Positions 1 to 64,000 of a stretch of 64,000 nt of DNA are shown piece by piece. The DNA is taken from positions 105,883 through 169,882 of the forward strand of contig JASDSY010000010.1 in assembly GCA_041441465.1 (NCBI GenBank). Direction: 5' to 3'. The notes beneath the pieces are model-generated. The model made no database searches, had not been told where the DNA came from, and worked only from the letters and a program-made list of their open reading frames with translations. Every line of letters begins with the position of its first letter. Position 1 is the stretch's first letter. The translations under genes were made by a program, and so were the position numbers. This DNA is from Candidatus Wallbacteria bacterium (lineage in GTDB: Bacteria; Muiribacteriota; UBA9980).

Positions 1-71
1 GCCATTAATCAATATTAAGCAAACAAAAAATTAAAAGAAGCGTAAAAAAATTTGACGAATAAAAGGTATTT

Positions 72-1235
72 ATGAAATTCAAGCATTTAAAAATAATATT
101 AATAGCCATGTTAATAAGCGTTTTCACTGAAACCGCATTTGCGGCAAATTTCAAGGACGCCTGCTTTTACATAAAAAGCAAATGGGAAAATGAAAGACTG
201 GCAGCGATAAACGATTTCATCGAACTTGATAATGAAAACGCCGTGCCGTTTCTTGCGCGGGCGGTATCGGATAAAACGCCGGCCGTAAGAAAACGCGCGG
301 CAGAGGCCCTTATAAAACTTGGAAACCTTCAGGATTCTATAACGGTGCCGGCGCTTTTGGAACAGATAAAAATCGAACCCGATATCCCGACTCTCGGAGT
401 TTTAATATTCGCGCTCGGCAACTTTTCAGGCGAAGAAAACACGGTTAAAACTTTTAAGGAAGAATTTAAAAGCTATGAAGCCGAGCAAAAATACAATGTC
501 CTTGACGCGTTGATCCCGCTTGCCGTCAACCATAAAGCAGCATATCTTAATTTTTTTGAAATTATTACTGAATCGCAAAATTCCGATGACGCCCTTTTGA
601 GGCTGCACGCGGTAATAAATATGGGCGAATTCGGCGACCGTGAATATGTTACGGCGCCTTTAATAAAGGCGCTCAGCGATAAATATGACGATATACGCGC
701 GATGTCATGCAAATATCTCGGGATCATAAAACCGCAGCAAGCAATAAGGCCGCTTGTAATGGTCGGCCTTAACGATAAATCGCCGATGGTGCGCCGAAAA
801 TCTGTAATTGCCGTAAGAAATTACGCTCATCCCGATACTTTTGATTTTTTCAAAAATATCCTCGAATTCGACCTCGACGGCGAAGTACGCGGCGAAGCCG
901 CTCTCGCGTTTATCGATTTAAAAGACCGGCGCGCTCTGCCTTATCTTAAAAACGCTCTTCTGGATTCCCCGAACGTCGTGCGTCTTAATTCGGCTTACGC
1001 GCTGGCTTTTTTCGATGACGATAAAGGCCAGGAGGAGCTCGTATGGTTCTTATGGGAACAAAACCTTCCGGCGTACAGGCAGCGCGCAATTAAAGGCCTG
1101 GCAATGCTTAACAACCGAAGCGTGATAGACGATCTTCAGCGCGCGCTTTCCGACTGGGATGATATAGTCCGGGAAACGGCATTCCAGGCGCTCAGGCATA
1201 AATGGAAACATGATGTCAGAACCGAACCAAGATAA
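72..1235 (+). CDS. HEAT-repeat (PBS-lyase-like) protein with N-terminal signal peptide
   Basis: 387-aa ORF; hydrophobic N-terminus MKFKHLKIILIAMLISVFTETAFA; repeated units of the form AVRKRAAEALIKLGN / MVRRKSVIAV typical of HEAT-like repeats. Confidence 0.6.
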   Translation: MKFKHLKIILIAMLISVFTETAFAANFKDACFYIKSKWENERLAAINDFIELDNENAVPFLARAVSDKTPAVRKRAAEALIKLGNLQDSITVPALLEQIKIEPDIPTLGVLIFALGNFSGEENTVKTFKEEFKSYEAEQKYNVLDALIPLAVNHKAAYLNFFEIITESQNSDDALLRLHAVINMGEFGDREYVTAPLIKALSDKYDDIRAMSCKYLGIIKPQQAIRPLVMVGLNDKSPMVRRKSVIAVRNYAHPDTFDFFKNILEFDLDGEVRGEAALAFIDLKDRRALPYLKNALLDSPNVVRLNSAYALAFFDDDKGQEELVWFLWEQNLPAYRQRAIKGLAMLNNRSVIDDLQRALSDWDDIVRETAFQALRHKWKHDVRTEPR

Positions 1236-1324
1236 GCTGATTCATAATTTATTCAATGTTTTTTTATAAATCTTAAGTATTTAAAATTTTTAGCCGAAAA
1301 ATAATGGATTAAATTTTATAATTG

Positions 1325-1333
1325 TGGTATAAT
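1325..1333 (+). promoter_or_regulatory. extended -10 promoter element TGgTATAAT upstream of the carbamoyltransferase gene
   Basis: tggtataat about 38 nt upstream of the ATG at 1371; RBS-like gagg at 1356-1359. Confidence 0.35.
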
Positions 1334-1370
1334 ATTCCCACATAAATAAAAACTATGAGGTGTTATAGTA

Positions 1371-2555
1371 ATGAAAAATGAGGTAATGAAGTTAATATCA
1401 AAACTCAACGAACTTGATCACAAAATGTACGGAACAGATTTTTTTCTCACATGGGAAAAAAACGACGACCAGATAAACGCTACGCTTTTAACGGCTAAAA
1501 TATTGAAATCATTATACGAAGAAAACTATAGCTGCAAGCTTTTCAAATCAGGTCTCGCCATTTCAAACTTCCGCGATAACTCGACCAGAACGAGATTTTC
1601 ATTCGCTTCTGCTTCGAACCTTTTAGGCCTTGCCGTTCAGGAATTGAACGAAAGCACATCGCAGATCGCGCACGGCGAAACGGTCCGTGAAACCGCTAAT
1701 ATGATTTCATTCCTTTCAGAAGTTATCGGTATCCGCGATGATATGTATCTCGGCGAAGGCAATAAATACATGCATGAAGTCGCTGACGCTCTCGACGACG
1801 GCTATAAAAACGGTGTATTGCACCAGCGCCCTACGATAGTCAACCTTCAGTGCGATATCGACCACCCGACACAGTCTATGGCCGACCTTGCGCACTTAAT
1901 CGATTACTACGGCGGAGTTGAAAACTTAAAAGGCAAAAAAATCGCTATGACATGGGCTTATTCGCCAAGTTACGGCAAGCCGCTTTCAGTACCGCAGGGC
2001 ATTATCGGCCTTATGACAAGATTCGGCATGGATGTTACGCTCGCTCATCCTGAAGGCTATAACCTCATACCGGACACATTGAAAGTAGCCGAAAAGAACG
2101 CTAAAAAATCAGGCGGTTCGTTCAAGCATGTAAACACAATGGAAGAAGCTTTCAAAAACGCCGATATCGTTTATCCTAAATCATGGGCGCCTTTCAGCGT
2201 TATGCAGGAACGCACAACATTATTGAAGAAAAAAGACCTCGACGGCTTAAAAAATCTCGAAAAACGCTGCCTCGAAAACAACGCTAAATATAAAAACTGG
2301 GAATGCAACGAAAAAATGATGAAACTCACCAAAGGCGGCAAAGCGCTTTATATGCACTGCCTGCCTGCCGACATTTCAGGCGTTTCAAGCAAAGAAGGCG
2401 AAGTTTCAGCTAAAGTATTCGAAAAATACAGGATTGAAACATACAAAGAAGCTGGTTACAAGCCTTTTGTAATAGCCGCAATGATAGCTCTCGCGAAAGT
2501 TAAAGACATCTCAAGAGTTCTCGGCAGCCTTCGCAAAAAAAGATTCGCCGAATAA
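1371..2555 (+). CDS. ygeW: YgeW-type (long, knotted-class) carbamoyltransferase
   Basis: 394 aa; carbamoyl-phosphate binding motif STRTR (FRDNSTRTRFSF), HPTQ and HCLP motifs; about 80 aa longer than OTC/ATC, matching the YgeW family size. Confidence 0.75.
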   Translation: MKNEVMKLISKLNELDHKMYGTDFFLTWEKNDDQINATLLTAKILKSLYEENYSCKLFKSGLAISNFRDNSTRTRFSFASASNLLGLAVQELNESTSQIAHGETVRETANMISFLSEVIGIRDDMYLGEGNKYMHEVADALDDGYKNGVLHQRPTIVNLQCDIDHPTQSMADLAHLIDYYGGVENLKGKKIAMTWAYSPSYGKPLSVPQGIIGLMTRFGMDVTLAHPEGYNLIPDTLKVAEKNAKKSGGSFKHVNTMEEAFKNADIVYPKSWAPFSVMQERTTLLKKKDLDGLKNLEKRCLENNAKYKNWECNEKMMKLTKGGKALYMHCLPADISGVSSKEGEVSAKVFEKYRIETYKEAGYKPFVIAAMIALAKVKDISRVLGSLRKKRFAE

Positions 2556-2655
2556 TTAATTATAAAAAATCAGCTTAAATTTTTAAGCGAAGTTAACATA
2601 TCATAAAGTATTTAAACTTCACTTAAAAATGAAAATAAAAATTACGGGTTTTAAA

Positions 2656-2679
2656 GGGCACGCGCTAAGCGCGTGCCCC
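2656..2679. other. perfect GC-rich hairpin (gggcacgcgc-taa-gcgcgtgccc) downstream of the carbamoyltransferase gene
   Basis: 10-bp perfect inverted repeat; no clear U-run afterwards, so terminator versus regulatory hairpin is unresolved. Confidence 0.4.
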
Positions 2680-2725
2680 TGAATATTATTAAAAGTACCA
2701 AAAAAATAAAAGGGGATGGGGATTA

Positions 2726-3940
2726 ATGGACACACAGAAAATATTACAGGAAGCCAAAAATTATGAAAAAGACCTTATAAAATTTATGAGGGATTTGATA
2801 GCAATACCTGGTGAATCATGCCAGGAAGGCCCGGTAGTCAAACGCATCGAAGAGGAAATGAAAAAAGTCGGATTCGACGAAGTTAAAATAGACAAAATGG
2901 GCAATATTATAGGCCGCATCGGTAAAGGCAAGACCAAAATAATGATGGACGCTCATATCGACACAGTCGGAATAGGCGATCGCAGCGCATGGAAAATCGA
3001 TCCTTATAAAGGCGACATGAAAGACGGCATAATTTACGGACGCGGCGCTACCGATCAGCGCGGCGGCATGGTTTCAATGGTTTACGCCGGCGCTATAATC
3101 AAAAAACTCCAACTCGAAGACGATTACACTTTATACGTAACCGGCACATGCCAGGAAGAAGACTGCGACGGTCTCCCGCTTTTACATATGATCCGCGACA
3201 CTAAAGAAGTCGTTCCTGATTTCGTTGTAATCACCGAGCCTACAAACCTCGGCGTATATCGCGGCCACCGCGGCAGAATGGAAATGAAAGTCGTAACTAA
3301 AGGCGTTTCATGCCACGGTTCCGCTCCTGACCGCGGCGTCAACGCGGTTTACAAAATGATGCCTATCATTAAAGGCATTGAAAAATTAAACGAAGGCGGC
3401 TTAAAAGACGATAAATTCCTGGGCAAAGGCACAATCACGGTATCTAAAATCGAATGCCAGACACCGTCGCTCTGCGCCGTCCCTGACGAATGCACGATCT
3501 ACATCGACCGCAGAATGACCGTAGGCGAAACCGCAGAATCGTCAGTCGCCGAAATCCAGAAAATCATCGATGACAATAAAATAAAGGACGCAAAAGTTGA
3601 AATACTTCAGTACGAGGTAAAATCATGGACAGGACTCACAGTCGGCCAGGAAAAATTCTATCCGACATGGGTATTGCCTGAGGATCATAACCTTACCAAA
3701 GCCGCAGTTAAATCAGCTGAAATAGCGCTCGGCGAAAAACCGCGCGTCGACAAATGGACATTCTCGACAAACGGCGTGGCCTCAATGGGAAGACTTAACA
3801 TCCCGACCATAGGTTTCGGCCCGGCAAACGAAATATACGCTCACTCTATAAACGACCAGGTGCCTGTCGATCATCTTGTAAAAGCAGCTGCATTTTATGC
3901 TTGCTTCCCTAAAAATCTCCTTAACGAACTTAAAAAATAA
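2726..3940 (+). CDS. ygeY: M20 family peptidase/amidohydrolase, YgeY-like
   Basis: 404 aa; metal-ligand regions MMDAHIDTVG and GRGATDQRGGM typical of M20/DapE/ArgE-type hydrolases; same size as E. coli YgeY; RBS aggggatgggga. Confidence 0.7.
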   Translation: MDTQKILQEAKNYEKDLIKFMRDLIAIPGESCQEGPVVKRIEEEMKKVGFDEVKIDKMGNIIGRIGKGKTKIMMDAHIDTVGIGDRSAWKIDPYKGDMKDGIIYGRGATDQRGGMVSMVYAGAIIKKLQLEDDYTLYVTGTCQEEDCDGLPLLHMIRDTKEVVPDFVVITEPTNLGVYRGHRGRMEMKVVTKGVSCHGSAPDRGVNAVYKMMPIIKGIEKLNEGGLKDDKFLGKGTITVSKIECQTPSLCAVPDECTIYIDRRMTVGETAESSVAEIQKIIDDNKIKDAKVEILQYEVKSWTGLTVGQEKFYPTWVLPEDHNLTKAAVKSAEIALGEKPRVDKWTFSTNGVASMGRLNIPTIGFGPANEIYAHSINDQVPVDHLVKAAAFYACFPKNLLNELKK

Positions 3941-4076
3941 ATAATATCCAAACGCTATCAATAAATTCAGGAATTCGGAAGAATATTCCGGTTCCTGAAT
4001 TTATCGGGCATAATAAAATTAATTGTAAACATTAAAACATAGTAAAATTAATTATAATAACGGAGGAAATAGTCAC

Positions 4077-5015
4077 ATGAAAAAGGCAGTAATTGCGGTA
4101 GGCGGAAATTCACTTATAAAAGATAAAAATCACCAGAGCGTTCCTGACCAGTACGCTGCGGTATGCGAAACCGTAAAACACGTTACCGGCATGATCGAAA
4201 AAGGCTATAACGTCGTCATGACGCACGGCAACGGCCCGCAGGTCGGCTTCATATTAAGGCGCTCCGAAATCTCTTCAACGGAACTTCACGAAGTTCCTCT
4301 CGATTCCTGCGGCGCCGACACCCAGGGCGCAATCGGCTATCAAATTCAGCAGGCTTTTTATAACGAATTTAAAAAACGCAACATCCAAAAAAAAGCTGCA
4401 ACCGTAGTAACTCAAGTTTTAGTTGACCGCGAAGACCCGGCGTTCAAAACTCCTACCAAACCTATCGGCTCATTCATGCAAAAAGAGGAAGCCGACAAGA
4501 AAGTAAAAGAAGAAGGCTGGAACATAAAAGAAGACGCGGGCAGGGGTTACCGCCGCGTTGTGGCATCGCCTATGCCTAAAGAAATTATTGAAATCGACGC
4601 CATAAAAAAACTTATCGATTCAGACTTCATCGTAATCGCTGTCGGCGGCGGCGGCATTCCAGTACTCAAAAAAGAAAACGGCGATTTGGTCGGCACAGCC
4701 GCAGTTATCGACAAAGATTTCGCATCAGCGCTTCTTGCGGCAAATGTTAAAGCCGATGTTTTCATGATAACAACCGGCGTCGAAAAAGTCTGCATCAACT
4801 ACAATAAGCCTGACCAGAAAACAATCGATAAAATGACAATGGCCGAAGCTGAAAAATACCTTGCAGAAGGCCAGTTCCCGGCAGGCTCGATGGGCCCAAA
4901 AATCCAGGCTGCTATTATGTTTTTGAAAAACGGGGGAGAAAAAGTAATAATCACCTCGCCTGAATTCATCGAAAAAGCGATAAACGGCGAGACTGGAACC
5001 GTTATCACAAAATAA
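4077..5015 (+). CDS. yqeA: carbamate kinase family protein
   Basis: 312 aa; N-terminal AVIAVGGNSL and VVMTHGNGPQVG, and IVIAVGGGGIP, are characteristic carbamate kinase motifs; RBS ggagg. Confidence 0.75.
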   Translation: MKKAVIAVGGNSLIKDKNHQSVPDQYAAVCETVKHVTGMIEKGYNVVMTHGNGPQVGFILRRSEISSTELHEVPLDSCGADTQGAIGYQIQQAFYNEFKKRNIQKKAATVVTQVLVDREDPAFKTPTKPIGSFMQKEEADKKVKEEGWNIKEDAGRGYRRVVASPMPKEIIEIDAIKKLIDSDFIVIAVGGGGIPVLKKENGDLVGTAAVIDKDFASALLAANVKADVFMITTGVEKVCINYNKPDQKTIDKMTMAEAEKYLAEGQFPAGSMGPKIQAAIMFLKNGGEKVIITSPEFIEKAINGETGTVITK

Positions 5016-5054
5016 TTTTTCACGTTTCATAAATAATCACAATTTTAACACTAA

Positions 5055-5082
5055 ACGGCCTTTTAACAGGCCGTTTTTTTTA
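5055..5082 (+). terminator. intrinsic terminator after the carbamate kinase gene
   Basis: stem acggcct / aggccgt with loop tttaac, followed by an 8-T run. Confidence 0.7.
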
Positions 5083-5123
5083 TTTATAGATACACCATTA
5101 ATAGTTTGATCATTTTCTATGAT

Positions 5124-5411
5124 GGGGGAGTCAAAGGGCCAATGGCCCTCTAACTCCCCCTATTCCCCCCATAACTCCCGGCTATTTTTTCTTTGTTTAT
5201 TTTTAATTACCGCAAAGCGCGGACACTGTCCGCTTACTTTGCGGTAATTAAGCATTCGCGCAAAAATTTGCGCGATATGAAAATATAAGATAATATAACG
5301 AGCAGGCGCGGAGGCCTGCCGATAGACAGCAGTAAAGGTTCACGCTTATTTTATTTGATTGCCAGATACACGCAAAGCAAGTGGATACAATCCACGCTTT
5401 ACGTGTATATC
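5124..5411. repeat. cluster of five independent GC-rich hairpin palindromes in an otherwise AT-rich intergenic region
   Basis: hairpins at 5124-5160 (gggggagt...actccccc with inner agggcc/ggccct), 5203-5251 (ttaattaccgcaaag...ctttgcggtaattaa with inner gcggaca/tgtccgc), 5257-5274 (cgcgcaaa/tttgcgcg), 5302-5319 (gcaggc/gcctgc), 5365-5411 (gatacacgcaaagc...gctttacgtgtat with inner gtggat/atccac). Confidence 0.6.
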
Positions 5412-5444
5412 AGGATGGGTGGGGGTTTCAAGGAATTGTCAAAA

Positions 5445-5520
5445 AAGATTTTTTCGGGACCGCGTTCGAAAATCCTTCCGGGATTTTCGCCGCTTCCGAG
5501 ATGTCCCTGCAAAAATCTTT
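5445..5520 (+). repeat. structured intergenic element, copy A (second copy at 59611-59730)
   Basis: shares with copy B the blocks ttttttc-(g/a)ggg, hairpin aaaatcc-(t/a)tccg-ggatttt, ccgct and ccctgcaaaaat; closing helix gggac/gtccc. Confidence 0.5.
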
Positions 5521-5626
5521 TTTGACTCTAATATACATTCAATTTTTTAAAAGGTGTTTTATGAAATAAACTTTTTGATTAGCCTCTGACAAAAAAATTA
5601 AAAATGCGATGTTTTTTTTAAATATA

Positions 5627-5635
5627 TGTTATAAT
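5627..5635 (+). promoter_or_regulatory. extended -10 promoter element TGtTATAAT upstream of the 5674 gene
   Basis: tgttataat about 39 nt upstream of the ATG; RBS aaggag at 5661-5666. Confidence 0.35.
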
Positions 5636-5673
5636 TTACCTGGAAAACATTTTAAATTTAAGGAGCATTTTTA

Positions 5674-6324
5674 ATGAGAAGTAAAATAGTTTTATTTTTT
5701 ATGATTTTGACGATATTAATTTCATCAATCCCGGCTAATGCAGCAAGATTGGCCGAAGATAAAGGAAAAGAAGTGAAGCTTGACGCAGGGCAGAAGAAAA
5801 AACTGAACACTTTTTTCAGTAATTTTGCCGAAACATATCTCGAATTTTTCGCTGAAGGCAAAATTAAAAATGAAGAACTGATAAGGTTTGGAATACTGCA
5901 CAATTCAATTAATAAACCGGCTAATATAAAAAAAGTTGATAATTATTACGGTGTTCTGGCTGAAAAAGACGTCGAAACCGCCGCTAAAAAATATTTCGGC
6001 GAAATAAAAATAACAAATAAGTCAATTCAGGATTATGAATATTCGAAAGGCAATTATAAAATTCCTTATGCGGACGGCGAGGCATATAATTTTTCGCAGA
6101 TAGAAAAATTAATCGATATAAGTGATAATTATTATATCGCCTATTTAAATAACTACATTGCTTCTCCAGGTTTTACAGGCGATCCGCATGCTGCAATCGA
6201 TAAATTAAAAAAAGGCGAAGACACTCCGGAATTAAAAGATAAAATAAAAGCCGTAATAAAAAAGGTTGAAGACGGCGGCCAAAGCCGTTATATCTTAATC
6301 GAATATTTAAAAAATCAACTATAA
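5674..6324 (+). CDS. hypothetical secreted protein
   Basis: 216 aa; signal-peptide-like N-terminus MRSKIVLFFMILTILISSIPANAA; strong RBS; no family recognised. Confidence 0.55.
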   Translation: MRSKIVLFFMILTILISSIPANAARLAEDKGKEVKLDAGQKKKLNTFFSNFAETYLEFFAEGKIKNEELIRFGILHNSINKPANIKKVDNYYGVLAEKDVETAAKKYFGEIKITNKSIQDYEYSKGNYKIPYADGEAYNFSQIEKLIDISDNYYIAYLNNYIASPGFTGDPHAAIDKLKKGEDTPELKDKIKAVIKKVEDGGQSRYILIEYLKNQL

Positions 6325-6436
6325 ATTCCGCTCCGTGAATTTATAGTTACTTCATAATCACAGCAAAATAGCATAATTTCGAAATATAAAAACGATATTA
6401 TCTTAAAATAATTTAAGCATTATAAGAGGTAATAAT

Positions 6437-7288
6437 ATGGACGAAAATGATAATATAAACGCCAGCCAGAAGGAAATCGAAGGCCAGGAACATCAAAATT
6501 CAACACTCCGGCAAGAAGTGAAATTTTATATTCCGGAAATTACGAAAAATTGTGAACTTCCTGAAAATATAAAAATCGAGCTGGACACCTTTCTGGAAAC
6601 ATTGCTTAAATATTTATATGGCGGCTGTTTTCTTATAAGCTGTTATTTATTTTATGTAAGTAAATTCGGGCATTATACCGGACGCGGCAATTCAAGACAT
6701 TATATCCCTCCGGACCCGTCAGCTTTTCCTGACGCGCTATGGTTTATGGCCGGAGCTTTTTTATTTTTCATAATCGCATTAAACACCGATAATTATTACA
6801 TTTTAAACACCAAGCGAAAAACAATATATTATCACTTTAAATGCCTTTTCTGGAAATATATAAAACCGAGCCTGACTAACGATAAAATATTTGCAATCGC
6901 GGTAGACTGCAGGGAAAAACATCAAAAAAGCTCAAAATGGTGGGAATATGGAATATGCGCCGTTTCGAACGACGGAAAATTTACCGAATTAAGCGATTTT
7001 AAAAAAGATATTGAAAATCCGAACTGCCTTTCAGAACTGAATCACCAGGCAATGATAATGGCGATGGCGATGCAGTGCAAATTTGCCGAATGCCCTGAAA
7101 AACATTCGCTGCAAGCCGCAATGAACAATAATTCATTAGACCTGAAATATTTCGTGCCGCCGAAAGAAGAACCGCCGCCGCCGGCTCGACCTAAATATGA
7201 CTTCCTGCGGCTGATATTTACCGCTTTCCTGCTGATAACATTAGTCTCGGTAACGTTAATGGGATTAATGCTTTTACTTTGCAAATAG
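6437..7288 (+). CDS. hypothetical membrane protein, Cys-containing
   Basis: 283 aa; hydrophobic segments (CFLISCYLFYV, WFMAGAFLFFIIAL, C-terminal LIFTAFLLITLVSVTLMGLMLLL); RBS agagg; stop codon abuts the stop of the convergent radical SAM gene. Confidence 0.45.
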   Translation: MDENDNINASQKEIEGQEHQNSTLRQEVKFYIPEITKNCELPENIKIELDTFLETLLKYLYGGCFLISCYLFYVSKFGHYTGRGNSRHYIPPDPSAFPDALWFMAGAFLFFIIALNTDNYYILNTKRKTIYYHFKCLFWKYIKPSLTNDKIFAIAVDCREKHQKSSKWWEYGICAVSNDGKFTELSDFKKDIENPNCLSELNHQAMIMAMAMQCKFAECPEKHSLQAAMNNNSLDLKYFVPPKEEPPPPARPKYDFLRLIFTAFLLITLVSVTLMGLMLLLCK

Positions 7289-8365
7289 TTATTTCAGCAT
7301 ATCATACTGGCAATAAAGCAATTCACCGGTTTTTTCATCCCGAAGATGAAGACCGTTACCCTCGCACCAATCGAATACATCGCATTTAGCGCATTTTCCG
7401 GTTTTCATCCATGCGCGGTCGCGCATAACCTGAAATTTATTGTTCCAGCATTCTAAAAAATCGTCTTTATATATATTCCCCTGTATATAATCGGCGCGCA
7501 GGCTCGGACAGGCCGATATGGACCCGTCGGCCAGAACGGACCCTACATTTATGCCGGCGCGGCAGAACATATATCCTTTACGCGCGATATTTTCCATTCT
7601 TCCCAAAAAGCCGTCACAGGCATATTGAAGATCGATCTTGCCCTCGCGCCTGGTGTCGGCGATAAAGTCTATTATATACTTGAGCTGGTTCGACGTGACG
7701 CGCAAAAGGTCGTTCGTCAAAGCGCGGCCTTTCATAAATATATCGAAAAGACGCCATTTTTTTATCCCGATGCCTATCAAAAATTTTTTAATTTCATTAA
7801 GTTCGGTTATATTTTTCTGGGTAACGCATGTAATAGCTTCGCACACAATTTTGGGAAATTTAGACGAATGGGCAAGCGCGTTCGCAGCCGCATCGAATGA
7901 ACGTTCATTCTGCCGCAGCCAGTTATGGCTTTCGCGCAGTCCGTCAAGGCTTATCGAAACGGAATGCATCCCTGAATTCGCGAGCGAATCAAAACGCTCA
8001 TTCGTCAAAAGCATCGCGTTAGTAACAATTCCCCAGGGATAGCCGCGTTTAAAAAGCTCGAAACCGCATTCCTCGAGATCGCTTCGAAGCAGGGCCTCGC
8101 CGCCGGTAATGGCTATAAAAACATTATTCGGATTATACTGCTTTGAAATTATATCCGTTACTTTCAAAAAATCCTGATAAGGCATATCAGGCACCGTGCC
8201 GAGTTTCTGGCAATCGCTCCCGCAGTGACGGCAATTCAGCATACACCGCGAAGTGCATTCCCAGAATAAATAATTCAACTGATGTTTTCTAGTTTCCATC
8301 TTTTTGGCATAACGGAACATTTCAAGCGATATTTTCTTTTGAAAAGGAATATCAGTATAATTCAT
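7289..8365 (-). CDS. radical SAM enzyme with C-terminal SPASM-like Cys cluster
   Basis: 358 aa; CxxxCxxC motif (CMLNCRHC); glycine-rich ITGGEALL; C-terminal CAKCDVFDWCEGNG cluster; RBS gaggt. Confidence 0.7.
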   Translation of the reverse strand: MNYTDIPFQKKISLEMFRYAKKMETRKHQLNYLFWECTSRCMLNCRHCGSDCQKLGTVPDMPYQDFLKVTDIISKQYNPNNVFIAITGGEALLRSDLEECGFELFKRGYPWGIVTNAMLLTNERFDSLANSGMHSVSISLDGLRESHNWLRQNERSFDAAANALAHSSKFPKIVCEAITCVTQKNITELNEIKKFLIGIGIKKWRLFDIFMKGRALTNDLLRVTSNQLKYIIDFIADTRREGKIDLQYACDGFLGRMENIARKGYMFCRAGINVGSVLADGSISACPSLRADYIQGNIYKDDFLECWNNKFQVMRDRAWMKTGKCAKCDVFDWCEGNGLHLRDEKTGELLYCQYDMLK

Positions 8366-8615
8366 ATTATTAACCTCATTTTTACGGACGTGATTACAAA
8401 TATTATTTTATAAACTTTAATATATTATAAAACATCTTTTTATTTTTTTATACTCTTTTTTTGTTTTTTTATTTTTCGAACTTAATCGTAATTTAAGCAG
8501 TCAATATACTGAAAAAATTCATAAATATTTTTTCTGCCCCCGAAACTGCATATTCATTTTAAAATAATTAAAAGCCTACAATTTAAATTAAAGTTGACGC
8601 CATATATCAAATATA

Positions 8616-8644
8616 TTGACGAACATTGTCATTTTTTATATAAT
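8616..8644 (+). promoter_or_regulatory. consensus sigma70-type promoter TTGACG-N17-TATAAT for paralog 1
   Basis: -35 ttgacg 8616-8621, 17-nt spacer, -10 tataat 8639-8644; ggagg RBS at 8663-8667, ATG at 8677. Confidence 0.6.
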
Positions 8645-8676
8645 AGATGCAATTTAAAAATCTGGAGGCATAATCA

Positions 8677-9177
8677 ATGGATTTTATAAAAAAAAGAACT
8701 AAAAATATATTAATAAGCATCATTGCGTTTTTACTTGTAAGTCCGGGTTTTATCGCCGATTATTTGTTTGCGCAAAATAATTTAGTCAATGAAAAAACGG
8801 AAGAAGTAAAGGCAAATAAAATGCCGCTGCCGGAACCGCCGGTTTACGGAATGCCGCCGACGCGTTTTGATCATAACATGCCGGGCCGCAATATTTCGGT
8901 TATAAGCGCCAGGCCGAAAGTCAAAAAGAGCTTTTCAGGAATAATAGTATCCGCCGGCTCAGAAACACCTCTTCCAGGAATGATATTAGAAATACAACAG
9001 CTCAACTCCAGGACAATTACGAGTAAAACCGGAGCTTTCAAATTTCAGGAGCTTTACGCCGAAAAAGATTCGGATAAATTTATCATGACAATAACCAACT
9101 CAGAAGACAGAAGCATTTGCCGGACGATGGAAATAGAGTTAACTAAAAGCGGCAGTACTATTGAAGTTTCATTATAA
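8677..9177 (+). CDS. small secreted protein, paralog 1, with C-terminal carboxypeptidase-regulatory-like beta-sandwich motif
   Basis: 166 aa; signal peptide KNILISIIAFLLVSPGF; C-terminal GIIVSAGSETPLPGMILEI...TGAFKF pattern; ends KSGSTIEVSL. Confidence 0.6.
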   Translation: MDFIKKRTKNILISIIAFLLVSPGFIADYLFAQNNLVNEKTEEVKANKMPLPEPPVYGMPPTRFDHNMPGRNISVISARPKVKKSFSGIIVSAGSETPLPGMILEIQQLNSRTITSKTGAFKFQELYAEKDSDKFIMTITNSEDRSICRTMEIELTKSGSTIEVSL

Positions 9178-9223
9178 TATCAGAATTCAAGTATTTTTAA
9201 TTAAATTGAAAACAATAAAAATA

Positions 9224-9252
9224 TTGACTGACACCGATAATTGTAATATAAT
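9224..9252 (+). promoter_or_regulatory. consensus sigma70-type promoter TTGACT-N17-TATAAT for paralog 2
   Basis: -35 ttgact 9224-9229, 17-nt spacer, -10 tataat 9247-9252; ggagg RBS at 9284-9288. Confidence 0.6.
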
Positions 9253-9293
9253 GATTTTTAAAACAAAGCATTATGAAAAATTCGGAGGAAATC

Positions 9294-9749
9294 ATGATAG
9301 AATTTATAAAGATAAAAGCTAAAAATATGTTAATAAGCATTATAGCGTTTTTACTTGTAAGCCCGTGTTTACTGACCGATTATTTATTCGCCGGCGATTC
9401 GGCTTTAAAGGAAAAAGTAAATATGGCAAACGAAGATATGGCAGCCACTAAATATGGCGGCCCGGCAATGAATTTTGACGAAGATATAATATTGGAAAAA
9501 CTTGTAGAATTATTCGGCGTGGTTACATCAAAGGAAACGAAAAAACCTGTCGAAGGCATTATTATAAAAATCCAGGATTCAAAAGCAAAAGCTGTAACCG
9601 GTAAAGACGGCATGTTTAAATTCCCTCCATGCCCGCCCAGATTAAAAAAAGTTACACTGGAAGTAAAAGACGCCAAAGACGAAAAACTTCTGCAGACCAA
9701 AGAAGTGGAGCTTAAAAATGCCGGCTCTACAATCGAAATTTCACTTTAA
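9294..9749 (+). CDS. small secreted protein, paralog 2 (start moved to RBS-supported ATG)
   Basis: ORF track starts at 9273, but ggagg sits 6 nt upstream of the ATG at 9294, giving MIEFIKIKAKNMLISIIAFLLVSP parallel to paralog 1; ends NAGSTIEISL. Confidence 0.6.
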   Translation: MIEFIKIKAKNMLISIIAFLLVSPCLLTDYLFAGDSALKEKVNMANEDMAATKYGGPAMNFDEDIILEKLVELFGVVTSKETKKPVEGIIIKIQDSKAKAVTGKDGMFKFPPCPPRLKKVTLEVKDAKDEKLLQTKEVELKNAGSTIEISL

Positions 9750-9887
9750 TCCCAAATAATTAAATAAATAATAATACTTCATAAAAGTTATTTTTTAATA
9801 AATATTCCACATTATCAAAATTAATGAAAATTTAAAAACGGCTGTTTCATTACAAAAAATTTATAAATACAAACATCATAATAAAAT

Positions 9888-9924
9888 AAAAATCCGCCCG
9901 GTAAAAATTTCGAGCGGATTTTTA
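9888..9924. terminator. bidirectional terminator hairpin between convergent genes
   Basis: 10-bp stem aaaaatccgc / gcggattttt with A-run before and T-run after. Confidence 0.55.
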
Positions 9925-10002
9925 TTTTTATTCAACCCTAAAATATAACAGACGAATAAGGTATTTTCAGGTTAATACAGAAATATTTTTATTTCCTATT
10001 TC

Positions 10003-11418
10003 CTATTTCTTATTTTCTATAATGCCGTATGCCGCTTTTATAATATCATTGAGCCTGTCCGGAAATACTTTATATAGTTTTTTAGGCTCGTCGCATTTGA
10101 CATAATTAGCTTTATCGAAATCCCGCGGAATAATGAACATCGCTTCGTCTGTGCCGCCTGAAAACGTGCCAAGCCTTATTTCCATTGTCGCAGGAGAAAA
10201 TTTAGAGAGCAATTCGGCATTAGTGGTGTCGCGGTCTATAGACTGCAGCATGCAATTAGCTATAAGCTGAGTCAAATTTTCAACTTTCGCCTTATCTATT
10301 ACCGCCTCTAAAGTCGAATCGCCGACACGAGTTATTTTCCAGTCGCTATTCGTCTTTTTTACCTCGACCGATACGGTGCCGGCCGGAATAAGTCTGACGC
10401 TGTTAACTTCCGAAGCCGCAAAATCATTAGTCAACTTAGGCATAAAATCCATGGCCGATTTTTTTAATTCGGCCTTAAAATCCCTGTCAAGCATAAGGAT
10501 TTCTTTTTTATAATTGGATTTAACCGCTATGAGGTTTTCAGACGTGCTGTCACGGCCGACATTAATTACCGTCATTACCTCGGCGGTTGCGCCGGTACTG
10601 AGTTTTAATATTATTTCAGCCGATGTTTCGCTTACCAGATTATTTTTATACGAAGCATCGGTCTCGTCTATAATTTTTTTTGCGGAAGCGGCCTGTATTT
10701 TATTAATGATCTCGTTAATCATCTTAGTATCGCAGCGGCCGTTCTCCGGCGATTCCATGCTCCATATCCCGGCTTTATTCGTAAAAGAATATTTTTCTTC
10801 GGCCGTCGTGCCGGGATATGAAATTTCAAAATGCTTTATGTTTGCCGGAATAAAAGAAGCGATTTTTTTATCGCGGAATTCAAAAAGGTTTTTATTCGCG
10901 TCATTGTAAAGCCCCGACTCAACCAGAAATATATCTTTGCTTTCAGGAAATTTCACGTAGCATAATTCGCCGGACGGATTTTTGTTTCCATAACAAAAAG
11001 TAATTTCGGCGCTTTCAGCCTTCAAAGTAACCTTTATCTCATTGGTCCCAAAGCCGAAATCCGCCATGTTAGATATCTGATCGGCCGTAATTTTAGAATC
11101 GATTCTGGCGAGCTTGATTTTATTCGTCATTTCATTGACAGCGCTCTGATCTAAAAGCGCATCAAGCGGTTTTTCAAGCATCCATTCTTTCTTTTCGTTT
11201 TTCTTTGAAAAAACAATTTCAGTCAAAGCGCCGCCGGATTTTGTATAATCAGGCTTCTGGATTTTCAGATGAGTCAGTCCTTCAAAGTTAAAGTTAGCCG
11301 CCAATTGTGCTTTCTTGCTTTCCTCGGTTTCAACCGGCGCCTGCCTGAGATTATTCGCGTAGAACCCGAGCGCGATAAGAACAATAAGAGCGACAATAGT
11401 TTTTATATATTGATTCAT
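10003..11418 (-). CDS. DUF4340-like protein (GldG-associated)
   Basis: 471 aa; N-terminal membrane anchor IVALIVLIALGFYA; last gene of the ABC/GldG operon, the usual position for this family. Confidence 0.5.
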   Translation of the reverse strand: MNQYIKTIVALIVLIALGFYANNLRQAPVETEESKKAQLAANFNFEGLTHLKIQKPDYTKSGGALTEIVFSKKNEKKEWMLEKPLDALLDQSAVNEMTNKIKLARIDSKITADQISNMADFGFGTNEIKVTLKAESAEITFCYGNKNPSGELCYVKFPESKDIFLVESGLYNDANKNLFEFRDKKIASFIPANIKHFEISYPGTTAEEKYSFTNKAGIWSMESPENGRCDTKMINEIINKIQAASAKKIIDETDASYKNNLVSETSAEIILKLSTGATAEVMTVINVGRDSTSENLIAVKSNYKKEILMLDRDFKAELKKSAMDFMPKLTNDFAASEVNSVRLIPAGTVSVEVKKTNSDWKITRVGDSTLEAVIDKAKVENLTQLIANCMLQSIDRDTTNAELLSKFSPATMEIRLGTFSGGTDEAMFIIPRDFDKANYVKCDEPKKLYKVFPDRLNDIIKAAYGIIENKK

Positions 11419-11440
11419 AAAGTATCACTCCCGTAAAAAT

Positions 11441-13090
11441 TTATGACCTGTAATACCACACGGTAAATCCTGTCAATATAACGATACCAGGCACCAAGAG
11501 TATAACTATAAACCATACGTTATTGGCCGCTTTCTGATTGAAATCGAGCGTAAACGGCACCGGCGCCTTAGGCGTAACCGCTATGAGATCTTCGATATCG
11601 GCCAGGTAACTGAACATATTCAGCGCAAGATTAAAATTTCCCTGTAATCCTATAAATTCGTTACGCATAAAATTCGAAGTGCCGGCCGCAATAATGCGCA
11701 TTTCTTTTTGTTTGGAACGACGGCCGTTAGCGTCGGATACGATCGCGTTTTCACCGGTGCCTGAATGTATTTCAGCGTTAGCGACAGTTTTTGAAACCGC
11801 TGTTACGACAGTTATCGGCCCTTTTATATCGCGGTCAGAATCAAATTTCACGTTTTTATCGGTCAGATAAGTCGTATCAGCAAACGAGTCAGGGCTGGTC
11901 TGAACAAGCGCAGCCGCAGTCATGCCCGGCGGCATATTTTTAACGGAATTCACGGCCCTGGCAAGCGGATAAAAAGTAGCCATATTAAAACCTTTTACCA
12001 CAGGATGGTCACTGTTATAAATCATTCCGAGCGGCATGGTATAATCGCCGAGTCCGAGCATCTTCAATGCCGGTTTCATATCTATTATAATGTTTTTACC
12101 GGGCTCGATTCCGTATTTTGAAAGCAGCCTTTCCATGCTGGCCGAAGGCGCCTGCGGCGGGAAATTCACGTCAACTAAAAAGAGCGCATGACCGCCGTTA
12201 TCAAGATATTTAGAGATCATCGCTTCCTCAGTTTCCATAAGCTCAATCTGCGGTCCTGCAATTACGAGCGCGCTGCAATTGCCCGGCACTTCCTGGCGCT
12301 GAAGCAGGTTGAGTTTTTGCAGCTCGAAATTCTTGTTAGCCAATTCCTGCTTCATAAGGCTCATGCCGCGTTTATCATCCGAATTAATGTCGGCTTCGTT
12401 ATGCCCCTCAAGAAAATATATGACGTTTTTTTCCTTCGAAGTAGCCCTTATTATAGCGTTAGTCAATTCCTGCTCGCCGAAAAAATTCTCGAGTTTTTCC
12501 GTTTTGCCTTCATATTTAACGACAGTGATGCCGTCGCGAGTTATGTTAAATTCCTTGGCGAGAAGCGGTTTTTTGTTCATATCCACAAATTCATACTTGA
12601 ACTTCGGGTTGTTATATGAATACTGCTTCATAAGATCGGAAAAATGCCTTCTGACTTCAGGAATATCACGATAGAAAAGATAAACGTTGATATCGCTTTT
12701 AAGCCTCGCTATCGCCTTGACCGACTGCTCGGCCAGCGAATATCTTTTATTCGACGTCATATCCCACTGCTTCGTATCGCGCCCCGCAATAAAATTAAGA
12801 AGCACGACTATAGCTATTATAATAGCGCCATAAATCAACGCGTTAGTCGAATATTTAAATGAACGTGTCCTCATTTTATTAGCGATATAATTGAAATTAT
12901 AAATCGTGATACCGAGCGCCATGATAAGGCCGGCTGCAGCCAGGGCCGCCGGAACCGTTGTCGATTCAGCCATAAAATATCCGAAGAAACCTGAAAAAAT
13001 AAGCAGCGCGGTTAATATTTTCAAAGTTGCCATTAATTTAGTGTTGTTATCGCCGTTAGAGTTTTTTATTTCACGAATATCGTTATTCAT
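11441..13090 (-). CDS. GldG-like ABC transporter auxiliary component
   Basis: 549 aa; N- and C-terminal TM segments (C-terminal VWFIVILLVPGIVILTGF); sits between an ABC-2 permease and the DUF4340-like gene. Confidence 0.55.
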   Translation of the reverse strand: MNNDIREIKNSNGDNNTKLMATLKILTALLIFSGFFGYFMAESTTVPAALAAAGLIMALGITIYNFNYIANKMRTRSFKYSTNALIYGAIIIAIVVLLNFIAGRDTKQWDMTSNKRYSLAEQSVKAIARLKSDINVYLFYRDIPEVRRHFSDLMKQYSYNNPKFKYEFVDMNKKPLLAKEFNITRDGITVVKYEGKTEKLENFFGEQELTNAIIRATSKEKNVIYFLEGHNEADINSDDKRGMSLMKQELANKNFELQKLNLLQRQEVPGNCSALVIAGPQIELMETEEAMISKYLDNGGHALFLVDVNFPPQAPSASMERLLSKYGIEPGKNIIIDMKPALKMLGLGDYTMPLGMIYNSDHPVVKGFNMATFYPLARAVNSVKNMPPGMTAAALVQTSPDSFADTTYLTDKNVKFDSDRDIKGPITVVTAVSKTVANAEIHSGTGENAIVSDANGRRSKQKEMRIIAAGTSNFMRNEFIGLQGNFNLALNMFSYLADIEDLIAVTPKAPVPFTLDFNQKAANNVWFIVILLVPGIVILTGFTVWYYRS

Positions 13091-13093
13091 TTA

Positions 13094-13879
13094 TTACAGC
13101 CTCCATTTCGTCGATTCTAATGAAAGTGAGGTTAAGAAAAGCCCTATAAAGGTAAAACTTAAATAATACATCATATCTTTCGAGTCAATTACGCCTTTCG
13201 CGAATGTCTCAAAATGTTCCATAATCGAAATCGACTTTAAAAATTCGCCAAGAACGCCTTCTGCGCTATACGATGCCCAGCCTATCACCCAGAATAAAAG
13301 CAGTACGCCGAAGCCAAGGACTGCCGAAACCACCTGATTTTTGCTTAATGTAGAGGTGAAATTTCCGACTGCGGCAAAAGCCATACCTATAAGAAACAAT
13401 CCGAAGTATGACGTAAATAGCGGCCCTGTTTCGACATTTCCATATACGTATAAAATCGCCGGATAGGTAAAGGTAAGAGCCAGCATCAACGCAAAAACGC
13501 CGACCGACGCGAAAAATTTTCCAAGCACGATAGAAATATGAGAAACCGGAGAAGTGAGCAAAAGCTCGATAGTTCCGGTCTTAAACTCTTCCGAATATAA
13601 CCGCATTGTAAGAAGCGGCATTATAAGAAGTATGACGACGCTGGCGTTATATACAAGCGGCCTCAAAACGGCGTCGGCGATATTGATTTTCGATAATTGC
13701 TCCATCGCCTGCGGATTGCCGGATGTCTTCATGTAATTGACGTAATTTGCGAATGAAACAATGCCCATATAGAAAAAATAACCTGTCAGTATCAAATATA
13801 CGGCTATTATCATATAAGCGATTGGCGAAGTGAAAAAAAGCGACATTTCTTTTTTAAAAATCGACCATGTATTACGCAT
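13094..13879 (-). CDS. ABC-2 family permease (GldF-like)
   Basis: 261 aa polytopic membrane protein; overlaps the ATPase gene by 8 nt. Confidence 0.6.
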   Translation of the reverse strand: MRNTWSIFKKEMSLFFTSPIAYMIIAVYLILTGYFFYMGIVSFANYVNYMKTSGNPQAMEQLSKINIADAVLRPLVYNASVVILLIMPLLTMRLYSEEFKTGTIELLLTSPVSHISIVLGKFFASVGVFALMLALTFTYPAILYVYGNVETGPLFTSYFGLFLIGMAFAAVGNFTSTLSKNQVVSAVLGFGVLLLFWVIGWASYSAEGVLGEFLKSISIMEHFETFAKGVIDSKDMMYYLSFTFIGLFLTSLSLESTKWRL

Positions 13880-14831
13880 TTACCGATTCCTCCTTGGTTA
13901 TAAGCTTAAGGAAAATATCCTCGAGGGAAGTTTCCTGCGTGCGGAGCTCGTGTATGTTAAGCTTTATTTCCAAGAGCCTTGCTGCCGCAAGCGGAGCGAT
14001 TTCAAAATTAGCGGAAGTTTCAATCAATATTTTTCTGGCGTTTTTATGAATCTCATCGTTTATTATATTAACGGATTTTATTCCGGTGATAGGTTCGAGC
14101 GAAGTTTTGATTTGTTCACCTGTCGCCTCACCCGTTATCGTTATTTCCATACGTTCATCTTTCGAAACGGCTTTCGTAAGGTTTGCGGTAGCGTCTTCGG
14201 CAATTATCCGGCCGTGATTTATTATGACGACACGCGAGCATGTTATAGACACCTCAGGCAGAATATGTGTCGAAAGTATAACGGTATGGGCGTCCTTTAA
14301 ATTTTTAATAAGCGTCCTGACCTCGTTTATCTGGAGCGGATCGAGGCCTACCGTCGGTTCGTCAAGTATCAGAAGTTTTGGATTATGAACCAGCGCCTGC
14401 GCCAGTCCAACCCTTTGCTGATACCCTTTCGAAAGATGCCCTATCAACTTGCCGGCCACATTAGAAATATTTGTTTTTTCCATGGCAAGTTCAACAGCCT
14501 TATTAATTTCACGAACAGGAATGCCCTTAATTTCTCCGACGAATTTCAGGTACGAACGCACGCTCATCTCCGGATAGACCGGCGGTTTTTCCGGTAGATA
14601 ACCTATAAGGCGTTTGGCATTTATGGCGTCATCGTAAATATCGTGGCCGTCAACTTTGACAGTGCCGGCCGTCGCCGAAAGAAAACCGGTAATAATGCGC
14701 ATCGTAGTAGTTTTACCGGCGGCATTCGGCCCAAGAAAACCCATGATTTCACCCTGTTTGACATTAAACGTAACATTCGAAATCGCAGTGAAATCGCCAT
14801 AGTTTTTCGTAAGATTTTGAACTTCGATCAA
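13872..14831 (-). CDS. ABC transporter ATP-binding protein (GldA-like)
   Basis: 319 aa; Walker A GPNAAGKTT, ABC signature LSKGYQQR, Walker B LLILDEPTVGLD. Confidence 0.8.
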   Translation of the reverse strand: MIEVQNLTKNYGDFTAISNVTFNVKQGEIMGFLGPNAAGKTTTMRIITGFLSATAGTVKVDGHDIYDDAINAKRLIGYLPEKPPVYPEMSVRSYLKFVGEIKGIPVREINKAVELAMEKTNISNVAGKLIGHLSKGYQQRVGLAQALVHNPKLLILDEPTVGLDPLQINEVRTLIKNLKDAHTVILSTHILPEVSITCSRVVIINHGRIIAEDATANLTKAVSKDERMEITITGEATGEQIKTSLEPITGIKSVNIINDEIHKNARKILIETSANFEIAPLAAARLLEIKLNIHELRTQETSLEDIFLKLITKEESVNA

Positions 14832-15188
14832 TTGCGGTTCCTCCCCGTTATTAAAATTAAAAATTAAATGTAAAAATCCGGACTTTTTTCAGCCCGGCTG
14901 ACCTTATAACATACCCAGGATTAACCAAGCGCATTAAGTAACTCAATTTTCAAACTTAGTCGCACCTGAATATTTTTTTAATTGAAACTTTAACAAATAT
15001 AAGACCTTAAAGAGCCAATAAGTTTATAAAAAGATTTTGCATGGAATAATTTTATATCATAATTTTTTTTTGTTGTCAAATATTTCATTGTTAAATTTAT
15101 AGTCTTGAATATTTTCCTTTTATTTGATAGAATAGACATTTTATAACTTAACGGCAATATGACTTTATAAGGAAAATTTGCAGAAATT

Positions 15189-17588
15189 ATGCGCAATTTT
15201 ATTAACGAACTTCTAAGAATAATAGAATCGAACAAGTTAAATGTTAACTCAGAAGAGCTGTCAACCCAGCTCAAGCTTGTTATAAGCGAATACAACAAAA
15301 GCATTGAGTACTTAAAATTCTATGAAAGTATTATCCATTCACAAACGGAGATGATCTGCCGTTATCTGCCGGACCTCACACTTACGTTCGTAAATGACGC
15401 TTACTGTCACGCTCGCTGCCAGAAACGCGAGCAGCTTTTGGGCAAGAAAATAACGGACTTTATAGATGAAGACTGCCGCGAAAAATTTATCGAATATGTC
15501 GAGCATTTCGGGAAATTCAGAATTTCTAATTCCATAGAGCAAAAAATAACATTAGATAACGGCGTTACTAAATGGGAACTCTGGGGAGACAACGCGGTAT
15601 TTGACGAATATGGGCGCATAGTGGAATTTCAGGCCGTCGGGCGCGACATAACCGAGCAGAAAAACACTGAAATCGAACTTGAAAAATCCAGGGCCCGCCT
15701 CAACTCAATCTTTAACAACAATTTTTTATCGATAATACTCATTAACAAAGATTTAAAAATTTGTGAATTCAACAGAATCGCTGAAGAAAGAATTAAAAGG
15801 TTATACGGCCTTTCGATAAAAATGGAAAGCAATTTTTACGATTATGTGCCGGCCGAGCTTGTAAATTTTTATGATGAAGTTTTAAAAAACGTATTTAAAG
15901 GCGATAATGTCATATTTGAAATGCATATAAACGATACCGCCGGAAATAAAACATACTGGTTTACCAATAACATTCCAATCCATAATGCCGACGGCACGAT
16001 ATTCGGAGCATGCCTGACATCCATCGAAACCACTAAATTTAAAGAATTCGAAAGCCAGTATAAATTATTCGAAGAAAACGTTAAACAAATGTTGAGTAAC
16101 TCCAACCAGGCTTTTATTGTCGTCGGGTTAGACAATAAAATAAAAGTGTTCAACGAATCGGCAAACGACATATCGCTCAAGGTAATCGGCCGGTCGCTTC
16201 AAACCGAAACGCTGCTTATCGAGCTCATACCGGAAAAAAAGATAAAAATAATAACCGAAATGCTGTTAAACGTTAAAGACGGCAAATTTAAAAGCGCCGA
16301 AGCCGAATTCAAAGACTTGTCCGGCCAAAAATATTGGTGGAACTTTAATTTTTCGCCTATCTTCGATTCGGAAGGTAAAATAAACAGCATCTTTATTTCA
16401 ATAATAGACATAACTGAAAAAAAAATGCTTGAGCAGGAGCTTGTCAAATTAAACTCCGAGCTTGAACTAAGGGTTACAGAACGCACCGCCGAACTTGAAA
16501 ATGCCAATAAAAAGCTGCGCGCCGAAATCATGCTCCGCGAAAAAGCCGAAAAAGAAGTTGTAGCCGTTAAGAATGAACTAATTAAAAAATATTCATTTTA
16601 TGACCTTGTAGGAAAAAGCCCGCAAATGCAAGGCATAATGGATATGCTTAACGTAATATCTGAAAATGACTGCAACATTTTAATTGAAGGGCCGTCCGGC
16701 ACCGGAAAGAGCCTTATCGCTAAAATAATTCATAATTTATACGACCCGGATAATAAAAAACCTTTTATAGTTTTAAACTGCGGAGCTTTTCCTGAAACGC
16801 TCCTCGAATCAGAATTATTCGGCTATGTCAAAGGCGCATTCACAGGCGCTAATCGTGATAAAGCCGGAAAATTCGAGGCCGCTAACGGCGGTACAATATT
16901 TTTGGATGAAATAGCCGAAATGCCGATTCAGCTTCAGGTAAAATTATTACGCGTTATCGAAGATAAATGCTTCGAACCGCTCGGATCGAACGTTACCTGC
17001 CGCGTAAACGCCAAAATAATAGCAGCCACCAATAAAGACATTCCGGAACTTATAAAACAGAATAAATTCCGGCTCGACTTATATTACCGGCTGAAAGTGG
17101 CAAATATAAAAATACCTTCGTTATCTGAAAGACGCGAAGATATTGATCTTTTAATCGATTACTTTATCGTAAAATTTAACGATAAATATAAAAAAAATAT
17201 AAAGGGCCTTTCAAAAGAAGTATATGAGTTTTTTATGATATATGATTTTCCCGGCAATATCAGGGAACTTGAAAATATTTTCAACGCGTCCTTTATATTT
17301 TGTAACGGCGATTACATTAACTCCAGACACATTCCAGCGGAATACAGGCAAATTATCGATGAAAAAATGCTCGAAGATAAAAATTATCATGCAGGCGGCA
17401 TTGAAACTATATCAGTCGACGAATCGCCTTTCAATTACGAAAATATCACTACAATTGACCTTAGCGAAAAACAATGCATTTTAGAAACCCTGAAACAATT
17501 TAACTTCAACCGCACGCTCGCAGCGCAGCGACTAAAAATCGACCGAACAACATTATGGCGAAAAATGAAAAAATATAATCTTCTATAA
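15189..17588 (+). CDS. sigma54-dependent transcriptional activator with N-terminal PAS-type sensor region, no receiver domain
   Basis: 799 aa; AAA+ Walker A GPSGTGKS, GAFTGA motif (YVKGAFTGANRDK), C-terminal Fis-type HTH (AAQRLKIDRTTLWRKM). Confidence 0.8.
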   Translation: MRNFINELLRIIESNKLNVNSEELSTQLKLVISEYNKSIEYLKFYESIIHSQTEMICRYLPDLTLTFVNDAYCHARCQKREQLLGKKITDFIDEDCREKFIEYVEHFGKFRISNSIEQKITLDNGVTKWELWGDNAVFDEYGRIVEFQAVGRDITEQKNTEIELEKSRARLNSIFNNNFLSIILINKDLKICEFNRIAEERIKRLYGLSIKMESNFYDYVPAELVNFYDEVLKNVFKGDNVIFEMHINDTAGNKTYWFTNNIPIHNADGTIFGACLTSIETTKFKEFESQYKLFEENVKQMLSNSNQAFIVVGLDNKIKVFNESANDISLKVIGRSLQTETLLIELIPEKKIKIITEMLLNVKDGKFKSAEAEFKDLSGQKYWWNFNFSPIFDSEGKINSIFISIIDITEKKMLEQELVKLNSELELRVTERTAELENANKKLRAEIMLREKAEKEVVAVKNELIKKYSFYDLVGKSPQMQGIMDMLNVISENDCNILIEGPSGTGKSLIAKIIHNLYDPDNKKPFIVLNCGAFPETLLESELFGYVKGAFTGANRDKAGKFEAANGGTIFLDEIAEMPIQLQVKLLRVIEDKCFEPLGSNVTCRVNAKIIAATNKDIPELIKQNKFRLDLYYRLKVANIKIPSLSERREDIDLLIDYFIVKFNDKYKKNIKGLSKEVYEFFMIYDFPGNIRELENIFNASFIFCNGDYINSRHIPAEYRQIIDEKMLEDKNYHAGGIETISVDESPFNYENITTIDLSEKQCILETLKQFNFNRTLAAQRLKIDRTTLWRKMKKYNLL

Positions 17589-17632
17589 TTTATTTAGTTT
17601 TAAGAATTTCAGGCATAAACTAAATACATTTC

Positions 17633-17663
17633 ATGTTGCAATATGTTGCATTTTAAATGTTGC
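17633..17663 (+). promoter_or_regulatory. three direct repeats of ATGTTGC, candidate activator binding site
   Basis: atgttgc at 17633, 17643 and 17657, lying 60-90 nt upstream of a sigma54-like element. Confidence 0.3.
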
Positions 17664-17724
17664 TTTTAAAAAAAAGCGACATTTTTTTTATTTTAAAAGC
17701 ATATTTTATAACCCTTTTTAAACA

Positions 17725-17740
17725 TGGCACAAAAATTGTC
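17725..17740 (+). promoter_or_regulatory. sigma54-like -24/-12 element TGGCAC-N5-TTGTC (non-canonical -12)
   Basis: tggcacaaaaattgtc; -24 GG present, -12 reads GT instead of GC; about 40 nt upstream of the proposed cheA start. Confidence 0.25.
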
Positions 17741-17779
17741 CTTATATTTCTTACGAAAAGAAAAGGTCTGGTGATAAAT

Positions 17780-20020
17780 ATGGTAAAAAATTTAAGCAAT
17801 AACACCAATGAAAAAAAAGTTCCAAGAAAAATAAAAATAAGTTCAGCTGACCAGGCTGCTGCCATGCTTATTAACGCAGACGCTCCAGACTATATCGGCG
17901 TCAGTGAGGTAGCCGACTACATTCAAAATGTTATAGCTGAATATAATCCTTCAGGCGAAATAGGAGCGCTTGTATTTAATATATTTACAGAAGCTCTCAA
18001 TAAATTAAAAGAAGCCATAAAATTAAAAGATGAATCTCCCATAAATACAAAAGCAATAGAAGAATTACTCGGGGCTGCCGGCAGGCTTTTCGAAGCCGGA
18101 AAATCATATTATGAGTCAGACTCGCCTAAATTAAAAAGCGAAATTAAAACACCAGACAGTAAACCAAACCTTGACACTGAAAATAATGCCGGTATGACTA
18201 TGAATTTATCTAATAATCCCATAAGCTCACAAAATTCCGACACCAATCCCGCCGCGCAAAATAATGTTGCAAATTCGCAACCTTCCGTTAACTTAAACAA
18301 TGAATTACTGCCGGAATTTGTGAATGAAAGTCTTGAACATGTCGAAAAAGCTGAAGCCGCTCTTTTAACTCTCGAAAATTCGCCGGACGACCGCGACTCG
18401 ATCGATACCGTTTTCAGGGCATTTCATACGATAAAAGGGTCGGCTGCCTTTTTAGGCCTTGATTATATAGTAAAACTAGCGCATCAGGCCGAAAGCATGC
18501 TTTCAAAAATAAGGGAAGGCACACTGCAATATTCGGCATTTATATCAGACAGCGCACTTTCGGCTATCGACATGCTTTCTTTAATGATAAAAGGCGCGCA
18601 ATCAGGAAAATTATATAAGCCGGAAAACTTTGACGATCTGTTAAAAAAAATAGAATCTCCCGAATTAAATATAAATATTGCCAGCGGTAACAGCAATAGT
18701 AATAATGATATTGACAACAATATTAATAAAACAGAAAATAACGCGGCGGCTGCAATAACTCCAGCCGGCAATCCAGCCGAATCCCAAACCGGCCAGACAT
18801 CATCAACCAAAAATTCACAGCCTTCAATATCGGACGAAGAATCGATGCTGAGAATAAAAACGGATAGGGTTGACAAGTTAATAGACATGATAGGTGAATT
18901 GGTCATAGCGCATTCGATGGTAATGCAGGATAGTTTTGTTAAAACCGGCATAAATCATAATTTACAAAAAAAAGTAATGCGCACTTCTAAAATTATACGC
19001 GAGCTGCAGGATTTAAGCATGCTTATGCGCATGGTGCAATTCAAATCGCTGTTCCAGAAAATGGCGCGTTTAGTGCGCGACACTTCAAAAAAAACCGGCA
19101 AGGCTATTGAATTTATAACTTCGGGACATGAGACCGAAGTTGACCGCAACATCGTAGATACTTTAAATGACGCCCTGATTCATATGATCAGAAATTCCAT
19201 AGACCACGGCATCGAGCCTGCCGGGCAAAGGAGCGCTCAAAACAAACCTGCGCGCGGCGCAATTACGCTTTCTGCATTCCACGAAGGCGGTAACATAGTA
19301 TTAAAACTAAGCGATGACGGCCAGGGCTTGGACCGCGATAAAATATTAAATAAAGCGCTTGAAAAAGGAATAATAAAATCCGCACAGGGATTAAACGAAA
19401 ACGATGTTTTTAACTTAATATTTTTGCCGGGCTTTTCGACGAATGATAAGGTGACATCTCTTTCAGGACGCGGAGTCGGCATGGACGTAGTAAAAAAGGC
19501 CGTTGAAAAACTGCACGGCAAAATTGAGATATCATCAATAAAAAATAAAGGGACCACATTCACAATAAGGCTTCCGCTTACAATGGCAATAACGGACGGC
19601 ATGCTGATAAGAGTCGGAACTCAAAAGTTTATTATTCCGACGATCAATATAAAAATGACAATAAAGCCGCAAAAAGAACAAATTTCAATAATATCAGGCA
19701 GCGGCGAGCTTATAGCATTCAGGGGAAAAATGCTTCCGATATTCAGATTGAAAAAAGTATTTGAAATCAACGAGGGCGAAGACCTTATTGAAAACGGAAT
19801 AATTATAATACTAGAAGACAATCAAACTACATGCGCATTCTTTGTAGATGAGTTGCTGGGACAATACCAGGTTGTAGTCAAGCCTTTAGGCGCCGGCATC
19901 GGCAAGATCGACGGCATTTCAGGCGGGGCAATACTTGGCGACGGACGTGTCGGCCTCATAATCGAACCTTCTGAGTTAATAGAACAGGCAAAGCTTTTAG
20001 CCGTGCCGGTCGCAGCTTAA
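17780..20020 (+). CDS. cheA: chemotaxis histidine kinase CheA
   Basis: Hpt motif FRAFHTIKGSAAFLGL, HATPase region GRGVGMDVV, C-terminal CheW-like domain; ORF track starts at 17657 but that start would overlap the upstream repeat/promoter region, so the ATG at 17780 (MVKNL) is preferred. Confidence 0.8.
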   Translation: MVKNLSNNTNEKKVPRKIKISSADQAAAMLINADAPDYIGVSEVADYIQNVIAEYNPSGEIGALVFNIFTEALNKLKEAIKLKDESPINTKAIEELLGAAGRLFEAGKSYYESDSPKLKSEIKTPDSKPNLDTENNAGMTMNLSNNPISSQNSDTNPAAQNNVANSQPSVNLNNELLPEFVNESLEHVEKAEAALLTLENSPDDRDSIDTVFRAFHTIKGSAAFLGLDYIVKLAHQAESMLSKIREGTLQYSAFISDSALSAIDMLSLMIKGAQSGKLYKPENFDDLLKKIESPELNINIASGNSNSNNDIDNNINKTENNAAAAITPAGNPAESQTGQTSSTKNSQPSISDEESMLRIKTDRVDKLIDMIGELVIAHSMVMQDSFVKTGINHNLQKKVMRTSKIIRELQDLSMLMRMVQFKSLFQKMARLVRDTSKKTGKAIEFITSGHETEVDRNIVDTLNDALIHMIRNSIDHGIEPAGQRSAQNKPARGAITLSAFHEGGNIVLKLSDDGQGLDRDKILNKALEKGIIKSAQGLNENDVFNLIFLPGFSTNDKVTSLSGRGVGMDVVKKAVEKLHGKIEISSIKNKGTTFTIRLPLTMAITDGMLIRVGTQKFIIPTINIKMTIKPQKEQISIISGSGELIAFRGKMLPIFRLKKVFEINEGEDLIENGIIIILEDNQTTCAFFVDELLGQYQVVVKPLGAGIGKIDGISGGAILGDGRVGLIIEPSELIEQAKLLAVPVAA

Positions 20021-20024
20021 TATA

Positions 20025-20549
20025 ATGGCGGTGAGTATAATGACTATGGAAAACGCTCAAATTTATAACCATCCAACACAGGAAGCCGTTCAAATCAAAC
20101 CTGAACTGATTAAGCTGCTGACATTCATATTGAACGGAGAAGAATATGCGGTTGATATATTAAAAGTTCAGGAAATAATAGGCATCATTGAAATAACGCC
20201 GGTGCCTAAAACTAAGCCTTATATTAAAGGCGTTATAAATCTCAGGGGTTATATAATACCGGTAATAGACCTCAGAAAATTATTTGAGATGGCGGAAATA
20301 AAGTACACTGATTTAACCTGCATAGTAATAATTAAATCAGGCGGAATAACAATGGGGCTTATCGTCGATATGGTTTCTGACGTAATCGACGCCGGCACCG
20401 CTAATCTCCAAAAAACTCCCGATTTCGGCATTTCAGTTAAAACAGCATTCATTAATTCAATCGTAAAATCCGAACATAAGCCAAAATACTTAATAAATCT
20501 TGAAAAAATAATTGGAAGCGATGAAAATGCCGTAAATGGAAATACTTAA
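20025..20549 (+). CDS. cheW: chemotaxis coupling protein CheW
   Basis: 174 aa; CheW-like domain (FILNGEEYAVDILKVQEII...INLRGYIIPVIDLR). Confidence 0.8.
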   Translation: MAVSIMTMENAQIYNHPTQEAVQIKPELIKLLTFILNGEEYAVDILKVQEIIGIIEITPVPKTKPYIKGVINLRGYIIPVIDLRKLFEMAEIKYTDLTCIVIIKSGGITMGLIVDMVSDVIDAGTANLQKTPDFGISVKTAFINSIVKSEHKPKYLINLEKIIGSDENAVNGNT

Positions 20550-20620
20550 AATTTAAAATTAAATAACCAATACATGATAATAAAAATATAATAAAGTTAA
20601 CTATATAAGGGGGACTAAAC

Positions 20621-22525
20621 ATGAAAATTAAAATAAGCACAAAATTGATATCGAGCTTTATAGTGATCGCTCTAATAGCGGGATTAATAGGTATAATAAG
20701 CCGGAATAATCTTTTAGAAATCGATGGGAATTATACAAATCTCATCGAAAAATATATGCGCCCGCTTGTTAAAATCGAGAAAATCGACACCAACTTTCAG
20801 CATATAAGGGTATATTTAAGAGATTTGATAATGGAAACAAACAAGGACAAAATATCGAAAATCAAAGATAATATCACCGCATTAGACGAAGAAAATCAAA
20901 AACAGATAAAAGAAGTCGATCAAACTCTTTCTGATAATTCGAATATAAAAACAATAAATGAAATTTATGATTCATTTGTCAGCGAATACAATAGTTATAT
21001 GAGTGATGCAAATAAAATTAAAAATATTGTTAACGCCGGTCAGGAGAGCGAAGCGATAGCCATTTTAAACAGCAGCGCATTTATCGAAAAAGTAAATAAA
21101 GCTGACGAATATTTAAATAACTTGAACAAACTAGCTAACGCTGAAATTACCAGAATAGAAAATATAAACGAAGCGGAAGTTCATTCGACCCTCAGTACGA
21201 TCCTCTGGATCATCGTATCCGGAATAATTTTGGCGGTCATATTGGGGTTATTTATTTCAAGAGGCATCTCAAAAATAATATTGAATTTGAATAACGAAGT
21301 AAGGGCGATAATAAATTCGATTTTAGAAGGCAATCTTAAATTCAGGGGCGACTACCAAAAAATTAATTTTGAATTCCAGGACATAATAAAAGGCATTAAC
21401 GATATAATGGACGCTTATGATAAGCCTGTAAATGAAGCGCTCGCAACACTCGAAAAGATTTCAGAAAATGATTTAACGGTAAGAATGACAGGCAACTACA
21501 AAGGCGATTTCTTAAAAATTAAAGAATCGATCAATAAGGCTTTTGAAACGCTTGACAAGACGCTCCAAAATATACTCGCCAGCTCGGAACAGGTATCTGC
21601 ATCAGCGGTTCAAATCAGCGACGGCAGTCAGTCACTGGCAGCAGGCGCATCTGAGCAGGCAAGTTCTCTCGAAGAAATTTCAAGCAGCCTCCATGAAATG
21701 AACTCAATGGCTAAGCAAAATGCGGCAAATTCCAAAGAAGGCCAGAACCTTGCATTAATTACAAGAAAAAGCTCGGACCACGAAGTTGAAAGCATGAAAG
21801 AGCTTTCGAAAGCTATCGAAAAAATTAAAGAATCAGCCAGCAACACGGCGAAAATAACGAAAACGATAGAAGAAATAGCGTTCCAGACGAACCTTCTGGC
21901 CCTTAACGCGGCCGTAGAAGCGGCAAGAGCTGGAGACGCCGGCAAAGGATTCGCCGTTGTAGCCGAAGAAGTAAGGAATCTTGCAATGAGGAGCGCGGAA
22001 GCTGCTAAAAACACCGCGCAGCTTATAGAAGAATCGGTTAAAGACACTGTTTATGTAGTAAATATAAGCAATGACGCATTAAAAGGCCTGGCAGAAATCA
22101 GCTCGCATATAAATAAAGTCAACGAATTCATGTCCGAAATCGCCGCCGCATCTGAACAGCAGAGCCAGGGAATCGACCAGATCAACGCGGGCGTTTCTCA
22201 GTTAAATCAGGTTACGCAACAAAATGCAGCATTTTCTGAAGAATCAGCAGGATCGGCCGAAGAGTTGAATTCACTATCACGCGAAATGTTTTCAATGATA
22301 TTGAACTTCAAATTAACAGGAAGCGGCCAGATCAACTCAAAAAATTACGTAAACGCAATAGCCAGGCAAGATAAAAAAACAAGCGGAGTCAATGAAAAAA
22401 GACCGATAATAGACGCAGTACACAATATAAAAAAACTCGATAAATTTAAATCGAACACTATAAAAAAATCTCCTGAATCAATAATTCCATTTGATGATGA
22501 CAATGACATACTGAAGCAATTTTAA
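20621..22525 (+). CDS. methyl-accepting chemotaxis protein
   Basis: 634 aa; N-terminal TM, HAMP-like region, conserved signalling motif [34 protein letters not shown]; RBS aaggggg. Confidence 0.85.
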
Positions 22526-22561
22526 TTGTTTAAAGATATAATTCAAAGAAAGGAGGCTAGT

Positions 22562-23395
22562 ATGCCTTCGAAACTTTCCACAATTGAATTAAAAAATGCA
22601 GATTTTTTGAAGATAAGCGATCTGTTATATACATCATGCGGAATAGATCTGGACGACAATAAACAGGAACTTGTAAAATCAAGGCTTATAAAAAGGATCA
22701 GCGACCTTGAATTTAACAGCTTCGAACAGTATCTGGCCTTTATAAAACAGGATTATTCAAAAAAAGAATTGGCCTCTATGATCGATATGCTAACCACCAA
22801 TGTTACATATTTTTTCAGGGAACAAAGGCACTTTGATTTTATGGCCGCGTCGCTGAAAGCAAAAAAGGATACAAGAAAAGTAAGATTATGGAGCGCCGGG
22901 TGCTCATCCGGCGAAGAACCGTATTCAATCATAATGACTCTCAATGAAGAGTTGAGCAAATTTAACGAGTATGACATAAAAGTCCTGAGTACGGATATTT
23001 CGTCTAAAATGATAAATAAGGCACGTACCGGAATATACGACTCTATATCCTTGAAAGGCCTTAATAATTATATAATAGACAAGTATTTCATCAAGCAGGC
23101 TGAACTGCCTGAGTATAAAAACAACATAAAATACGACATAAAAAATAATATCAAGCGGCATATAAGTTTCGCGCGGCTGAATCTTATGGATGACTGGCCT
23201 ATGCACGGCCCTTTCGACTATATATTCTGCCGCAACGTCATGATATATTTTGATAAATTGACGCAGAATAAATTAATTAACAGATTTTATTCGCTTTTAG
23301 CAGACGGAGGTTATCTTTTTATAGGTCATTCAGAAAGCCTCTCCGCGTTAAAACATAATTTTAAATATATAGAACCAGCTATTTATTTAAAATAA
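22562..23395 (+). CDS. cheR: chemotaxis methyltransferase CheR
   Basis: SAM-binding region LWSAGCSSGEEPYSIIM; start set at the ATG 6 nt after aggagg (ORF track 22526). Confidence 0.8.
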   Translation: MPSKLSTIELKNADFLKISDLLYTSCGIDLDDNKQELVKSRLIKRISDLEFNSFEQYLAFIKQDYSKKELASMIDMLTTNVTYFFREQRHFDFMAASLKAKKDTRKVRLWSAGCSSGEEPYSIIMTLNEELSKFNEYDIKVLSTDISSKMINKARTGIYDSISLKGLNNYIIDKYFIKQAELPEYKNNIKYDIKNNIKRHISFARLNLMDDWPMHGPFDYIFCRNVMIYFDKLTQNKLINRFYSLLADGGYLFIGHSESLSALKHNFKYIEPAIYLK

Positions 23396-23418
23396 TTAAG
23401 TATATTGGAGGCGCCAGG

Positions 23419-24525
23419 ATGATTCGCGTTTTAATTGTTGATGATTCGGCGTTCGTAAGGAAAATCTTAAAAAATGAACTTTTAAAATATGACGACATCG
23501 AAGTGATCGGCGAGGCGGCCGACCCTTATGCCGCCCGTGAAATAATAGCGGAAAATAAACCGGACGTTATCACTCTTGACATTGAAATGCCAAGAATGGA
23601 CGGTATTACTTTTCTTGAAAAATTAATGAAATATTACCCGATTCCCGTTATAATAGTAAGCTCAGTTACCGCTCAAAACCGTGATTTAATACTAAAAGCG
23701 ATGAATTTGGGAGCAATCGAAGTAATAAATAAGGCAGGATCGCAATATTCTCTTCCAGATACTATAAGATTAATTAAAGCCATTAAAAACGCATCGTTGA
23801 TCAATATCGAAAAAATGAACTATACGGCTGAAATAAACCATGACTCAAATATAATCAAAGTAAAAAATACGGGTTTACAAGATAAAACCAATAATTATCA
23901 GGCTTCATTACAAAATGTTCCGGCGCTTCAGACGACGGATAAGTTAATAGCGATAGGCGCCTCAACTGGCGGGACGAAAGCGCTTGAAATAGTTCTTGCC
24001 GGCTTACCGGCCGACGTTCCGGCCGTCCTTATCGTCCAGCATATGCCTGAAGGATTTACCGAATCATTCGCCAAACGCCTCGACAGCATATGCAGCTTGC
24101 ATGTTAAAGAAGCAGCCGACGGCGATTATCTCGTTTCAGGTACGGCATTTATCGCACCGGGCAATAAACACATGGTACTTGCCAGAAGCGGCGCGCGATA
24201 TTATATAAAAATAAAGGACGGCCCTCATGTTCATCACCAAAAACCAAGCGTCGATGTGCTTTTTCATTCAGTATCCAGAAACGCCGGCCCGAACGCTGTA
24301 GGAGTCATATTAACCGGAATGGGCGCTGACGGCGCGTCTGGTATGCTTGAAATGCACGAATCAGGCTCCTATAATATAGCTCAGGACGAACAAAGTTCAG
24401 TCGTATTCGGAATGCCCAAAGAAGCCATAAAACTCGGCGCGGCCGATGAAGTCGCCGCTCTTGATAAAATCGCGGGTAAGATTGTCACGGCCGTCGAAAA
24501 GATAAAAAAACAGTCTGATAATTAA
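23419..24525 (+). CDS. cheB: chemotaxis methylesterase/response regulator CheB
   Basis: 368 aa; N-terminal receiver domain (VLIVDDSAFVRK...ITLDIEMPRMDG) and C-terminal methylesterase (IAIGASTGGTKALE). Confidence 0.85.
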   Translation: MIRVLIVDDSAFVRKILKNELLKYDDIEVIGEAADPYAAREIIAENKPDVITLDIEMPRMDGITFLEKLMKYYPIPVIIVSSVTAQNRDLILKAMNLGAIEVINKAGSQYSLPDTIRLIKAIKNASLINIEKMNYTAEINHDSNIIKVKNTGLQDKTNNYQASLQNVPALQTTDKLIAIGASTGGTKALEIVLAGLPADVPAVLIVQHMPEGFTESFAKRLDSICSLHVKEAADGDYLVSGTAFIAPGNKHMVLARSGARYYIKIKDGPHVHHQKPSVDVLFHSVSRNAGPNAVGVILTGMGADGASGMLEMHESGSYNIAQDEQSSVVFGMPKEAIKLGAADEVAALDKIAGKIVTAVEKIKKQSDN

Positions 24526-24620
24526 ATTATTTCCGAAAAAAAATTTGCAGAATACTTCAGAACCATTAGTTTTAACAGCAAATCAGAAATCATCAAAAAA
24601 ACAAGCCGATAATCTAAAAA

Positions 24621-24657
24621 AACGGTAAGGCTAATTAAAGCTTTACCGTTTTTTTTA
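24621..24657. terminator. bidirectional intrinsic terminator between cheB and the convergent peptidase gene
   Basis: stem aacggtaagg / ctttaccgtt (one G-U) with loop ctaattaaag, A-run before and 8-T run after. Confidence 0.65.
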
Positions 24658-24695
24658 AATTAATTTAATTTTTATTTATCTTAATTCTTGTGCAA

Positions 24696-26084
24696 TTAGT
24701 TAGTTTTCATCATAGGCGGCATATCCATTCCGTGCATGAACGGATTGCTGTTAGGCATCGGCGACGCTGACGGCGCTGCTGATTCGTTAGCTTCGTCTTT
24801 TTTGGAATAAACCGCTTTGATCATTTCATCCCATCTCAAAGCTGCAAACTTTGTCGTGTCGTATTTAGCGTTAAAACCATATGTCGGAATGTAAATAGCC
24901 ATGCCTGTCGCGTTAGAAACCGAACCGCCGGTCTGGGAATTCTGCATAACAGCTTTTTCATAAGCCATTAAAACTTTAACGGCGGCATCTTTAATTTTAG
25001 CGTTAACTGCTGATTCCTGTAAGTTTTTCATTAAATTTCCAATATCCACGTTATCGGCTTCGTCAAATTTTTGTGATTTTGATACAGCCCATTTGAAGGC
25101 TTTTACATCGGCGGCATTGCCGGCGCTTTCGATTACCGAAGCTGCAAAAGCGTCCAATGCGTTAGCCAGATCGTCAAGTTTCGAGCAGTCAACCGCTGAC
25201 TGTGTAGCACCGGTTTCATTTTTATAACTTTCACCGAAAGCGCTTACAACAATATTTACAAATTCTTTGCCGTTTAATTTAGGGTTTTGAACAAGAGGCG
25301 GACAAACGAGATCGTAAGGCCAGCCTGCGCCCGGTTCAACTTCTTCTGAAGCTGATATGAATTTTACGTTATCTTTTACTTCGTATGCAACTTCCATCAT
25401 CTGCATCAGGCATGCGTCCATACCGAAAACATCAAGCGGTTTACCAAGTATCTGCTGGATTTTTTCCATAGCGATGCCAAGATCTTTTGTTGTAATATGA
25501 TTGCCTGACTGGTCGTCATAAGAAATCCCGCGGAAAGCTTTCTGAGCTTTTTTCTTCCAGCCTGAACCGTGGTTTTCAATTACAAGCATATATTTTGAAG
25601 CAGGATAATTTTCTTTTGTCCACTTAACGAATTCAACAAGCTGCTTATAGTCGCCCATGTCAACTTCGCCAATTTCCATAACTTTATTGCCGGTCAATCC
25701 CCAATCGTCGGCTTTGGCGCCGGCCTTGCGATCGGTAAGAGAATAACGGCGCGCCGGTTTATTTTCACGGTCAAGCTGTACTATAATATTTACGTCATTG
25801 CTTAATCCGGCTTTTTCCATTTCCTGAGCGTCACGAACTAAATCCGAATCAAGGTTGTTATCGCCGTTTGAAAATACCATGAATGTCCATTTTTTAGAAG
25901 CCGCCGCCTGAGTTTGAGCCATTTCAGGCTGAGGAGTTTCCTGAGTTTGAGTTACGGCAGGAGTATTATCCGCTGCCGGATTTTGATTTTCTTGAGCTGA
26001 TAAATTCGAAGCAGGATTAGCTAGCATAAGACAACAAATTGCAAATGAAACTGCCAATAATGTTTTCTTCATGACCGTTACCAC
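24696..26084 (-). CDS. clostripain-like (C11 family) cysteine peptidase, secreted
   Basis: 462 aa; signal peptide; candidate His (VIENHGSGW) and Cys (FGMDACLMQ) dyad contexts; Met-rich C-terminal tail. Confidence 0.6.
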   Translation of the reverse strand: MVTVMKKTLLAVSFAICCLMLANPASNLSAQENQNPAADNTPAVTQTQETPQPEMAQTQAAASKKWTFMVFSNGDNNLDSDLVRDAQEMEKAGLSNDVNIIVQLDRENKPARRYSLTDRKAGAKADDWGLTGNKVMEIGEVDMGDYKQLVEFVKWTKENYPASKYMLVIENHGSGWKKKAQKAFRGISYDDQSGNHITTKDLGIAMEKIQQILGKPLDVFGMDACLMQMMEVAYEVKDNVKFISASEEVEPGAGWPYDLVCPPLVQNPKLNGKEFVNIVVSAFGESYKNETGATQSAVDCSKLDDLANALDAFAASVIESAGNAADVKAFKWAVSKSQKFDEADNVDIGNLMKNLQESAVNAKIKDAAVKVLMAYEKAVMQNSQTGGSVSNATGMAIYIPTYGFNAKYDTTKFAALRWDEMIKAVYSKKDEANESAAPSASPMPNSNPFMHGMDMPPMMKTN

Positions 26085-26456
26085 CTTAACTTTTTTTATT
26101 TTTACAAATTATACAATAAAATTAATTCATTGTAAAGAATCGAATAAAAGTTTTTTTATTTTTATTTATTTTTGTTGACAGCAGGACATAAAAAATATTA
26201 AAATCAAAAAATTCATTTTTTAATTTAACTTTGAATTTTATTAAATTATGTAAATAAAAAAGTCAACATACCTGCATAGTTAATAATTAAGATTTATAAA
26301 ACATAAAAAACGGTTCTGAAATAAAGGTTATATCGAAAAATATTAAAATTTTGCAGCTAATAATTTCTAAAATAAAAAAACTTATCATTATGTCAGGAAT
26401 AAGCAAGGTATAGAAATAAGCAAAAACAAAAAAATAACGCATGGGTGGTATGAAAA

Positions 26457-28094
26457 ATGATTAAAGGCAAACTAATCGACTTATTTGCAAGGAAAATATT
26501 TCCGGCCGAAGTTATAATCTCAGAAAACAAAATCGGTAAAATTAATGATTTAACCGGAAAAATTACAGATGAAGAAACAAAAAAATTACCGTATATTATG
26601 CCTGGATTTGTTGATGCCCACATCCACATAGAAAGCTCTATGCTCACCCCGTCGAATTTCGCAGTAGCGGCAGTACCGCACGGCACAATAGCTACAGTTT
26701 CCGATCCTCATGAAATAGCCAACGTAATAGGCGCCGCCGGAATTGATTTCATGCTCAATGATGCAGCTAAAGTACCTTTAAAATTTTACTTCAGCGTTCC
26801 GTCATGCGTGCCGTTCGAAAAATTCGGCGGCATAATTAACGATTCCGAATTCGAAAAATTCATGGCGCATGAAAAAATAAAATGCCTCGGTGAAGTAATG
26901 GATTTTCCAGGTGTAATAAATGATCACGACGGGATAATGAAAAAAATAGAACTGGCTAAAAAATATAACAAAATCTCCGACGGCCATGCCCCCGGCTTAT
27001 CAGGCGACGCGGCAAAAAAATATTTCGGCGCCGGCATAACAACGGACCATGAATGTATGACATTCGAAGAGGCCGTCGAAAAAGCCAACCTCGGAGTCAT
27101 GGTGCAAATTCGCGAAGGGTCAGCCGCCAAAAATTTCAATGATATAATAAAACTCATCGAGATAAAACCGCAAAATTGTATGTTTTGCAGCGACGACCGT
27201 CACCCTGACGATTTATTGCACGGCCATATCAATTTATTAGTAAAAAAAGCGTTAAAATCAGGTTATGATCTGTTTGACGTTTTAAACGCCGCATCGACAA
27301 ATGCGATCAGGCATTACAAACTTGATTGCGGCCTTTTAAGAAAAGGCGATTTTGCGGATTTCATAATAGTAGACGATCTCGACAATTTCAACATCGAACG
27401 AGTATTCATAAACGGCGCCGAAATTGCCGCGCACGGCAAGGCTTTATTTAATGCCGCCGGATTGAGCCACATCAACCGTTTTAAAACACATGAAAAAACC
27501 GTCGATGATTTTAAAATTTTATATAACGGCCAAAAGCCAGTAAAAGTAAAAGTTATCGAAGCGATCGACGGCCAGCTCGTCACCGGCAAAACCAGTTTTA
27601 TTCCGCAAATAGAAAATAATTGCGTTCTGGCGGATGTTAAAAACGACATTTTAAAAATAGCGATAGTCAATAGATACTGCGATTCTCCAATTTCGGTCGG
27701 GTTCATAAAAAATTTCGGCATGAAAAACGGCGCCCTGGCGTCAAGCGTAATGCACGACTCGCATAATATAATCGCAGTAGGCGTTTCCGATGAGGCTATA
27801 TGCCGCGCTGTCAACGTTATAATAAAAAATAAGGGCGGCATATGCGTGGCGGCTGATTCAGGCGAGATGAGCCTGCCGCTTCCGATTGCCGGAATAATAT
27901 CAGACCTCGGCTGCCTCGAACTCGCACATAAGTACGAAGAAATACAAAACTTTGCCGCGCAGACCGGCACGACTCTTAAATCGCCTTTTATGACACTTTC
28001 ATTTATGGCGTTAACGGTCATTCCCGAATTAAAAATCAGCGCCGAAGGCTTATTCGATGTCACAAACTTTAAAGTCACGAGCCTGTTTGAGTAA
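26457..28094 (+). CDS. ade: adenine deaminase
   Basis: 545 aa; amidohydrolase metal-binding start GFVDAHIHIESS and overall Ade-like layout. Confidence 0.7.
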   Translation: MIKGKLIDLFARKIFPAEVIISENKIGKINDLTGKITDEETKKLPYIMPGFVDAHIHIESSMLTPSNFAVAAVPHGTIATVSDPHEIANVIGAAGIDFMLNDAAKVPLKFYFSVPSCVPFEKFGGIINDSEFEKFMAHEKIKCLGEVMDFPGVINDHDGIMKKIELAKKYNKISDGHAPGLSGDAAKKYFGAGITTDHECMTFEEAVEKANLGVMVQIREGSAAKNFNDIIKLIEIKPQNCMFCSDDRHPDDLLHGHINLLVKKALKSGYDLFDVLNAASTNAIRHYKLDCGLLRKGDFADFIIVDDLDNFNIERVFINGAEIAAHGKALFNAAGLSHINRFKTHEKTVDDFKILYNGQKPVKVKVIEAIDGQLVTGKTSFIPQIENNCVLADVKNDILKIAIVNRYCDSPISVGFIKNFGMKNGALASSVMHDSHNIIAVGVSDEAICRAVNVIIKNKGGICVAADSGEMSLPLPIAGIISDLGCLELAHKYEEIQNFAAQTGTTLKSPFMTLSFMALTVIPELKISAEGLFDVTNFKVTSLFE

Positions 28095-28135
28095 TACGGC
28101 CTCCGCTAATACTACAATCACGAGCAGTAAATATT

Positions 28136-28165
28136 TTGACAAAGCGTTAATTCGTGTGGTAAAAT
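28136..28165 (+). promoter_or_regulatory. sigma70-type promoter TTGACA-N18-TAAAAT with TGg extended -10
   Basis: ttgaca 28136-28141, gtggtaaaat ending at 28165; about 40 nt upstream of the ATG at 28207. Confidence 0.45.
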
Positions 28166-28206
28166 ATATATGCAATTATAATAATTTAAGATGAGGCTTT
28201 ATATTT

Positions 28207-29916
28207 ATGAAAATAAAAGATATTAAAATAAATGCTCTGTTTTTTAAAATATGTCTTTTAGCCGGCGTATTTTTGTACATCTTTGCGGGTTTATTCCATG
28301 GCAATTGTGAAGCCCGACAATTAAGGCTTGGCGCTTATAAATACCTGTCAGACGCCGATATGAAAAAAGTTCTCGACCCGTTCACGAACTATCTGTCAAA
28401 ATCGTTAAAAATACAGGTTAAGTTATATATTACTTCGACCTATACGGAGCTTGCGCAGCGTTTTATTTCGGGCGAAATGGATATGGCCATGATTCCGCCA
28501 TATGCTTATGTCAAGCTTGCCGACAAGATAAAAATGCAGCTTGCGGCTTCAATGAAACTTGACGGCTCATATTTTTATAACGGCGTAATAGTCGTCAAAG
28601 CCGATTCGGGCATCAACTCGATCGCTGATCTTACGAAAAAGCAATTCGCTTACGTATCGCCGGACAGCGCATCGGGTTACCTTTATCCAAGAATTTTAAT
28701 AAAAAAACAGGGCCTCGATCCGGATAATATGTTCTCTAAAGTCATATTTTCTGGCTCTCACGCCGAGTCAATAAAATCACTCGCGTCAGGAATGGTAGAC
28801 GGCATTTCTGTTTTCAAAACCGCCCTTGATTATTCCAACAACCAGGGTATCGATACATCTAAACTAAAAATAATAGCGGAAACGGAAAAAATACCGCACG
28901 AAGCTTTTATAGTTCAAAACAATATGGACCCCGCGCTTCTGTCATCCCTGAAACAGGCGTTGATCACTTTTAAATATTCGCCTCAGGAGATGGCCGAATT
29001 AGAAAAAAATTCCAAACAGGGCGTATTTAAGGTCGAAGGCTGGGTAGTGGGCCTTGACTCGCTTTATGACACGGTACGCGAGGCGCATAAATATTTTCCG
29101 GTAAAAGAACTCGAGAATACATCGAAAGATACAAACGCCGTAACAATCGGATATTATCCGCGCACCGATATAGACTCGACATTAAAATCGTTCGCGCCAC
29201 TTATCGAATATCTGTCAAAAGAAACAGGCTATAAATTTAAGCTGGCTTTCTCGCCGAATTATATCGACGTCGGCAACCAGCTGATAGAAGGCAATTATGA
29301 CATCGGCATAGTCACCCCGATTGCATTTGTAATGGCCAAAGAAAAATCCAAAACACCTATTAATGCACTAATTCAGCGTTCGACTGCCGGATTGACAACT
29401 TATAAAGGGATTCTGGTCAGCAAAAACGACGGCAAAATAAACAAGATAGAAGATTTAAAAGGCAAAATTTTCGCTTTTACAGAACCTGATTCAATTTCAG
29501 GAAGATTATACCCGCTTTCTATTTTTAAAAAGAACGGCATTTCAATAAAGACTTTTTTTGCAAAAACGTATTATGCAGGCTGTCCCAAAAAAGCACTTGA
29601 AGATGTCGCCGCGGGTTCGGCTGACGCATGCGCCTGCAATGACGCTGAGTTCAAGCTTTTAACCGAAGCCGATCCAAAACTTTTAAATTCGTTGAAAGTT
29701 TTTTATGTTACGCCGGAAATACCATATGAGTATTGGACGGTTATGGAAAATTCAAATCCGCTCATACGCGACAAATTCCAGGCCGCCGTTTTAAAAATTA
29801 ACTCAAATCCTCAATTAAAAAAAGAACTTCTTGAAAAAATTTTTTATGACGGTTTTTCAGCGCCTGACGAAAAAGGGCTGAATGAAATAATGGAAATGCT
29901 CAAAATTATTTTATGA
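28207..29916 (+). CDS. tandem PhnD-like periplasmic binding protein (two phosphonate-binding-type domains)
   Basis: 569 aa; N-terminal membrane anchor; internal duplication (FAYVSPDSASGYLYPRILIKKQGLDPD versus FAFTEPDSISGRLYPLSIFKKNGI). Confidence 0.6.
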   Translation: MKIKDIKINALFFKICLLAGVFLYIFAGLFHGNCEARQLRLGAYKYLSDADMKKVLDPFTNYLSKSLKIQVKLYITSTYTELAQRFISGEMDMAMIPPYAYVKLADKIKMQLAASMKLDGSYFYNGVIVVKADSGINSIADLTKKQFAYVSPDSASGYLYPRILIKKQGLDPDNMFSKVIFSGSHAESIKSLASGMVDGISVFKTALDYSNNQGIDTSKLKIIAETEKIPHEAFIVQNNMDPALLSSLKQALITFKYSPQEMAELEKNSKQGVFKVEGWVVGLDSLYDTVREAHKYFPVKELENTSKDTNAVTIGYYPRTDIDSTLKSFAPLIEYLSKETGYKFKLAFSPNYIDVGNQLIEGNYDIGIVTPIAFVMAKEKSKTPINALIQRSTAGLTTYKGILVSKNDGKINKIEDLKGKIFAFTEPDSISGRLYPLSIFKKNGISIKTFFAKTYYAGCPKKALEDVAAGSADACACNDAEFKLLTEADPKLLNSLKVFYVTPEIPYEYWTVMENSNPLIRDKFQAAVLKINSNPQLKKELLEKIFYDGFSAPDEKGLNEIMEMLKIIL

Positions 29917-29958
29917 TTGCGGTATGTTATAAATACCGGCCTTATAATGGAGGAATTT

Positions 29959-31197
29959 ATGAACAGGAATTTTTTAAAAATTTCAGTTATTACGTTTTTT
30001 ATCTTATCATTTTCATTCGTACTCTATGCCGACGAGGATAACATGCTGGCAATCGCCACAAAGGTAAAAGGAAACGCCGTCCGTCTTACTCTCAAAGGCG
30101 ATTCAGCCGCACTGCAAACCGGCGACAAGGTATATAAAGGCGAAAGCATAAAAACCGGAGCCGACGGCAGGGTCACATTAATATTCACCGACGGCGAAAT
30201 GCGCATAATAACATCGAATTCCGAATTAAAATTCGAAAATAGCGAAAAAAAGGAAAATCTTGCGGCAACCGACAAATTAAGCCAGACAATAGCATTTGCG
30301 GCTAACGTAAAAAATATCGAAGCCGCGGCGCAAAGCCTTACAGGCATAAAAACAAGCATGGCGCCGCCAAGCGTATCGGCGCCCAAGCCCGCAATGCCGC
30401 CAAGCGAATATGACAAATCCAATAATATCGAACCGGCCATGCCGGAAATCGAAGTTCCGCAAAAAGAAGCTTCAGCCATGCCAAATAAAAGCGGCATAAA
30501 GTCAAATCTTTACGATATCGATCTGGCGGAGCAAAAACATGAACACGTCCAGAGAGAGGACATGAAAAAAACAAGTAAAACCGATACAGCCAGAACCGGC
30601 GGCGGAAACTTAAAAAGTAAGACTGATTATTGGGACAGCTCAAAACTATTTAAAGAAAATGTAACAAAGTACAACCTGGGCTTGTGGTATGCCGATTCAG
30701 AATCAGTGACGCTTCAGGAAATTCTTCCTGGATTCGAAGCCGGCCCGCAAGCTGTTTTATGCATTACTGATTCGAGAAATTCAATAACGACAGCAGAAAT
30801 TAAATTTGCCGACACTTTAAAAATCGACAAAGTTATAGCGCAAAAAGAATCAGCCTGCGTATTAATCGCCCAAACACATGATTTCAAGCCGATAGTTCTT
30901 AATTTTGAATCGCCGAACGCCGATTATGAAATAAATTTAGTAAAAAGCGGAATGATATTTTTAGAAAAAATAAAAAATGACGATCCTGAAACTTATTTAT
31001 ATTTAAAAGCTTCGTTATTTTTTAACAACAAGTTTTATACGGCCGCATTAAAAAGCATATTCGAATTCGAAAAGCTGACCGGCAGCTGTCCTATGCACAT
31101 AATGAATTTGAAAGCGCTCATATATTCGAGCATGGGCCTGACGGAACATGCCAAAACAATATTAAAAAACAAGTTCAATAAAGAGCGTGAAAGATAA
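29959..31197 (+). CDS. FecR-domain protein with signal peptide/TM
   Basis: FecR-like motif GDKVYKGESIKTGADGRVTLIFTDGEMRIITSNSELKF; start set at the ATG 6 nt after ggagg (ORF track 29917); Pro/Ala-rich linker. Confidence 0.55.
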   Translation: MNRNFLKISVITFFILSFSFVLYADEDNMLAIATKVKGNAVRLTLKGDSAALQTGDKVYKGESIKTGADGRVTLIFTDGEMRIITSNSELKFENSEKKENLAATDKLSQTIAFAANVKNIEAAAQSLTGIKTSMAPPSVSAPKPAMPPSEYDKSNNIEPAMPEIEVPQKEASAMPNKSGIKSNLYDIDLAEQKHEHVQREDMKKTSKTDTARTGGGNLKSKTDYWDSSKLFKENVTKYNLGLWYADSESVTLQEILPGFEAGPQAVLCITDSRNSITTAEIKFADTLKIDKVIAQKESACVLIAQTHDFKPIVLNFESPNADYEINLVKSGMIFLEKIKNDDPETYLYLKASLFFNNKFYTAALKSIFEFEKLTGSCPMHIMNLKALIYSSMGLTEHAKTILKNKFNKERER

Positions 31198-31199
31198 AA

Positions 31200-33152
31200 A
31201 TGACCTCAGGGTTTAAACATAAGCGGCTGTTCCTTTATTTCCTTCTCACAGCCGCGGCTTTTTTGCTATTTTTTACGGACGGCAACGTTTTCGGCAGCTT
31301 CGTCGATTACAGGTGGCGCGACCTGCTTTTCTGGATGCGCGGTCCTGAACCGGTTGACGAAAGGATAATTATTTGCACAATAGACGAGGACTCGTTCGAG
31401 GCGCTTGAAAAAGACCTGCCGTTCGACCAGAAAATTTATATCAATTTCTTTGATAACTTAAAAAAACTTGAAGCCGGCGTTATCGGACTCGACTTCATAA
31501 TTTCGGAATCATATAAAAACGAATTCAGCACCGACGATGTCGCATTGAAAAAGAGCATTCAAAACCTAAATTCAATAGTATTCGCCGCGAAATTCGAAAA
31601 TTATTTTAAAAACGAAAAATTAGGCGGACAGGAAATAAGCTCGATCGGCATTAAATATAAAATGTCAAACCGTTTTTTCTCAGAATCAGGCAGGACAGGG
31701 TTAATAAACGCCGCTCTCGATCAGGACGGCACGATGAGAAATTCCAGGTTATTTTTCAAAAGCCCGATTGACGGCGAGACTAAAGAAACTTTTATATTCA
31801 AGCTTTACGAGGCGTTTTTCGACAGACTGAAAGACAGCGAGAAGAAAAACTATATGGCGCCCTCAAAATTAGCCCTCGAACGCAATAACTTCATAATCAA
31901 TTATGCCGGCGGGCCGAAACACTTTAACGAAGTGCCTTTTTATTCTTTTGCAATGATGCCGCCAGAGTCGATTGAAAAGTTAAAATCAAGATACAAAGAT
32001 AAAATTATAATAGTAGGCCCTTCTTATTATGAAAGCCACGATTTTTTCAGCGTGCCGTTTTCCAATTCGCAGTATGTGAAGGGCTACAACTTAATGGCCG
32101 GTGTCGAAGTCATCGCTAACGCGCTGAACACCATCATAAAGAATAAATTCATAACCGCAGCGCAGCGCAATGAATTTATATTCATTTATACGAGTTTTGC
32201 GGTTTTATCGATTATTATCTTCGGATTGTTTTCGAATTTTTTCGTTAACTTGTTTTTTTATGCTGCACAGGTATTATCGATATTATATATTTCGTATCAT
32301 TATTTCATAAATAAGCTTTCATTCATGGATATTTCAACTTTAATTTCGATGATAACCATAATTTATTTTATATCGGCCGCGTATAAAATATTTGTGATAG
32401 AAAGCGAAAAAAAAGCCATCAAATCGACCCTTGAACGATATGTCAGCCAGAACATAGTCGATACGATTTTAAATCACGGTGAAAGTATAAACATGGCCGG
32501 AAGCGATATCGATGCCGCGATTTTATTCGCTGACATAAGAAGTTTCACTTCGCTTTCGGAAAAATTGCCGGCCGAAAATATAGTGAAGATTTTAAATCTA
32601 GTTTTCAAAAAAATGGTTGACGTAATATTCGCCAATAACGGCACTCTCGACAAATTCATAGGCGACTGTGTCATGGTGATCTTCGGCGCTCCGCAAAAAA
32701 GCAAAATGCCGATAAAACAGGCTATAACATGCGCGCTTGAAATGCAGAAAGCGGCCCGTGAATTTAACAGGGAATATGCCGAAGAATTGTCAAAATTATG
32801 CGCGCCGGCTTTTAATGACCATAATAATAAAGGCGAAATAAAAATTTCTGAAATCTCGATAGGAATAGGTATAAATTTCGGCCGCTGCGCCGTAGGCAAT
32901 ATAGGTTCTGAAAAGCGTCTCGAATACACAGCGATCGGCGATACGGTGAACATAGCTTCAAGAATACAGAGCCTGGCAGGCGGCGGTGAGATTATCATAA
33001 CCGAAGATTTATACGAAGCGCTTTATAAAAATGAAAACGAATATTTCAACGCAATAAAAAATGATATTATAAAGTTAGAGCCTGTCCACCTCAAAGGCCG
33101 CGAAACGCCGGTTCTGATTTATAAGCTGCAAAACCGGCCGCTGATCAGCTGA
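31200..33152 (+). CDS. CHASE2 sensor domain-containing class III adenylate/guanylate cyclase
   Basis: 650 aa; CHASE2-like N-terminus (LLFWMRGPEP...IIICTIDEDS...GVIGLDFIISE), three TM helices, cyclase core AAILFADIRSFTSL...GDCVMVIFGAP. Confidence 0.75.
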   Translation: MTSGFKHKRLFLYFLLTAAAFLLFFTDGNVFGSFVDYRWRDLLFWMRGPEPVDERIIICTIDEDSFEALEKDLPFDQKIYINFFDNLKKLEAGVIGLDFIISESYKNEFSTDDVALKKSIQNLNSIVFAAKFENYFKNEKLGGQEISSIGIKYKMSNRFFSESGRTGLINAALDQDGTMRNSRLFFKSPIDGETKETFIFKLYEAFFDRLKDSEKKNYMAPSKLALERNNFIINYAGGPKHFNEVPFYSFAMMPPESIEKLKSRYKDKIIIVGPSYYESHDFFSVPFSNSQYVKGYNLMAGVEVIANALNTIIKNKFITAAQRNEFIFIYTSFAVLSIIIFGLFSNFFVNLFFYAAQVLSILYISYHYFINKLSFMDISTLISMITIIYFISAAYKIFVIESEKKAIKSTLERYVSQNIVDTILNHGESINMAGSDIDAAILFADIRSFTSLSEKLPAENIVKILNLVFKKMVDVIFANNGTLDKFIGDCVMVIFGAPQKSKMPIKQAITCALEMQKAAREFNREYAEELSKLCAPAFNDHNNKGEIKISEISIGIGINFGRCAVGNIGSEKRLEYTAIGDTVNIASRIQSLAGGGEIIITEDLYEALYKNENEYFNAIKNDIIKLEPVHLKGRETPVLIYKLQNRPLIS

Positions 33153-33388
33153 CAATAATATTCGCCGGCATAAAGTATAAAAAAAGCAGCAATACTAAGT
33201 TATAAAACTATAAAACTATAAAACGGCTTTAGTTTATGCAATTCAGGTCAATTTTTTTAAATTAATTAAAATCAAATATGACAACAAATGCCGGAGCACC
33301 GGCTGCATACATAAACCCGGAAACAATATTTTAAAGAATATTAAATAAAATATCCAGAACAAATAAAAATACAGGGGGAGGATAAAAT

Positions 33389-34210
33389 TTGAGTTTAAAA
33401 CACGATGAACTTAAAGTACACGCAAAATCAATCAGGAAAAACATTGTAAAAATGATTTATGAGGCAAATTCGGGGCATCCGGGCGGTTCGCTGTCGGCTG
33501 CCGACCTTATCACATCGCTTTATTTCAATCATTTGAAGCATGATCCGCGCATGCCTGAAATGGAAAACCGCGACCGCGTAATTTTTTCGAAAGGTCACGC
33601 TTCTCCGCTTCTTTACGCTACACTTGCCGAATGCGGTTATATCAAACAGGACGAACTTCAGACATTTCGTAAAATCAACTCGAGGCTTCAGGGCCATCCG
33701 GTTTACCACAAAGTCGAAGGTGTCGAAGCCACAGGCGGCCCGCTCGGACAGGGTTTCAGTTTCGGCGTAGGCGTGGCGCTCGCCTCAAGAGTAAATAAAA
33801 TAGATTACCGCGTTTATGTGCTTTTAGGCGACGGCGAACTGCAGGAAGGCCTTGTATGGGAAGCCGCAATGGCGGCCGGCCACTACAAACTTTCGAATAT
33901 GTGCTGTATGCTCGACTATAACGGCCTGCAAATCGACGGCAGCGTCGAAAAAGTAATGGGCGTCTCACCGGTAGCCGATAAATTCAGGGCATTTAACTTC
34001 AATGTTATTGAAATCGACGGTCACGACTATAATCAGATCGATGCGGCATTCAGACTCGCTAAGGCGAAAACCGATAAACCTACAATCATAATAGCTCATA
34101 CTGTAAAGGGAAAAGGCGTATCGTTCATGGAAAACGATTACACATGGCACGGCAAAGCCCCTAATAAAGAGCAGACAGAAAAAGCGTTAAGCGACATCGA
34201 CAAAATGTAA
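33389..34210 (+). CDS. transketolase, N-terminal (TPP-binding) subunit
   Basis: 273 aa; SGHPGGSLSAADL and GDGELQEG motifs. Confidence 0.8.
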   Translation: MSLKHDELKVHAKSIRKNIVKMIYEANSGHPGGSLSAADLITSLYFNHLKHDPRMPEMENRDRVIFSKGHASPLLYATLAECGYIKQDELQTFRKINSRLQGHPVYHKVEGVEATGGPLGQGFSFGVGVALASRVNKIDYRVYVLLGDGELQEGLVWEAAMAAGHYKLSNMCCMLDYNGLQIDGSVEKVMGVSPVADKFRAFNFNVIEIDGHDYNQIDAAFRLAKAKTDKPTIIIAHTVKGKGVSFMENDYTWHGKAPNKEQTEKALSDIDKM

Positions 34211-34281
34211 AATATGGTTACAAAGTAAATTCGATTAATTAACAAATCATTTTTAATAATTATTATTGGAGGTTATTATAG

Positions 34282-35268
34282 ATGGCTGAAATGAAAGCTA
34301 CAAGACAGGGATACGGCGAAGCGCTTGTGGAGCTCGGCGCCGCAAATCCTAAAGTCGTCGTATTAGACGCGGATCTTTCCAAATCGACAATGACATATAT
34401 GTTCGCCGAAAAATACCCGGAACGGTTCTTTAACATGGGTATCGCCGAACAAAATTTAATGTGTACCGCAGGCGGATTATCATCATGCGGCTTAATCCCG
34501 TTCGCTTCGACCTTCGGCGTTTTCGCGTCAGGCAGGGCTTATGAGCAAATCCGCAATACGATCTGTTACGCAAAATTGAATGTCAAAATAGGCGGCACGC
34601 ACGGCGGAATCACGGTAGGCGAAGACGGCGCGACGCACCAGGGGCTCGAAGAAATTGCCTTAATGCGCGCAATACCTAACATGACAGTAATCGTTCCGGC
34701 AGACGCGCATGAAGCCAAAATGGCTACTATTGCGGCTGCAAATTATCAGGGTCCGGTTTATCTGAGACTCGGCCGCGATAAAGTCGAAACAGTGACAGAT
34801 TACACTAAAACTCCTTTTGAAATAGGCAAAGGCTATCTTTTAGAGGACGGCACCGATGTCACGATAATCGCAACAGGCGTTATGACGCCGATCGCCCTTG
34901 CTGCAGCAAAAGAGCTGAAAGCCAAAGGTATTTCGGCGGCAGTAGTGAATTTACCGACGATAAAACCGCTCGACCGTGCAATAATACATGAAATGGCGCA
35001 CAAAACAGGCGCGATCGTGACCTGCGAAGAGCATCAAATTCACTGCGGCATGGGATCGGCCGTTTGCGAATACCTCGCGCAGCATATTCCGACTCCGGTA
35101 AAAATGGTTGCAATAGAGGATAAATTCGGCGAAAGCGGTAAGCCACTGGAACTTCTCGAAGCATACGGACTTAACGCTAAAAACATAATAAATAAAGTCA
35201 ACGAAGTATTAAAATTAAAAAACAGCAAGTGCCCGGCGAGCGCCCAGCCTGTAAGCGCTGATTTATAA
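34282..35268 (+). CDS. transketolase, C-terminal subunit
   Basis: 328 aa; pyrimidine-binding and C-terminal domains (FNMGIAEQNL...). Confidence 0.8.
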   Translation: MAEMKATRQGYGEALVELGAANPKVVVLDADLSKSTMTYMFAEKYPERFFNMGIAEQNLMCTAGGLSSCGLIPFASTFGVFASGRAYEQIRNTICYAKLNVKIGGTHGGITVGEDGATHQGLEEIALMRAIPNMTVIVPADAHEAKMATIAAANYQGPVYLRLGRDKVETVTDYTKTPFEIGKGYLLEDGTDVTIIATGVMTPIALAAAKELKAKGISAAVVNLPTIKPLDRAIIHEMAHKTGAIVTCEEHQIHCGMGSAVCEYLAQHIPTPVKMVAIEDKFGESGKPLELLEAYGLNAKNIINKVNEVLKLKNSKCPASAQPVSADL

Positions 35269-35398
35269 TAATTTAGGATCATAATCGTTTCTTAAAAAAA
35301 TACAAAAAAATACCGATATAAATAACAAGCTGATAATAAGCGAAAGCGAGGCTAAATGTCTCGCTTTTGCTATATGCCGATTCGGAGGTAATAACAAA

Positions 35399-35728
35399 AT
35401 GAAAGCCATCGCGCTGCTAACATTATCTAATATTTTCATGACATTCGCCTGGTACGGCCATTTAAAATATAAAAGTTCGCCGTTATGGGTCGCCATAATC
35501 GCCAGCTGGTCGATAGCGTTTATCGAATACTGTTTCCAGGTCCCGGCCAACCGCATAGGAAGTAATGATTTCACAACGGCGCAGCTGAAAGTAATTCAGG
35601 AAATAATTACTCTGATAGTATTCGCCGGATTTTCAGTATTATATTTAAAAGAAGATTTCCGCTGGAACTACCTTGTAGGTTTTGCATTTATGGTCATAGC
35701 CGTATTTTTTATATTTAAAAAATGGTAA
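35399..35728 (+). CDS. small DMT-like membrane protein (DUF486-type)
   Basis: 109 aa with about 4 hydrophobic helices. Confidence 0.4.
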   Translation: MKAIALLTLSNIFMTFAWYGHLKYKSSPLWVAIIASWSIAFIEYCFQVPANRIGSNDFTTAQLKVIQEIITLIVFAGFSVLYLKEDFRWNYLVGFAFMVIAVFFIFKKW

Positions 35729-35856
35729 TATAATCCACAAGTCAAAGTTAATATAAAAAAATAATAAAAATAACTTGATTTTAACTAAGCTTTATGTTAA
35801 AATAAAATGAATTTTTATAGGACATTTTAATTATAAATATATGGGAGGACACTTAA

Positions 35857-36117
35857 ATGCAAGAAAAAATTCATCCAAAGTATTATCCGGAAGCGGTAGT
35901 AACATGCGCTTGCGGCGAAACATTCAAAACTGGCTCGACATTGCCGACAATCAAAATTGAAATTTGCTCAAAATGCCATCCTTTCTTTACCGGTAAGGTA
36001 AAAGTTATGGATACTGCAGGCAGAATCGAGAAATTCCAGAAGAAGCACGCAAACGTTGAGATCGGCGCTGCTCCTAAGAAAAAAGCTCCAAAAGCAAGAA
36101 AAGAAAAAGCTGAATAA
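35857..36117 (+). CDS. rpmE: 50S ribosomal protein L31
   Basis: 86 aa; HPKYY, CxCG...[10 protein letters not shown] zinc-ribbon pattern typical of L31. Confidence 0.85.
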
Positions 36118-36161
36118 TAAGATATTTCAGGAATATATTTTTTTAATATTTGCAAGAAATC

Positions 36162-36190
36162 GGGCGTTTTTTTGAGCGCCCTTTTTCTTT
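36162..36190 (+). terminator. putative intrinsic terminator after rpmE
   Basis: short stem gggcg / cgccc followed by a T-run. Confidence 0.4.
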
Positions 36191-36230
36191 ATCCGTATTT
36201 TATTGATTTTAATTTCAGGAGATTATTAAA

Positions 36231-36956
36231 ATGCCAGAAGTCAAATTAAATGTCATGTTAGTCGAACACACGCCAGATCCCGAAAAACTTGTTGCCCTCG
36301 CGGCTAAGATGTGCTACTCGAAGCTTTCGGTAGGCGAATTAAAAAATAAAGTATCAGCCAAAGACCAGAAAGATTTCATAAAAAAAATAATGGAAATGCA
36401 GCATTTTACGCCAATCGAACATGTATCGTTCACGTTCGGAGTCGAAGGGGTAAGCCGCGCGCTGCTTGCGCAAATCACAAGGCACCGTATAGCTACGTTT
36501 TGCGTTAAGTCGCAAAGATACGTAGACGAACGCAGCAATGACGGCAAAGCGTCGTTTAATTTCATAATCCCGCCGTCGATAAAAAAACTCGGCAAAAAAT
36601 ATGTCAAAATATATGAAGAGCAATTACAAACCATACAGGGTTTTTATGATTTCTGGTTCGACGCTCTGGACAAAAATCCAGAAACAAAAGATTTCAGAAA
36701 CGAAGACTCGCGTTTTGTGCTGCCGAACGCGGCCGAAACAAAATTCGTATTTACGATGAACGCGAGAGAGCTTTTGCATTTTTTCAGGCTGCGCCTCTGC
36801 GCAAGGGCGCAATGGGAAATAAGGACGCTCGCGGCTAAAATGTATTACGAAGTCAAAAAAGCCGCTCCGACACTTTTCGCCTACGCCGGACCGGCATGTA
36901 AATTCGGAGAATGCAAGGAAGGTACTTTAAAATGCAAAAAAGACAGGATACTATAA
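36231..36956 (+). CDS. thyX: flavin-dependent thymidylate synthase ThyX
   Basis: 241 aa; ThyX signature RHRIATFCVKSQRY. Confidence 0.8.
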   Translation: MPEVKLNVMLVEHTPDPEKLVALAAKMCYSKLSVGELKNKVSAKDQKDFIKKIMEMQHFTPIEHVSFTFGVEGVSRALLAQITRHRIATFCVKSQRYVDERSNDGKASFNFIIPPSIKKLGKKYVKIYEEQLQTIQGFYDFWFDALDKNPETKDFRNEDSRFVLPNAAETKFVFTMNARELLHFFRLRLCARAQWEIRTLAAKMYYEVKKAAPTLFAYAGPACKFGECKEGTLKCKKDRIL

Positions 36957-37618
36957 TAGATCCTGACATAAAAATCATTCAAACAGAAGATTCGTTTTGC
37001 TATTCAACAGACACCCTGCTTTTATACGAATTCATTTCAGAGGTTTTCGATTTTTCGAAGCCGGCTAAAGTCCTTGAATTAGGGGCCGGCACCGGCGGGC
37101 TGTGCATAGTATTAGCGAAGAAGTACCCGGATTCCAAAGTCTTCGGAATTGAAATACAGCCGCATCTTATCGAACTCGCCAATGAAAGCGCCTCATTGAA
37201 CCGCATCGATAACGTCAATTTCATGTGCGGCGATATAAGAAAGGTAAAGGGCAATTATTATCCTGAATATTATAATTTAATCGTGACGAATCCGCCTTAT
37301 TTTAAACTCGGCACCGGCAGGATAAATAAAAACTCAAAAAAAGCGCAGGCAAAACATGAAATAAAATGCACGCTTTCCGACATATTCGAAGCAGCATCTT
37401 TTTCCATAAAAAAAACCGGCACATTCTGCCTGATTCAACACTATTCCAGATTTTATGACGTCATAAACGAAGCCGCCAAAAACGGATTCGAACTTATATG
37501 CATGCGGCCGGTTTACCTGACTCAAAATCAGCCTGCAAACGCGACACACTGCCTCTTCGCATTCGGCAAAAATCACAAAAAAGAGCCGCAGATAATGCCG
37601 CCAAAGTATATACGCTAA
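36932..37618 (+). CDS. N6-adenine-type methyltransferase, TrmN6/YfiC-like
   Basis: SAM-binding LELGAGTGG and NPPY motif (TNPPYFK); start set at the RBS-supported ATG (ORF track 36911); overlaps the thyX 3' end. Confidence 0.6.
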   Translation: MQKRQDTIIDPDIKIIQTEDSFCYSTDTLLLYEFISEVFDFSKPAKVLELGAGTGGLCIVLAKKYPDSKVFGIEIQPHLIELANESASLNRIDNVNFMCGDIRKVKGNYYPEYYNLIVTNPPYFKLGTGRINKNSKKAQAKHEIKCTLSDIFEAASFSIKKTGTFCLIQHYSRFYDVINEAAKNGFELICMRPVYLTQNQPANATHCLFAFGKNHKKEPQIMPPKYIR

Positions 37619-37649
37619 TTCAAACCCAACCCATATTTAATCAACCAAA

Positions 37650-37697
37650 AAACGCAATGCCGCGAGCTGCCTTTATGGCCTCTGCGGCATTGCGTTT
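37650..37697. terminator. bidirectional hairpin with perfect 14-bp stem between convergent genes
   Basis: aaacgcaatgccgc ... gcggcattgcgttt with a 20-nt loop. Confidence 0.5.
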
Positions 37698-37749
37698 ACG
37701 CTTAAAAATTTTAATAATGATAATATTTTTATAAAACCCTAATATTAAA

Positions 37750-39363
37750 TTAATTGTTAGGATATTCTGATTTTCTGCCGAGCAAGGCATTTTTTATGGC
37801 TTCCCAGCGTTTTTTATCGTCGCTGTTAGCCATCGCTTTTTCAAAATACTCAATTATAAAACTTAAGAATATCAGTATGAAAAAAACGGCGAATGACGCG
37901 ATCAAAATTGTCATGGTGCGCTTGGGGCCTGATTTTATTTCAGGCGGAATGGCTTTATCGAGTATTGTAATATTTTGTGATTCTTTAGCTTCGTCAATTT
38001 TAGCCAGCTCATATTGCTCGGTTATAACCTTGAATAATGTTTCCTGGACAACCTGTTCACGGTAAAGCCTCGCCAATTCTACCGAAAGATTCGGCACCCT
38101 TTTCAGCACTATATAAGAAGATGTAAATTTATTGTCATTCAAAATATTAAACGGGTCGCCCGACGCTTTTTCAATAACGTTTTCAACTGGTTTTTCAATA
38201 TTTCTCACAGCGTCCTGGTCAATGAATAACCCTGTTTTATTTTGCTGCGCCTGGCTGCCTGCGTTCGAGCTATTTGCAGTTTCTGGCTGCGCAGTATTAT
38301 TCGAATTCGAAGCTGAACCGTTATTCATTTTTTCAGAACTTGTAGCCACCGAGCTTACAGGCAAATTTGTCGGATTGTTAGCGACCGTGACGCCCGATTG
38401 CGAAGCGGACTGCGCCAGGCGCAGATCGTTTACTACAACGTATGATATCTCGCTCGTGCCCGGGCCATTTTCAATGACCGATAATTTTTTCTTTAGTTCC
38501 TCTATATATTTTTTAGCGGCGATAACCTGCGGATGCGATTCGTTGTTCGAAAGCATTGCAACTTTTAATTCTATTTCTTTAGCGGTTATCTGACCCTGCA
38601 ATGCGCCGATAGCCGAAATTGTGGCAGAAGCCTGCGCGTCGATCTGGTAGATATTATTTTTCATTTTGAATTGAGTTATCGAATCCTCGCATTTAGCAAG
38701 GGTTTCTTTAATTTCTTTAAGCCTCGTCTCAAGAAATATTCTTCTCTGACGGGTATTCGAAAGGCTCATTTCATTTATCATCTTATCGAGGCGTTCGACA
38801 AGCGTATTAGCCATATCTGCCGCTAAAACCGCGTTAGTATCGCTGACGCTAAGTTCGATTATGCCTTCTTTAGTAAGAATTTTAGTTTCAATTTTTTTTT
38901 CAAACAATTGTCTGATATTTTCCATTTTGGCACTAGCCGGGGCGTCCTGTCTGATTTTATATTTATCGATCATGAAATCAATCATCTGCCTTGATTTAAA
39001 AAGGCTGACATAAAAATCATTCGAGCTTGCGACTCCCAGGTAATCGCCCGCAAGCGAGGAAAGGCTGCCGAGTTTTGCTGCAAGCATTGCGCTTGCGTTA
39101 CCGGAAGAGCTTTTCGGCGGCACAAATGAAACTTTGGCCGTATACACATTCGGCTGTAAAAACATGTAAATTGCCATAATAATACCGGCGGCAACAGTAT
39201 AAGAAACTATCATTCTCGCTCTTTTAGCTATGACATATAAAAGGTCCAGAAGGTTAATTTCATCTTCATCCGCCCCGGCATTATTCAAACCGGTACATTT
39301 ATCGGGATCATTCGAAAAAATTTGCTCAAGTTCCTTTTTTGTTTTATCTTCGTTATTTTTCAA
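37750..39363 (-). CDS. polysaccharide chain-length determinant (Wzz/GumC-like) protein
   Basis: 537 aa; N-terminal TM after LLDLLYVIAKRARMI, long coiled-coil-like periplasmic region with a low-complexity Ser/Asn/Gln stretch, C-terminal TM. Confidence 0.55.
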   Translation of the reverse strand: MKNNEDKTKKELEQIFSNDPDKCTGLNNAGADEDEINLLDLLYVIAKRARMIVSYTVAAGIIMAIYMFLQPNVYTAKVSFVPPKSSSGNASAMLAAKLGSLSSLAGDYLGVASSNDFYVSLFKSRQMIDFMIDKYKIRQDAPASAKMENIRQLFEKKIETKILTKEGIIELSVSDTNAVLAADMANTLVERLDKMINEMSLSNTRQRRIFLETRLKEIKETLAKCEDSITQFKMKNNIYQIDAQASATISAIGALQGQITAKEIELKVAMLSNNESHPQVIAAKKYIEELKKKLSVIENGPGTSEISYVVVNDLRLAQSASQSGVTVANNPTNLPVSSVATSSEKMNNGSASNSNNTAQPETANSSNAGSQAQQNKTGLFIDQDAVRNIEKPVENVIEKASGDPFNILNDNKFTSSYIVLKRVPNLSVELARLYREQVVQETLFKVITEQYELAKIDEAKESQNITILDKAIPPEIKSGPKRTMTILIASFAVFFILIFLSFIIEYFEKAMANSDDKKRWEAIKNALLGRKSEYPNN

Positions 39364-39499
39364 TTTTTTTCATTCTCCATTTTTTATTAAATTATTGCCG
39401 CTTACGCGTCTGTAAGTTATAAATTCATTAAGGCCGCCATTTTATCAAACAAAGGTATCCGTGTCAAGCGGGCAGCAAATTTTATTTAAAAATCATAAA

Positions 39500-41344
39500 C
39501 TAAACCCTGAATTCAATTGCGAGTTCGTCCAATTTTTTATTCGAAGGAACGCCAAATTCATTCCAGCCCCTTAATTTATAGTAATCTGAAATTATGGCGC
39601 CGACATCTGGAAGATTATCAGCTGCAATGCCGCCGCCCCTTTTTTTACAGTAAAGGCGGGCAGGCAAAATATCGTCTTTTCTTGATATTCCAAGTTTCAC
39701 ATTTAAAAGCCTTTTCTCGTTAAAAACTCTTTCGCTTATATGCAGCAGTTCATCATTTGACATATTAATATCGGTAATATATTTCAGCCATTTGGCAATA
39801 TCAAAAATAGTCACGCCTCCGCGCGCCATGAACTTGCAAATTCCAAGCGGATTAAATATCCCGAAAAAATTTTGAGTTAAAACAGAAAGCAGCGCCGCGC
39901 TCTGCGAATCATTAGAAACCGTGTCGGGCAAGCCGATACCGTCGTAATATCTTCCGATTCCAAGAGTATATGAAAGTCCTTCGAGATGGCAGGCGCCGCG
40001 GTTGGCGGTCATATAATCAGCTGCCATACTGTAAAACGCCCGAGGATCATGCATCGCAACTTCGAGCCCCTTGACGTGCACCGCAAATTCCGATGAATTT
40101 TTCCCGATCGTCTCGGCGGCCTTTTTTACTCCGCCGGTGAGTATCGCCCCGATACCGGCGCCTTTAGCCATTTGTTCCAAAACGGCCATTACCGCATCCG
40201 CATTTCCCCACTCGAGCTTGATTCCCTGTAAATCGATACCGCTTAATATTCCGTATTCATAACATTCCATGGCAAAGGCAACAGCTGAAGAGGCTGAAAT
40301 AGCATCGAGCCCCATACGGTCGCAATATTCGCTCGCCGCACAAACTAAGTAAGGGTCATCGTTCATTATTAAAGCGGAAAAACCTTCTACAGCCTCAAGT
40401 TCCGGCGAATGTGAGTGAAGGTTGCCATATTTAGGATGAATGAAATTCATTATTTTTCCGCAGCCCACCGGACATGCAAAACATGAATAATCCTTTTCGA
40501 ATGTAAGTTTTTTTATCTCCTGGCCGGAAACTTTTTCGACTTTTTCCTTAAAACTACCGTCACGCCAGTTTTTTACAGGCAAATCGCCGCGCGCCTCAGC
40601 GTTGATAATTCCTCCGGAAGTCCCGAATTCATGCAATGACATGGTGTTTTCTTTTATAACGGGTATTTTTTCTTTAACTTCATTTAAAAGCAAATCCTGC
40701 GAAAACAGTTCGGACTTGATATCGCCGCAAGCCGCTATGGCCTTGAGTTTCTTCGAGCCCATAACCGCTCCCATCCCGCCGCGGCCGGCGCTGCGCGCAT
40801 TACGGCCCTCGCATATTATCGAAGCGATCGAAGCAGACCTTTCGCCCGCCGGACCAATGCACATCACCTTTAATTTTTCGCCTTCATCAGCTATTATTTT
40901 ATCGTTAGTAAAAAAAGTATCTTTGCCCCATAAATGGCCGGCATCTTTAAACTCGACATCCTGGTTCTTTATAACCAGATAAATAGGATTAGCCGACCGG
41001 CCTTTTATCAGGAGACCGTCATAACCCGTGCTTTTTAATGCGGCCGGAAAATAACCGCCGACCGTGGATTCATTCCATATTCCGGTAAGCGGCGACAAAC
41101 CGCAAACCGACATCTTACAGGAAGCCGGAAATGGCGTACCGGTAAGTAATCCCGTAAATATAAGAAGCGGAGCTTCAGGCGACAAAGGATTAACGTGGAT
41201 GTTAAAATATTTAAGCATATAATAAATGCCATAACCTGACCCTAACAGATGCGATTTTATAATTTTCGGATCTATCAGGATCTCCTTATACGACTGAAAC
41301 CCGAGATCTATTTCCAGGAATTTACCGTTATAGCCATAAGGCAT
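39500..41344 (-). CDS. aor: aldehyde:ferredoxin oxidoreductase family (tungstopterin-type)
   Basis: 614 aa; N-terminus MPYGYNGKFLEIDL and overall AOR family layout. Confidence 0.7.
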   Translation of the reverse strand: MPYGYNGKFLEIDLGFQSYKEILIDPKIIKSHLLGSGYGIYYMLKYFNIHVNPLSPEAPLLIFTGLLTGTPFPASCKMSVCGLSPLTGIWNESTVGGYFPAALKSTGYDGLLIKGRSANPIYLVIKNQDVEFKDAGHLWGKDTFFTNDKIIADEGEKLKVMCIGPAGERSASIASIICEGRNARSAGRGGMGAVMGSKKLKAIAACGDIKSELFSQDLLLNEVKEKIPVIKENTMSLHEFGTSGGIINAEARGDLPVKNWRDGSFKEKVEKVSGQEIKKLTFEKDYSCFACPVGCGKIMNFIHPKYGNLHSHSPELEAVEGFSALIMNDDPYLVCAASEYCDRMGLDAISASSAVAFAMECYEYGILSGIDLQGIKLEWGNADAVMAVLEQMAKGAGIGAILTGGVKKAAETIGKNSSEFAVHVKGLEVAMHDPRAFYSMAADYMTANRGACHLEGLSYTLGIGRYYDGIGLPDTVSNDSQSAALLSVLTQNFFGIFNPLGICKFMARGGVTIFDIAKWLKYITDINMSNDELLHISERVFNEKRLLNVKLGISRKDDILPARLYCKKRGGGIAADNLPDVGAIISDYYKLRGWNEFGVPSNKKLDELAIEFRV

Positions 41345-41384
41345 TATATGGAACGCTCCTTTACGATTCTCGCTTATTTAATTT

Positions 41385-43550
41385 CTAATTATTGTTTTTA
41401 TTCTGTGTTTTAACGGTGTTGCTGCCGCCCATGCTTCTGGATTCAACCTTTTTATTCGAAAGTTTAAATTCGAGAACGATAGCGCGCCTGTTGCCGGGCG
41501 ACTTGGAAGCGCCAGTCGACGGCCTGTTCGGATTGTAAAACGGCGAAAAATCATCCACAAAAAAAGCTACATTATAGGTTTTAGAAGCGTCAGGGTTTCT
41601 GAAAATATAATCAGGATAAGTAAAAACATTATTGTCTTTATTTTCGTATTTCAAATTATCGACTCCGGTAGGGTCCTGAATAATCCATGTGCAGTAGCGT
41701 AAAAGCGAATCATCGTTCTTCTCGAACCCGTCCATCGGAGTTGAAATGCCATACTGGCCGATTTTATTTCCCTGGTTTTTCACTTCAACGTTACGGTTAA
41801 TGTTATCATAAGCGGCCATATCGAATATCAGCCTCACGTCTTCGTTTATCTGAAGCGCCTCGGTATATTCCTTATAACGGTCTGGATCATTTGCTTCGAG
41901 CCATTTCATTGTTTCGGTCGAATTGTCATATTTAAAATGCCACAAATCCCCGAGGTCCTTATTATACGGCGAATAAGGCGCTGAGCATAAATCGGAATTA
42001 GGCAGAGTGAATATAGTAGTTTTATTAGTTTCGGTATTTGTCATCGAAAGCATCGGATTTGGCGATATATCGTCATAAGGAACGATCGCCATGCATTCCA
42101 TCTGGCCGGCCGCCATATAATTCGGCGTGGTGCCGTAACGGGTCTTTATATCGTTAATAAATACATTGGAACCGGCAGCAAGATAAGGCAGCCTGAAATT
42201 CATCGAAGTATCGCATGCGCTGACGATTATTCTTGTGCAGCATTCGGTAACGCCGGAGCTTGATTGTATGCTGTGGCTTTCCTTAACCGCGTTATCGGTG
42301 AACGCTATGCCGGATCTGGAAGCGTAATGCGGATTCATTATCGACGAACCCGGACGGAGTTTTTCCATGGCGTTTTCAAGATCGGTTATCGGCCCCTCGA
42401 ATACTATGACGGAGCACAACTTGCTCTTATCGGCAACAGGCGAATTCGTCGGATGACCGTCGGCTACAACCTGTCCGTTATTAACTTCAGCAGAAACAAT
42501 CTGATATTTCCAGTTAGGCATATCGTCAGCCCATATCGGCCCGACCCATTCAAACGCGCCGTCCGGAGTAGCCTTGCCTTTTGAAGTATTAAGAGCGTTT
42601 TCATCCACACGTTCGCCGGTAATCCTTTCGATTTTATTCTGGCTGCTGCTGGCATCAGGCAATTTCCCATAATAAGTCTTAAAAACTTCAACATAAAAGG
42701 CAATATTAGGGCTGCCTTTCTGGTTATATTTATGAAGTACGCCATTTTTCTTGGCGCTTGCGAAATAATTATTATCCTTAACGGCAACCCTTATTATGTC
42801 AGGGTTTTCATCCGCCTTAAAATTCCAGGCTTTCGCTTTTTTATTAAAGTTAGATATCTTATCGTTGGTTGTCGCGAGCAATACCGGAGTATCGAAATAG
42901 ATTTCATGCGGCGGTATATTATCGACGGTCAGAACCTGGCCCAATATTTTTTGGACAAAAAACCAGTGAGGCTTGCCGCCAGCATCGTATGTGAATATAG
43001 CGGTAACGCCGACACGGCATGATTCATTCGGATCCGTAGCGTAATTAAAAGTGTATTTAATGTTGCTGCCGCCGTTTGGAGGGGTAAGGGTCAGCATTGT
43101 TTTATCCCAGTTTAATATGGTATAATGAACTGAATGCAAAGCAATATTACTGTAATTGCCGGCACCGATAGATTTTTTAAAAACATCTGTTTCCATTTGA
43201 TTAATATAGCTGGAGCTGTTAAATTGAAACTCGCATTCCTGGCCCTGTAATACATTAAAAACATTCCCGCTTTGCTCGGAATTTGTTATTTTCATATAAT
43301 TACTGACTTCAGGGTAAGTATACGACGATGGATTACCTGGGAAATCCATAGTTCCAAGTTTTCCGCTGGTCAAACTGTCGTCTTTTATAAACTCCGACAG
43401 CTGCTCATCGAGCTTCGTTTCGTCCGCCGCGTAAAGATTATTACGCAGAGCGATGCCTGAACATGCCAGCACCAGTAAACAAATAACAGAACATATTAAA
43501 AATTTTCCGCTAAAAAATGAACTGCCGTTACAATTAAATTTCTTTTTCAT
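41385..43550 (-). CDS. large hypothetical secreted protein
   Basis: 721 aa; signal-peptide-like N-terminus with Cys; no family recognised; directly upstream of aor on the same strand. Confidence 0.5.
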   Translation of the reverse strand: MKKKFNCNGSSFFSGKFLICSVICLLVLACSGIALRNNLYAADETKLDEQLSEFIKDDSLTSGKLGTMDFPGNPSSYTYPEVSNYMKITNSEQSGNVFNVLQGQECEFQFNSSSYINQMETDVFKKSIGAGNYSNIALHSVHYTILNWDKTMLTLTPPNGGSNIKYTFNYATDPNESCRVGVTAIFTYDAGGKPHWFFVQKILGQVLTVDNIPPHEIYFDTPVLLATTNDKISNFNKKAKAWNFKADENPDIIRVAVKDNNYFASAKKNGVLHKYNQKGSPNIAFYVEVFKTYYGKLPDASSSQNKIERITGERVDENALNTSKGKATPDGAFEWVGPIWADDMPNWKYQIVSAEVNNGQVVADGHPTNSPVADKSKLCSVIVFEGPITDLENAMEKLRPGSSIMNPHYASRSGIAFTDNAVKESHSIQSSSGVTECCTRIIVSACDTSMNFRLPYLAAGSNVFINDIKTRYGTTPNYMAAGQMECMAIVPYDDISPNPMLSMTNTETNKTTIFTLPNSDLCSAPYSPYNKDLGDLWHFKYDNSTETMKWLEANDPDRYKEYTEALQINEDVRLIFDMAAYDNINRNVEVKNQGNKIGQYGISTPMDGFEKNDDSLLRYCTWIIQDPTGVDNLKYENKDNNVFTYPDYIFRNPDASKTYNVAFFVDDFSPFYNPNRPSTGASKSPGNRRAIVLEFKLSNKKVESRSMGGSNTVKTQNKNNN

Positions 43551-43801
43551 TACCCGCCTCCGTATATGTATATATTGAAAAAAATTTTCCTTCGGTTTTC
43601 TAAAATAATCACGATAAAATTAAATAGATAAATATTTTTAATTTTATCAGAAATAATTTTTAATTGCAAATAATTTATTATTCAGGCGAATAACCGCTTC
43701 AGGGACATTATCCGGCAAAGCAGGAAATATTACAAAATTACTCTGATTTATTTTTAACAATTGACTTAATAGGCTTATTTATGGTATAAGAGAAAAATAT
43801 A

Positions 43802-44773
43802 ATGGAAAATTTTTTTAAATACTTAAGAATTTCAATTACCGACAAATGCAACCTGAAATGCAAGTATTGCGATACCGGCAAATATTGCAAGCTGCCGCCT
43901 GCGTCGATTCTTTCATTTGAAAACATATGCCGTATCGTCCGCTGCGCGGCCGAATGCGGTGCTGAAAAGATAAGAATAACCGGCGGCGAGCCTTTAATGC
44001 GCAATAATTTTCTTGAGTTATTTAAAATGATAAAGTCTATAAGCGGAATAAATGAACTTACATTCACAACGAACGGCATATTGCTCGACAGATGGGCCGA
44101 TAAATTATTCGATATCGGCATCCGCCGTTTTAACGTGTCGCTTGACACGCTCTGCCGTGAAAATTTTAAAAAAATTAACGGGTCCGACAATTTGGACAGA
44201 GTTCTCAAGAACCTTGAAGATTGTAAAAAAATAGGCTTCGCGCCTATTAAAATCAACACGGTATTACTGAAAGGCATAAACGACAGCGAGATTCCGGAAC
44301 TCATAAAATACGCCGCAAATAATGGTTTTTTAATAAGGTTTATAGAACTGATGGATATTTCACATTCAAAAGGCTTTTTTGAAAAACATTTTATAAGCTC
44401 CGACTGTGTTATAAAAAAATTAAAAGAATCTTACGTTATCGAAAAAATAACAAATCATGACGGCGCCCTCGAAGGCCCTGCTGTTTATTATAAAATAAAA
44501 GGCGAAGGCATCGACGGCAGGATAGGTTTTATAACGCCCGTAAGCCATCATTTCTGCAAACATTGCAACAGGCTGCGCCTTACGGTTGACGGCAAACTCA
44601 AACCGTGCCTTTTAAGAGCTGACGAAATAAATCTTAATGAGCTTTTAAATAATAATATAAGCGATAACGAGTTAAAGGAAATTTTTAAAAATACATTTAA
44701 AGACAAAAATAAAGCTTCAGGAAAACATTTATTTAACAATAATTTTAGAAATATGTCTGAAATAGGCGGTTAA
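43802..44773 (+). CDS. moaA: GTP 3',8-cyclase MoaA (molybdopterin/tungstopterin cofactor biosynthesis)
   Basis: 323 aa; radical SAM CxxxCxxC (CNLKCKYC) and C-terminal Cys triad context. Confidence 0.75.
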   Translation: MENFFKYLRISITDKCNLKCKYCDTGKYCKLPPASILSFENICRIVRCAAECGAEKIRITGGEPLMRNNFLELFKMIKSISGINELTFTTNGILLDRWADKLFDIGIRRFNVSLDTLCRENFKKINGSDNLDRVLKNLEDCKKIGFAPIKINTVLLKGINDSEIPELIKYAANNGFLIRFIELMDISHSKGFFEKHFISSDCVIKKLKESYVIEKITNHDGALEGPAVYYKIKGEGIDGRIGFITPVSHHFCKHCNRLRLTVDGKLKPCLLRADEINLNELLNNNISDNELKEIFKNTFKDKNKASGKHLFNNNFRNMSEIGG

Positions 44774-44794
44774 CGCCAAAAGGAGCAGTATTTT

Positions 44795-45724
44795 ATGAAA
44801 ATATTAGTTACCGGCGGAGCGGGATTTATCGGGTCGCACGTAGTTGACAAGTATATCGCTGCCGGCCATGAAGTCCATGTTCTCGACAATCTTTCAACAG
44901 GTAAAAAGAGCAATTTAAATCATGCCGCGAAACTGCATGTTGCCGATATCGGAAGCGAAGAAGCGCGCGAATTGATAACTGCAGAAAAATTTGACGTAAT
45001 CAATCATCACGCAGCGCAGATTTCGGTAACCGCATCCGTGGCCGATCCACAAAAAGACGCAAGAATCAACATTGAAGGCCTGATAAATATAATAACCGCT
45101 GCAATAAAATCGCAAAGCGTTAAAAAGATAATTTTTATTTCTTCCGGCGGAGCGGTTTACGGCGAAAAACAAAACTTTCCGATACCTGAAACTGAATTGC
45201 CCGAGCCGATGTCGCCATACGCGGTATCTAAACTCGCGGGCGAACATTATTTAAAATGTCTTTTAAACGGCACCGGAATAAATTACACAATTTTAAGATA
45301 TTCCAACGTATTCGGACCGCGCCAGGATCCGCACGGCGAAGCCGGAGTCGTAGCCATATTTTCGAAACTCATGATTTCCGGAAAACCGGTTAATATATAC
45401 GGCGACGGTTCGGCTATAAGAGATTATGTATACGTTAAAGATGTAGCGGAAGTAAATCTTATGGCGCTCGATAAAGTCAATAACCAGACAATCAATGTTT
45501 CGACCGCGGTCGGCACTTCAGTAAACAGGCTTTTTGCTATGATGGCCGAAATTTTAGGCTTCGATAAAAAGCCGAACCACCTCGCCAAACGTTCCGGTGA
45601 ACTTGAAAAATCAGTCATTGACAATCAAAAATGCCAGGAACTATTGAGTTTTAAACCTGTTTATAGTTTCATGGAAGGACTGCGCGAAACTATTCATTAT
45701 TTTAAAATGGAGTCGAACCAATGA
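44795..45724 (+). CDS. NAD-dependent sugar epimerase/dehydratase (GalE-like SDR)
   Basis: 309 aa; Rossmann motif VTGGAGFIGSH, catalytic YxxxK context (YAVSK). Confidence 0.75.
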   Translation: MKILVTGGAGFIGSHVVDKYIAAGHEVHVLDNLSTGKKSNLNHAAKLHVADIGSEEARELITAEKFDVINHHAAQISVTASVADPQKDARINIEGLINIITAAIKSQSVKKIIFISSGGAVYGEKQNFPIPETELPEPMSPYAVSKLAGEHYLKCLLNGTGINYTILRYSNVFGPRQDPHGEAGVVAIFSKLMISGKPVNIYGDGSAIRDYVYVKDVAEVNLMALDKVNNQTINVSTAVGTSVNRLFAMMAEILGFDKKPNHLAKRSGELEKSVIDNQKCQELLSFKPVYSFMEGLRETIHYFKMESNQ

Positions 45725-45882
45725 AAAAAAGTAACGATATCTTCATAATAAAACTCGTTATCATAATAAACTTTTTTTCTATATTTATAGCATTCGGCGC
45801 CGGCTGCCAGGGTAACAAAGTCACCGACGCGAACATTATCAAACCAGTCCAGGCAAATGAATCAGCTTTCAGTTCAAAATAA
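45721..45882 (+). CDS. small hydrophobic protein (53 aa), candidate translationally coupled ORF
   Basis: ATG overlaps the epimerase stop (ATGA); encodes MKKSNDIFIIKLVIIINFFSIFIAFGAGCQ...; immediately followed by a terminator; below the ORF-track length cutoff. Confidence 0.3.
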   Translation: MKKSNDIFIIKLVIIINFFSIFIAFGAGCQGNKVTDANIIKPVQANESAFSSK

Positions 45883-45892
45883 AAATAAAAAA

Positions 45893-45923
45893 ACGGGCTA
45901 AATAAAAATAGCCCGTTTTTTTT
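45893..45923 (+). terminator. intrinsic terminator
   Basis: stem acgggcta / tagcccgt with loop aataaaaa, followed by an 8-T run. Confidence 0.7.
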
Positions 45924-46092
45924 GCGCATTTTTTAAAATTTACTTATTAATCCAAAAACAAATGGCAATATAAACTCTGTCTTTTTTATAAAATCAACAT
46001 TTACTTTATTTGTTCACAAGAAGAATGAGGACACATTTTTTTATTTCTTATTTTTATTTCTGATAAATTTCGAACTTATTACGATTTAATAT

Positions 46093-47424
46093 TTAATATG
46101 CCTCATACTGTGTTCCCAGCACTAAAATTCTCATAGGCACCGGAGTTGACGATTTGAAAACATGCAGCTGCGGAGCGGTCAGGCCGACACCGCCGGCGGC
46201 GATAATATCGAGGCGGCCGTCGCCGTCAAGATCGCAGATAGTTACCGGAGTCACAGATTTACCGATATATTTTGGAAAACCCTGAAGCGGTTCGCCCTTA
46301 ATATTTAAAACATTTACAAGCCCGGCTTTTTCACGCGCATCATTAGTCCACGCGGTAAAAATTATGTCAGGTGACCCGTCACCGTCGACATCGGCAATCT
46401 GAGGAATACCATTTATGTATTTTCCGACTTTCCTCGGCCAGCCCGGCAAAGACTCGCCTTTTTGCGTTCTTATATCTATATAGGCACCTTTATCGTCCGG
46501 ATATGTATAAGTCACTATCATATCTAACTCGCCGTCTTTATTAATATCGGCGCAGCGTATTTGCGAATGCGATTCGGCAGGCAGATCCTGTTTAAATTTT
46601 ACAGTCCCTTTCAAATCATAAGCTTTTATTGAAAAAGGCTCCGGCGTCTGGCCTATAATTTCAGACTTGCCGTCCCTGTCAGTATCCGCCACCTCGAGTT
46701 CGAAAGGCCAATAACCCGTATTGCCGCCGATATTCTGCGGGAACCCTGACCGCACCTTGCCTTCGTCATAAACGGTAATTTTACCGCTGTTATCGCGAAT
46801 AATGATGTCTTTTTTACCGTTACCTTCGAGATCGGCTATCTTTACGGGCGAGGTAACAGCCGTTCCCGCATTAGTCTGCCACTCTACATCGCCGTTTTCA
46901 TTTAATTTTACGACACGTCCCGATGTGGAGCCAACCACTATCTTCAGCTTCTGGCTGCCGTCAGGATCGTATAACTGCGGATTGGAAAAAGTAATACTGC
47001 CTTTGGTATCATACGCCCATTCGGTTTTGCCGTATTTATCTATGCAGTAAACCTTACCGTCAAGACTGCCGACCACGACCCTTAATTTTCCGTCATTTTT
47101 AATATCGCCGATCGCAACCGACGATAAAATAGGGCCGCCCGTTTGTTTCGGCCATAAGCCAAATCTTTTTTCCTTGCCGTCCACGCCAACGATATGAACC
47201 ATGCCGTCAGTTGCGCCAAATACCATTTCATTTTTGCCGTCGCCGTCAACATCGGCTACTTTTACCTGGCCGTATACGTCGCCGGTGACTGCCGCCGGAA
47301 ACCCGTCGCGATAAGTAGCGGCATCGGAACCGTCAGCGCAAAGAGCCGGCTCTAAAACCATAAAAGCAAATAATAACTGACAGGCAATTGAAAATAAAAT
47401 ATATAAATTAACACGATTTTTCAA
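46093..47424 (-). CDS. FG-GAP/VCBS repeat secreted protein
   Basis: 443 aa; signal peptide; repeated DxDGDG motifs (DVDGDGKNEMVFG, DINKDGELDMIVT, CDLDGDGRLDIIAAG). Confidence 0.65.
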   Translation of the reverse strand: MKNRVNLYILFSIACQLLFAFMVLEPALCADGSDAATYRDGFPAAVTGDVYGQVKVADVDGDGKNEMVFGATDGMVHIVGVDGKEKRFGLWPKQTGGPILSSVAIGDIKNDGKLRVVVGSLDGKVYCIDKYGKTEWAYDTKGSITFSNPQLYDPDGSQKLKIVVGSTSGRVVKLNENGDVEWQTNAGTAVTSPVKIADLEGNGKKDIIIRDNSGKITVYDEGKVRSGFPQNIGGNTGYWPFELEVADTDRDGKSEIIGQTPEPFSIKAYDLKGTVKFKQDLPAESHSQIRCADINKDGELDMIVTYTYPDDKGAYIDIRTQKGESLPGWPRKVGKYINGIPQIADVDGDGSPDIIFTAWTNDAREKAGLVNVLNIKGEPLQGFPKYIGKSVTPVTICDLDGDGRLDIIAAGGVGLTAPQLHVFKSSTPVPMRILVLGTQYEAY

Positions 47425-47466
47425 TGTAAGCCCTCCTATTTAGTAAAACTTGCAACCATTTTCCGT

Positions 47467-48039
47467 TTAATATCTTATTTTTTCCCTTATTATCTTAACG
47501 AGTGAAGTCATTTTTACCCTTGTATTAGAAGCTGGAATTTCGCCCATGGTGGTTATCCTGTATATGTCATAATTGCCGTAATCATTGCTTCCGATAACAT
47601 ATTTCGCATTCTGAAAATTCTTTGTTATGGTCTCGACGGGAGTTTTGAGATTTTTCACTATTTCTACCTTCAAAACCTTGTAAGCTCCGTCACCGAGCTG
47701 TCTTTCAAATTGATCTCCGGAGCCTAACTTTTGTTCAGGATAAGACCAGTTCATATTTCCGGCCACATATTGATTTTTTATCGTCAAAAGCGCCTTCTGA
47801 TATGCGGCATAAGCGAGATTACGCGCCTTTATCCTATGTGCCTGAAGCAATATGCTGTCAACCGACTGCATCGAATATTTGAAAAAAATAGTTCCGACCG
47901 CGAGCGCCACCGCCAGAAGCATTATAACTACAACTTCCACAATCGCCCTGTCGCCGGTATCAAACCGCAAATTTCTAATACCGCCGGCTTTTCTTTTGGA
48001 ATCGTTGTTCATTAAAATCATTCGAAAAATATTCGGCAT
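47467..48039 (-). CDS. hypothetical membrane-anchored protein (possibly PilX-like, unconfirmed)
   Basis: 190 aa; single N-terminal hydrophobic helix AIVEVVVIMLLAVALAVGTIFF. Confidence 0.4.
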   Translation of the reverse strand: MPNIFRMILMNNDSKRKAGGIRNLRFDTGDRAIVEVVVIMLLAVALAVGTIFFKYSMQSVDSILLQAHRIKARNLAYAAYQKALLTIKNQYVAGNMNWSYPEQKLGSGDQFERQLGDGAYKVLKVEIVKNLKTPVETITKNFQNAKYVIGSNDYGNYDIYRITTMGEIPASNTRVKMTSLVKIIREKIRY

Positions 48040-48071
48040 CCTTATTTATCCTCAACCTTTTTACTTATTTT

Positions 48072-48992
48072 TTATTCAGGCACTTTGAAGCGTAAAATCT
48101 TTTCGTCGTTAGATACATTTGAAATTTCGATTTCATAAGCGTTGGAATCAAGTTTTACGACATTGCCGCGGCCTGCTATGAATTTATCAAGCGTATCGAT
48201 TATTATGTTGCCGGCGGTTTTTTCAGTTTTATAATGCATCGGAATTATTATTTTAGGCGAGATAAGCCTTATTACTTCCCAGGCGTCAAACGCATCGATA
48301 GTAAAATAACCGCCGACCGGCACCATCAGCACATCAACCCGCCCGATTTTCGAAAGCTGCTGATCATTTAAAACATGGCCGAGATCACCAAGGTGCGCGA
48401 TCCTGAAATTATTAAATGAAATTATGCTTACAAGGTTTTCTCCGCGTTTTTTGCCGTTTTCTTTATCATGATATGTAAGTACCTGCTCAATATTCACCGC
48501 GCCGCAGCTATATGTTCCGGCATTTTTAAATTCCTGGTAAGCGCCGGTTAAACGGCCCGTATAATTATGATCAAAATGCGAATGAGAAATTACGCAGCCG
48601 TCGCATCTTAAAGCTTTCGGCACTGTATAACCGCTGTCCTCGTTGAATGGATCGATTACGATTTTCTGTCCGCCGATTTCAACTAAAAACATGGAATGCC
48701 CAAACCATGTAATCGTCACGCTGTCTGTTTTATTTTTCTTAGCTTCATTTTTAGCGCTTGTTTCCATAGTATCCGAACCGGAATGATCTTTTTCAGGCGA
48801 ATTTTCTTCCGCGCTCGAAGCCGGATCAGGTTTATTTTTGCCGGCCGAATCCGCCGCTTCCGCATTTTTATAATTCATAAAAATTACTCCGCAAAAGAAC
48901 AATATAAAAAACATAACCATAAAAGTTTTTAAACTCCGCATAATTAATATATTAAATTCAATCATATACATAAAGCCCCTTGTTTTATTCAA
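48072..48992 (-). CDS. MBL-fold metallo-hydrolase, secreted/membrane-anchored
   Basis: 306 aa; HxHxDH motif (ISHSHFDHN); N-terminal hydrophobic segment. Confidence 0.65.
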   Translation of the reverse strand: MNKTRGFMYMIEFNILIMRSLKTFMVMFFILFFCGVIFMNYKNAEAADSAGKNKPDPASSAEENSPEKDHSGSDTMETSAKNEAKKNKTDSVTITWFGHSMFLVEIGGQKIVIDPFNEDSGYTVPKALRCDGCVISHSHFDHNYTGRLTGAYQEFKNAGTYSCGAVNIEQVLTYHDKENGKKRGENLVSIISFNNFRIAHLGDLGHVLNDQQLSKIGRVDVLMVPVGGYFTIDAFDAWEVIRLISPKIIIPMHYKTEKTAGNIIIDTLDKFIAGRGNVVKLDSNAYEIEISNVSNDEKILRFKVPE

Positions 48993-49004
48993 TAATTTAT
49001 AATT

Positions 49005-49748
49005 TTACTTTTTTTCCGTCCCTTCATCTTTTTTATCATCAGTTTTTATTTTTTCTTCCTTGCCGCTATCATTATCTTTGGCATTATTTTCGGATTTTTT
49101 AGAGCCCGACGGCTTTTTAAAAAGCTCTTCATTCTGAATTCCGAAGTTATAATCATTAAAATCAGCTTCAGCCAATAACTTGCCGGTTTCGTTATATACC
49201 CTTTCCTGAATGATCAAGTTCTCTTTAGTATCGATGGTTAATTCGCACTTTATCTTCAAATCTTTATTCAAATATGAATATATCATATTTTCGCCGCTTA
49301 CAGATTCGTTAAACCCATATTTTTTAAATTTCTCAAGCTCGTTTTCAGGCACGGCAGAGTCTACCGTCATTTCCTTCGATTCATCATATATCCATGCTTT
49401 CTCTTCATTTACAACGGTAATCGTTCTTTTTCCTTTATTATCCGAATCGATTCTATAAACGCCGGGATTTTTGTAATAAACTTTTATGCGGCCCAGTTCT
49501 TTGCTTTCGAGCGTATACGAAACATTACCAGTCGAACGGGCATAAGCTTTTTTCAAATACTCGGGAATGGTTTTACCGTCATAACTCTTGACTTCAGCAG
49601 TATCAGAAGCGGCTGCATTTATTTTATCTTCAGTTTTCACTTCTTTTTTTATATCGTGTTCCTCGCCGAAACATAGAGCGGCACGCGAAAATAACAACAA
49701 TAAAATAATAATAAACAAAGTTATCCTATTTTTTTTCATAAAAAGCAA
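49005..49748 (-). CDS. hypothetical secreted protein with Lys/Glu-rich C-terminal tail
   Basis: 247 aa; signal peptide; first gene of a 4-gene minus-strand block. Confidence 0.45.
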   Translation of the reverse strand: MLFMKKNRITLFIIILLLLFSRAALCFGEEHDIKKEVKTEDKINAAASDTAEVKSYDGKTIPEYLKKAYARSTGNVSYTLESKELGRIKVYYKNPGVYRIDSDNKGKRTITVVNEEKAWIYDESKEMTVDSAVPENELEKFKKYGFNESVSGENMIYSYLNKDLKIKCELTIDTKENLIIQERVYNETGKLLAEADFNDYNFGIQNEELFKKPSGSKKSENNAKDNDSGKEEKIKTDDKKDEGTEKK

Positions 49749-49822
49749 TACACTCCATATTTTATATCTCGCTTATCTCAAGTAAAAAAAGCACATACCA
49801 ATTTTGCTTGTAATTTTTTAGG

Positions 49823-50485
49823 CTAATAAAATAAAAATAAAAATATCGTTTTTAACACATTATAAACTAAAACCAGCCCGAATCCCGTAAAAATAGAAGC
49901 ACATAAAAATGATATCAACTCAAAGACAGAATTATTTATATATTTTTTCCCTTTATGGATAATATGGCTTAAAATATAAAACCATAACAGCGACCCGGCA
50001 AGAACCCCAAGCGTAAAATACCATATTCCGCCGTAAACTTTTATAAAGGACGATTGCACGGTTCCCAGAAAAACTATCCAGAACCCTAAAACCATCGGAT
50101 TAGAAGTATTAATCATAAATCCCATGAGAACCGGATCACGCTTCGAACCTGAATAATTCAATTTTTGCATTATATCTTCTTTATTTTTCGAAAAAACACT
50201 TTTAAACCCGCTGATTCCAAGATTGATCATTATAATTGAACAAATAATCCACAAAAAAAACGTTATGACTTTAGAACCGAGAAATAATTTAGCGATTCCG
50301 AAATAAACAACAAGGCACAGCAATGCATCAGAAAGTCCGACTCCCAGACCGACTTTCATTCCAGCCTCAAACCCTTCACGAAGGCCGCGGCGCAATAGCT
50401 CAATATTTCCGGGTCCTATCGGAAGCGCGATCATCGCACCGTATATAGTTCCGACCATTATTACCTTTAAAATCGCTAATATCAT
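49823..50485 (-). CDS. LysE/RhtB-type amino-acid exporter family protein
   Basis: 220 aa polytopic membrane protein; N-terminal IALPIGPGNIELL region. Confidence 0.5.
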   Translation of the reverse strand: MILAILKVIMVGTIYGAMIALPIGPGNIELLRRGLREGFEAGMKVGLGVGLSDALLCLVVYFGIAKLFLGSKVITFFLWIICSIIMINLGISGFKSVFSKNKEDIMQKLNYSGSKRDPVLMGFMINTSNPMVLGFWIVFLGTVQSSFIKVYGGIWYFTLGVLAGSLLWFYILSHIIHKGKKYINNSVFELISFLCASIFTGFGLVLVYNVLKTIFLFLFY

Positions 50486-50676
50486 CAGTTTAATTTTATC
50501 ATTTTTTAAGCTTTTTTACAATAAAAAACTTTTAAGGTCATGTTTTAAAACTAAACAAAAAAATACGCATATTGGAATTTATCCAATGCGTATTTTTTAT
50601 GTGCTTTTTTATTTTAATAAATGTATTAAATTTTTATATTAGCAGAAAATATATTCGAGAGCTTTTTTATCACTGT

Positions 50677-53600
50677 TTATTCAGTCTTAAACTGCCACTT
50701 TAACGGCATCAATGACTGCCCTGTCGTGTTCTTTATTCCCGCATTAAGGGTTACTTCATAGCGGGTGCCGTAATTTAAAGGCTGCGCCGGCCTGAATATT
50801 AATTTTTTCATGCGCTGATTGTACAGGATTTTGCCATTAACGGTGCCTTCAGCGCCTGTTACTATAAAATTAACCCCGTTCAGCGTAGCTACATCGGCAT
50901 CCTGGCTGAACACTACAGTAATAGTGCTGTTCAACTTTATCTTTTCGGAGTTTTTATTAGGATAGATCGCCGTAATATAAAACTGCGAAGCGCTCTGTTC
51001 ATTGCCGTATGAAGTCGAAAGCTGAGGCTCGAAAGTATTGAATGTAGTCAGCTCTTTCTGTTTTCTAGCTTTTTGGATATTTTCCGGCGTTATTACTTCG
51101 TTTCTGTTGTTCTTTATAAGTCCTTCCTTTTGAGCCTGAATTATCGGATTATCCGAATTATCAGCCATTATTTCATCCACTGCCATGCCGTTTATTGTTC
51201 CTTTAGGGCCGGACGCCGGATTGGTTTCTGAAGCCGCCGCGACCATGTTGCCGTTAGCTAATCCGGAGGCAGGTTTCACAAAAGCCGCCGGTGACGCATC
51301 GGACGCTGTGGCGACGTTATCAGGAACCGCGCGGGCCACCATATTTTTTAAAGCCGCATTTTCAGCCTGTGCGTCAGGTCCGAATGCCTCATACTCGCCT
51401 GCCTGAGGCGCCGCAGAAACTGACTGGACCTGAGGCTGATCATTATTAGCCGCAACCGGTTTTACAAAATTACCGGAATCATTATTGCCTGTTCCGGCTA
51501 AAACTATGTTTTGACCCGAGGCCGTGACATTTACCAAATCCTGTTTTAAAATCGGCCCGGCCGGATTTTCTGAAAGATATGGAGCTTTAATACCAGGCTG
51601 TGCCTGAACCGCCGCAATATTAGCATCTGTTTTGGCTTGATAAGCATTTCCGGCCTGGACCGCTATATCATCTTTCAACGGCGATTCAATTAAACTGTCA
51701 ATAGAATTATTACCGGCGTATAATCCGGCCGGCTGGACTGCCGCTGAAACCTGCGCTGCCTGCGGCCTGCCGTCAATGCGGCCGCCGTTCATCGAAATCG
51801 GTTTTTTATACTGCATCGGAGTATTTTTTAACTGATCAGGCTGGCTGTTATCGCCATCCTGGATTTTTTTATCCTCGCTGCCGTATTGCTCCACTTTTTC
51901 AAGATTTATCAAATCGGCGTCATCGCCTATTAATTTAGGCTGCTGAGGTTTTTGCATCGTTTCAACCGGATTATCCGAATTAATCGAGTTTTCTTTTGAA
52001 GGCGGTTCCGACATCTGTACAAAAACCGATTTAGGGTTCCTGTATTCCTGTGCCTGCATTATACCGTCTTCTCTTGTATATTTCACATTCTGGCCGTTAA
52101 ATTTTGTCGCGACATCCTGTCTTATTTTTTCAGCTGCAGGCGATCTCTTTTCTTCTTCACTTCCTGCAATCGGAATCTTCGGAGTCATTTCTTCGGGACG
52201 CATCATTTCACGGTCAGGGTTAGGCGTAATATTATTTCCCATACCGTTGGCATAGGCATCAGCTACAGGTTCGCTGTTCGAAGGCAAAGCATCGATAGCT
52301 GCACCCATTTTAGCCTGCGCTTTGGAATCATCGGATAAAAATTTAGCTATCTGGTCCTTTAACGTTTCGGCCGCCGCGTCATCAATAACGTCCGTCTGGT
52401 CAACCGTATCTTTTATTCTTTTCGCATTCACTTTTCCATAAGCGCCCTTATCCGAAACTGAATGACGCAGTGCCATTTCATCCGGCGGAGTATCGTCAAC
52501 TATTTCAGAATTATCTATAGTGTCTTTTACGCTTTTAGCCGTGACTTTACCGTATGCGCCCTTGTCAGAAGCAGAAAGTCTGTCTTTGACATCTGCGATA
52601 GGAACTATTTGCCTTAATTTTGTTTCTTTAGGATAATTAACATTCATCTGCTGACCAATTTCACTCATAGCTTCGGCGCTTGCCGCGGTCTTCTCGCCCA
52701 TCGGCGCGATGGCCTCCGAACCCATAGCTTTTTGAACCTTAATCTGCATGCTGGCGTCTTCGCCGGCCGCTACCGATGTCACGTTTCCCTTAGTCATACC
52801 GGCAGTTTTCAAACCGCTTCCCGTTTTAAATTTCCACATCTGCGGTTCTGAAAGAGTCATGCCTTCCTTATCTTCGACAGTTTTTGCAATTGTCACATTA
52901 TAAAGCGTATTCGGCGACAATGTATTCCATGGGGTAAACGATGCCGTCGTCGTGGCGTCATCGTATGTAACCCGCCCCTGGACAGCTCTTGTTCCATCCG
53001 TCACGAAAAATGAAAAAGGCGTTATTGTACTGCCTTTCATCCTGCGGTCGAAAGTAACCGAAATCACAGGCGATAATTCTATATCGAACCCGTCTCTATC
53101 GGGTTTGAGACCTATAATCGCCGGACCTCTTCCCGACCAGCTTTTGCCTACCAGAAATTTCCATTTCTTTTCACGCTGCATATAATTACTCGATAAATCC
53201 ATTACGCCTTTTGTAACAACCGCGGTATAAGCCGCGCCCTCTTCGAGAGGCTGACGCGGAGTGAATATAGCTTTTTTCTGGGCTGAATCGTAATAAATTT
53301 TTCCGGGCACTTCCGCTTCGCTGTTTAAGACCCTGAACGTAAACGAGTTGAGTGAAAAATCTTTTATAGCTTCATCAAACGATGCGGTTATCTGCGAAGA
53401 GGCAGGCACATTGTCAGAATTATCGCGAGGCGCGACACTAATAACATTCGGGCCGGTAATATCTTTACTCATGCTCTTCGGTTCATCGAACATTTTTTTC
53501 ATGTTAGCGGAAGCGATTTGTTTCAATGTCGAAAACTCCCAGCTGTTTGGCTGGCCAAGTCTGCTGCCCTGTATGTCCTCGATTTTTTCCGAAAGCGTAA

Positions 53601-54954
53601 CCCTGTATTTACGGTTGACCTTAAGCGCCCCCGAAGGCGTATAGACCGCGGTTTTGGTTTTCTGGTTATATTCGACTTTGCCGAATATATATTCATCGCC
53701 GTCCTGCAGAGAAAAATTGAAAATATTAAATGAGGCTGGATTCATTTTTTTATTAAATTTAACTATTATTTTTTCGTCGAGATTTATCATATCAGCGCCG
53801 GGAGCAGGAAACATCTCGATAATTTCAAACTTGCCTGCTTTTCCGTCACCGGCAATTTCATCTTCCGCGACGACAGGTTCATCTTCGTCCGCGCCTGATT
53901 CACCCTTGTCTTTTTTTATTTTAGCCATTAATTTCTGTATTTTAGGATTAGCCGAAAGGCGTTCTGAAGTTTTACTAACCGCGGGTTCGTCTTCTTCAGC
54001 AGCGTTTTCATTTTCAACTGCCGCTGCAATCTTTCCTCTGGCAGCAGGATTTTTTATCTTCGAAGAAGTTTTCGCACTTTTTTTAACGCTTTCAGCGCCA
54101 CCGTCGGCCGAAATCACAGTCCCGGCAATACGGGCACTGCCGGTTTTAAAAGTATAAACATAATCACGTGACATTTTATTTTTAGAGGCATCGCATATTT
54201 CAGAGGATATTTTTACTTCATGAACCGCGTTAGGTTTCAAATTATTAAGCGGTGAAAATATAGCTTTATTTACGTCATCAAAATAGCGGATAGCGCCCGC
54301 AATTTTTTCGCGGCCGCATTTCACTGTAATAGTATTTTCATTTATAGAAGCCTCATACATTTTCTTGTTGAATATGACTTCGAGTTTAGTGTCAACCGGC
54401 ACGCCTGATGCCGAAACAGTCGGCGACACATCGGCTACGACCGGCGGATTGGAATCGACTTTTTTTACGGTCCTGAATTTCCACACTTTATCGGATGTCA
54501 TTGTCTTGCCGTTAAGGTCCCTTATGGTCCTGCTTATCGTTAAGAAATATCCGTGATCGGGCTGCAAATTTTCAAGAGGCGATACGGTCACTTTCATAAG
54601 TTCGCTGTTATAACGCACGGTAGTCGATATATCAGAAACTCCGTCATTCAACGTAACAGTAAACTCATTAATATCTTCATCCTGCATTTTTTTATTGAAT
54701 ATCGCCATGATTTTAACATCGAGCGCTACATCTTCGTCGTTATCTTCAGGCAGCGTTCTCACGACAGAAGGCGCCGCACCGCCTTCATTCGTTTCTTTTT
54801 CAGCCTGCTTTGCCTTTGCGGCAGCAAAAGCGGCACCGGTATTTAAAATATAAAAAACGAAAAAAACGGCTATAATCAAAAACACGCAGCCTGATGGCCG
54901 AAGTTTTTTTCTAACCGATGTACCGCCTTTTTCTTTTAATAATTCTGATCTCAT
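50677..54954 (-). CDS. giant secreted surface protein with multiple Ig-like (SbsA/Big-type) repeats
   Basis: 1425 aa; signal peptide; at least six recurrent repeat units of about 90-100 aa; long low-complexity Ala/Gln/Asn-rich central region. Confidence 0.6.
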   Translation of the reverse strand: MRSELLKEKGGTSVRKKLRPSGCVFLIIAVFFVFYILNTGAAFAAAKAKQAEKETNEGGAAPSVVRTLPEDNDEDVALDVKIMAIFNKKMQDEDINEFTVTLNDGVSDISTTVRYNSELMKVTVSPLENLQPDHGYFLTISRTIRDLNGKTMTSDKVWKFRTVKKVDSNPPVVADVSPTVSASGVPVDTKLEVIFNKKMYEASINENTITVKCGREKIAGAIRYFDDVNKAIFSPLNNLKPNAVHEVKISSEICDASKNKMSRDYVYTFKTGSARIAGTVISADGGAESVKKSAKTSSKIKNPAARGKIAAAVENENAAEEDEPAVSKTSERLSANPKIQKLMAKIKKDKGESGADEDEPVVAEDEIAGDGKAGKFEIIEMFPAPGADMINLDEKIIVKFNKKMNPASFNIFNFSLQDGDEYIFGKVEYNQKTKTAVYTPSGALKVNRKYRVTLSEKIEDIQGSRLGQPNSWEFSTLKQIASANMKKMFDEPKSMSKDITGPNVISVAPRDNSDNVPASSQITASFDEAIKDFSLNSFTFRVLNSEAEVPGKIYYDSAQKKAIFTPRQPLEEGAAYTAVVTKGVMDLSSNYMQREKKWKFLVGKSWSGRGPAIIGLKPDRDGFDIELSPVISVTFDRRMKGSTITPFSFFVTDGTRAVQGRVTYDDATTTASFTPWNTLSPNTLYNVTIAKTVEDKEGMTLSEPQMWKFKTGSGLKTAGMTKGNVTSVAAGEDASMQIKVQKAMGSEAIAPMGEKTAASAEAMSEIGQQMNVNYPKETKLRQIVPIADVKDRLSASDKGAYGKVTAKSVKDTIDNSEIVDDTPPDEMALRHSVSDKGAYGKVNAKRIKDTVDQTDVIDDAAAETLKDQIAKFLSDDSKAQAKMGAAIDALPSNSEPVADAYANGMGNNITPNPDREMMRPEEMTPKIPIAGSEEEKRSPAAEKIRQDVATKFNGQNVKYTREDGIMQAQEYRNPKSVFVQMSEPPSKENSINSDNPVETMQKPQQPKLIGDDADLINLEKVEQYGSEDKKIQDGDNSQPDQLKNTPMQYKKPISMNGGRIDGRPQAAQVSAAVQPAGLYAGNNSIDSLIESPLKDDIAVQAGNAYQAKTDANIAAVQAQPGIKAPYLSENPAGPILKQDLVNVTASGQNIVLAGTGNNDSGNFVKPVAANNDQPQVQSVSAAPQAGEYEAFGPDAQAENAALKNMVARAVPDNVATASDASPAAFVKPASGLANGNMVAAASETNPASGPKGTINGMAVDEIMADNSDNPIIQAQKEGLIKNNRNEVITPENIQKARKQKELTTFNTFEPQLSTSYGNEQSASQFYITAIYPNKNSEKIKLNSTITVVFSQDADVATLNGVNFIVTGAEGTVNGKILYNQRMKKLIFRPAQPLNYGTRYEVTLNAGIKNTTGQSLMPLKWQFKTE

Positions 54955-55203
54955 TATTTCTTACGCCTCTTTTATTTTATTGTTTTTATAAAATAAAAAA
55001 TGAAAATTAAAAATATAATTACACTTATATCTTCATATATTTCGTAATAATAATGAAAAAGTTTAGCTTTTTTTCAAGATAAAGCGGCCAGGACTTTGTC
55101 AGATGATTCGATGAGCCTGCCCGAGTCTGAAATAAGTATCTTTGCTTTCGGCACATGAAATGTAATAATAAAAAAATAGCAGTATGGGTGGAGGATTATA
55201 AAG

Positions 55204-55264
55204 GGGCGGTAAGGAATAATTCCTTACCGCCCACTTATCAAAAAAACAATGACTCATTGTTTTT
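55204..55264 (-). terminator. tandem hairpins downstream of the 55302-55856 gene
   Basis: perfect 13-bp palindrome gggcggtaaggaa-taa-ttccttaccgccc (55204-55232) plus an A/T-flanked hairpin aacaatg/cattgtt (55241-55264). Confidence 0.5.
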
Positions 55265-55301
55265 ATATTCATTTTAAAATGAGGTAATGAAATAGTATTT
55301 A

Positions 55302-55856
55302 TTAATAAAACCTAATAAACATGCTTACCGCGTATTCAGCAATTCTAAAAGCCAGGTAAGAAATAACAACGGTTGCGACTATATTTTTAGGATCCCTCAT
55401 ATCATGCGCCTCTGCGCAGGCCACATATTCAACGAGTATCGTCAGCACCTGCATCGGATAATACAGAATGCCAAAAAATCTTATTAATGAACGGAAAAGC
55501 GCCAGCGGAAAAGAAATCAAGCCGAAAGCCACGGCTATATTTTGCGGAGTGCCGCGGCCGCCGAACGTCTGGCCTACAAAGTAAAAAGCAAGCATATTTA
55601 TGATCACGTTCAAATTAAAAGTTAAAAGAACGCCGGGAAGAATTTTATATGGTGAAATATAAACAAACTTATTATTGAGGTTAAAAGAATTAAACGCGCC
55701 GATAAAGCCCAGGGCTATGATGATATTTGCCAGGATAACTGAAGCCAGCGAATCAGCCAGAGCGTTTTCATCGACGGCTTTTTTTATGGCGCGCGGCAGT
55801 GATATGAACATTTCGATAAACCGGCCTATAAATTTATTTATATCAAAGTTTCCCAT
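55302..55856 (-). CDS. Yip1-like polytopic membrane protein (tentative)
   Basis: 184 aa with about 5 hydrophobic helices. Confidence 0.4.
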   Translation of the reverse strand: MGNFDINKFIGRFIEMFISLPRAIKKAVDENALADSLASVILANIIIALGFIGAFNSFNLNNKFVYISPYKILPGVLLTFNLNVIINMLAFYFVGQTFGGRGTPQNIAVAFGLISFPLALFRSLIRFFGILYYPMQVLTILVEYVACAEAHDMRDPKNIVATVVISYLAFRIAEYAVSMFIRFY

Positions 55857-55990
55857 GGGGCCTCCAGAATAAGTAATAAAAAAATATATCAGGTATATAC
55901 TTTAAATTTTAATAATTAAACTCCTGAGATAAAAACAAAAAAGTTATTTATGAATTTAGTTCAAATATTTTTAAAGTTAAGGCATTATTT

Positions 55991-57016
55991 TTAGCTGACG
56001 CTTTTAGAAATGCCTGTCAGCGTCTCAAACACGATTTTACGGAGTTTTGAGTTCTGGTAATTAATGCTGAAATCGACGGTGCCGTTTTCTACGAGGCTCT
56101 CCAATTCAACATTTTCACCAAGCAGTTCATTCAAGCGCTCTTCTGTAAAATCCTTAATAAAACTGAAATACTGCTCGCGCAGGCGTTTTTTTCTGATATC
56201 GGCGAATAATCCGCTTTTTTTCATATACCGGTCGTGCGCTTTTATTTTTTCGATAACTTCGCTCACGCCGTCGCCCGATATGCAGTTTGTTTTGACAATA
56301 GGAACGCTCCATTCGGAAACGATTCCGTCTTCACGGTTCTTATCTTCGCGAAGTTTCAGCATGTAATTAATTTCAGTGTAAACTTTTTCGACGCCGGTCC
56401 GGTCGCTTTTATTAATAACAAATATATCACCGATTTCAAAAAGTCCGGCTTTTATGGCCTGCACTTCATCGCCGAGTCCCGGCACTTCAGTCACAATAGT
56501 AGTATCTGTCATTTTAGCGACTTCGATCTCCAGTTGACCGACACCGACCGTTTCGACAATAATATAATTAAATCCGAATAATTCATAAATTCTCAAAACA
56601 TAAGGAATGCAGCGTGACATTCCACCCAGAGCGCCGCGCGTGCCCATGCTTCGAAAATAAAGATTAGGCGAAGTGAAATTAGACATTCTCACACGGTCGC
56701 CGAGTATCGCGCCGCCGGTGAACGGGCTTGAAGGATCGAAAGCTATAATTGCGATTTTCGCTTCCGGTTCTTTATTTAAAATCTCGCGCGATATTTTATC
56801 GACAAGCGTGCTTTTTCCAGCGCCCGGCGGCCCGGTAATGCCTATTATAGCCTGGTCAGGCGCGAGATAACTGGCAGGATTGCCGTTTTTATTCCTGAAA
56901 TGTTCTTCGAGTTTTGTCAATATCTCAAAGCCGTCATCGTCAAAATTTTCAACCGCCGTTATAAGTTTCGCCAGAGCGCGGTGATTGCCGTTCAAAAACT
57001 CATTATATATGTCCAT
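55991..57016 (-). CDS. meaB: MeaB/ArgK-type G-protein (methylmalonyl-CoA mutase-associated GTPase family)
   Basis: 341 aa; P-loop GITGPPGAGKST, VETVGVGQ and NKSD GTPase motifs. Confidence 0.7.
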   Translation of the reverse strand: MDIYNEFLNGNHRALAKLITAVENFDDDGFEILTKLEEHFRNKNGNPASYLAPDQAIIGITGPPGAGKSTLVDKISREILNKEPEAKIAIIAFDPSSPFTGGAILGDRVRMSNFTSPNLYFRSMGTRGALGGMSRCIPYVLRIYELFGFNYIIVETVGVGQLEIEVAKMTDTTIVTEVPGLGDEVQAIKAGLFEIGDIFVINKSDRTGVEKVYTEINYMLKLREDKNREDGIVSEWSVPIVKTNCISGDGVSEVIEKIKAHDRYMKKSGLFADIRKKRLREQYFSFIKDFTEERLNELLGENVELESLVENGTVDFSINYQNSKLRKIVFETLTGISKSVS

Positions 57017-57102
57017 TGTATCTGAAACTTCCTTTATTATTTTCTGTTGATGCCTTATCGATAATTATCATGCCAATTATTATTTTAATTTATTTCATGC
57101 AA

Positions 57103-57366
57103 TTATTTTCCGAATTTATAATGCTTTCTTACCTTTTCAATTACTGTCCATTCGCAGCTAAGCCCTTCGGGAAATACAACATAATCTCCGGCAGCGAATT
57201 CAACATTTTCTTTACCGGTTTTTATTTTTACTTTGCCGTCAAGAATAAGGCATATTTCCTGTTCGTCATAATGCCATGGAAATGTTTTAGGTTCGCATTC
57301 CCATATCGGCTCTTTTTTCATTTGATCAATTTCAGACTGTGAAGGTTTTTTTACTATTATCCGCAT
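57103..57366 (-). CDS. small single-domain cupin protein (cupin_3/DUF861-like)
   Basis: 87 aa; WECEP...DEQEICLILDGKVKI...GDYVVFPEG pattern. Confidence 0.55.
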   Translation of the reverse strand: MRIIVKKPSQSEIDQMKKEPIWECEPKTFPWHYDEQEICLILDGKVKIKTGKENVEFAAGDYVVFPEGLSCEWTVIEKVRKHYKFGK

Positions 57367-57760
57367 CGTTATAACCCTCCGATTGATTATTTTTTAGTAT
57401 ATTAGCATAAAAACAATATAAATACAATATGAGAATATAACATGTGATTGTGATAATGTAATATCAAAAATATCTAAATACATAAAACTAATATTTACAG
57501 TCATACATAAAATCTAACTTCTTCAGTCAGCGCTTCCATCAACTTCTTCTTGTATGAATCTATGTTTTATGATAAACTTTATTTTTAAATTTATCTTTAC
57601 CAAAATAATAAAATATCTAAACAGTAAAGAATAATTTTTTATAACTAAAACTATAAGCCTTCTATTAAATCCTGAACAAAATTTAATGTTATAACGCCAA
57701 AATAAACCGTTCTTTTCGAATTAATAATTAAAAAGCTAAATAAAAATTGGAGATTTAAAT

Positions 57761-59602
57761 ATGTATGAAGACCCGCATAAAATCCTGCAGCAGCATTTCG
57801 GCTATTCTAAATTCAGGGATGGCCAGCAGGAAATAATTTCGGCGATTATTTCAGGGCGCGACGCTCTGGGAATAATGCCGACAGGCGCAGGAAAATCACT
57901 ATGTTTTCAAATTCCTGCGCTTATGTTCAAAGGAACCGTCATTGTTATTTCACCGCTTATTTCTCTTATGAAAGACCAGGTTGAAGCTCTCCGGCAGGCC
58001 GGGTTGCCGGCGGCATTCATTAACAGCACGCTCACGGGACGCGAACGCAAAGAAATAGAAAATGACGCTCTGGAAGGCAAGTACAAGTTAATTTACATGG
58101 CGCCGGAGCGGCTTGAAAATCCTGAATTTTTGAAATTCTTAAACGATATTTCGGTTTCAATGGTAACAGTCGATGAGGCGCACTGCGTATCGCAATGGGG
58201 CCATGATTTCCGCCCGAGTTATCTCAAAATACCCAATATGATTGAAATGTTAGCCCAAAAACCTATCATTTCAGCATTTACGGCAACCGCGACGCCTATA
58301 GTAAAAAATGATATCATGCAGCTGCTTAAGTTAAATAATCCCGTCACGGTAGTAACAGGTTTTGACCGAAAAAATTTATATTTCGAAGTGAACAAGCCTT
58401 CAAGCAAATCTGAATTCACGCTCGACTACGTCCGGAAGAATTCCGGCAAAAGCGGCATAATTTACTGCATTACGCGTAAATTAGTCGAAAGCGTATGCGA
58501 CATTTTAAATTCCAACGGCATCCCCGCCGTACGGTATCACGCAGGATTATCTCAGAAAGAAAGAAGCGAGGCGCAGGAAAAGTTCATTTTTGAAGACGCC
58601 GGAATAATCGTCGCCACTAATGCTTTCGGCATGGGTATCGATAAATCAAACGTCAGGTTCGTATTGCACTATAACATGCCTAAAAACATAGAAAGTTATT
58701 ATCAGGAAGCCGGCAGGGCCGGGCGCGACGGCGAAAAAGCAGAGTGCATATTGCTCTTTTCAGGCCAGGACATCATCATGAATAAATTTTTAATTGAAAA
58801 CAGCGACAGGGACAAAGAAAAAAGCGGAGGCGAGCGTTCCGATAAGAGCGGCGAACTGCGAAAACTTTCTCAAATGGTAGATTATTGTTCCACGACATCA
58901 TGCATAAGACGCTACGTACTGAATTATTTCGGCGAAAATCATACTTATGAAAGCTGCGGCAACTGCGGAAGCTGTTTAAGCGCCCCGGCGGAACTTACCG
59001 ACATGACCGAATGCTGCCGGAAAATACTTTCGTGCATAAAACTTATGGGCGAGCGTTTCGGCCGCACTTTCGTATCAGAGGTTTTGCGCGGCTCAAATCC
59101 CGAACGCTCCAGTGAATTCGGATTTAATAGACTTTCGGTATACGGCGCTTTAAAAGAATATTCACAGGATTTTATAAAAGACACCATCTCGGCGCTTGCG
59201 GATGCCGGATATATAAAAGTTGACAGCAGCCAGTATCAAACGCTTTCATTATCATTTAAAGCCCTTAACTCATTAAACACAGGCGAAAAAATATTAATAA
59301 AAGCCGCTGAAATTAAAAGTAAATCCAAAGCAAAGGCCAAAACTAAAACCGCGCCTCAAAGTGCCGGAGACAGCAATTTATTTGACAGGTTAAGGGCATT
59401 GCGACGCGATCTGGCTCTTAAGCAGCGAGTACCGCCTTATCTGATATTTTCAGATGCCGCATTAAACAGCATGTGCCAATTACTGCCTTCGACCGATGAA
59501 GATTTTTTAGAAGTCAACGGCGTGGGCAGGCGGAAGCTTGAACAATACGGCGAGATTTTTATGGATGAAATTAAGCAGTTTCAGGATTCAAAAAGAGGTT
59601 AG
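57761..59602 (+). CDS. recQ: ATP-dependent DNA helicase RecQ
   Basis: 613 aa; FGYSKFRDGQQEII start, Walker A MPTGAGKS, DEAH box VDEAHCVSQWGHDFRP, Zn-binding Cys cluster, C-terminal HRDC-like region. Confidence 0.85.
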   Translation: MYEDPHKILQQHFGYSKFRDGQQEIISAIISGRDALGIMPTGAGKSLCFQIPALMFKGTVIVISPLISLMKDQVEALRQAGLPAAFINSTLTGRERKEIENDALEGKYKLIYMAPERLENPEFLKFLNDISVSMVTVDEAHCVSQWGHDFRPSYLKIPNMIEMLAQKPIISAFTATATPIVKNDIMQLLKLNNPVTVVTGFDRKNLYFEVNKPSSKSEFTLDYVRKNSGKSGIIYCITRKLVESVCDILNSNGIPAVRYHAGLSQKERSEAQEKFIFEDAGIIVATNAFGMGIDKSNVRFVLHYNMPKNIESYYQEAGRAGRDGEKAECILLFSGQDIIMNKFLIENSDRDKEKSGGERSDKSGELRKLSQMVDYCSTTSCIRRYVLNYFGENHTYESCGNCGSCLSAPAELTDMTECCRKILSCIKLMGERFGRTFVSEVLRGSNPERSSEFGFNRLSVYGALKEYSQDFIKDTISALADAGYIKVDSSQYQTLSLSFKALNSLNTGEKILIKAAEIKSKSKAKAKTKTAPQSAGDSNLFDRLRALRRDLALKQRVPPYLIFSDAALNSMCQLLPSTDEDFLEVNGVGRRKLEQYGEIFMDEIKQFQDSKRG

Positions 59603-59610
59603 TGTGCCAG

Positions 59611-59730
59611 ATAATTTTTTCAGGGGACGCTGCTAAAAATCCATCCGGGATTTTTAACCGCTCGGTGCTCCGGCGCCTCTCACCCATCCATGGGTTCCGG
59701 CGCCTTCGCAACACCCCTGCAAAAATTTCT
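59611..59730 (+). repeat. structured intergenic element, copy B (copy A at 5445-5520)
   Basis: same blocks as copy A; closing helix cagggg/cccctg; extra nested hairpin ggcgcc-[cccat-cc-atggg]-ggcgcc inserted relative to copy A; begins 9 nt after the recQ stop. Confidence 0.5.
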
Positions 59731-60075
59731 GTCACACTGTTAAATATTCCGAAAAATAATTCACTTATCATCACTATTTCCACCTAAAGAATAAACTTTG
59801 TCTATCGTTATAATTTTTATCCCTAAAACGAACTTGTGAAAAATGTGGGTTCGCAATTGTTCCAGATTTAGAATGATAAATAAATTTATGCTAATATGAA
59901 GGATTAAGCAAAAGCCCCGCTGCCCGTTCTATTTCAATACTCTCTTATTCTCATCTCGCCGGGCGTTCGCAGAGCTTCGAAAAATAACATTAAATTATCA
60001 TAAACAATATAAACGCTACCATATCAACATTTTTTAAAAATCGATATTTTTTTATTTCAAATTTTAAAAAAATTG

Positions 60076-60084
60076 TGATATAAT
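60076..60084 (+). promoter_or_regulatory. extended -10 promoter element TGaTATAAT upstream of the PLD-SNF2 gene
   Basis: tgatataat 25 nt upstream of the ATG at 60109; RBS aaggag. Confidence 0.35.
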
Positions 60085-60108
60085 TTTTTTCAAGAAAAAG
60101 GAGCCTAT

Positions 60109-63100
60109 ATGCCTAAAATCTATGACAATATAGAAAATCAACTAACACGCGGATTAAACGAAACGCTTGAATTATCCAATAGAGCGGACTTTTGCGTTGG
60201 TTACTTCAATCTTAGAGGCTGGAAAGAAGTCGCAGAAAAGATTGAAAAACTTACCGGTTCTGAAATTCTTGAAGGAAAAAATGATGTTCACCGAATTTGT
60301 CGATTATTGGTCGGCATGCAAAAATTACCCGTTGATATACTACGTGAACATTTCGGCCAGGACGAAAATTACATAATTGACAACGCAGAAGCGGTTAAAA
60401 TCAGGAAACGATTAGCGCAAGAATTCAAAGATCAATTAACGATAGGCACACCTTCCGAATCTGATGAAAAAGCGTTACGTCTTCTAAGCAAACAAATGAA
60501 AGAAAACAAAGTAACCGTTAAGTTACACTTGCGTTATACGCTTCATGCTAAACTATATCTGGCTTACAGCGACGATAAACGCGTTCCCATAGTTGGTTTC
60601 CTTGGAAGCAGTAATCTTACGTTGGCCGGACTTGCCAGACAGGGTGAGCTAAATATTGATGTTATGGATCAGGACGCCGCCGGAAAGCTTGCCAAATGGT
60701 TTGACGACCGCTGGAGTGATCGGTGGTGTCTCGATATTACACAGGAACTTATTGAAATTATCGATAACAGTTGGGCCGCTGATAGGATTGTATCTCCGTA
60801 TCATATTTATCTGAAAATAGCATATCATCTTTCACGAGAAGCACGTGCAGGCATTAATGAATTTAAATTGCCTAAAGTTTTTCAAAGAGAATTACTTGAA
60901 TTTCAACAAAAAGCCGTTCTTGTTGCGGCACATCACCTTCATAAAAGGGGCGGCGTATTAATTGGCGATGTGGTTGGACTTGGAAAAACAATAACAGCTA
61001 CCGCGCTTGCAAAATTATTCGAAGATGATTTTTTTCTTGAAACGCTTATAATTTGTCCCAAAAATCTCGTTCCGATGTGGGAAGAATATGCTCACAAATA
61101 TCAAATTAGGGCTAAAATAATATCACAAAGTAAAGTTCAGAGTCTGCTTCCTAACATGAGACGATACAGACTTGTAATTATAGATGAAAGCCATAATCTT
61201 AGAAATGACGAAGGAAGTCGCTATCGCGCAATCAAATCATACCTTGAAGAAAATGAAAGCAAGGTTATTTTGCTATCTGCAACGCCATATAACAAATCAT
61301 ACCTTGATTTATCAAATCAACTGCGTCTTTTCATATCAGATGACAAAGATTTAGGAATAAGTCCTGAAAGATATATTGATGAAATTGGAGGACAGATTCA
61401 ATTTGGCGCAAAGCACACTGAAACGTTTATACGAAGCATTAAAGCATTTGAGAAAAGTCATTTTTCAGATGATTGGCGCGAACTTATGCGTTTATATTTA
61501 GTTAGACGTACAAGAAGCTTTATAAAAAACAACTACGCCGCAACCGATCCAGAAAATAATAGAAAGTATTTAACTTTCGCCGATGGCACTAAATCATATT
61601 TTCCCGACAGGCTTCCTCGAAGGGTTGAATATGCTTTTAATCCAGATGATCCCAAAGATCAATATGCCAAATTATATTCGCCTGAAATAGTTGACATAGT
61701 TAATTCACTAGAATTACCAAGATATGGATTGGGTAACTTTTTAACTCCCAATCCGATTATAAAACCTGACAAAAACGAAGAAGTAATAATTGAAAATCTT
61801 TCGCGAGCCGGAAAACGATTAATGGGTTTTTGTCGTACAAATCTTTTTAAAAGACTTGAAAGCAGCGGATATTCATTTCTTGTTTCACTTTGCCGTCATA
61901 TTTTACGCAATTATATTTTTATATTCGCGCTTCAGAATAAACTGCCAATTCCAATTGGAAATAATATATCGCAAAATTTAGATGAATTTCTCGAAGACAG
62001 CGATACTGACAACGACACCAGAGAAGAAAGGCAATTTAATTTTATACTTGACGAAAATGAATATTTAAAAAAAGCGGAAAATGTATATTACTCTATGTTA
62101 AATGAAAAGAACCGTTATGACTGGATAAAAAGTGAACTATTTATTTCATCACTTCAAAAAAAGCTAATTGACGATAGCCGTGAAATAATTAAAATATTAA
62201 AAAAGGGCTATAATTGGGCCCCTGAAGAAGACAGACAATTAAACGCGCTTCATCAACTTATTGCTAATACTCATGGCAATGAAAAGGTCCTTGTTTTCAC
62301 TCAGTTTGCCGATACCGCAAATTATCTTACAGACAATTTGAAAAAAAGAGGCGTCAAAAAAATCGAATGTGTAACCGGCGATTGTGAAAATCCAACACAT
62401 TTAGCGCATCGTTTCAGCCCAAGAAGCAATGGCAATAATGAAATAGCCAACACTTCCGACGAATTAAAAGTGCTTATTACAACTGATGTATTGAGCGAAG
62501 GGCAAAACTTGCAAGACGGCCACATAATTTTAAATTACGACCTTCCGTGGGCAATTATTCGTTTAATACAACGTGCGGGGCGTGTTGACCGAATAGGCCA
62601 GAAATCAGATAAAATAATTTGCTATTCATTTTTTCCAGAAGACGGCATCGAGCAAATAATTAACCTCAGAAGCAGGCTAAGAACACGCATTGAACAAAAC
62701 GCCGAAGTTGTCGGCTCGGATGAAACATTTTTCGACGGCGATCCTGTCAATCTTGAAGATTTATATAACGAACGTTCAGGAATTTTAGACGATGATGATG
62801 ACGACGGCGAAGTTGACCTTGCATCTTACGCTTATCAAATCTGGAAAAACGCTACCGACGCCGATCCATCGTTAAACAAAAAAATACCGGATTTGCCGAA
62901 TGTTATTTATTCAACTAAACAGAACAACAATAAGCCTGAAACCGAAGGTGTTATTTTATATACGCGAACTACGGATGAAAATGATGTATTGACATGGATT
63001 GATAAAAATGGAAAAATCATAACACAATCACAGCTGACTATTTTAAAAGCCGCTCAATGTCCTCCGGATGTGAAGGCTTTTTATAAAATAGAAAATCACC

Positions 63101-63474
63101 ACGACCTTGTAAAAAAAGGAATTGACTACATTCGCGAAGAAGAAAAAAATACTGGAACGTCATTGGGCAAAAAGACGGGTGTAAAGTATAGAGTTTATAT
63201 GCGTCTGGACAGATATTGCAAAGAAAACGAAGATACGCTATTCGTAACCGAGGAACTAAAGAAAGCCATTAATGACATTTATAAATTTCCGATGAAAGAA
63301 TTTGCGCGTGATACACTTAACAGACAATTGAAAGCCGGAATTTCTGATGAAATGCTTGCCGGGCTCGTTGTTTCACTGCGCGAAGATGATAAGCTGGTAA
63401 TAGTTAATGAAGATGAGATGCCAAACAGGCTTCCTCAAATTATTTGTTCACTTGGACTTAAAAATGGAGAATGA
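60109..63474 (+). CDS. PLD-like (HKD-type) nuclease domain fused to SNF2/DEXH-family helicase
   Basis: 1121 aa; N-terminal HKD-like segment HAKLYLAYSDD...GSSNLT; helicase motif I GDVVGLGKTITA, motif II LVIIDESHNLRN, helicase C motifs TDVLSEGQNLQD and QRAGRVDRIGQ. Confidence 0.8.
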   Translation: MPKIYDNIENQLTRGLNETLELSNRADFCVGYFNLRGWKEVAEKIEKLTGSEILEGKNDVHRICRLLVGMQKLPVDILREHFGQDENYIIDNAEAVKIRKRLAQEFKDQLTIGTPSESDEKALRLLSKQMKENKVTVKLHLRYTLHAKLYLAYSDDKRVPIVGFLGSSNLTLAGLARQGELNIDVMDQDAAGKLAKWFDDRWSDRWCLDITQELIEIIDNSWAADRIVSPYHIYLKIAYHLSREARAGINEFKLPKVFQRELLEFQQKAVLVAAHHLHKRGGVLIGDVVGLGKTITATALAKLFEDDFFLETLIICPKNLVPMWEEYAHKYQIRAKIISQSKVQSLLPNMRRYRLVIIDESHNLRNDEGSRYRAIKSYLEENESKVILLSATPYNKSYLDLSNQLRLFISDDKDLGISPERYIDEIGGQIQFGAKHTETFIRSIKAFEKSHFSDDWRELMRLYLVRRTRSFIKNNYAATDPENNRKYLTFADGTKSYFPDRLPRRVEYAFNPDDPKDQYAKLYSPEIVDIVNSLELPRYGLGNFLTPNPIIKPDKNEEVIIENLSRAGKRLMGFCRTNLFKRLESSGYSFLVSLCRHILRNYIFIFALQNKLPIPIGNNISQNLDEFLEDSDTDNDTREERQFNFILDENEYLKKAENVYYSMLNEKNRYDWIKSELFISSLQKKLIDDSREIIKILKKGYNWAPEEDRQLNALHQLIANTHGNEKVLVFTQFADTANYLTDNLKKRGVKKIECVTGDCENPTHLAHRFSPRSNGNNEIANTSDELKVLITTDVLSEGQNLQDGHIILNYDLPWAIIRLIQRAGRVDRIGQKSDKIICYSFFPEDGIEQIINLRSRLRTRIEQNAEVVGSDETFFDGDPVNLEDLYNERSGILDDDDDDGEVDLASYAYQIWKNATDADPSLNKKIPDLPNVIYSTKQNNNKPETEGVILYTRTTDENDVLTWIDKNGKIITQSQLTILKAAQCPPDVKAFYKIENHHDLVKKGIDYIREEEKNTGTSLGKKTGVKYRVYMRLDRYCKENEDTLFVTEELKKAINDIYKFPMKEFARDTLNRQLKAGISDEMLAGLVVSLREDDKLVIVNEDEMPNRLPQIICSLGLKNGE

Positions 63475-63476
63475 TA

Positions 63477-64000
63477 ATGGCAATTTCTAAAAATGAATTT
63501 TCACAATATATAAAAAAATTTGATTTTCGCGGATTATTCAACGAAATGGGATGGAATAACGACGATAAAAAATTTGCAATATCTTTACCCAAGAAAAATA
63601 CGTTTGTTTTATATACTGTAGGTGAAAAAAGCGGATTTAAAATATTCGTATGCAGCCCCACATCGGAAGGGAAAATCCCGGACTTTTCAATAAGAAGAAA
63701 AATCGAAACTGAAGTTACAAAACTTTTTCAAGAGCATCTTATTATTTTTCACGACACTAAAAAGCATGAGCAAGTGTGGCAATTGGTTGTCAGACAATCA
63801 GGCCAGCCGGCGAAAGTTACTGAAACACGCTACAACGTCAAACAGGACCCGGAACTTTTATATCAAAGAGCATCAGGCATTTTCTTCGAACTCGATGAAG
63901 AGGAAAAAATAACTATTGTTGATGTTACAAAAAGAGTCGCCGAAAATTTCAATCAAAATAATGAAAAAGTAACAAAACAATTTTATGACAAATTTAAAAA
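63477..64000 (+). CDS. 5'-partial ORF running off the window end; function unassigned
   Basis: ATG 3 nt after the helicase stop with ggag RBS; open for at least 174 codons (MAISKNEFSQYIKKFDFRGLFNEMGWNN...) with no stop before position 64000. Confidence 0.55.
   Translation, partial: MAISKNEFSQYIKKFDFRGLFNEMGWNNDDKKFAISLPKKNTFVLYTVGEKSGFKIFVCSPTSEGKIPDFSIRRKIETEVTKLFQEHLIIFHDTKKHEQVWQLVVRQSGQPAKVTETRYNVKQDPELLYQRASGIFFELDEEEKITIVDVTKRVAENFNQNNEKVTKQFYDKFK

What the first reader, a model, noticed from the sequence alone, without database searches (positions are those of the whole stretch)
6437..8365. Radical SAM/SPASM enzyme placed tail-to-tail with zero spacing against a Cys-containing membrane protein
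Seen: a 358-aa radical SAM protein (CMLNCRHC plus a C-terminal Cys cluster) is convergent with a 283-aa membrane protein; the two stop codons are adjacent (TAG then TTA at 7286-7291), leaving no room for a terminator. The radical SAM gene is divergent from two secreted paralogs. No sulfatase, PQQ or mycofactocin partner genes are visible. Inference: SPASM-type enzymes commonly mature peptides or proteins. Candidate substrates here would be the adjacent membrane protein or the secreted paralogs, but nothing in the sequence ties them together beyond proximity. The convergent overlap implies 3'-end transcriptional interference or antisense coupling.
Basis: partly seen in the sequence, partly recalled or inferred. 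Interest (0 to 1): 0.45.

Follow-up and report, generated by a model that had tools for sequence, protein, structure and literature searches.

The report
Radical SAM enzyme with tagged secreted partners
The radical SAM gene belongs to a catalogued but unstudied enzyme family whose conserved partners are the two neighbouring secreted paralogs, which carry the family's short Tyr-Gly tag, not the membrane protein it abuts tail-to-tail.

Summary
A 358-aa radical SAM/SPASM gene (7289-8365, minus strand) and a 283-aa membrane-protein gene (6437-7288, plus strand) converge with abutting stop codons. Two paralogous secreted proteins lie divergently upstream.

The enzyme is a full-length member of NCBIfam TIGR04133, the "rSAM/lipoprotein system" (501.8 bits, cutoff 425). 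This family is large, has no known function, and I found no paper on it.

In about 50 related loci the enzyme gene almost always sits beside 1-5 small exported proteins. Their architectures differ, but they share one short motif, Y-G-x-P-x-x-x-[Y/F]. In the six-frame translation of the 64-kb window this motif occurs four times. The two hits inside real genes are in the two paralogs (YGMPPTRF, YGGPAMNF), in a disordered linker before a transthyretin-like beta-sandwich.

The divergent paralog/enzyme arrangement recurs in related lineages. Homologs of the membrane protein accompany the enzyme in only two lineages and occur without it elsewhere. The tail-to-tail junction is therefore probably incidental.

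Most likely the cytoplasmic enzyme modifies the Tyr-Gly motif before export. This is inferred, and the chemistry is unknown.

This is a divergent Wallbacteria member of a known, uncharacterised system, and it yields a directly testable substrate motif.

The parts
7289..8365 (-). Radical SAM/SPASM enzyme, TIGR04133 family ('rSAM/lipoprotein system'). It is cytoplasmic, with no signal peptide or TM segment, and has no N-terminal RRE.
   Evidence: NCBIfam TIGR04133 scores 501.8 bits (cutoff 425) over residues 9-357. Pfam gives Radical_SAM and SPASM. Cys invariant across 15 family members: C37, C41, C45, C48, C52, C180, C250, C268, C286, C325, C328, C334, C352. No hydrophobic segment was found.
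8677..9177 (+). Paralog 1 (166 aa): N-terminal signal peptide or anchor, a linker carrying the motif YGMPPTRF (nt 8845-8868), then a transthyretin-like beta-sandwich. Probable substrate.
   Evidence: ORF. Paralogy. Motif hit. Weak CarbopepD_reg_2 match. Its family matches the TIGR04134-positive set by hhalign (95.9%, E 5e-9).
9273..9749 (+). Paralog 2 (158 aa; annotated as 151 aa in the public MAG): the same architecture, with motif YGGPAMNF (nt 9453-9476). Probable substrate.
   Evidence: Motif. Sub-threshold TIGR04134 hit (E 0.034). In the AF2 model residues 40-76 are disordered and hold the motif, and residues 78-158 form a beta-sandwich. Foldseek matches transthyretin-like domains. A 100% identical protein is named as from 'Candidatus Wallbacteria bacterium'.
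8366..8676 (.). 311-bp divergent intergenic region between the enzyme gene and paralog 1. It holds a strong promoter-like site for paralog 1 (8616-8644) and a weaker one for the enzyme gene (8431-8402).
   Evidence: Consensus scan: TTGACG-17-TATAAT (11/12) on the + strand and a 9/12 site on the - strand. These are consensus matches only.
9224..9252 (+). Promoter-like site (TTGACT-17-TATAAT, 11/12) ahead of paralog 2.
   Evidence: Consensus match only.
6437..7288 (+). 283-aa membrane protein ('mem283'): two TM helices, a PH-like beta domain, and a C-terminal TM helix. It is the adjacent gene. It is probably not a core part of the system.
7286..7291 (.). Abutting stop codons: TAG of mem283 and TTA (TAA of the enzyme gene on the minus strand).
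   Evidence: No terminator-like hairpin at the junction.

Best explanation
The 358-aa protein is a member of the TIGR04133 radical SAM/SPASM family, the enzyme of the catalogued but uncharacterised 'rSAM/lipoprotein system'. Its functional partners in this window are the two divergently transcribed paralogs (8677-9177 and 9273-9749), not the abutting membrane protein.

Across the family, the enzyme gene travels with small exported proteins of heterogeneous architecture:
- about 150-aa TIGR04134 lipoproteins;
- coiled lipoproteins;
- about 70-aa mini-lipoproteins;
- 85-103-aa single-TM peptides;
- T9SS cargo proteins.

Their only common feature is the motif Y-G-x-P-x-x-x-[Y/F].

Inferred mechanism: the cytoplasmic Fe-S enzyme lacks an RRE, so it recognises this short linear motif directly in the unfolded pre-protein. 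It cleaves SAM to a 5'-deoxyadenosyl radical, abstracts a hydrogen at or next to the invariant Tyr-Gly pair, and installs a modification before Sec export. The modified tag then ends up on envelope or surface proteins.

What is shown: family membership, the co-occurrence, the motif and its position in a disordered linker. What is inferred: that the motif is the substrate site, and that modification happens before export. What is unknown: the chemistry.

The tail-to-tail abutment with mem283 is a lineage-specific gene-order accident of a compact genome.
For: Family identity:
- TIGR04133 scores 501.8 bits against a cutoff of 425, full length. The next family scores 110 bits, far below its own cutoff.
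- 5107 protein clusters match at E<=1e-60. Many are named 'radical SAM enzyme (rSAM/lipoprotein system)' or TIGR04133 and come from Bacteroidetes, Chitinivibrionales and Spirochaetes.

Partner proteins:
- Upstream small proteins in Bacteroidales loci pass the TIGR04134 cutoff (44-63 bits against 39.8).
- The window paralog family matches that set by hhalign (95.9%, E 5e-9).

Motif enrichment:
- The strict motif gives 83 hits in 169 kb of same-strand sequence within 3 kb upstream of, or inside, the enzyme gene, against 8 hits in 643 kb elsewhere.
- 41 of 45 loci have at least one hit. The four without have a truncated upstream flank or a broken enzyme gene.
- In a test anchored only on YG, upstream small proteins against other proteins give: YG density 8.4 against 2.5 per 1000 aa; Pro at +3 in 54% against 9%; Pro at +3 plus an aromatic at +6/+7 in 32% against 3.7%.
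- In the six-frame translation of the window the motif occurs four times. Two hits are in the paralogs. The other two lie in open stretches of 8 and 31 codons.

Arrangement:
- The divergent paralog/enzyme arrangement recurs in L054/L055 (HKYGGPTSNY) and L058 (HKYGGPGMDF), where the enzyme is 70-76% identical.
- The co-directional arrangement occurs in L001, L002, L024, L030 and L051.
- The motif is also present in a Spirochaete locus and a Chitinivibrionales locus.

Structure:
- In the AF2 model the motif lies in a low-confidence linker between the N-terminal helix and the beta-sandwich.
- The enzyme has no signal peptide or TM segment, and its radical SAM domain starts at residue 36, so there is no RRE.
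Against: - No experiment or mass-spectrometry data exist. No paper on the family was found in the held library.
- The window paralogs fail the TIGR04134 cutoff (14.1 bits against 39.8; paralog 1 gives no hit at all). By eye they lack a canonical lipobox.
- Co-occurrence does not prove an enzyme-substrate relation. The motif could serve another shared purpose.
- The aromatic at +7 in the TIGR04134-type proteins may partly reflect a second YG copy or the first strand of the domain.
- In L003 the mem283 homolog sits 29 nt downstream of the enzyme gene and is co-directional. An accessory role in that sub-lineage therefore cannot be excluded.
Confidence: 0.68

Rival explanations
1. The abutting membrane protein (mem283) is a substrate or dedicated accessory of the radical SAM enzyme, for example a membrane receptor or escort for modified proteins. 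The tail-to-tail arrangement would then couple their expression.
For: A mem283 homolog lies directly downstream of the enzyme gene in L003, co-directional with a 29-nt gap and operon-like. The window arrangement is reproduced in an independent metagenome contig, L028. mem283 has two family-invariant Cys residues (C214, C219).
Against: A 76-sequence family profile finds mem283 homologs in only 2 lineages out of about 50 enzyme loci. Other mem283-family genes lie beside a Peptidase_C39 protein, a STAS protein and acetate kinase, with no radical SAM gene within 570 nt upstream or 4 kb downstream. mem283 lacks the family motif: its 'WWEYG' is WWEYK/WIEYR in homologs. Orientation differs between the two lineages. 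The gene downstream of the enzyme is otherwise variable: a methyltransferase, a DUF4064-like TM protein, or unrelated convergent genes.
Confidence: 0.1
2. The enzyme acts on a non-protein substrate, such as a cofactor, tetrapyrrole or lipid intermediate, like its next-best HMM relatives AhbD/NirJ/HpnH. The YG-motif proteins would be linked for another reason, for example by binding or using the product in the envelope.
For: The next-best NCBIfam hits are TIGR04053, heme b synthase AhbD, NirJ-type enzymes and HpnH. There is no RRE. The nearest solved structure is a small-molecule enzyme, cytosylglucuronate decarboxylase 7vob, at E 3e-10.
Against: All those hits are far below their cutoffs (62-110 bits against 225-650). 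No tetrapyrrole or hopanoid genes are among the neighbours. It is hard to explain without direct recognition why an 8-residue motif should be the only feature shared by otherwise unrelated neighbouring proteins, including peptides of about 20 mature residues.
Confidence: 0.12
3. The zero-spacing convergent junction is a regulatory device: transcriptional interference or antisense RNA coupling the enzyme gene to mem283.
For: Spacing is 0 nt and no intrinsic terminator is detected at the junction, so read-through into the opposite gene is likely. It is the tightest convergent pair in the window.
Against: The arrangement is not conserved: the genes are co-directional in L003 and the pairing is absent elsewhere. 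Tight or overlapping convergent junctions with unrelated genes follow this enzyme gene in L004, L006, L009, L013 and L060, as expected for compact genomes. No structured element was found (z-scores -1.95 and +0.39) and there is no Rfam match.
Confidence: 0.07

Closest known systems
TIGR04133 / TIGR04134 'rSAM/lipoprotein system' (NCBIfam/TIGRFAMs, both of kind hypoth_equivalog)
   Same: The enzyme passes the TIGR04133 cutoff over its full length. It sits next to small exported proteins that have a CarboxypepD_reg/transthyretin-like domain homologous to TIGR04134. A YG motif precedes that domain, as in TIGR04134-positive proteins.
   Different: The window partners fall below the TIGR04134 cutoff. 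By eye they have no canonical lipobox. They are transcribed divergently rather than upstream on the same strand. The host is a Candidatus Wallbacteria MAG rather than Bacteroidota. The system's function is unknown, so this is membership in a catalogue entry, not in a characterised pathway.
Anaerobic sulfatase-maturating enzyme (anSME); comparison from established knowledge
   Same: It is a radical SAM/SPASM enzyme without an RRE, acting in the cytoplasm on a short linear motif (C/S-x-P/A-x-R) inside full-length proteins destined for export. One enzyme serves several substrates. This is the best analogy for how the system probably works.
   Different: The window enzyme is not an anSME by HMM: the top hit is TIGR04133 and no anSME model is among the best 25. 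The motif is different, built on Tyr-Gly. There is no sulfatase nearby. The fourth Cys of CX2CX5CX3C is Gly338 here. By analogy with anSME's ligand assignment (from memory), this would leave one auxiliary cluster with three Cys ligands; that is inference.
DAG-RiPPs: MNIO-modified RiPP-lipoprotein hybrids (PMC13056109, 2026)
   Same: Short precursors use a Sec or lipoprotein signal peptide in place of a classical leader. A cytoplasmic enzyme modifies them, and they are then exported. The roughly 70-aa proteins next to Bacteroidales TIGR04133 genes, which look like lipoproteins by eye (for example ...C-RTRPVVKYGGPPAGYKQMEKNN), fit this logic.
   Different: The enzyme class differs (radical SAM/SPASM rather than MNIO). 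That paper mined only MNIO neighbourhoods. The window's own partners are 150-aa domain proteins without an obvious lipobox.
PqqE, MftC and QhpD: SPASM enzymes acting on Tyr-containing peptides or small protein subunits (from established knowledge)
   Same: The SPASM architecture is shared. A conserved Tyr lies at the presumed reaction site, and QhpD likewise acts on a small protein rather than a short peptide.
   Different: HMM scores are far below cutoff (PqqE 58.5 against 381; mycofactocin maturase 88.2 against 265). No PqqD/RRE partner or mycofactocin genes are present. The motif differs.

Membership tests
TIGR04133 (rSAM_w_lipo radical SAM/SPASM) | HMM score at or above the curated cutoff over the full length | tested here: met
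   501.8 bits against a cutoff of 425; residues 9-357 align to profile positions 2-349 of 350.
TIGR04133 (rSAM_w_lipo radical SAM/SPASM) | CX3CX2C radical SAM cluster motif | tested here: met
   C41-x3-C45-x2-C48, invariant in 15 family members. Pfam Radical_SAM scores 58.5 bits.
TIGR04133 (rSAM_w_lipo radical SAM/SPASM) | C-terminal SPASM (not twitch) Cys-rich domain | tested here: met
   Pfam SPASM scores 28.3 bits against 21.5. Both halves are present: C268-x12-G-x4-C286 and C325-x2-C328-x5-C334, plus C250 and C352. The fourth Cys of the second half is Gly338 in all members.
TIGR04133 (rSAM_w_lipo radical SAM/SPASM) | Genomic association with small exported partner proteins (TIGR04134-type) | tested here: met
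   Two adjacent paralogs are homologous to TIGR04134-positive proteins (hhalign 95.9%). The adjacency is conserved in related loci in both orientations.
TIGR04134 (lipo_with_rSAM putative lipoprotein), for the two paralogs | HMM score at or above the curated cutoff | tested here: not met
   Paralog 2 scores 14.1 bits, E 0.034, against a cutoff of 39.8. Paralog 1 gives no hit. They are distant relatives, not members by the curated rule.
TIGR04134 (lipo_with_rSAM putative lipoprotein), for the two paralogs | Lipoprotein signal peptide with a lipobox Cys | tested here: inconclusive
   By eye, paralog 1 has no Cys near the end of its hydrophobic segment, and paralog 2 has an atypical 'VSPC'. One N-terminal hydrophobic segment is present in each. 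No SignalP-type tool was available.
TIGR04134 (lipo_with_rSAM putative lipoprotein), for the two paralogs | Small transthyretin/CarboxypepD_reg-like beta-sandwich preceded by a YG motif | tested here: met
   Weak Pfam CarbopepD_reg_2 / CarboxypepD_reg matches, the AF2 model, Foldseek matches to transthyretin-like domains, and YG invariant in both alignments.
Anaerobic sulfatase maturase (anSME) | Membership by HMM, and a sulfatase partner with a C/S-x-P-x-R motif | tested here: not met
   No anSME model is among the 25 best NCBIfam hits. No sulfatase is among the 10 flanking window proteins scanned. The rest of the window was not scanned.
PqqE / mycofactocin maturase MftC | HMM score at or above the cutoff, and partner genes | tested here: not met
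   PqqE 58.5 bits against 381.35; mycofactocin maturase 88.2 against 265. No such partner genes are nearby.
Leader-dependent RiPP maturases (sacti-/ranthipeptide type) | N-terminal RRE (PqqD-like) domain for leader binding | tested here: not met
   The radical SAM domain starts at residue 36, and the TIGR04133 profile covers residues 9-357 with no extra domain. About 33 residues is too short for an RRE; that size limit is my own knowledge.
DAG-RiPPs (PMC13056109) | Lipobox-bearing short precursor modified by an MNIO enzyme | tested here: not met
   The enzyme is radical SAM, not MNIO. The window partners are 158-166 aa without a clear lipobox. Only the export-after-modification logic is analogous.

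The most novel reading that the evidence does not exclude
TIGR04133 enzymes install a chemically new radical-SAM modification on a portable Tyr-Gly tag (Y-G-x-P-x-x-x-Y/F). The tag has been grafted onto many unrelated exported proteins and mini-lipopeptides in Bacteroidota, Spirochaetota, Chitinivibrionales and Wallbacteria. This would be a protein-tag counterpart of anSME and a radical-SAM counterpart of DAG-RiPPs. The window's paralogs would be non-lipidated substrates, and mem283 would possibly be a lineage-specific accessory.
Probability: 0.3. Interest if true: 0.7.

Novelty: new member of a known kind. Interest (0 to 1): 0.42.

Why it matters
The TIGR04133 family is large: more than 5000 protein clusters at 90% identity, many from gut, rumen and digester Bacteroidales. 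It has only an in-silico name, and no paper on it was found in the held library.

This work shows that its variable partner proteins share one 8-residue Tyr-Gly motif. An anonymous 'radical SAM next to lipoproteins' entry thereby becomes a concrete biochemical experiment: enzyme plus a 20-residue peptide, read out by mass spectrometry.

If the motif is modified, that would add a radical-SAM post-translational modification of envelope and surface proteins in abundant anaerobes.

For this window, the practical lesson is that the eye-catching tail-to-tail junction is not the meaningful association. The divergent paralogs are.

Tried and rejected
- **mem283 as partner.** Word-indexed and exhaustive HMM searches, context look-ups and a 76-sequence profile over all fetched loci found co-occurrence in only two lineages. 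Rejected as a core component.
- **Terminator or structured RNA at the junction.** None was found.
- **Literature.** Searches for TIGR04133, TIGR04134, family names and 'radical SAM + lipoprotein' combinations found no description of the system. The one TIGR04134 mention is in a T9SS review, which cites it as the accession for type B C-terminal domains; that looks like a slip (from memory, TIGR04131 is the type B model), and it says nothing about this system. The Haft and Basu 2011 paper on SPASM systems was not held. I therefore cannot say whether the motif was noted there.
- **Solved structures.** There is no close relative; the best is E 3e-10.
- **The afdb50 fold library** was unavailable.
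- **Reading the motif as a 3-residue cyclophane (triceptide) site.** I consider this unlikely because position +2 is often Gly (KYGGP), which has no beta-carbon. This is reasoning from my own knowledge, not a test.
- **Reading the motif as the Bacteroidetes lipoprotein surface-export signal.** Rejected, because the motif also occurs at C-termini, in non-lipoproteins and outside Bacteroidota.
Full report
**1. Observation**

The ORF list and the raw sequence confirm the anatomy.
- ORF 6437..7288 (+) encodes 283 aa and ends in TAG at 7286-7288.
- ORF 7289..8365 (-) encodes 358 aa. Its TAA stop reads TTA at 7289-7291 on the + strand. The two stops abut with zero spacing and no overlap.
- Both genes have GAGG-type ribosome-binding sites (read).
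- Two further ORFs, 8677..9177 and 9273..9749 (+), are divergent from the enzyme gene. They are true paralogs (34% identity, E 1e-29).
- The consensus scan finds no terminator at the junction. Folding both strands across it gives unremarkable energies (z-scores -1.95 and +0.39). Rfam finds nothing in the window.

**2. What the enzyme is**

NCBIfam places the 358-aa protein in TIGR04133, 'rSAM_w_lipo', at 501.8 bits against a cutoff of 425 over its full length. The next family scores 110 bits against a cutoff of 395. PqqE, the mycofactocin maturase, and the AhbD/NirJ models are all far below their cutoffs, and no anSME model is among the 25 best hits.

Pfam finds Radical_SAM (36-196) and SPASM (268-329). 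It is therefore a SPASM enzyme, not a twitch enzyme, and there is no room for an N-terminal RRE.

An alignment of 15 family members shows these invariant Cys residues:
- C41-x3-C45-x2-C48, the radical SAM cluster motif;
- C250, C268-x12-G-x4-C286, C325-x2-C328-x5-C334 and C352, the SPASM region;
- C37, C52 and C180.

The fourth Cys of the canonical CX2CX5CX3C is Gly338 in every member. By analogy with anSME's ligand assignment (my own knowledge), one auxiliary cluster would have only three Cys ligands. That is inference.

The protein has no hydrophobic segment, so it is cytoplasmic. No close solved structure exists; the best match is E 3e-10.

The family is large, with 5107 clusters at E<=1e-60. 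Sources name members 'radical SAM enzyme (rSAM/lipoprotein system)' or 'TIGR04133 family', from Bacteroidetes, Chitinivibrionales and Spirochaetes MAGs. A protein 100% identical to paralog 2 is named as from 'Candidatus Wallbacteria bacterium'. This identifies the window's source.

**3. The conserved partners**

I fetched 24 genome loci and 26 metagenome loci holding relatives of the enzyme, plus seven more by exact-protein look-up.

In almost every locus the enzyme gene is preceded on the same strand by one to five small exported proteins. In Bacteroidales several of these pass the TIGR04134 'radical SAM-associated putative lipoprotein' cutoff (44-63 bits against 39.8).

The window's paralog 2 gives only a sub-threshold TIGR04134 hit (14.1 bits, E 0.034). 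However, a profile of the window-type paralogs matches a profile of TIGR04134-positive proteins (hhalign probability 95.9%, E 5e-9).

The AF2 model of paralog 2 has three parts:
- an N-terminal helix, residues 4-39;
- a low-confidence linker, residues 40-76;
- a beta-sandwich, residues 78-158, with pLDDT 70-88.

Foldseek matches the sandwich to transthyretin-like and carboxypeptidase-D regulatory domains.

**4. The shared motif**

Reading the upstream proteins showed that they are architecturally unrelated:
- 150-aa TIGR04134 proteins;
- 120-130-aa lipoproteins with 'DSIAKADS' repeats;
- about 70-aa proteins that by eye are mini-lipoproteins, whose mature part would be about 22 residues;
- 85-103-aa single-TM peptides;
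- 260-280-aa proteins with a T9SS C-terminal sorting domain.

All of them carry Y-G-x-P-x-x-x-[Y/F], often as P-x-x-[K/E]-Y-G-[V/I/A]-P-x-N-x-Y.

The enrichment is strong.
- The strict pattern occurs 83 times in 169 kb of same-strand sequence from 3 kb upstream through the enzyme gene, against 8 times in 643 kb elsewhere, about 40-fold.
- 41 of 45 loci have at least one hit. The four without have 21-523 nt of upstream sequence (L018, L028, L029) or a frameshifted enzyme gene (L022).
- A test anchored only on the dipeptide YG avoids circularity. YG density is 8.4 per 1000 residues in upstream small proteins against 2.5 in other proteins. Pro at +3 follows 54% of YG against 9%. Pro at +3 together with an aromatic at +6/+7 follows 32% against 3.7%.
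- In the whole six-frame translation of the 64-kb window the strict motif occurs four times. Two hits are YGMPPTRF in paralog 1 and YGGPAMNF in paralog 2. The other two lie in open stretches of 8 and 31 codons.

In both paralogs the motif sits in the disordered linker between the signal peptide or anchor and the beta-sandwich. Neither mem283 nor the 216-aa secreted protein at 5674-6324 has the motif.

**5. Orientation**

The window's divergent layout looked at first like an exception. It recurs, however.
- In L054/L055 (enzyme 70% identical) a 151-aa paralog homolog (38% identical to paralog 2, E 1e-26, 'HKYGGPTSNY') is divergent from the enzyme gene across 118 nt.
- In L058 (76% identical) a 145-aa homolog ('HKYGGPGMDF') is likewise divergent.

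Other close relatives have the co-directional layout: L001, L002, L024, L030 and L051.

L002 shares the window's DUF4340 and GldG-like ABC-auxiliary genes on the far side. The enzyme gene has therefore been rearranged relative to the paralogs while staying adjacent to them. Adjacency that survives rearrangement is good evidence for a functional link.

The motif-plus-enzyme pairing also holds in a Spirochaete locus (two 150-aa lipoproteins, 'AEYGTPHASY') and a Chitinivibrionales locus (a 276-aa protein, 'VMYGPCLASF', with a faint T9SS-tail match).

**6. The membrane protein**

mem283 is a real, conserved protein.
- The word-indexed search found three clusters. The exhaustive profile search found 345 representatives at E<=1e-3.
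- It has no Pfam or NCBIfam family, and neither do ten distant relatives.

A 76-sequence family profile finds homologs next to the enzyme only in the window, in L028 (a 99%-identical contig from the same organism) and in L003. In L003 the gene lies 29 nt downstream and is co-directional.

Two other family members lie upstream of a stand-alone Peptidase_C39 protein, a STAS protein and acetate kinase. No radical SAM gene is within 570 nt upstream or about 4 kb downstream.

The gene downstream of the enzyme is otherwise variable. It is a class I methyltransferase in L029, L054 and L058, a DUF4064-like TM protein in L001, and unrelated convergent genes elsewhere. Some of those convergent genes are as tightly packed as here: 1 nt in L004, and a 25-nt overlap in L060.

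I conclude that the tail-to-tail abutment is a local gene-order feature, not a conserved coupling. A lineage-specific accessory role, as the L003 operon hints, cannot be excluded. I give it about 10%.

**7. How it most likely works**

Shown:
- family membership;
- conserved adjacency to motif-bearing exported proteins;
- the motif's position in a flexible segment;
- the cytoplasmic location of the enzyme and the absence of an RRE.

Inferred: the enzyme binds the short Tyr-Gly motif directly on the unfolded pre-protein. It generates a 5'-deoxyadenosyl radical, abstracts a hydrogen at or beside the invariant Tyr-Gly, and installs a modification before Sec export.

This is the logic of anSME, which converts a Cys or Ser in a short C/S-x-P-x-R motif of sulfatases before export (established knowledge). 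It is also the logic of the recently described DAG-RiPPs, in which a signal peptide replaces the classical leader (PMC13056109).

The chemistry cannot be deduced. Only Tyr and Gly are invariant, position +2 is free, and Pro at +3 and an aromatic at +7 are preferred. This points to Tyr (ring or beta-carbon) or the Gly alpha-carbon as the reaction centre, possibly with a link to the +7 aromatic.

**8. Comparison and novelty**

The locus is a member of the TIGR04133 enzyme family. Its partners are distant relatives of TIGR04134 that fail the curated cutoff and by eye lack a clear lipobox.

The system is catalogued (model kind 'hypoth_equivalog'). I found no paper describing it or its motif in the held library. 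The 2011 paper on SPASM systems was not available.

I therefore file the window feature as a new, divergent member of a known but uncharacterised kind.

The useful result is the substrate motif, which makes the family directly testable.

**9. Scores**

| Claim | Confidence |
|---|---|
| The enzyme is TIGR04133 | about 0.97 |
| The paralogs are its functional partners | about 0.85 |
| The YG motif is the modification site | about 0.6 |
| Overall explanation | 0.68 |
| Interest | 0.42 |

Noticed in passing
L010 4503-7083; L015, L020, L045 and L047 likewise: Paludibacteraceae and rumen loci carry two tandem copies of the radical SAM gene. Each copy is preceded by its own motif carrier: a 260-aa T9SS-tail protein with 'LYGCPYAHY', and a 92-108-aa protein that looks like a mini-lipoprotein with 'CLYGVPSSEF'. 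This suggests enzyme-substrate pairs duplicating together.
   Followed up: partly
L029 1128-2324; L054 5098-5937; L058 1698-2894: In some Wallbacteria-like relatives a 279-aa class I SAM methyltransferase follows the radical SAM gene directly. In L029 and L058 a 103-aa single-TM peptide ending '...KYGPPPVPF...' comes next. This could be a second tailoring step on the same motif.
   Followed up: partly
L006 5760-5978, L033-L036 4760-4978, L004 2620-2835, L031 1216-1419, L032 4774-4974: Proteins of about 70 aa, by eye mini-lipoproteins, lie immediately upstream of the enzyme gene or overlap its start. Their predicted mature part is only about 22 residues (C-RTRPVVKYGGPPAGYKQMEKNN). They look like RiPP-style lipopeptide precursors.
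   Followed up: partly
L005-L017 and similar, e.g. L006 5414-5800: These are 120-132-aa proteins with an N-terminal hydrophobic segment ending 'SRC' or 'TRC', a central 'DSIAKADS'-type repeat, and two YG motifs at the extreme C-terminus (TKYGIPMNPHPIAEYGVPHNSY). They match no NCBIfam family.
   Followed up: partly
L022 6127-7019: The MAG that holds L003 carries a second copy of the radical SAM gene that is split or frameshifted into 74-aa and 226-aa ORFs. It has no motif carrier upstream and is probably a pseudogene.
   Followed up: no
L025 102-2141; L026 125-2049: mem283-family genes elsewhere are followed co-directionally by a stand-alone 341-377-aa Peptidase_C39 protein, then a STAS protein and acetate kinase. 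This hints that the mem283 family has its own, different functional context.
   Followed up: partly
L001 1009-4578, L002 195-2789, L024 1659-5166, L053 44-1081, L054 1-743, L056 194-3862: Large ankyrin-repeat proteins recur next to the paralog/enzyme module in the Wallbacteria-like clade. They are absent from the window's own locus.
   Followed up: no
window 10003-14831 (-): An operon of an ABC ATPase, an ABC-2 permease, a GldG-like ABC_transp_aux protein and a DUF4340 protein lies next to the paralogs. It is syntenic with L002 (4923-8044).
   Followed up: partly
window 1371-5015 (+): A cluster encodes a carbamoyltransferase-like protein, an M20 peptidase and an amino-acid (carbamate-type) kinase. 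It resembles a carbamoyl-phosphate-yielding catabolic pathway.
   Followed up: no
window 43802-44773 (+): A second radical SAM protein is present in the window. It is MoaA-like (Radical_SAM plus Mob_synth_C) and unrelated to the finding.
   Followed up: no
window 5674-6324 (+): A 216-aa protein with an N-terminal signal-like segment lies just upstream of mem283. It matches no family in Pfam or NCBIfam and has no YG motif.
   Followed up: partly
L003 8198-9649: Two genes downstream of the L003 enzyme-mem283 pair lies a protein that looks like a lipoprotein by eye and combines a CarboxypepD_reg domain with a GH64 beta-1,3-glucanase domain. The strict-motif scan of L003 found no YG motif in it.
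   Followed up: no

What the first reader, a model, noticed from the sequence alone, without database searches (positions are those of the whole stretch)
8590..9749. Tandem paralogous secreted proteins, each with its own near-perfect consensus promoter
Seen: the genes at 8677-9177 and 9294-9749 share an almost identical signal-peptide region at protein and DNA level (ISIIAFLLVSP) and a conserved C-terminal beta-sandwich-like motif with tail (K/N)(S/A)GSTIE(V/I)SL, while the middle of each protein is divergent. Each has its own TTGAC(G/T)-N17-TATAAT promoter and ggagg RBS. Inference: recent duplication with diversification of the central region, and likely strong independent expression. This is the pattern of surface or secreted effector/adhesin-type families under diversifying selection, although function is unknown.
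Basis: seen in the sequence. Interest (0 to 1): 0.42.

Follow-up and report, generated by a model that had tools for sequence, protein, structure and literature searches.

The report
Paired partners of a radical-SAM enzyme
The two neighbouring small exported proteins are real, old duplicates, and are distant non-lipoprotein relatives of the "radical SAM-associated lipoprotein" family that sits beside one conserved, uncharacterised radical-SAM enzyme in several hundred bacterial species, so they are probably that enzyme's targets rather than fast-evolving adhesins.

Summary
Genes A (8677-9177) and B (9294-9749) are paralogues: 34% identical overall, 72% over the first 32 residues. Each has an 11/12 sigma-70-type promoter and a GGAGG ribosome-binding site, and each ends in a transthyretin-like beta-sandwich.

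The duplication is old: A-type and B-type orthologues sit in tandem in two other Wallbacteria-like lineages. Orthologue dN/dS is 0.1-0.25 in every region, so there is no sign of diversifying selection.

The missed point is the divergent upstream gene (7289-8365, minus strand). It is a radical SAM/SPASM enzyme of NCBIfam TIGR04133, whose defined partner family is TIGR04134, "radical SAM-associated putative lipoprotein". A and B are remote homologues of TIGR04134 (hhalign 96.6-98%). An HMM of the A/B family picks out the gene directly upstream of the enzyme in 46 of 80 loci from other phyla. Together with a TIGR04134-type HMM, 70 of 80 loci have a partner.

All partners share Y-G-x-P-x3-[F/Y] in a disordered stretch. 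Some partners have only the motif and no beta-sandwich.

My best reading is that A and B are exported substrates of the enzyme, modified at this motif. That step is inferred, not shown. The system has no experimental characterisation in the searched literature.

The parts
7289..8365 (-). Radical SAM/SPASM enzyme (358 aa), transcribed divergently from gene A; NCBIfam TIGR04133 'rSAM_w_lipo'
   Evidence: TIGR04133 scores 501.8 bits against a cutoff of 425. Pfam finds Radical_SAM at 36-196 and SPASM at 268-329. The CxxxCxxC motif (C41, C45, C48) can be read in the translation. There is no room for an N-terminal peptide-recognition domain. It is 70-76% identical to the enzymes beside family members in L011, L013 and L015, and 46-57% identical to all but one of the 80 fetched enzymes of other phyla (L083, a closer relative, is 76%).
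8616..8644 (+). Promoter of gene A: TTGACG-N17-TATAAT
   Evidence: 11/12 consensus match. It is one of 8 such sites in the window, against 2.3 expected. L006 has TTGCGT-N18-TATAAT at the equivalent place (read).
8664..8668 (+). GGAGG ribosome-binding site of A, 8 nt before the ATG
   Evidence: Read directly from the sequence.
8677..9177 (+). Gene A, 166 aa (P0001; NCBI hypothetical protein QMC67_03960, Candidatus Wallbacteria MAG)
   Evidence: The AlphaFold model has an N-terminal helix at 2-40, a low-confidence linker at about 41-80 and a beta-sandwich at 81-165.
8677..8772 (+). A: N-terminal basic and hydrophobic segment (residues 1-32), either a signal peptide or a signal anchor
   Evidence: MDFIKKRTKN, then ILISIIAFLLV, then SPGFIADYLFA followed by Q. 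The Kyte-Doolittle mean is 3.4 over 11 residues and 2.05 over 19. N10-V21 is nearly invariant in six sequences.
8845..8868 (+). A: family hallmark motif Y57-G-M-P-P-T-R-F64
   Evidence: Y57 and G58 are invariant in all alignments. The pattern YG.P.{3}[FY] occurs in only these two real ORFs across all six frames of the window. pLDDT is below 50 here.
8917..9174 (+). A: transthyretin-like (CarboxypepD_reg-like) beta-sandwich, ending in TIEVSL
   Evidence: It aligns with the TIGR04134 domain in hhalign.
9224..9252 (+). Promoter of gene B: TTGACT-N17-TATAAT
   Evidence: 11/12 consensus match. TATTGACTG and ATATAAT are invariant in the window, L003 and L006, while the rest of the spacer has diverged.
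9284..9288 (+). GGAGG ribosome-binding site of B, 5 nt before the ATG
   Evidence: CGGAGG is conserved in three lineages.
9294..9749 (+). Gene B, 151 aa (P0002; QMC67_03965)
   Evidence: The AlphaFold model has a helix at 2-32, a low-confidence linker and a beta-sandwich at 74-150.
9453..9476 (+). B: hallmark motif Y54-G-G-P-A-M-N-F61
   Evidence: TIGR04134 matches residues 51-141 weakly (E 0.031).
9510..9746 (+). B: transthyretin-like beta-sandwich, ending in TIEISL
   Evidence: PF13715 scores 28.3 bits. Foldseek matches PDB transthyretin-like folds.
9884..9927 (.). Hairpin flanked by A and T runs, between convergent gene B and the DUF4340 gene; probable bidirectional terminator
   Evidence: The fold gives z = -3.8, with the hairpin present in both the MFE and centroid structures. 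Similar sequence is present in L003 and L006. The consensus scan found no terminator-like site between A and B, although that scan also missed this hairpin.

Best explanation
A and B are two old paralogues of a small exported protein. This protein is the genomic partner, and most likely the substrate, of the radical SAM/SPASM enzyme encoded divergently at 7289-8365.

Each protein has three parts:
- a conserved N-terminal basic and hydrophobic segment (Sec signal peptide or membrane anchor);
- a disordered linker carrying the invariant motif Y-G-x-P-x3-[F/Y];
- an ~80-residue transthyretin-like beta-sandwich.

They are remote, non-lipoprotein homologues of NCBIfam TIGR04134. TIGR04134 proteins lie directly upstream of TIGR04133 enzymes in hundreds of species, mostly Bacteroidota among the 80 loci fetched, with Fibrobacterota, spirochaetes and others.

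Proposed mechanism, inferred by analogy with anaerobic sulfatase-maturating enzymes and QhpD:
1. The enzyme has no separate peptide-recognition domain, so it recognises the short linear YGxP motif directly. The conserved N-terminal segment may also contribute.
2. It modifies the pre-protein in the cytoplasm.
3. The protein is then exported to the periplasm or envelope of this diderm organism.
4. There the beta-sandwich acts as a binding or scaffold module.

Shown: paralogy, architecture, promoters, homology to TIGR04134, and the cross-phylum gene pairing.

Inferred: that A and B are substrates, that the motif is the modified site, the chemistry of the modification, and the cellular destination.
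For: Identity of the enzyme:
- It is a confident TIGR04133 member, 501.8 bits against a cutoff of 425.

Homology of A and B to the partner family:
- hhalign of the A/B family against 18 proteins found upstream of such enzymes gives probability 96.6%, E 6.5e-10. With the wider family it gives 98%, E 2.7e-13. Both alignments place YGxP on EYGxP and cover the beta-sandwich. Of those 18 proteins, 8 were scanned against NCBIfam and 7 pass the TIGR04134 cutoff.
- In all, 8 of 10 upstream proteins tested pass the TIGR04134 cutoff, at 46-116 bits.

Gene pairing across phyla:
- An HMM built only from Wallbacteria-type proteins, searched against all 3220 ORFs of 80 enzyme loci from other phyla, hits 53 ORFs in 46 loci.
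- With a TIGR04134-type HMM added, 70 of 80 loci have a partner. 99 of 102 hits lie within 1.5 kb upstream of the enzyme on the same strand.
- No third gene is conserved around the pair.
- In Wallbacteria-like contigs, enzymes 70-76% identical to the window's lie within a few kb of family members that are only about 22-27% identical to A.

The motif is the constant element:
- Y and G are invariant in every alignment.
- 18 of 102 partners carry 2-4 copies of the motif.
- Some have an extra C-terminal copy (L034, L087).
- Motif-only partners without a beta-sandwich exist (L011 8972-9229, L013 6524-6781, L020, L035).
- The motif lies in a low-confidence, probably disordered stretch.

Other points:
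- Tandem copies are usual for this system: 23 of 70 loci have 2-4.
- SPASM enzymes commonly mature co-clustered ribosomal precursors or exported proteins (PMC3531188).
Against: - A and B score far below the TIGR04134 cutoff. B scores 14.3 bits against 39.8, and A gives no hit.
- They lack a lipobox. Cys25 of B sits in a VSPC context and is not conserved.
- The enzyme is divergent from the pair rather than downstream in one operon, and A and B have their own promoters.
- No conserved Cys, Ser or Lys accompanies the motif, so none of the known SPASM chemistries (thioether, formylglycine, Lys-Trp and similar) can be assigned.
- The motif might simply be a structural cap of the domain.
- Three related contigs show a family member without the enzyme in the stretch available (L009, L100, L101).
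- There is no expression, proteomic or biochemical data.
- The nearest solved structure to the enzyme is only a weak match, BlsE at E 3e-10.
Confidence: 0.6

Rival explanations
1. A and B are functionally linked to the radical SAM/SPASM enzyme but are not its substrates. The exported beta-sandwich protein might bind, carry or present a small molecule or peptide made by the enzyme, or might act as a scaffold or immunity partner.
For: The gene pairing is equally compatible with this reading. Transthyretin-like domains are generic binding modules. In the NCBIfam scan, the families scoring next after TIGR04133 and TIGR04053 are tetrapyrrole-modifying enzymes (AhbD, NirJ), although peptide maturases also appear.
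Against: Motif-only partners with no beta-sandwich still sit directly upstream of the enzyme, so the binding domain is dispensable and the short motif is not. The motif is repeated in 18 of 102 partners, which is typical of modification sites. The enzyme is cytoplasmic and the partner is exported, so no other gene would link a cytoplasmic product to an exported binder.
Confidence: 0.2
2. One reading: independent, highly expressed secreted or surface effector or adhesin paralogues from a recent duplication, under diversifying selection, with no functional tie to the neighbouring genes.
For: Both genes have strong promoters and ribosome-binding sites. They carry an export signal and a beta-sandwich. 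Gene A is a divergence island between close lineages (69% nt identity against 87-91% for neighbours; dN 0.21 against 0.01-0.08). The small proteins evolve faster than the flanking genes.
Against: The duplication predates three lineages. Orthologue dN/dS is 0.10-0.25 in all regions. A's excess divergence is also synonymous (dS 1.0 against 0.34-0.44), so it is not driven by positive selection. The family is homologous to a conserved lipoprotein family that is tied to an enzyme across phyla.
Confidence: 0.1
3. A and B belong functionally with the convergent downstream operon (DUF4340, GldG-like ABC auxiliary protein, ABC-2 permease, ABC ATPase; 10003-14831, minus strand), for example as exported cargo or an accessory of that transporter.
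For: This synteny is conserved in the Wallbacteria-like contigs L001-L006 and L013/L014.
Against: The orientation is convergent, with a terminator hairpin in between. None of the 80 enzyme loci from other phyla shares these neighbours; the largest conserved neighbour cluster covers 5 loci. In L013 the enzyme lies between the family member and the operon.
Confidence: 0.05

Closest known systems
NCBIfam/TIGRFAMs pair TIGR04133 (rSAM_w_lipo, radical SAM/SPASM protein) and TIGR04134 (lipo_with_rSAM, radical SAM-associated putative lipoprotein). Both are 'hypothetical equivalogs' defined computationally.
   Same: The window's enzyme is a confident TIGR04133 member. A and B share four things with TIGR04134: the Y-G-x-P-x3-[F/Y] motif just before the domain, the same transthyretin-like beta-sandwich, a size of about 150 aa, and the frequent occurrence of tandem copies. 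Profile-profile homology is 96.6-98%.
   Different: A and B fall far below the family cutoff. They have no lipobox Cys. They carry a longer, unusually conserved N-terminal hydrophobic segment, and a 20-25-residue linker before the motif plus a 12-22-residue insert after it. They end in TIE(V/I)SL. They are transcribed divergently from the enzyme, each from its own promoter.
Anaerobic sulfatase-maturating enzymes (anSME, radical SAM/SPASM) acting on the (C/S)-x-P-x-R motif of exported sulfatases, and QhpD acting on QhpC before export (from established knowledge).
   Same: In both cases a SPASM enzyme without a dedicated leader-recognition domain is paired with a full-size exported protein that carries a short, proline-containing linear motif. 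This is the working analogy for cytoplasmic modification before export.
   Different: There is no sequence relationship beyond the superfamily. The motif here has no Cys or Ser to oxidise and no Cys for thioether formation. The chemistry is unknown and untested.
RiPP precursor families matured by radical SAM/SPASM enzymes, with multi-copy precursors beside the maturase (PMC3531188).
   Same: Both have several paralogous substrate-like genes next to one SPASM enzyme, a conserved N-terminal region, a repeated short motif, and some motif-only short ORFs of 71-87 aa.
   Different: A and B are 151-166 aa with a folded domain and an export signal. No protease or dedicated exporter gene is conserved nearby.
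CarboxypepD_reg-like / transthyretin-like domains (Pfam PF13715, PF13620), for example the SusC N-terminal extension and the carboxypeptidase D transthyretin-like domain.
   Same: The fold of the C-terminal 80 residues is the same.
   Different: The Pfam scores are below the gathering thresholds. The fold is generic and does not indicate a function.

Membership tests
TIGR04134 (radical SAM-associated putative lipoprotein) | HMM score at or above the curated cutoff (39.8 bits) | tested here: not met
   B scores 14.3 bits (E 0.031), its orthologue P0003 scores 15.5 bits, and A and its orthologues give no hit. Control proteins upstream of enzymes in other phyla score 46-116 bits.
TIGR04134 (radical SAM-associated putative lipoprotein) | Encoded next to a TIGR04133 radical SAM/SPASM gene | tested here: met
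   The enzyme at 7289-8365 lies 311 nt from A and scores 501.8 bits. The orientation is divergent, whereas 99 of 102 partners in other loci lie upstream on the same strand.
TIGR04134 (radical SAM-associated putative lipoprotein) | Lipoprotein signal peptide with a lipobox Cys | tested here: not met
   A has Gly at the equivalent position. B has VSPC, but its orthologues have Tyr or Phe there. No dedicated signal-peptide predictor was available.
TIGR04134 (radical SAM-associated putative lipoprotein) | Y-G-x-P-x3-[F/Y] motif preceding a transthyretin-like domain (feature derived here from 18-102 members) | tested here: met
   The motif is invariant or nearly invariant in alignments A3, A6, A8 and A9. 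hhalign places it in register.
TIGR04133 (radical SAM/SPASM protein), for the neighbouring gene | HMM above cutoff, CxxxCxxC motif and a C-terminal SPASM Cys-rich domain | tested here: met
   501.8 bits against 425. Pfam finds Radical_SAM and SPASM. C41, C45 and C48 and the C-terminal cysteines can be read in the translation.
Pfam CarbopepD_reg_2 (PF13715) | Score at or above the gathering threshold (32.2 bits) | tested here: not met
   A scores 19.3 bits and B 28.3 bits. Fold-level similarity is nevertheless supported.
Sec-type cleavable signal peptide | Basic n-region, hydrophobic h-region of 7-15 residues, small residues at -3 and -1 of the cleavage site | tested here: inconclusive
   The n- and h-regions are clear, and L/I-F-A is followed by Q/G/K and is conserved. 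However, the hydrophobic stretch up to residue 32 could also serve as a membrane anchor (Kyte-Doolittle mean 2.05 over 19 residues; modelled as one helix at 2-40). No predictor or experiment was available.
RiPP precursor peptide | Short peptide (usually under 100 aa) with leader and core, plus a protease or exporter in the cluster | tested here: not met
   The proteins are 151-166 aa with a folded domain. No conserved third gene is present.
Family under diversifying selection | dN/dS above 1, or unalignable central regions among orthologues | tested here: not met
   dN/dS is 0.10-0.25 per region by the Nei-Gojobori method, for window against L003 and L006.

The most novel reading that the evidence does not exclude
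The Y-G-x-P-x3-[F/Y] motif is the site of a so far undescribed radical SAM/SPASM-catalysed modification of full-size exported proteins. The modification would be made in the cytoplasm before export by the TIGR04133 enzyme family, which has relatives in at least 552 GTDB species, including host-associated Bacteroidales. The Wallbacteria variant shows that the motif works independently of the lipobox and of the beta-sandwich. It also suggests that the unusually conserved, gene-converted N-terminal segment doubles as the enzyme's recognition leader.
Probability: 0.4. Interest if true: 0.75.

Novelty: new variant of a known kind. Interest (0 to 1): 0.5.

Why it matters
The tandem pair on its own is ordinary. 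Its value lies in what it points to: a two-gene module of a radical SAM/SPASM enzyme and a YGxP-motif exported protein. The module is widespread, self-contained and experimentally uncharacterised.

The Wallbacteria variant, the motif-only ORFs and the repeated motifs narrow the constant element down to an eight-residue stretch. That makes the question "what does this enzyme family do?" directly testable by co-expression and mass spectrometry.

If the motif is modified, this would be a new protein-level post-translational modification of envelope proteins in many anaerobes, including gut Bacteroidales.

Tried and rejected
- **More family members in the window.** tblastn of A, B and the N-terminal peptide finds only A and B. 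The motif pattern occurs in no other real ORF.
- **Scan of GTDB species genomes with the A/B alignment.** 47 pattern matches, none confirmed. The metagenome scan returned only the two contigs already known.
- **Word-indexed search of 5.8 billion proteins.** It found only 4 close relatives. The exhaustive HMM search was needed to find about a dozen small relatives.
- **NCBIfam on A and B.** Nothing above cutoff.
- **Lipoprotein reading.** Rejected because there is no conserved lipobox Cys.
- **Diversifying selection.** Rejected.
- **Link to the DUF4340/GldG/ABC operon.** Rejected as clade-specific synteny.
- **A third conserved gene in the module.** None found.
- **L083, the closest GTDB relative of the enzyme (76%).** Its enzyme gene is split into two ORFs and no partner was found, so it is uninformative.
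- **Rfam scan of 8200-10100.** Only sub-threshold matches on the terminator hairpin.
- **Fold search.** Only generic transthyretin-like folds, with no functional lead.
- **PDB sequence search with the enzyme.** Only weak matches: BlsE, Tes and SkfB.
- **Literature searches.** Searches for TIGR04133, TIGR04134, and SPASM with lipoprotein found no characterisation.
- **Known SPASM chemistries.** Thioether, formylglycine and three-residue cyclophane were considered from general knowledge. None is assignable, because no Cys or Ser is conserved and position +2 is Gly in B.
Full report
**1. The observation**

The window is 39.8% G+C. The database search attributes both proteins to a Candidatus Wallbacteria metagenome-assembled genome. 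Wallbacteria are treated as diderm Terrabacteria in bioRxiv 10.1101/2021.05.31.446380.

ORFs at 8677-9177 (A, 166 aa) and 9294-9749 (B, 151 aa) are present as described.

- BLASTP of A against B gives 34% identity, E 8e-30.
- Both contain ISIIAFLLVSP, and both end in GSTIE(V/I)SL.
- Identity between A and B falls from 72% aa and 82% nt over the first 32 codons to 29% aa in the linker and 33% aa in the C-terminal domain.
- Each gene is preceded by an 11/12 sigma-70-type promoter, at 8616-8644 and 9224-9252, and by GGAGG.
- Only eight sites of this quality occur in the 64 kb, against 2.3 +/- 1.4 in composition-matched simulated sequences.
- In the A-B spacer, the -35 box, the -10 box, the GGAGG and the ATG are the only blocks conserved across three lineages. 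This is good comparative evidence that B's promoter is real.
- The consensus scan found no terminator-like site between A and B.
- A hairpin flanked by A and T runs at about 9884-9927 separates B from the convergent DUF4340 gene. The scan missed it, so the absence of a terminator between A and B is only weakly shown.

**2. Architecture**

Pfam gives sub-threshold CarboxypepD_reg-like hits for the C-terminal half of both proteins. The AlphaFold models agree with each other:

- an N-terminal helix (residues 2-40 in A, 2-32 in B);
- a low-confidence linker;
- a seven-strand beta-sandwich, with block-mean pLDDT up to 93 in A.

Foldseek against the PDB finds only generic transthyretin-like modules: usher C-terminal domains, the carboxypeptidase D transthyretin-like domain, the SusC NTE domain and the cellulosomal X-module.

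The N-terminus has a basic n-region, an 11-12-residue hydrophobic core, a Pro, and a conserved (L/I)-F-A site. This fits a Sec signal peptide. A 19-residue window is also hydrophobic enough for a membrane anchor, so I could not decide between the two.

**3. Age of the duplication and selection**

The word-indexed search of 5.8 billion proteins found only four close relatives. Their contigs carry the same tandem pair, followed by the convergent DUF4340 and GldG-like genes. Translating the upstream partial genes gives A-type orthologues, so both A and B have orthologues in L003 (a close lineage) and L006 (more distant). The duplication therefore predates these lineages.

- Between A and B, synonymous differences are near saturation outside the 5' end (pS 0.66-0.68). 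In the first 32 codons pS is 0.40.
- Orthologue dN/dS is 0.10-0.25 in the N-terminal, linker and domain regions of both genes. This is purifying selection throughout, and the central regions align normally among orthologues.
- The 5' similarity is partly maintained by gene conversion. In L003, the B copy is identical to the A copy over 41 nt. It shares two A-type synonymous states (ATC, ATT) and a lineage-specific Ser-to-Cys change, whereas B in the window and in L006 has ATT ATA.

Between the window and the L003 lineage, nucleotide identity is:

| Region | nt identity |
|---|---|
| Gene A after the signal region | 69% |
| A-B spacer | 48% |
| Gene B | 87% |
| DUF4340 gene | 91% |

Synonymous divergence (dS) is 1.0 for A, against 0.40 for B, 0.34 for DUF4340 and 0.44 for the GldG-like gene. 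Because synonymous sites are affected too, this looks like replacement by, or retention of, a divergent allele rather than positive selection. It rests on a single pair of lineages.

**4. The neighbouring gene changes the picture**

The divergent upstream gene (7289-8365, minus strand) is a radical SAM/SPASM protein. It scores 501.8 bits on NCBIfam TIGR04133 'rSAM_w_lipo', against a cutoff of 425. NCBIfam pairs this family with TIGR04134, 'radical SAM-associated putative lipoprotein'. TIGR04134 is the family matched by most of the six A/B-family members, but only two of them hit it (B and its orthologue P0003, E 0.014-0.03). A more distant relative, P0099, also hits it weakly (E 0.006). All are far below the cutoff.

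The exhaustive HMM search of 1.84 billion representatives found about a dozen further small proteins of 116-180 aa that match end to end, plus many large CarboxypepD_reg repeat proteins. Their alignment shows invariant Y57, G58, G88, P98 and G119 (A numbering), and a consensus KYGGPPxP(F/Y)D.

Contexts of such relatives:

- L011, L013/L014 and L015 carry enzymes 70-76% identical to the window's within a few kb.
- The small proteins in those contigs are only about 22-27% identical to A.
- L013 and L011 also encode 85-aa proteins that consist of a hydrophobic helix and KYGPPRxSFDKK, with no beta-sandwich.

**5. Test across phyla**

The 80 best loci are mostly Bacteroidota. Fibrobacterota and Chitinivibrionales, spirochaetes, Phycisphaerae, Marinimicrobia and Kapaibacteria are also represented. 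All but one are 46-57% identical to the window's enzyme.

| Search against all 3220 ORFs of at least 50 aa in these 80 loci | Result |
|---|---|
| HMM built only from the Wallbacteria-type family | 53 ORFs in 46 loci, almost all ending at the start of the enzyme gene |
| Adding an HMM of the upstream proteins | 102 ORFs in 70 of 80 loci |
| Position of those 102 hits | 99 lie within 1.5 kb upstream on the same strand |
| Loci with 2-4 tandem copies | 23 of 70 |

Several of the ten loci without a hit are truncated at the contig end, or have a short upstream ORF carrying only a lipobox and the motif.

- Eight of ten upstream proteins tested pass the TIGR04134 cutoff.
- Profile-profile comparison of the A/B family with these proteins gives probability 96.6% (E 6.5e-10), and 98% (E 2.7e-13) with the wider family. 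Both alignments place YGxP on EYGxP and cover the beta-sandwich.
- No other gene is conserved around the pair; the largest neighbour cluster covers 5 of 80 loci.

The conserved unit is therefore a two-gene module of enzyme and YGxP protein or proteins. A and B are remote, non-lipoprotein homologues of the partner.

**6. The constant element is the motif**

Among the 102 partners, the motif consensus is E-Y-G-(T/V/S/M)-P-x-A-(D/E)-(F/Y)-x-(I/V)-K-G.

- 18 proteins have two to four copies of the motif.
- L034 and L087 have an additional copy at the extreme C-terminus.
- L020, L035, L031 and the 85-aa proteins carry the motif without the domain.
- In the window, YG.P.{3}[FY] occurs in no real ORF other than A and B across all six frames.
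- In the models of A and B the motif lies in low-confidence linker.

**7. Mechanism: which steps are shown and which are inferred**

[quoted passage not shown] They are often co-clustered with the ribosomally made substrate they modify (PMC3531188).

The enzyme here has only about 35 residues before the radical SAM core, so it has no room for a separate peptide-recognition domain. From established knowledge, anaerobic sulfatase-maturating enzymes and QhpD are SPASM enzymes that modify a short motif in a full-size protein before its export.

By analogy, I propose that the enzyme modifies the YGxP motif of the A and B pre-proteins in the cytoplasm, and that the proteins are then exported. I rate the functional link between the enzyme and A/B at about 0.8. 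I rate the specific substrate-at-the-motif model at about 0.5.

The chemistry is unknown. No Cys, Ser or Lys is conserved with the motif, and position +2 is Gly in B, so the thioether, formylglycine and three-residue cyclophane routes do not fit.

The unusually conserved N-terminal segment is invariant from N10 to V21 across six proteins that are otherwise 37-68% identical to A. It may have a role beyond export, such as enzyme recognition or a specific membrane interaction. This is speculation.

**8. Comparison with known systems, and novelty**

The enzyme is a member of TIGR04133. A and B fail the membership test for TIGR04134 on HMM score and on the lipobox. They meet it on gene pairing, motif and fold, and they are demonstrably homologous. 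I therefore file them as a new variant of a known, computationally defined, uncharacterised system. The variant features are:

- no lipid anchor;
- an extended linker;
- a TIE(V/I)SL C-terminus;
- divergent gene order relative to the enzyme, with independent strong promoters.

Searches of the paper library for TIGR04133, TIGR04134, and SPASM combined with lipoprotein found no experimental work. Work in subscription journals could have been missed.

**9. Verdict**

The sequence observation is correct. The evolutionary interpretation (recent duplication, diversifying selection, adhesin or effector) is mostly not supported.

The most useful result is that the pair belongs to a widespread module of a radical SAM/SPASM enzyme and a YGxP-motif protein, and that the likely target site is now narrowed to eight residues.

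Interest is moderate. The pair itself is ordinary, but the module is an accessible, unsolved enzymology problem.

Noticed in passing
L011 642-4898; L013 3418-6513; L015 2362-6543; L100 3374-7525; L101 3097-7415: In five Wallbacteria-like contigs, a giant ankyrin-repeat protein (860-1271 aa) ends exactly where a small YGxP-family gene starts, with abutting or overlapping stop and start codons. This suggests translational coupling. No ankyrin protein was found among eight of the window's large ORFs that were scanned against Pfam.
   Followed up: partly
L011 8972-9229; L013 6524-6781; L020 4762-4977; L035 354-599; L031 4722-4985: Short ORFs of 71-87 aa lie directly upstream of the radical SAM/SPASM gene. 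They carry only a signal, lipobox or hydrophobic helix plus the YGxP motif, with no beta-sandwich.
   Followed up: partly
window 8773-9293 compared with L003: Gene A after its signal region and the A-B spacer form a divergence island between close lineages: 69% and 48% nt identity, against 87% for B and 91% for DUF4340. Synonymous divergence is also raised (dS 1.0 against 0.34-0.44). This suggests allele replacement by recombination, but only one pair of lineages was available.
   Followed up: partly
L003 3-43 and 669-709 (5' ends of the A and B copies): A gene-conversion tract. The B copy of L003 is identical to its A copy over 41 nt. It shares two A-type synonymous states and a shared Ser-to-Cys change that B orthologues in the window and L006 lack.
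   Followed up: yes
window 9884-9927: An A-run, GC stem and T-run hairpin between convergent genes, probably a bidirectional terminator. It was missed by the consensus terminator scan. Similar sequence is present in L003 and L006.
   Followed up: partly
window 9273-9293: An in-frame ATG 21 nt upstream of B's start would give a 158-aa product. The GGAGG lies inside this extension, and the orthologues and the NCBI protein start at the downstream ATG, so 9294 is preferred.
   Followed up: yes
window 8594-8599: A second TTGACG lies 22 nt upstream of the -35 box of A's promoter. No matching -10 box is present at a consensus distance.
   Followed up: no
L083 5127-6019: The closest GTDB relative of the enzyme (76% identity, uncultured bacterium) has the gene split into two overlapping ORFs, from a frameshift or assembly error. 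No YGxP partner was found within 5 kb. An ankyrin-repeat protein lies at 7839-9554.
   Followed up: partly
L054 3503-4642 and 6237-6428 (minus strand): This Bacteroidales locus carries a second paralogous radical SAM/SPASM gene and a 63-aa Cys-rich ORF with the sequence CRCEYGG.
   Followed up: no
window 5674-7288: Two proteins give no Pfam or NCBIfam hit. One is 216 aa with a signal-like N-terminus. The other is 283 aa with hydrophobic segments and a Pro-rich stretch, and its stop codon abuts the stop codon of the radical SAM gene. The same arrangement occurs in other samples of this organism (L097, L098).
   Followed up: partly
window 15189-22525; 50677-54954 (minus strand); 60109-63474: Other content of the window: a sigma-54 activator with PAS domains, a CheA-like kinase and a methyl-accepting chemotaxis protein in a row; a 1425-aa protein with six Big_5 Ig-like domains; and an 1121-aa PLD-nuclease/SNF2 helicase fusion.
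   Followed up: no

What the first reader, a model, noticed from the sequence alone, without database searches (positions are those of the whole stretch)
15189..17782. PAS-type sigma54 activator upstream of the che operon, with direct repeats and a sigma54-like element in between
Seen: a receiver-less, PAS-containing sigma54 activator gene ends at 17588. Three ATGTTGC direct repeats lie at 17633-17663, and a TGGCAC-N5-TTGTC element at 17725-17740 lies about 40 nt before the ATG at 17780. Established knowledge: sigma54 promoters carry GG at -24 and usually GC at -12, with enhancer sites roughly 70-150 bp upstream. Inference: the chemotaxis operon may be under direct control of a ligand-sensing sigma54 activator. 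The -12 element is non-canonical (GT for GC), so this is tentative. The same layout argues that cheA starts at 17780, not at 17657 as in the ORF track.
Basis: partly seen in the sequence, partly recalled or inferred. Interest (0 to 1): 0.45.

Follow-up and report, generated by a model that had tools for sequence, protein, structure and literature searches.

The report
Sigma-54 promoter before a chemosensory operon
In an uncultured Wallbacteria genome, a sensor-type sigma-54 activator gene ends with its own terminator and is followed by a conserved sigma-54-type promoter in front of a chemosensory gene cluster, which is a plausible but ordinary regulatory arrangement.

Summary
The window comes from a Candidatus Wallbacteria MAG.

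- **Activator:** 15189-17588 encodes a receiver-less activator with three PAS domains, a sigma-54 AAA+ domain carrying GAFTGA, and an HTH_8 domain.
- **Operon:** cheA-cheW-mcp-cheR-cheB runs 17780-24525. It has no cheY.
- **Promoter:** TGGCAC-N5-TTGTC (17725-17740) is the only good sigma-54-like site in any intergenic region of the 64 kb. The 56 nt from this element to the cheA ATG show no change in one diverged strain type and two in another, although neutral divergence is about 20%.
- **The GT at -12:** this is no obstacle. The E. coli pspA promoter reads TGGCAC-N5-TTGT.
- **cheA start:** 17780 is correct. Relatives carry a stop at codon 4 of the longer ORF.
- **New point:** the third ATGTTGC repeat is the 5' arm of a 13-bp hairpin followed by a T-run. 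This is an intrinsic terminator for the activator gene and is kept in the relatives. The enhancer role of the repeats is therefore uncertain; only the GTTGC cores are conserved.

rpoN could not be checked. The pairing of this activator with a che operon appears only in this species-level group. Sigma-54 control of che operons and PAS-type one-component activators are both already known. I rate this a new member of a known kind, of low to moderate interest.

The parts
15189..17588 (+). Gene for a one-component bacterial enhancer-binding protein: PAS x3, a coiled-coil linker, a sigma-54 AAA+ domain with GAFTGA, and an HTH_8 DNA-binding domain. It has no receiver domain.
   Evidence: Pfam. The translation shows GPSGTGKS and GAFTGA. 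The AAA+ part matches solved ZraR, NtrC1, FleQ and PspF structures at E 1e-50 to 1e-73. No NCBIfam equivalog reaches its cut-off.
17633..17663 (+). Three direct ATGTTGC repeats with starts 10 and 14 nt apart, at -118 to -88 from the predicted transcription start. They are a candidate enhancer (UAS). Only the GTTGC cores are invariant among strains.
   Evidence: unique cluster, 0 of 200 shuffles; copy 1 reads ACGTTGC in the relatives, and the cores have 0 of 15 changes (P 0.04-0.1).
17655..17694 (+). Intrinsic-terminator-like element for the activator gene: a 13-bp hairpin (AAATGTTGCTTTT / AAAAGCGACATTT, 17655-17684) followed by TTTTTATTTT. Its 5' arm contains repeat 3.
   Evidence: scan; dG -13 kcal/mol, z -5.0. 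In L001 the hairpin is kept at -13.5 kcal/mol despite 3 substitutions, including A17679G, which turns a U-A pair into U.G; the same class of hairpin plus T-run marks other operon ends, but only 1.4% of coding control windows reach that energy.
17695..17724 (+). AT-rich spacer with T-tracts between the terminator and the promoter. It is largely invariant among strains. It may be bent DNA that helps looping, but this was not tested.
   Evidence: Sequence. There are 3 changes in 17685-17723 against about 8 expected at the neutral rate.
17725..17740 (+). Sigma-54-type promoter TGGCAC-N5-TTGTC, with GG at -25/-24 and GT at -13/-12. The predicted transcription start is near 17751.
   Evidence: unique site. 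(invariant in 3 haplotypes). (E. coli pspA has TGGCAC-N5-TTGT).
17770..17775 (+). Shine-Dalgarno-like GGTGAT, 4 nt before the ATG at 17780.
   Evidence: Sequence. Complementarity to the 3' end of 16S rRNA is from general knowledge. The motif is invariant in all haplotypes.
17780..20020 (+). cheA (746 aa): an N-terminal module of unknown function, an Hpt domain (FRAFHTIKGSAAF), then dimerisation, HATPase_c and CheW-like domains. It has no P2 and no receiver domain.
   Evidence: The start is fixed by the stop codons in relatives.
20025..20549 (+). cheW. Gene callers in the relatives start the protein 5 codons later, giving 169 aa.
20621..22525 (+). Methyl-accepting chemoreceptor (4HB_MCP sensor, HAMP, MCPsignal).
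22526..23395 (+). cheR methyltransferase.
23419..24525 (+). cheB methylesterase with a receiver domain. It is the last gene of the operon.
24621..24656 (.). Bidirectional terminator-like hairpin, flanked by an A-run and a T-run, between cheB and the convergent clostripain-like gene.

Best explanation
I read the locus as two separate transcription units.

**Unit 1.** The PAS-PAS-PAS activator gene (15189-17588) is probably read from a sigma-70-type promoter. A TTGAAT-17-TAGAAT match lies at 15105-15133. Transcription stops at an intrinsic terminator (17655-17694).

**Unit 2.** cheA-cheW-mcp-cheR-cheB (17780-24525) is read from a sigma-54 promoter (17725-17740), starting near 17751. It ends at a bidirectional terminator near 24621-24656.

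**Mechanism.** Sigma-54 holoenzyme forms a closed complex that cannot open by itself. The adjacent activator would bind upstream through its HTH_8 domain, probably somewhere in the -90 to -120 region that holds the GTTGC repeats. When its PAS domains receive an unknown, probably cytoplasmic, signal, it would assemble into an active AAA+ ring. The GAFTGA loops would then remodel sigma-54 using ATP. The cell would thus build this chemosensory array only under that condition.

**Shown:** the domains, the motifs, the terminator-like structure, conservation of the promoter-to-ATG stretch, and the cheA start.

**Inferred, with my estimates:**
- the promoter is functional and sigma-54-dependent, about 0.75;
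- this activator is the one that acts on it, about 0.6;
- the ATGTTGC/GTTGC repeats are its binding sites, about 0.35.
For: - **Uniqueness.** The exact -24 hexamer and spacing give the only TGGCACN5TTGY in 64 kb (0.18 expected window-wide). It is the only intergenic site with 2 or fewer mismatches. By my own scaling, the chance of such a match in this one 191-nt spacer on this strand is roughly 3e-4.
- **Conservation.** 17724-17779 has 0 of 56 changes against the L001 haplotype. Four-fold-degenerate sites of the activator gene differ by 0.198 (P 4e-6). The two changes in the L003/L007 type fall at -3 and -1. They leave -24/-12 intact but remove the final T of the overlapping sigma-70-like -10 (TATATT to TATATG).
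- **Precedent for GT at -12.** E. coli pspA reads TTGGCACGCAAATTGTA. Its sigma-54 and PspF dependence is described in PMC3709507.
- **Need for a separate promoter.** A terminator sits between the two genes, so the che operon needs its own promoter downstream of 17694.
- **Activator.** It is a complete enhancer-binding protein with GAFTGA and an HTH. It is the only one in the window, and its other neighbour (the divergent ABC operon) has no sigma-54-like site.
- **Repeats.** They lie at -118 to -88, within the usual enhancer distance, and form a cluster not seen in any shuffle.
- **Literature.** Sigma-54 control of che operons is reported or predicted in R. sphaeroides and Geobacter (PMC2577667) and in D. 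vulgaris, where PAS one-component activators are also common (PMC4641369).
Against: - rpoN was not found in the 64 kb or in about 10 kb beyond each end.
- The bases flanking the -24 hexamer (A before TGG, A after CAC) and the C to T at -12 depart from the consensus.
- Only three closely related haplotypes exist, so the footprint cannot separate the promoter from the 5' UTR and ribosome-binding site.
- No more distant orthologue keeps the arrangement. The nearest CheA homologues (41-45% identity: L004, L005, P0144) have no adjacent activator. The two whose DNA could be read (L004, L005) have no sigma-54-like site, and L004 has a good sigma-70 promoter. The nearest activator homologues (about 29% identity) are not next to che genes.
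- The repeats are direct, whereas HTH_8 dimers usually bind dyads. Copy 1 is not conserved as ATGTTGC, and copy 3 is explained by the terminator stem.
Confidence: 0.6

Rival explanations
1. The sigma-54 promoter is real, but another enhancer-binding protein encoded elsewhere activates it, for example a flagellar master regulator of the FleQ/FlrA type. The adjacent PAS activator would control other targets, and its position next to the che operon would be coincidental.
For: - Flagellar and chemotaxis regulons are often under dedicated sigma-54 activators.
- In D. vulgaris the sigma-54 promoters linked to chemotaxis had no assignable enhancer.
- The activator-che pairing is not conserved beyond this species-level group.
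- The repeats are not clearly a dyad binding site.
Against: - Enhancer-binding proteins very often regulate a neighbouring operon (general knowledge).
- This is the only sigma-54-like site near the gene, and the divergent neighbour has none.
- No flagellar genes lie nearby.
Confidence: 0.17
2. The TGGCAC-N5-TTGTC match is a chance similarity. The che operon would be read from a sigma-70-type promoter (for example TAAACA-18-TATATT at 17719-17748), or by read-through past a leaky terminator. The conserved 56 nt would reflect that promoter, the 5' UTR and the ribosome-binding site.
For: - A 9-of-12 sigma-70-like match overlaps the site.
- The -12 C is replaced by T.
- 16% of whole-window shuffles contain at least one TGGCACN5TTGY somewhere.
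- The closest distant relative, L004, has a clear sigma-70 promoter before cheA.
- rpoN is unverified.
Against: - 9-of-12 sigma-70-like matches are as common as chance in this AT-rich DNA (17 found against 11.4 +/- 3.7 expected).
- The L003/L007 haplotype changes the last T of that -10 while leaving -24/-12 untouched.
- The sigma-54-like site is the only intergenic one, in the right orientation, next to the only activator in the window.
- pspA shows that TTGT at -12 can function.
Confidence: 0.18
3. This is a Che3/CrdA-like arrangement. The activator would be the output of the cheY-less chemosensory cluster rather than its upstream regulator, as in Myxococcus xanthus, where the NtrC-like CrdA is the output of Che3.
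For: The gene content is the same as Che3: MCP, CheA, CheW, CheB and CheR, no CheY, with a sigma-54 activator gene alongside (PMC3147164). No cheY is present anywhere in the window.
Against: - CrdA has an N-terminal receiver domain and CheA3 has a C-terminal receiver.
- Here the activator has PAS domains instead of a receiver, and CheA has no receiver. No phosphotransfer route to the activator is visible.
- cheY may simply be encoded elsewhere in the genome.
Confidence: 0.04

Closest known systems
E. coli pspF - pspA (phage-shock) locus
   Same: - An activator without a receiver domain is encoded next to its sigma-54 target operon.
- The promoter core is identical: TGGCAC-N5-TTGT, with GT rather than GC at -12.
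- Upstream enhancer sites lie about 100 bp away (PMC3709507).
   Different: - PspF has no sensory domain and is controlled by PspA binding. Here three PAS domains and a coiled-coil linker precede the AAA+ domain.
- The genes are tandem with a terminator between them, not divergent.
- The target is a chemosensory operon.
Sigma-54-dependent chemosensory operons (R. sphaeroides cheOp, Martin et al. 2006, as cited in PMC2577667; predicted sigma-54 promoters before Geobacter che clusters; two chemotaxis operons in the D. vulgaris sigma-54 regulome)
   Same: A che cluster is preceded by a -24/-12 promoter with a short 5' UTR. In Geobacter the predicted starts lie 16-50 nt before the ATG, and here about 29 nt.
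   Different: In those cases no dedicated PAS one-component activator is encoded immediately upstream. In D. vulgaris the chemotaxis-linked promoters had no assigned enhancer. Here the host is an uncultured Wallbacteria lineage and no experiment exists.
One-component PAS/GAF enhancer-binding proteins (for example 6 PAS-type among 37 in D. vulgaris, PMC4641369; also NifA, NorR, FhlA and PrdR-type regulators)
   Same: The architecture is sensor domain(s), then a sigma-54 AAA+ domain, then HTH_8, with no phosphorylation input. The best NCBIfam similarities are to PrdR, RtcR, NifA and NorR, over the AAA+ and HTH parts only.
   Different: No equivalog cut-off is reached. The closest full-length relatives are only about 29% identical. 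The signal and the target differ or are unknown.
Myxococcus xanthus Che3-CrdA alternative-cellular-function chemosensory system
   Same: The cluster holds MCP, CheA, CheW, CheB and CheR without CheY, with a sigma-54 activator gene adjacent.
   Different: The activator here lacks the receiver domain that defines CrdA as a phosphorylation target, and CheA lacks the receiver fusion. The likely direction of control is activator to che operon, not the reverse.

Membership tests
Sigma-54 (-24/-12) promoter | A conserved -24 element with a GG doublet (TGGCAC) | tested here: met
   TGGCAC at 17725-17730, an exact match.
Sigma-54 (-24/-12) promoter | Fixed spacing, with the GG and GC doublets separated by 10 nt (TGGCAC-N5-TTGC) | tested here: met
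   N5 separates TGGCAC from TTGTC.
Sigma-54 (-24/-12) promoter | A -12 element TTGCW, with GC at -13/-12 | tested here: inconclusive
   The sequence is TTGTC: TTG is present and the C at -12 is replaced by T. The experimentally studied E. coli pspA promoter has the same TTGT, so the deviation is compatible with function.
Sigma-54 (-24/-12) promoter | The genome encodes sigma-54 (rpoN) | not testable with these tools
   There is no RpoN domain in any ORF of the window or in the called genes about 10 kb beyond each end. An intact GAFTGA activator implies sigma-54 only indirectly.
Sigma-54 (-24/-12) promoter | Intergenic position, oriented toward a gene and a short distance from it, with sequence conserved in relatives | tested here: met
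   The element ends 39 nt before the ATG at 17780. It is invariant in 3 haplotypes. 17724-17779 has 0 of 56 changes against the L001 type and 2 against the L003 type, against 0.198 neutral divergence.
Sigma-54 (-24/-12) promoter | Transcription start about 12 nt after the -12 element, dependent on an activator | not testable with these tools
   This needs 5'-end mapping or a reporter assay.
Bacterial enhancer-binding protein (NtrC-family AAA+ activator) | A sigma-54 interaction AAA+ domain with Walker A/B motifs and the GAFTGA loop | tested here: met
   PF00158, E 7e-65. GPSGTGKS, GAFTGA and FLDEI are present. E 1e-50 to 1e-73 against ZraR, NtrC1, FleQ and PspF structures.
Bacterial enhancer-binding protein (NtrC-family AAA+ activator) | A C-terminal Fis-type HTH DNA-binding domain | tested here: met
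   HTH_8 at residues 758-796, E 2e-13.
Bacterial enhancer-binding protein (NtrC-family AAA+ activator) | An N-terminal regulatory module (here claimed to be PAS, not a receiver) | tested here: met
   Three PAS-family matches and no Response_reg hit.
Enhancer (UAS) for the activator: the ATGTTGC repeats | Located about 80-150 bp upstream of the start | tested here: met
   -118 to -88 from the predicted start at 17751.
Enhancer (UAS) for the activator: the ATGTTGC repeats | Sequence conserved in relatives beyond the neutral expectation | tested here: inconclusive
   The GTTGC cores have 0 of 15 changes (P 0.037 at the neutral rate, 0.10 at the local rate). The whole 31-nt block has 4 changes, no fewer than expected. 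Copy 1 becomes ACGTTGC.
Enhancer (UAS) for the activator: the ATGTTGC repeats | Dyad symmetry suited to a dimeric HTH, or recurrence at other promoters of the regulon | tested here: inconclusive
   The repeats are direct. TGCAA-N4-TTGCA (17636-17650) is a 12-of-14 palindrome in the window but is weakened in the relatives. No other GTTGC cluster exists in the window. The rest of the genome was not available.
Rho-independent (intrinsic) terminator | A stable hairpin immediately followed by a U-run, downstream of a stop codon | tested here: met
   13 bp, dG -13 kcal/mol, z -5.0, followed by TTTTTATTTT, 67 nt after the stop. Comparable elements lie at other operon ends but in only 1.4% of coding controls.
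Rho-independent (intrinsic) terminator | The structure is kept in relatives despite substitutions | tested here: met
   L001 has 3 substitutions within the element, and the hairpin still has 13 bp at -13.5 kcal/mol.
Che3/CrdA-type chemosensory system with a sigma-54 activator as output | The activator carries a receiver domain that accepts phosphate | tested here: not met
   There is no Response_reg domain in the 799-aa protein. CrdA has one.
Che3/CrdA-type chemosensory system with a sigma-54 activator as output | The cluster lacks CheY | tested here: met
   There is no stand-alone receiver protein in the cluster or in the 64-kb window. The rest of the genome was not examined.

The most novel reading that the evidence does not exclude
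The cheY-less chemosensory cluster and the receiver-less triple-PAS activator form one functional module. The activator would switch the array on. The array, having no CheY and a CheA with an extra N-terminal module and no P2 domain, would feed back on the activator or on gene expression by a route other than receiver phosphorylation. That would be a Che3/CrdA-like gene-regulating chemosensory pathway with a new coupling mechanism in a candidate phylum.
Probability: 0.06. Interest if true: 0.55.

Novelty: new member of a known kind. Interest (0 to 1): 0.22.

Why it matters
If confirmed, this gives a first concrete regulatory prediction for an uncultured Wallbacteria lineage. The prediction is that a chemosensory array is made only when a cytoplasmic PAS sensor is triggered, through enhancer-dependent (sigma-54) transcription.

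It also has practical value for annotation:
- it fixes the cheA start at 17780;
- it defines two transcription units separated by a terminator;
- it shows that a TTGT -12 element should not be discarded in promoter scans.

It does not change what is known about sigma-54 or chemotaxis regulation.

Tried and rejected
1. **Comparative footprinting at depth.**
   - A genome-contig scan with CheA found nothing.
   - Protein searches show only one species-level group: activator 98% identical, CheA 92-100%.
   - The next relatives are 45-50% identical for CheA and about 29% for the activator, with different neighbours.
   - Only 3 haplotypes of the spacer could be compared.
2. **Finding rpoN.** It is not in the window, nor about 10 kb beyond either end via Logan contigs. 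No tool allowed retrieval of the rest of the MAG.
3. **The long cheA ORF from 17657.** Rejected. It is interrupted by TAA in the relatives, it would contain both the terminator and the promoter, and it has no ribosome-binding site.
4. **A known RNA element in the spacer.** There was no Rfam hit.
5. **The small hairpin between repeats 1 and 2.** It is no better than shuffled sequence (z -0.1).
6. **A sigma-54 site for the divergent ABC operon or elsewhere.** None was found.
7. **Assigning the activator to a named equivalog (PrdR, NifA, NorR and others).** All scores fall below the curated cut-offs.
8. **Assigning the CheA N-terminal module to Hpt or any solved structure by sequence.** No significant hit.
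9. **The Che3/CrdA reading.** It fails on the receiver domain.

Full report
**Origin and gene content**

The CheA encoded here is 100% identical to a protein that NCBI names 'MAG: chemotaxis protein CheA [Candidatus Wallbacteria bacterium]', on a 462-kb contig. The activator is MEZ7890887.1 from the same MAG. The window has 39.8% G+C, and the activator-cheA spacer has 23.6%.

Pfam scans of the ORFs of 100 aa or more that I took to be genes give the following around the finding:
- a divergent ABC transporter operon of the GldA/F/G type (10003-14831, minus strand);
- the activator gene (15189-17588);
- cheA, cheW, an MCP with a 4HB sensor, cheR and cheB (17780-24525);
- a convergent clostripain-like gene.

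The window has no rpoN, no cheY and no flagellar gene. The called genes about 10 kb beyond either end, seen through Logan contigs that carry the window's end proteins, have no rpoN either.

**Check of the observation**

The 799-aa protein has three PAS regions, a roughly 55-residue coiled-coil-like linker, a sigma-54 interaction AAA+ domain (E 7e-65), an AAA lid and a C-terminal HTH_8. It has no receiver domain. Walker A (GPSGTGKS) and the GAFTGA loop are intact. The AAA+ part matches solved ZraR, NtrC1, FleQ and PspF chains at E 1e-50 to 1e-73. No NCBIfam equivalog cut-off is reached, so it is a generic one-component enhancer-binding protein.

ATGTTGC occurs at 17633, 17643 and 17657. No other same-strand triple within 40 nt exists in the window, and none appeared in 200 shuffles.

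TGGCAC-AAAAA-TTGTC lies at 17725-17740. It is the only exact TGGCACN5TTGY in the window, against 0.18 expected. Among sites with 2 or fewer mismatches to TGGCACN5TTGCW it is the only intergenic one.

The third repeat is the 5' arm of a 13-bp hairpin, AAATGTTGCTTTT-AAAA-AAAAGCGACATTT (17655-17684). The hairpin is followed directly by TTTTTATTTT. Folded alone it has dG -13 kcal/mol and z -5.0, and no shuffle folds as well.

In the diverged haplotype L001 the element carries three substitutions, yet it still forms 13 pairs at -13.5 kcal/mol. One change, A17679G, converts a U-A pair to U.G.

A scan of all gene ends shows that hairpins of -12 kcal/mol or better followed by a T-run sit at operon ends in this window:
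- after 5015;
- after 10003 on the minus strand;
- after 17588;
- a bidirectional one at 24621-24656, after cheB;
- after 37750 and 50677 on the minus strand.

Only 1.4% of coding control windows reach -12.5 kcal/mol.

The activator gene is therefore most likely its own transcription unit. The che operon then needs a promoter between about 17694 and 17780, which is exactly where the sigma-54-like element lies. The 3' arm of the hairpin (GCGACAT) is an imperfect inverted fourth copy of the repeat. The 'repeat' pattern is therefore partly a by-product of the stem.

**Conservation**

Only one species-level group carries this locus. I recovered three haplotypes of the spacer:
- the window itself;
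- L001, L002, L008, L009 and L010;
- L003 and L007.

Four-fold-degenerate sites of the activator gene differ by 0.198 between the window and L001.

Against L001, the spacer has 18 substitutions and one indel, all upstream of 17720. The 56 nt from 17724 to the ATG have none (P 4e-6 at the neutral rate, 2e-4 at the local intergenic rate). L003/L007 add two changes, at 17748 and 17750. These are -3 and -1 relative to a start at 17751. They leave -24/-12 untouched.

The first of those changes removes the final T of the overlapping sigma-70-like -10 (TATATT). That argues against the sigma-70 alternative.

For the repeats:
- the GTTGC cores are unchanged (0 of 15; P 0.037 to 0.10);
- the 31-nt block as a whole has four changes, no fewer than expected;
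- copy 1 reads ACGTTGC in the relatives.

The footprint is therefore strong for the promoter-UTR-RBS block and only suggestive for the repeats.

**The -12 deviation**

I fetched the E. coli K-12 pspF-pspA spacer. Its sigma-54 promoter reads TTGGCACGCAAATTGTATT, which is TGGCAC-N5-TTGT, the same core as here. The dependence of pspA on sigma-54, PspF, upstream enhancer sites and IHF is described in PMC3709507. The deviation is thus compatible with a functional promoter. The bases flanking the -24 hexamer here (A on each side) are weaker than the consensus as I recall it.

**The cheA start**

In L001 and L003 the ORF that starts at the equivalent of 17657 reads MLL-stop (against for the window). 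NCBI and the Logan gene calls give 746 aa. One Logan call of 787 aa exists.

GGTGAT lies 4 nt before the ATG at 17780, and no such motif precedes 17657. The long ORF would also contain the terminator and the promoter. The start at 17780 is therefore supported.

**Is the coupling conserved or known?**

The closest non-identical CheA homologues (41-45% identity over 90% or more of the length) head cheA-cheW-mcp operons with no activator upstream. The two whose DNA could be read (L004 and L005) have no sigma-54-like site. L004 has a clear TTGATT-17-TGATAAAAT sigma-70 promoter. The closest activator homologues (about 29% identity) are not next to che genes. The pairing is thus lineage-specific.

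The principle is known:
- sigma-54-regulated chemosensory operons are reported for R. sphaeroides and predicted for several Geobacter che clusters, with starts 16-50 nt before the ATG (PMC2577667);
- the D. vulgaris sigma-54 regulome includes two chemotaxis operons;
- 15 of its 37 activators are one-component, and 6 of those have PAS domains (PMC4641369).

Wallbacteria are listed among the phyla that carry flagellin genes (PMC7018530), so real chemotaxis is plausible.

**Alternative reading: activator as output**

The gene set (MCP, CheA, CheW, CheB, CheR, no CheY, plus a sigma-54 activator) mirrors M. xanthus Che3/CrdA (PMC3147164). However, CrdA has a receiver domain and CheA3 carries a receiver fusion, and here neither protein has one. 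The defining feature fails, so I give this reading about 4%.

**Mechanism proposed**

An unknown signal at the PAS domains would release the AAA+ domain to form an active ring. The protein is bound upstream through HTH_8, most likely in the -90 to -120 region. It would contact the sigma-54 closed complex at 17725-17740 across an AT-rich, largely invariant spacer, and ATP hydrolysis would open the promoter. A transcript starting near 17751 would carry a 29-nt leader and the five che genes to the terminator at about 24650.

- **Shown:** the domains, the motifs, the terminator-like structures, the conservation pattern and the start codon.
- **Inferred:** sigma-54 dependence (about 0.75), the identity of the activator (about 0.6) and the repeats as its binding site (about 0.35).

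**Verdict**

The promoter and the start codon are supported. The enhancer assignment is uncertain, and the terminator is added to the picture. This is a new member of a known kind, of low to moderate interest (0.22).

Noticed in passing
window 17780-18300 (CheA N-terminus); also P0130, P0143, P0150 and other homologues: CheA carries a roughly 120-aa N-terminal helical module ahead of the Hpt domain. The module is conserved in distant homologues from several phyla, with a motif like LSLDDVAALLVQLEP..D. It has no significant Pfam or PDB sequence match. Two N/S/Q-rich linkers are the most variable parts between strains, and no P2 domain is recognisable. Some relatives have a second Hpt and a faint FimL_C hit.
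   Followed up: partly
window 17780-24525 and the whole window: The che cluster has no cheY, and no stand-alone receiver protein is encoded anywhere in the 64 kb. The output of this chemosensory system is therefore unknown from the window.
   Followed up: partly
window 24621-24656: A bidirectional terminator-like hairpin, flanked by an A-run and a T-run, lies between cheB and the convergent clostripain-like gene. It defines the end of the che operon.
   Followed up: yes
window 14878-14897 (minus strand): A GC-rich terminator-like hairpin plus T-run on the minus strand lies upstream of the first gene of the divergent GldA/F/G-like ABC operon (10003-14831), in its presumed leader. It could be an attenuator.
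   Followed up: no
window 17591-17626: An AU-rich hairpin right after the activator stop codon shows a paired double change between haplotypes (G17597A together with C17620T) that keeps base pairing. With so few haplotypes this may be chance.
   Followed up: partly
whole window: 16-mers within 2 mismatches of TGGCACN5TTGCW are fewer than in dinucleotide-preserving shuffles: 8 against 22.3 +/- 5, and every shuffle had at least 8. This may reflect avoidance of spurious sigma-54 sites or a composition effect.
   Followed up: no
window 28207-33152: A same-strand run of three genes: a protein with two phosphonate-binding-type periplasmic domains, a 426-aa protein with only sub-threshold Pfam matches, and a CHASE2 adenylate/guanylate cyclase. 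This may be a ligand-sensing cyclase module.
   Followed up: no
window 60109-63474 and L016 3804-8098: A 1121-aa PLD-nuclease/SNF2-helicase fusion is followed, just beyond the window, by an MmeI/Eco57I-type methyltransferase-endonuclease and a YhcG-like nuclease. The group looks like a restriction or defence island.
   Followed up: no
L014 1-6700 (about 10 kb before the window start): The upstream neighbourhood holds another MCP (Tll0287-like sensor), a T2SSE/PilB-type ATPase, and a receiver-SpoIIE phosphatase with STAS and anti-sigma kinase genes. The lineage therefore has further chemoreceptors outside the cluster.
   Followed up: no
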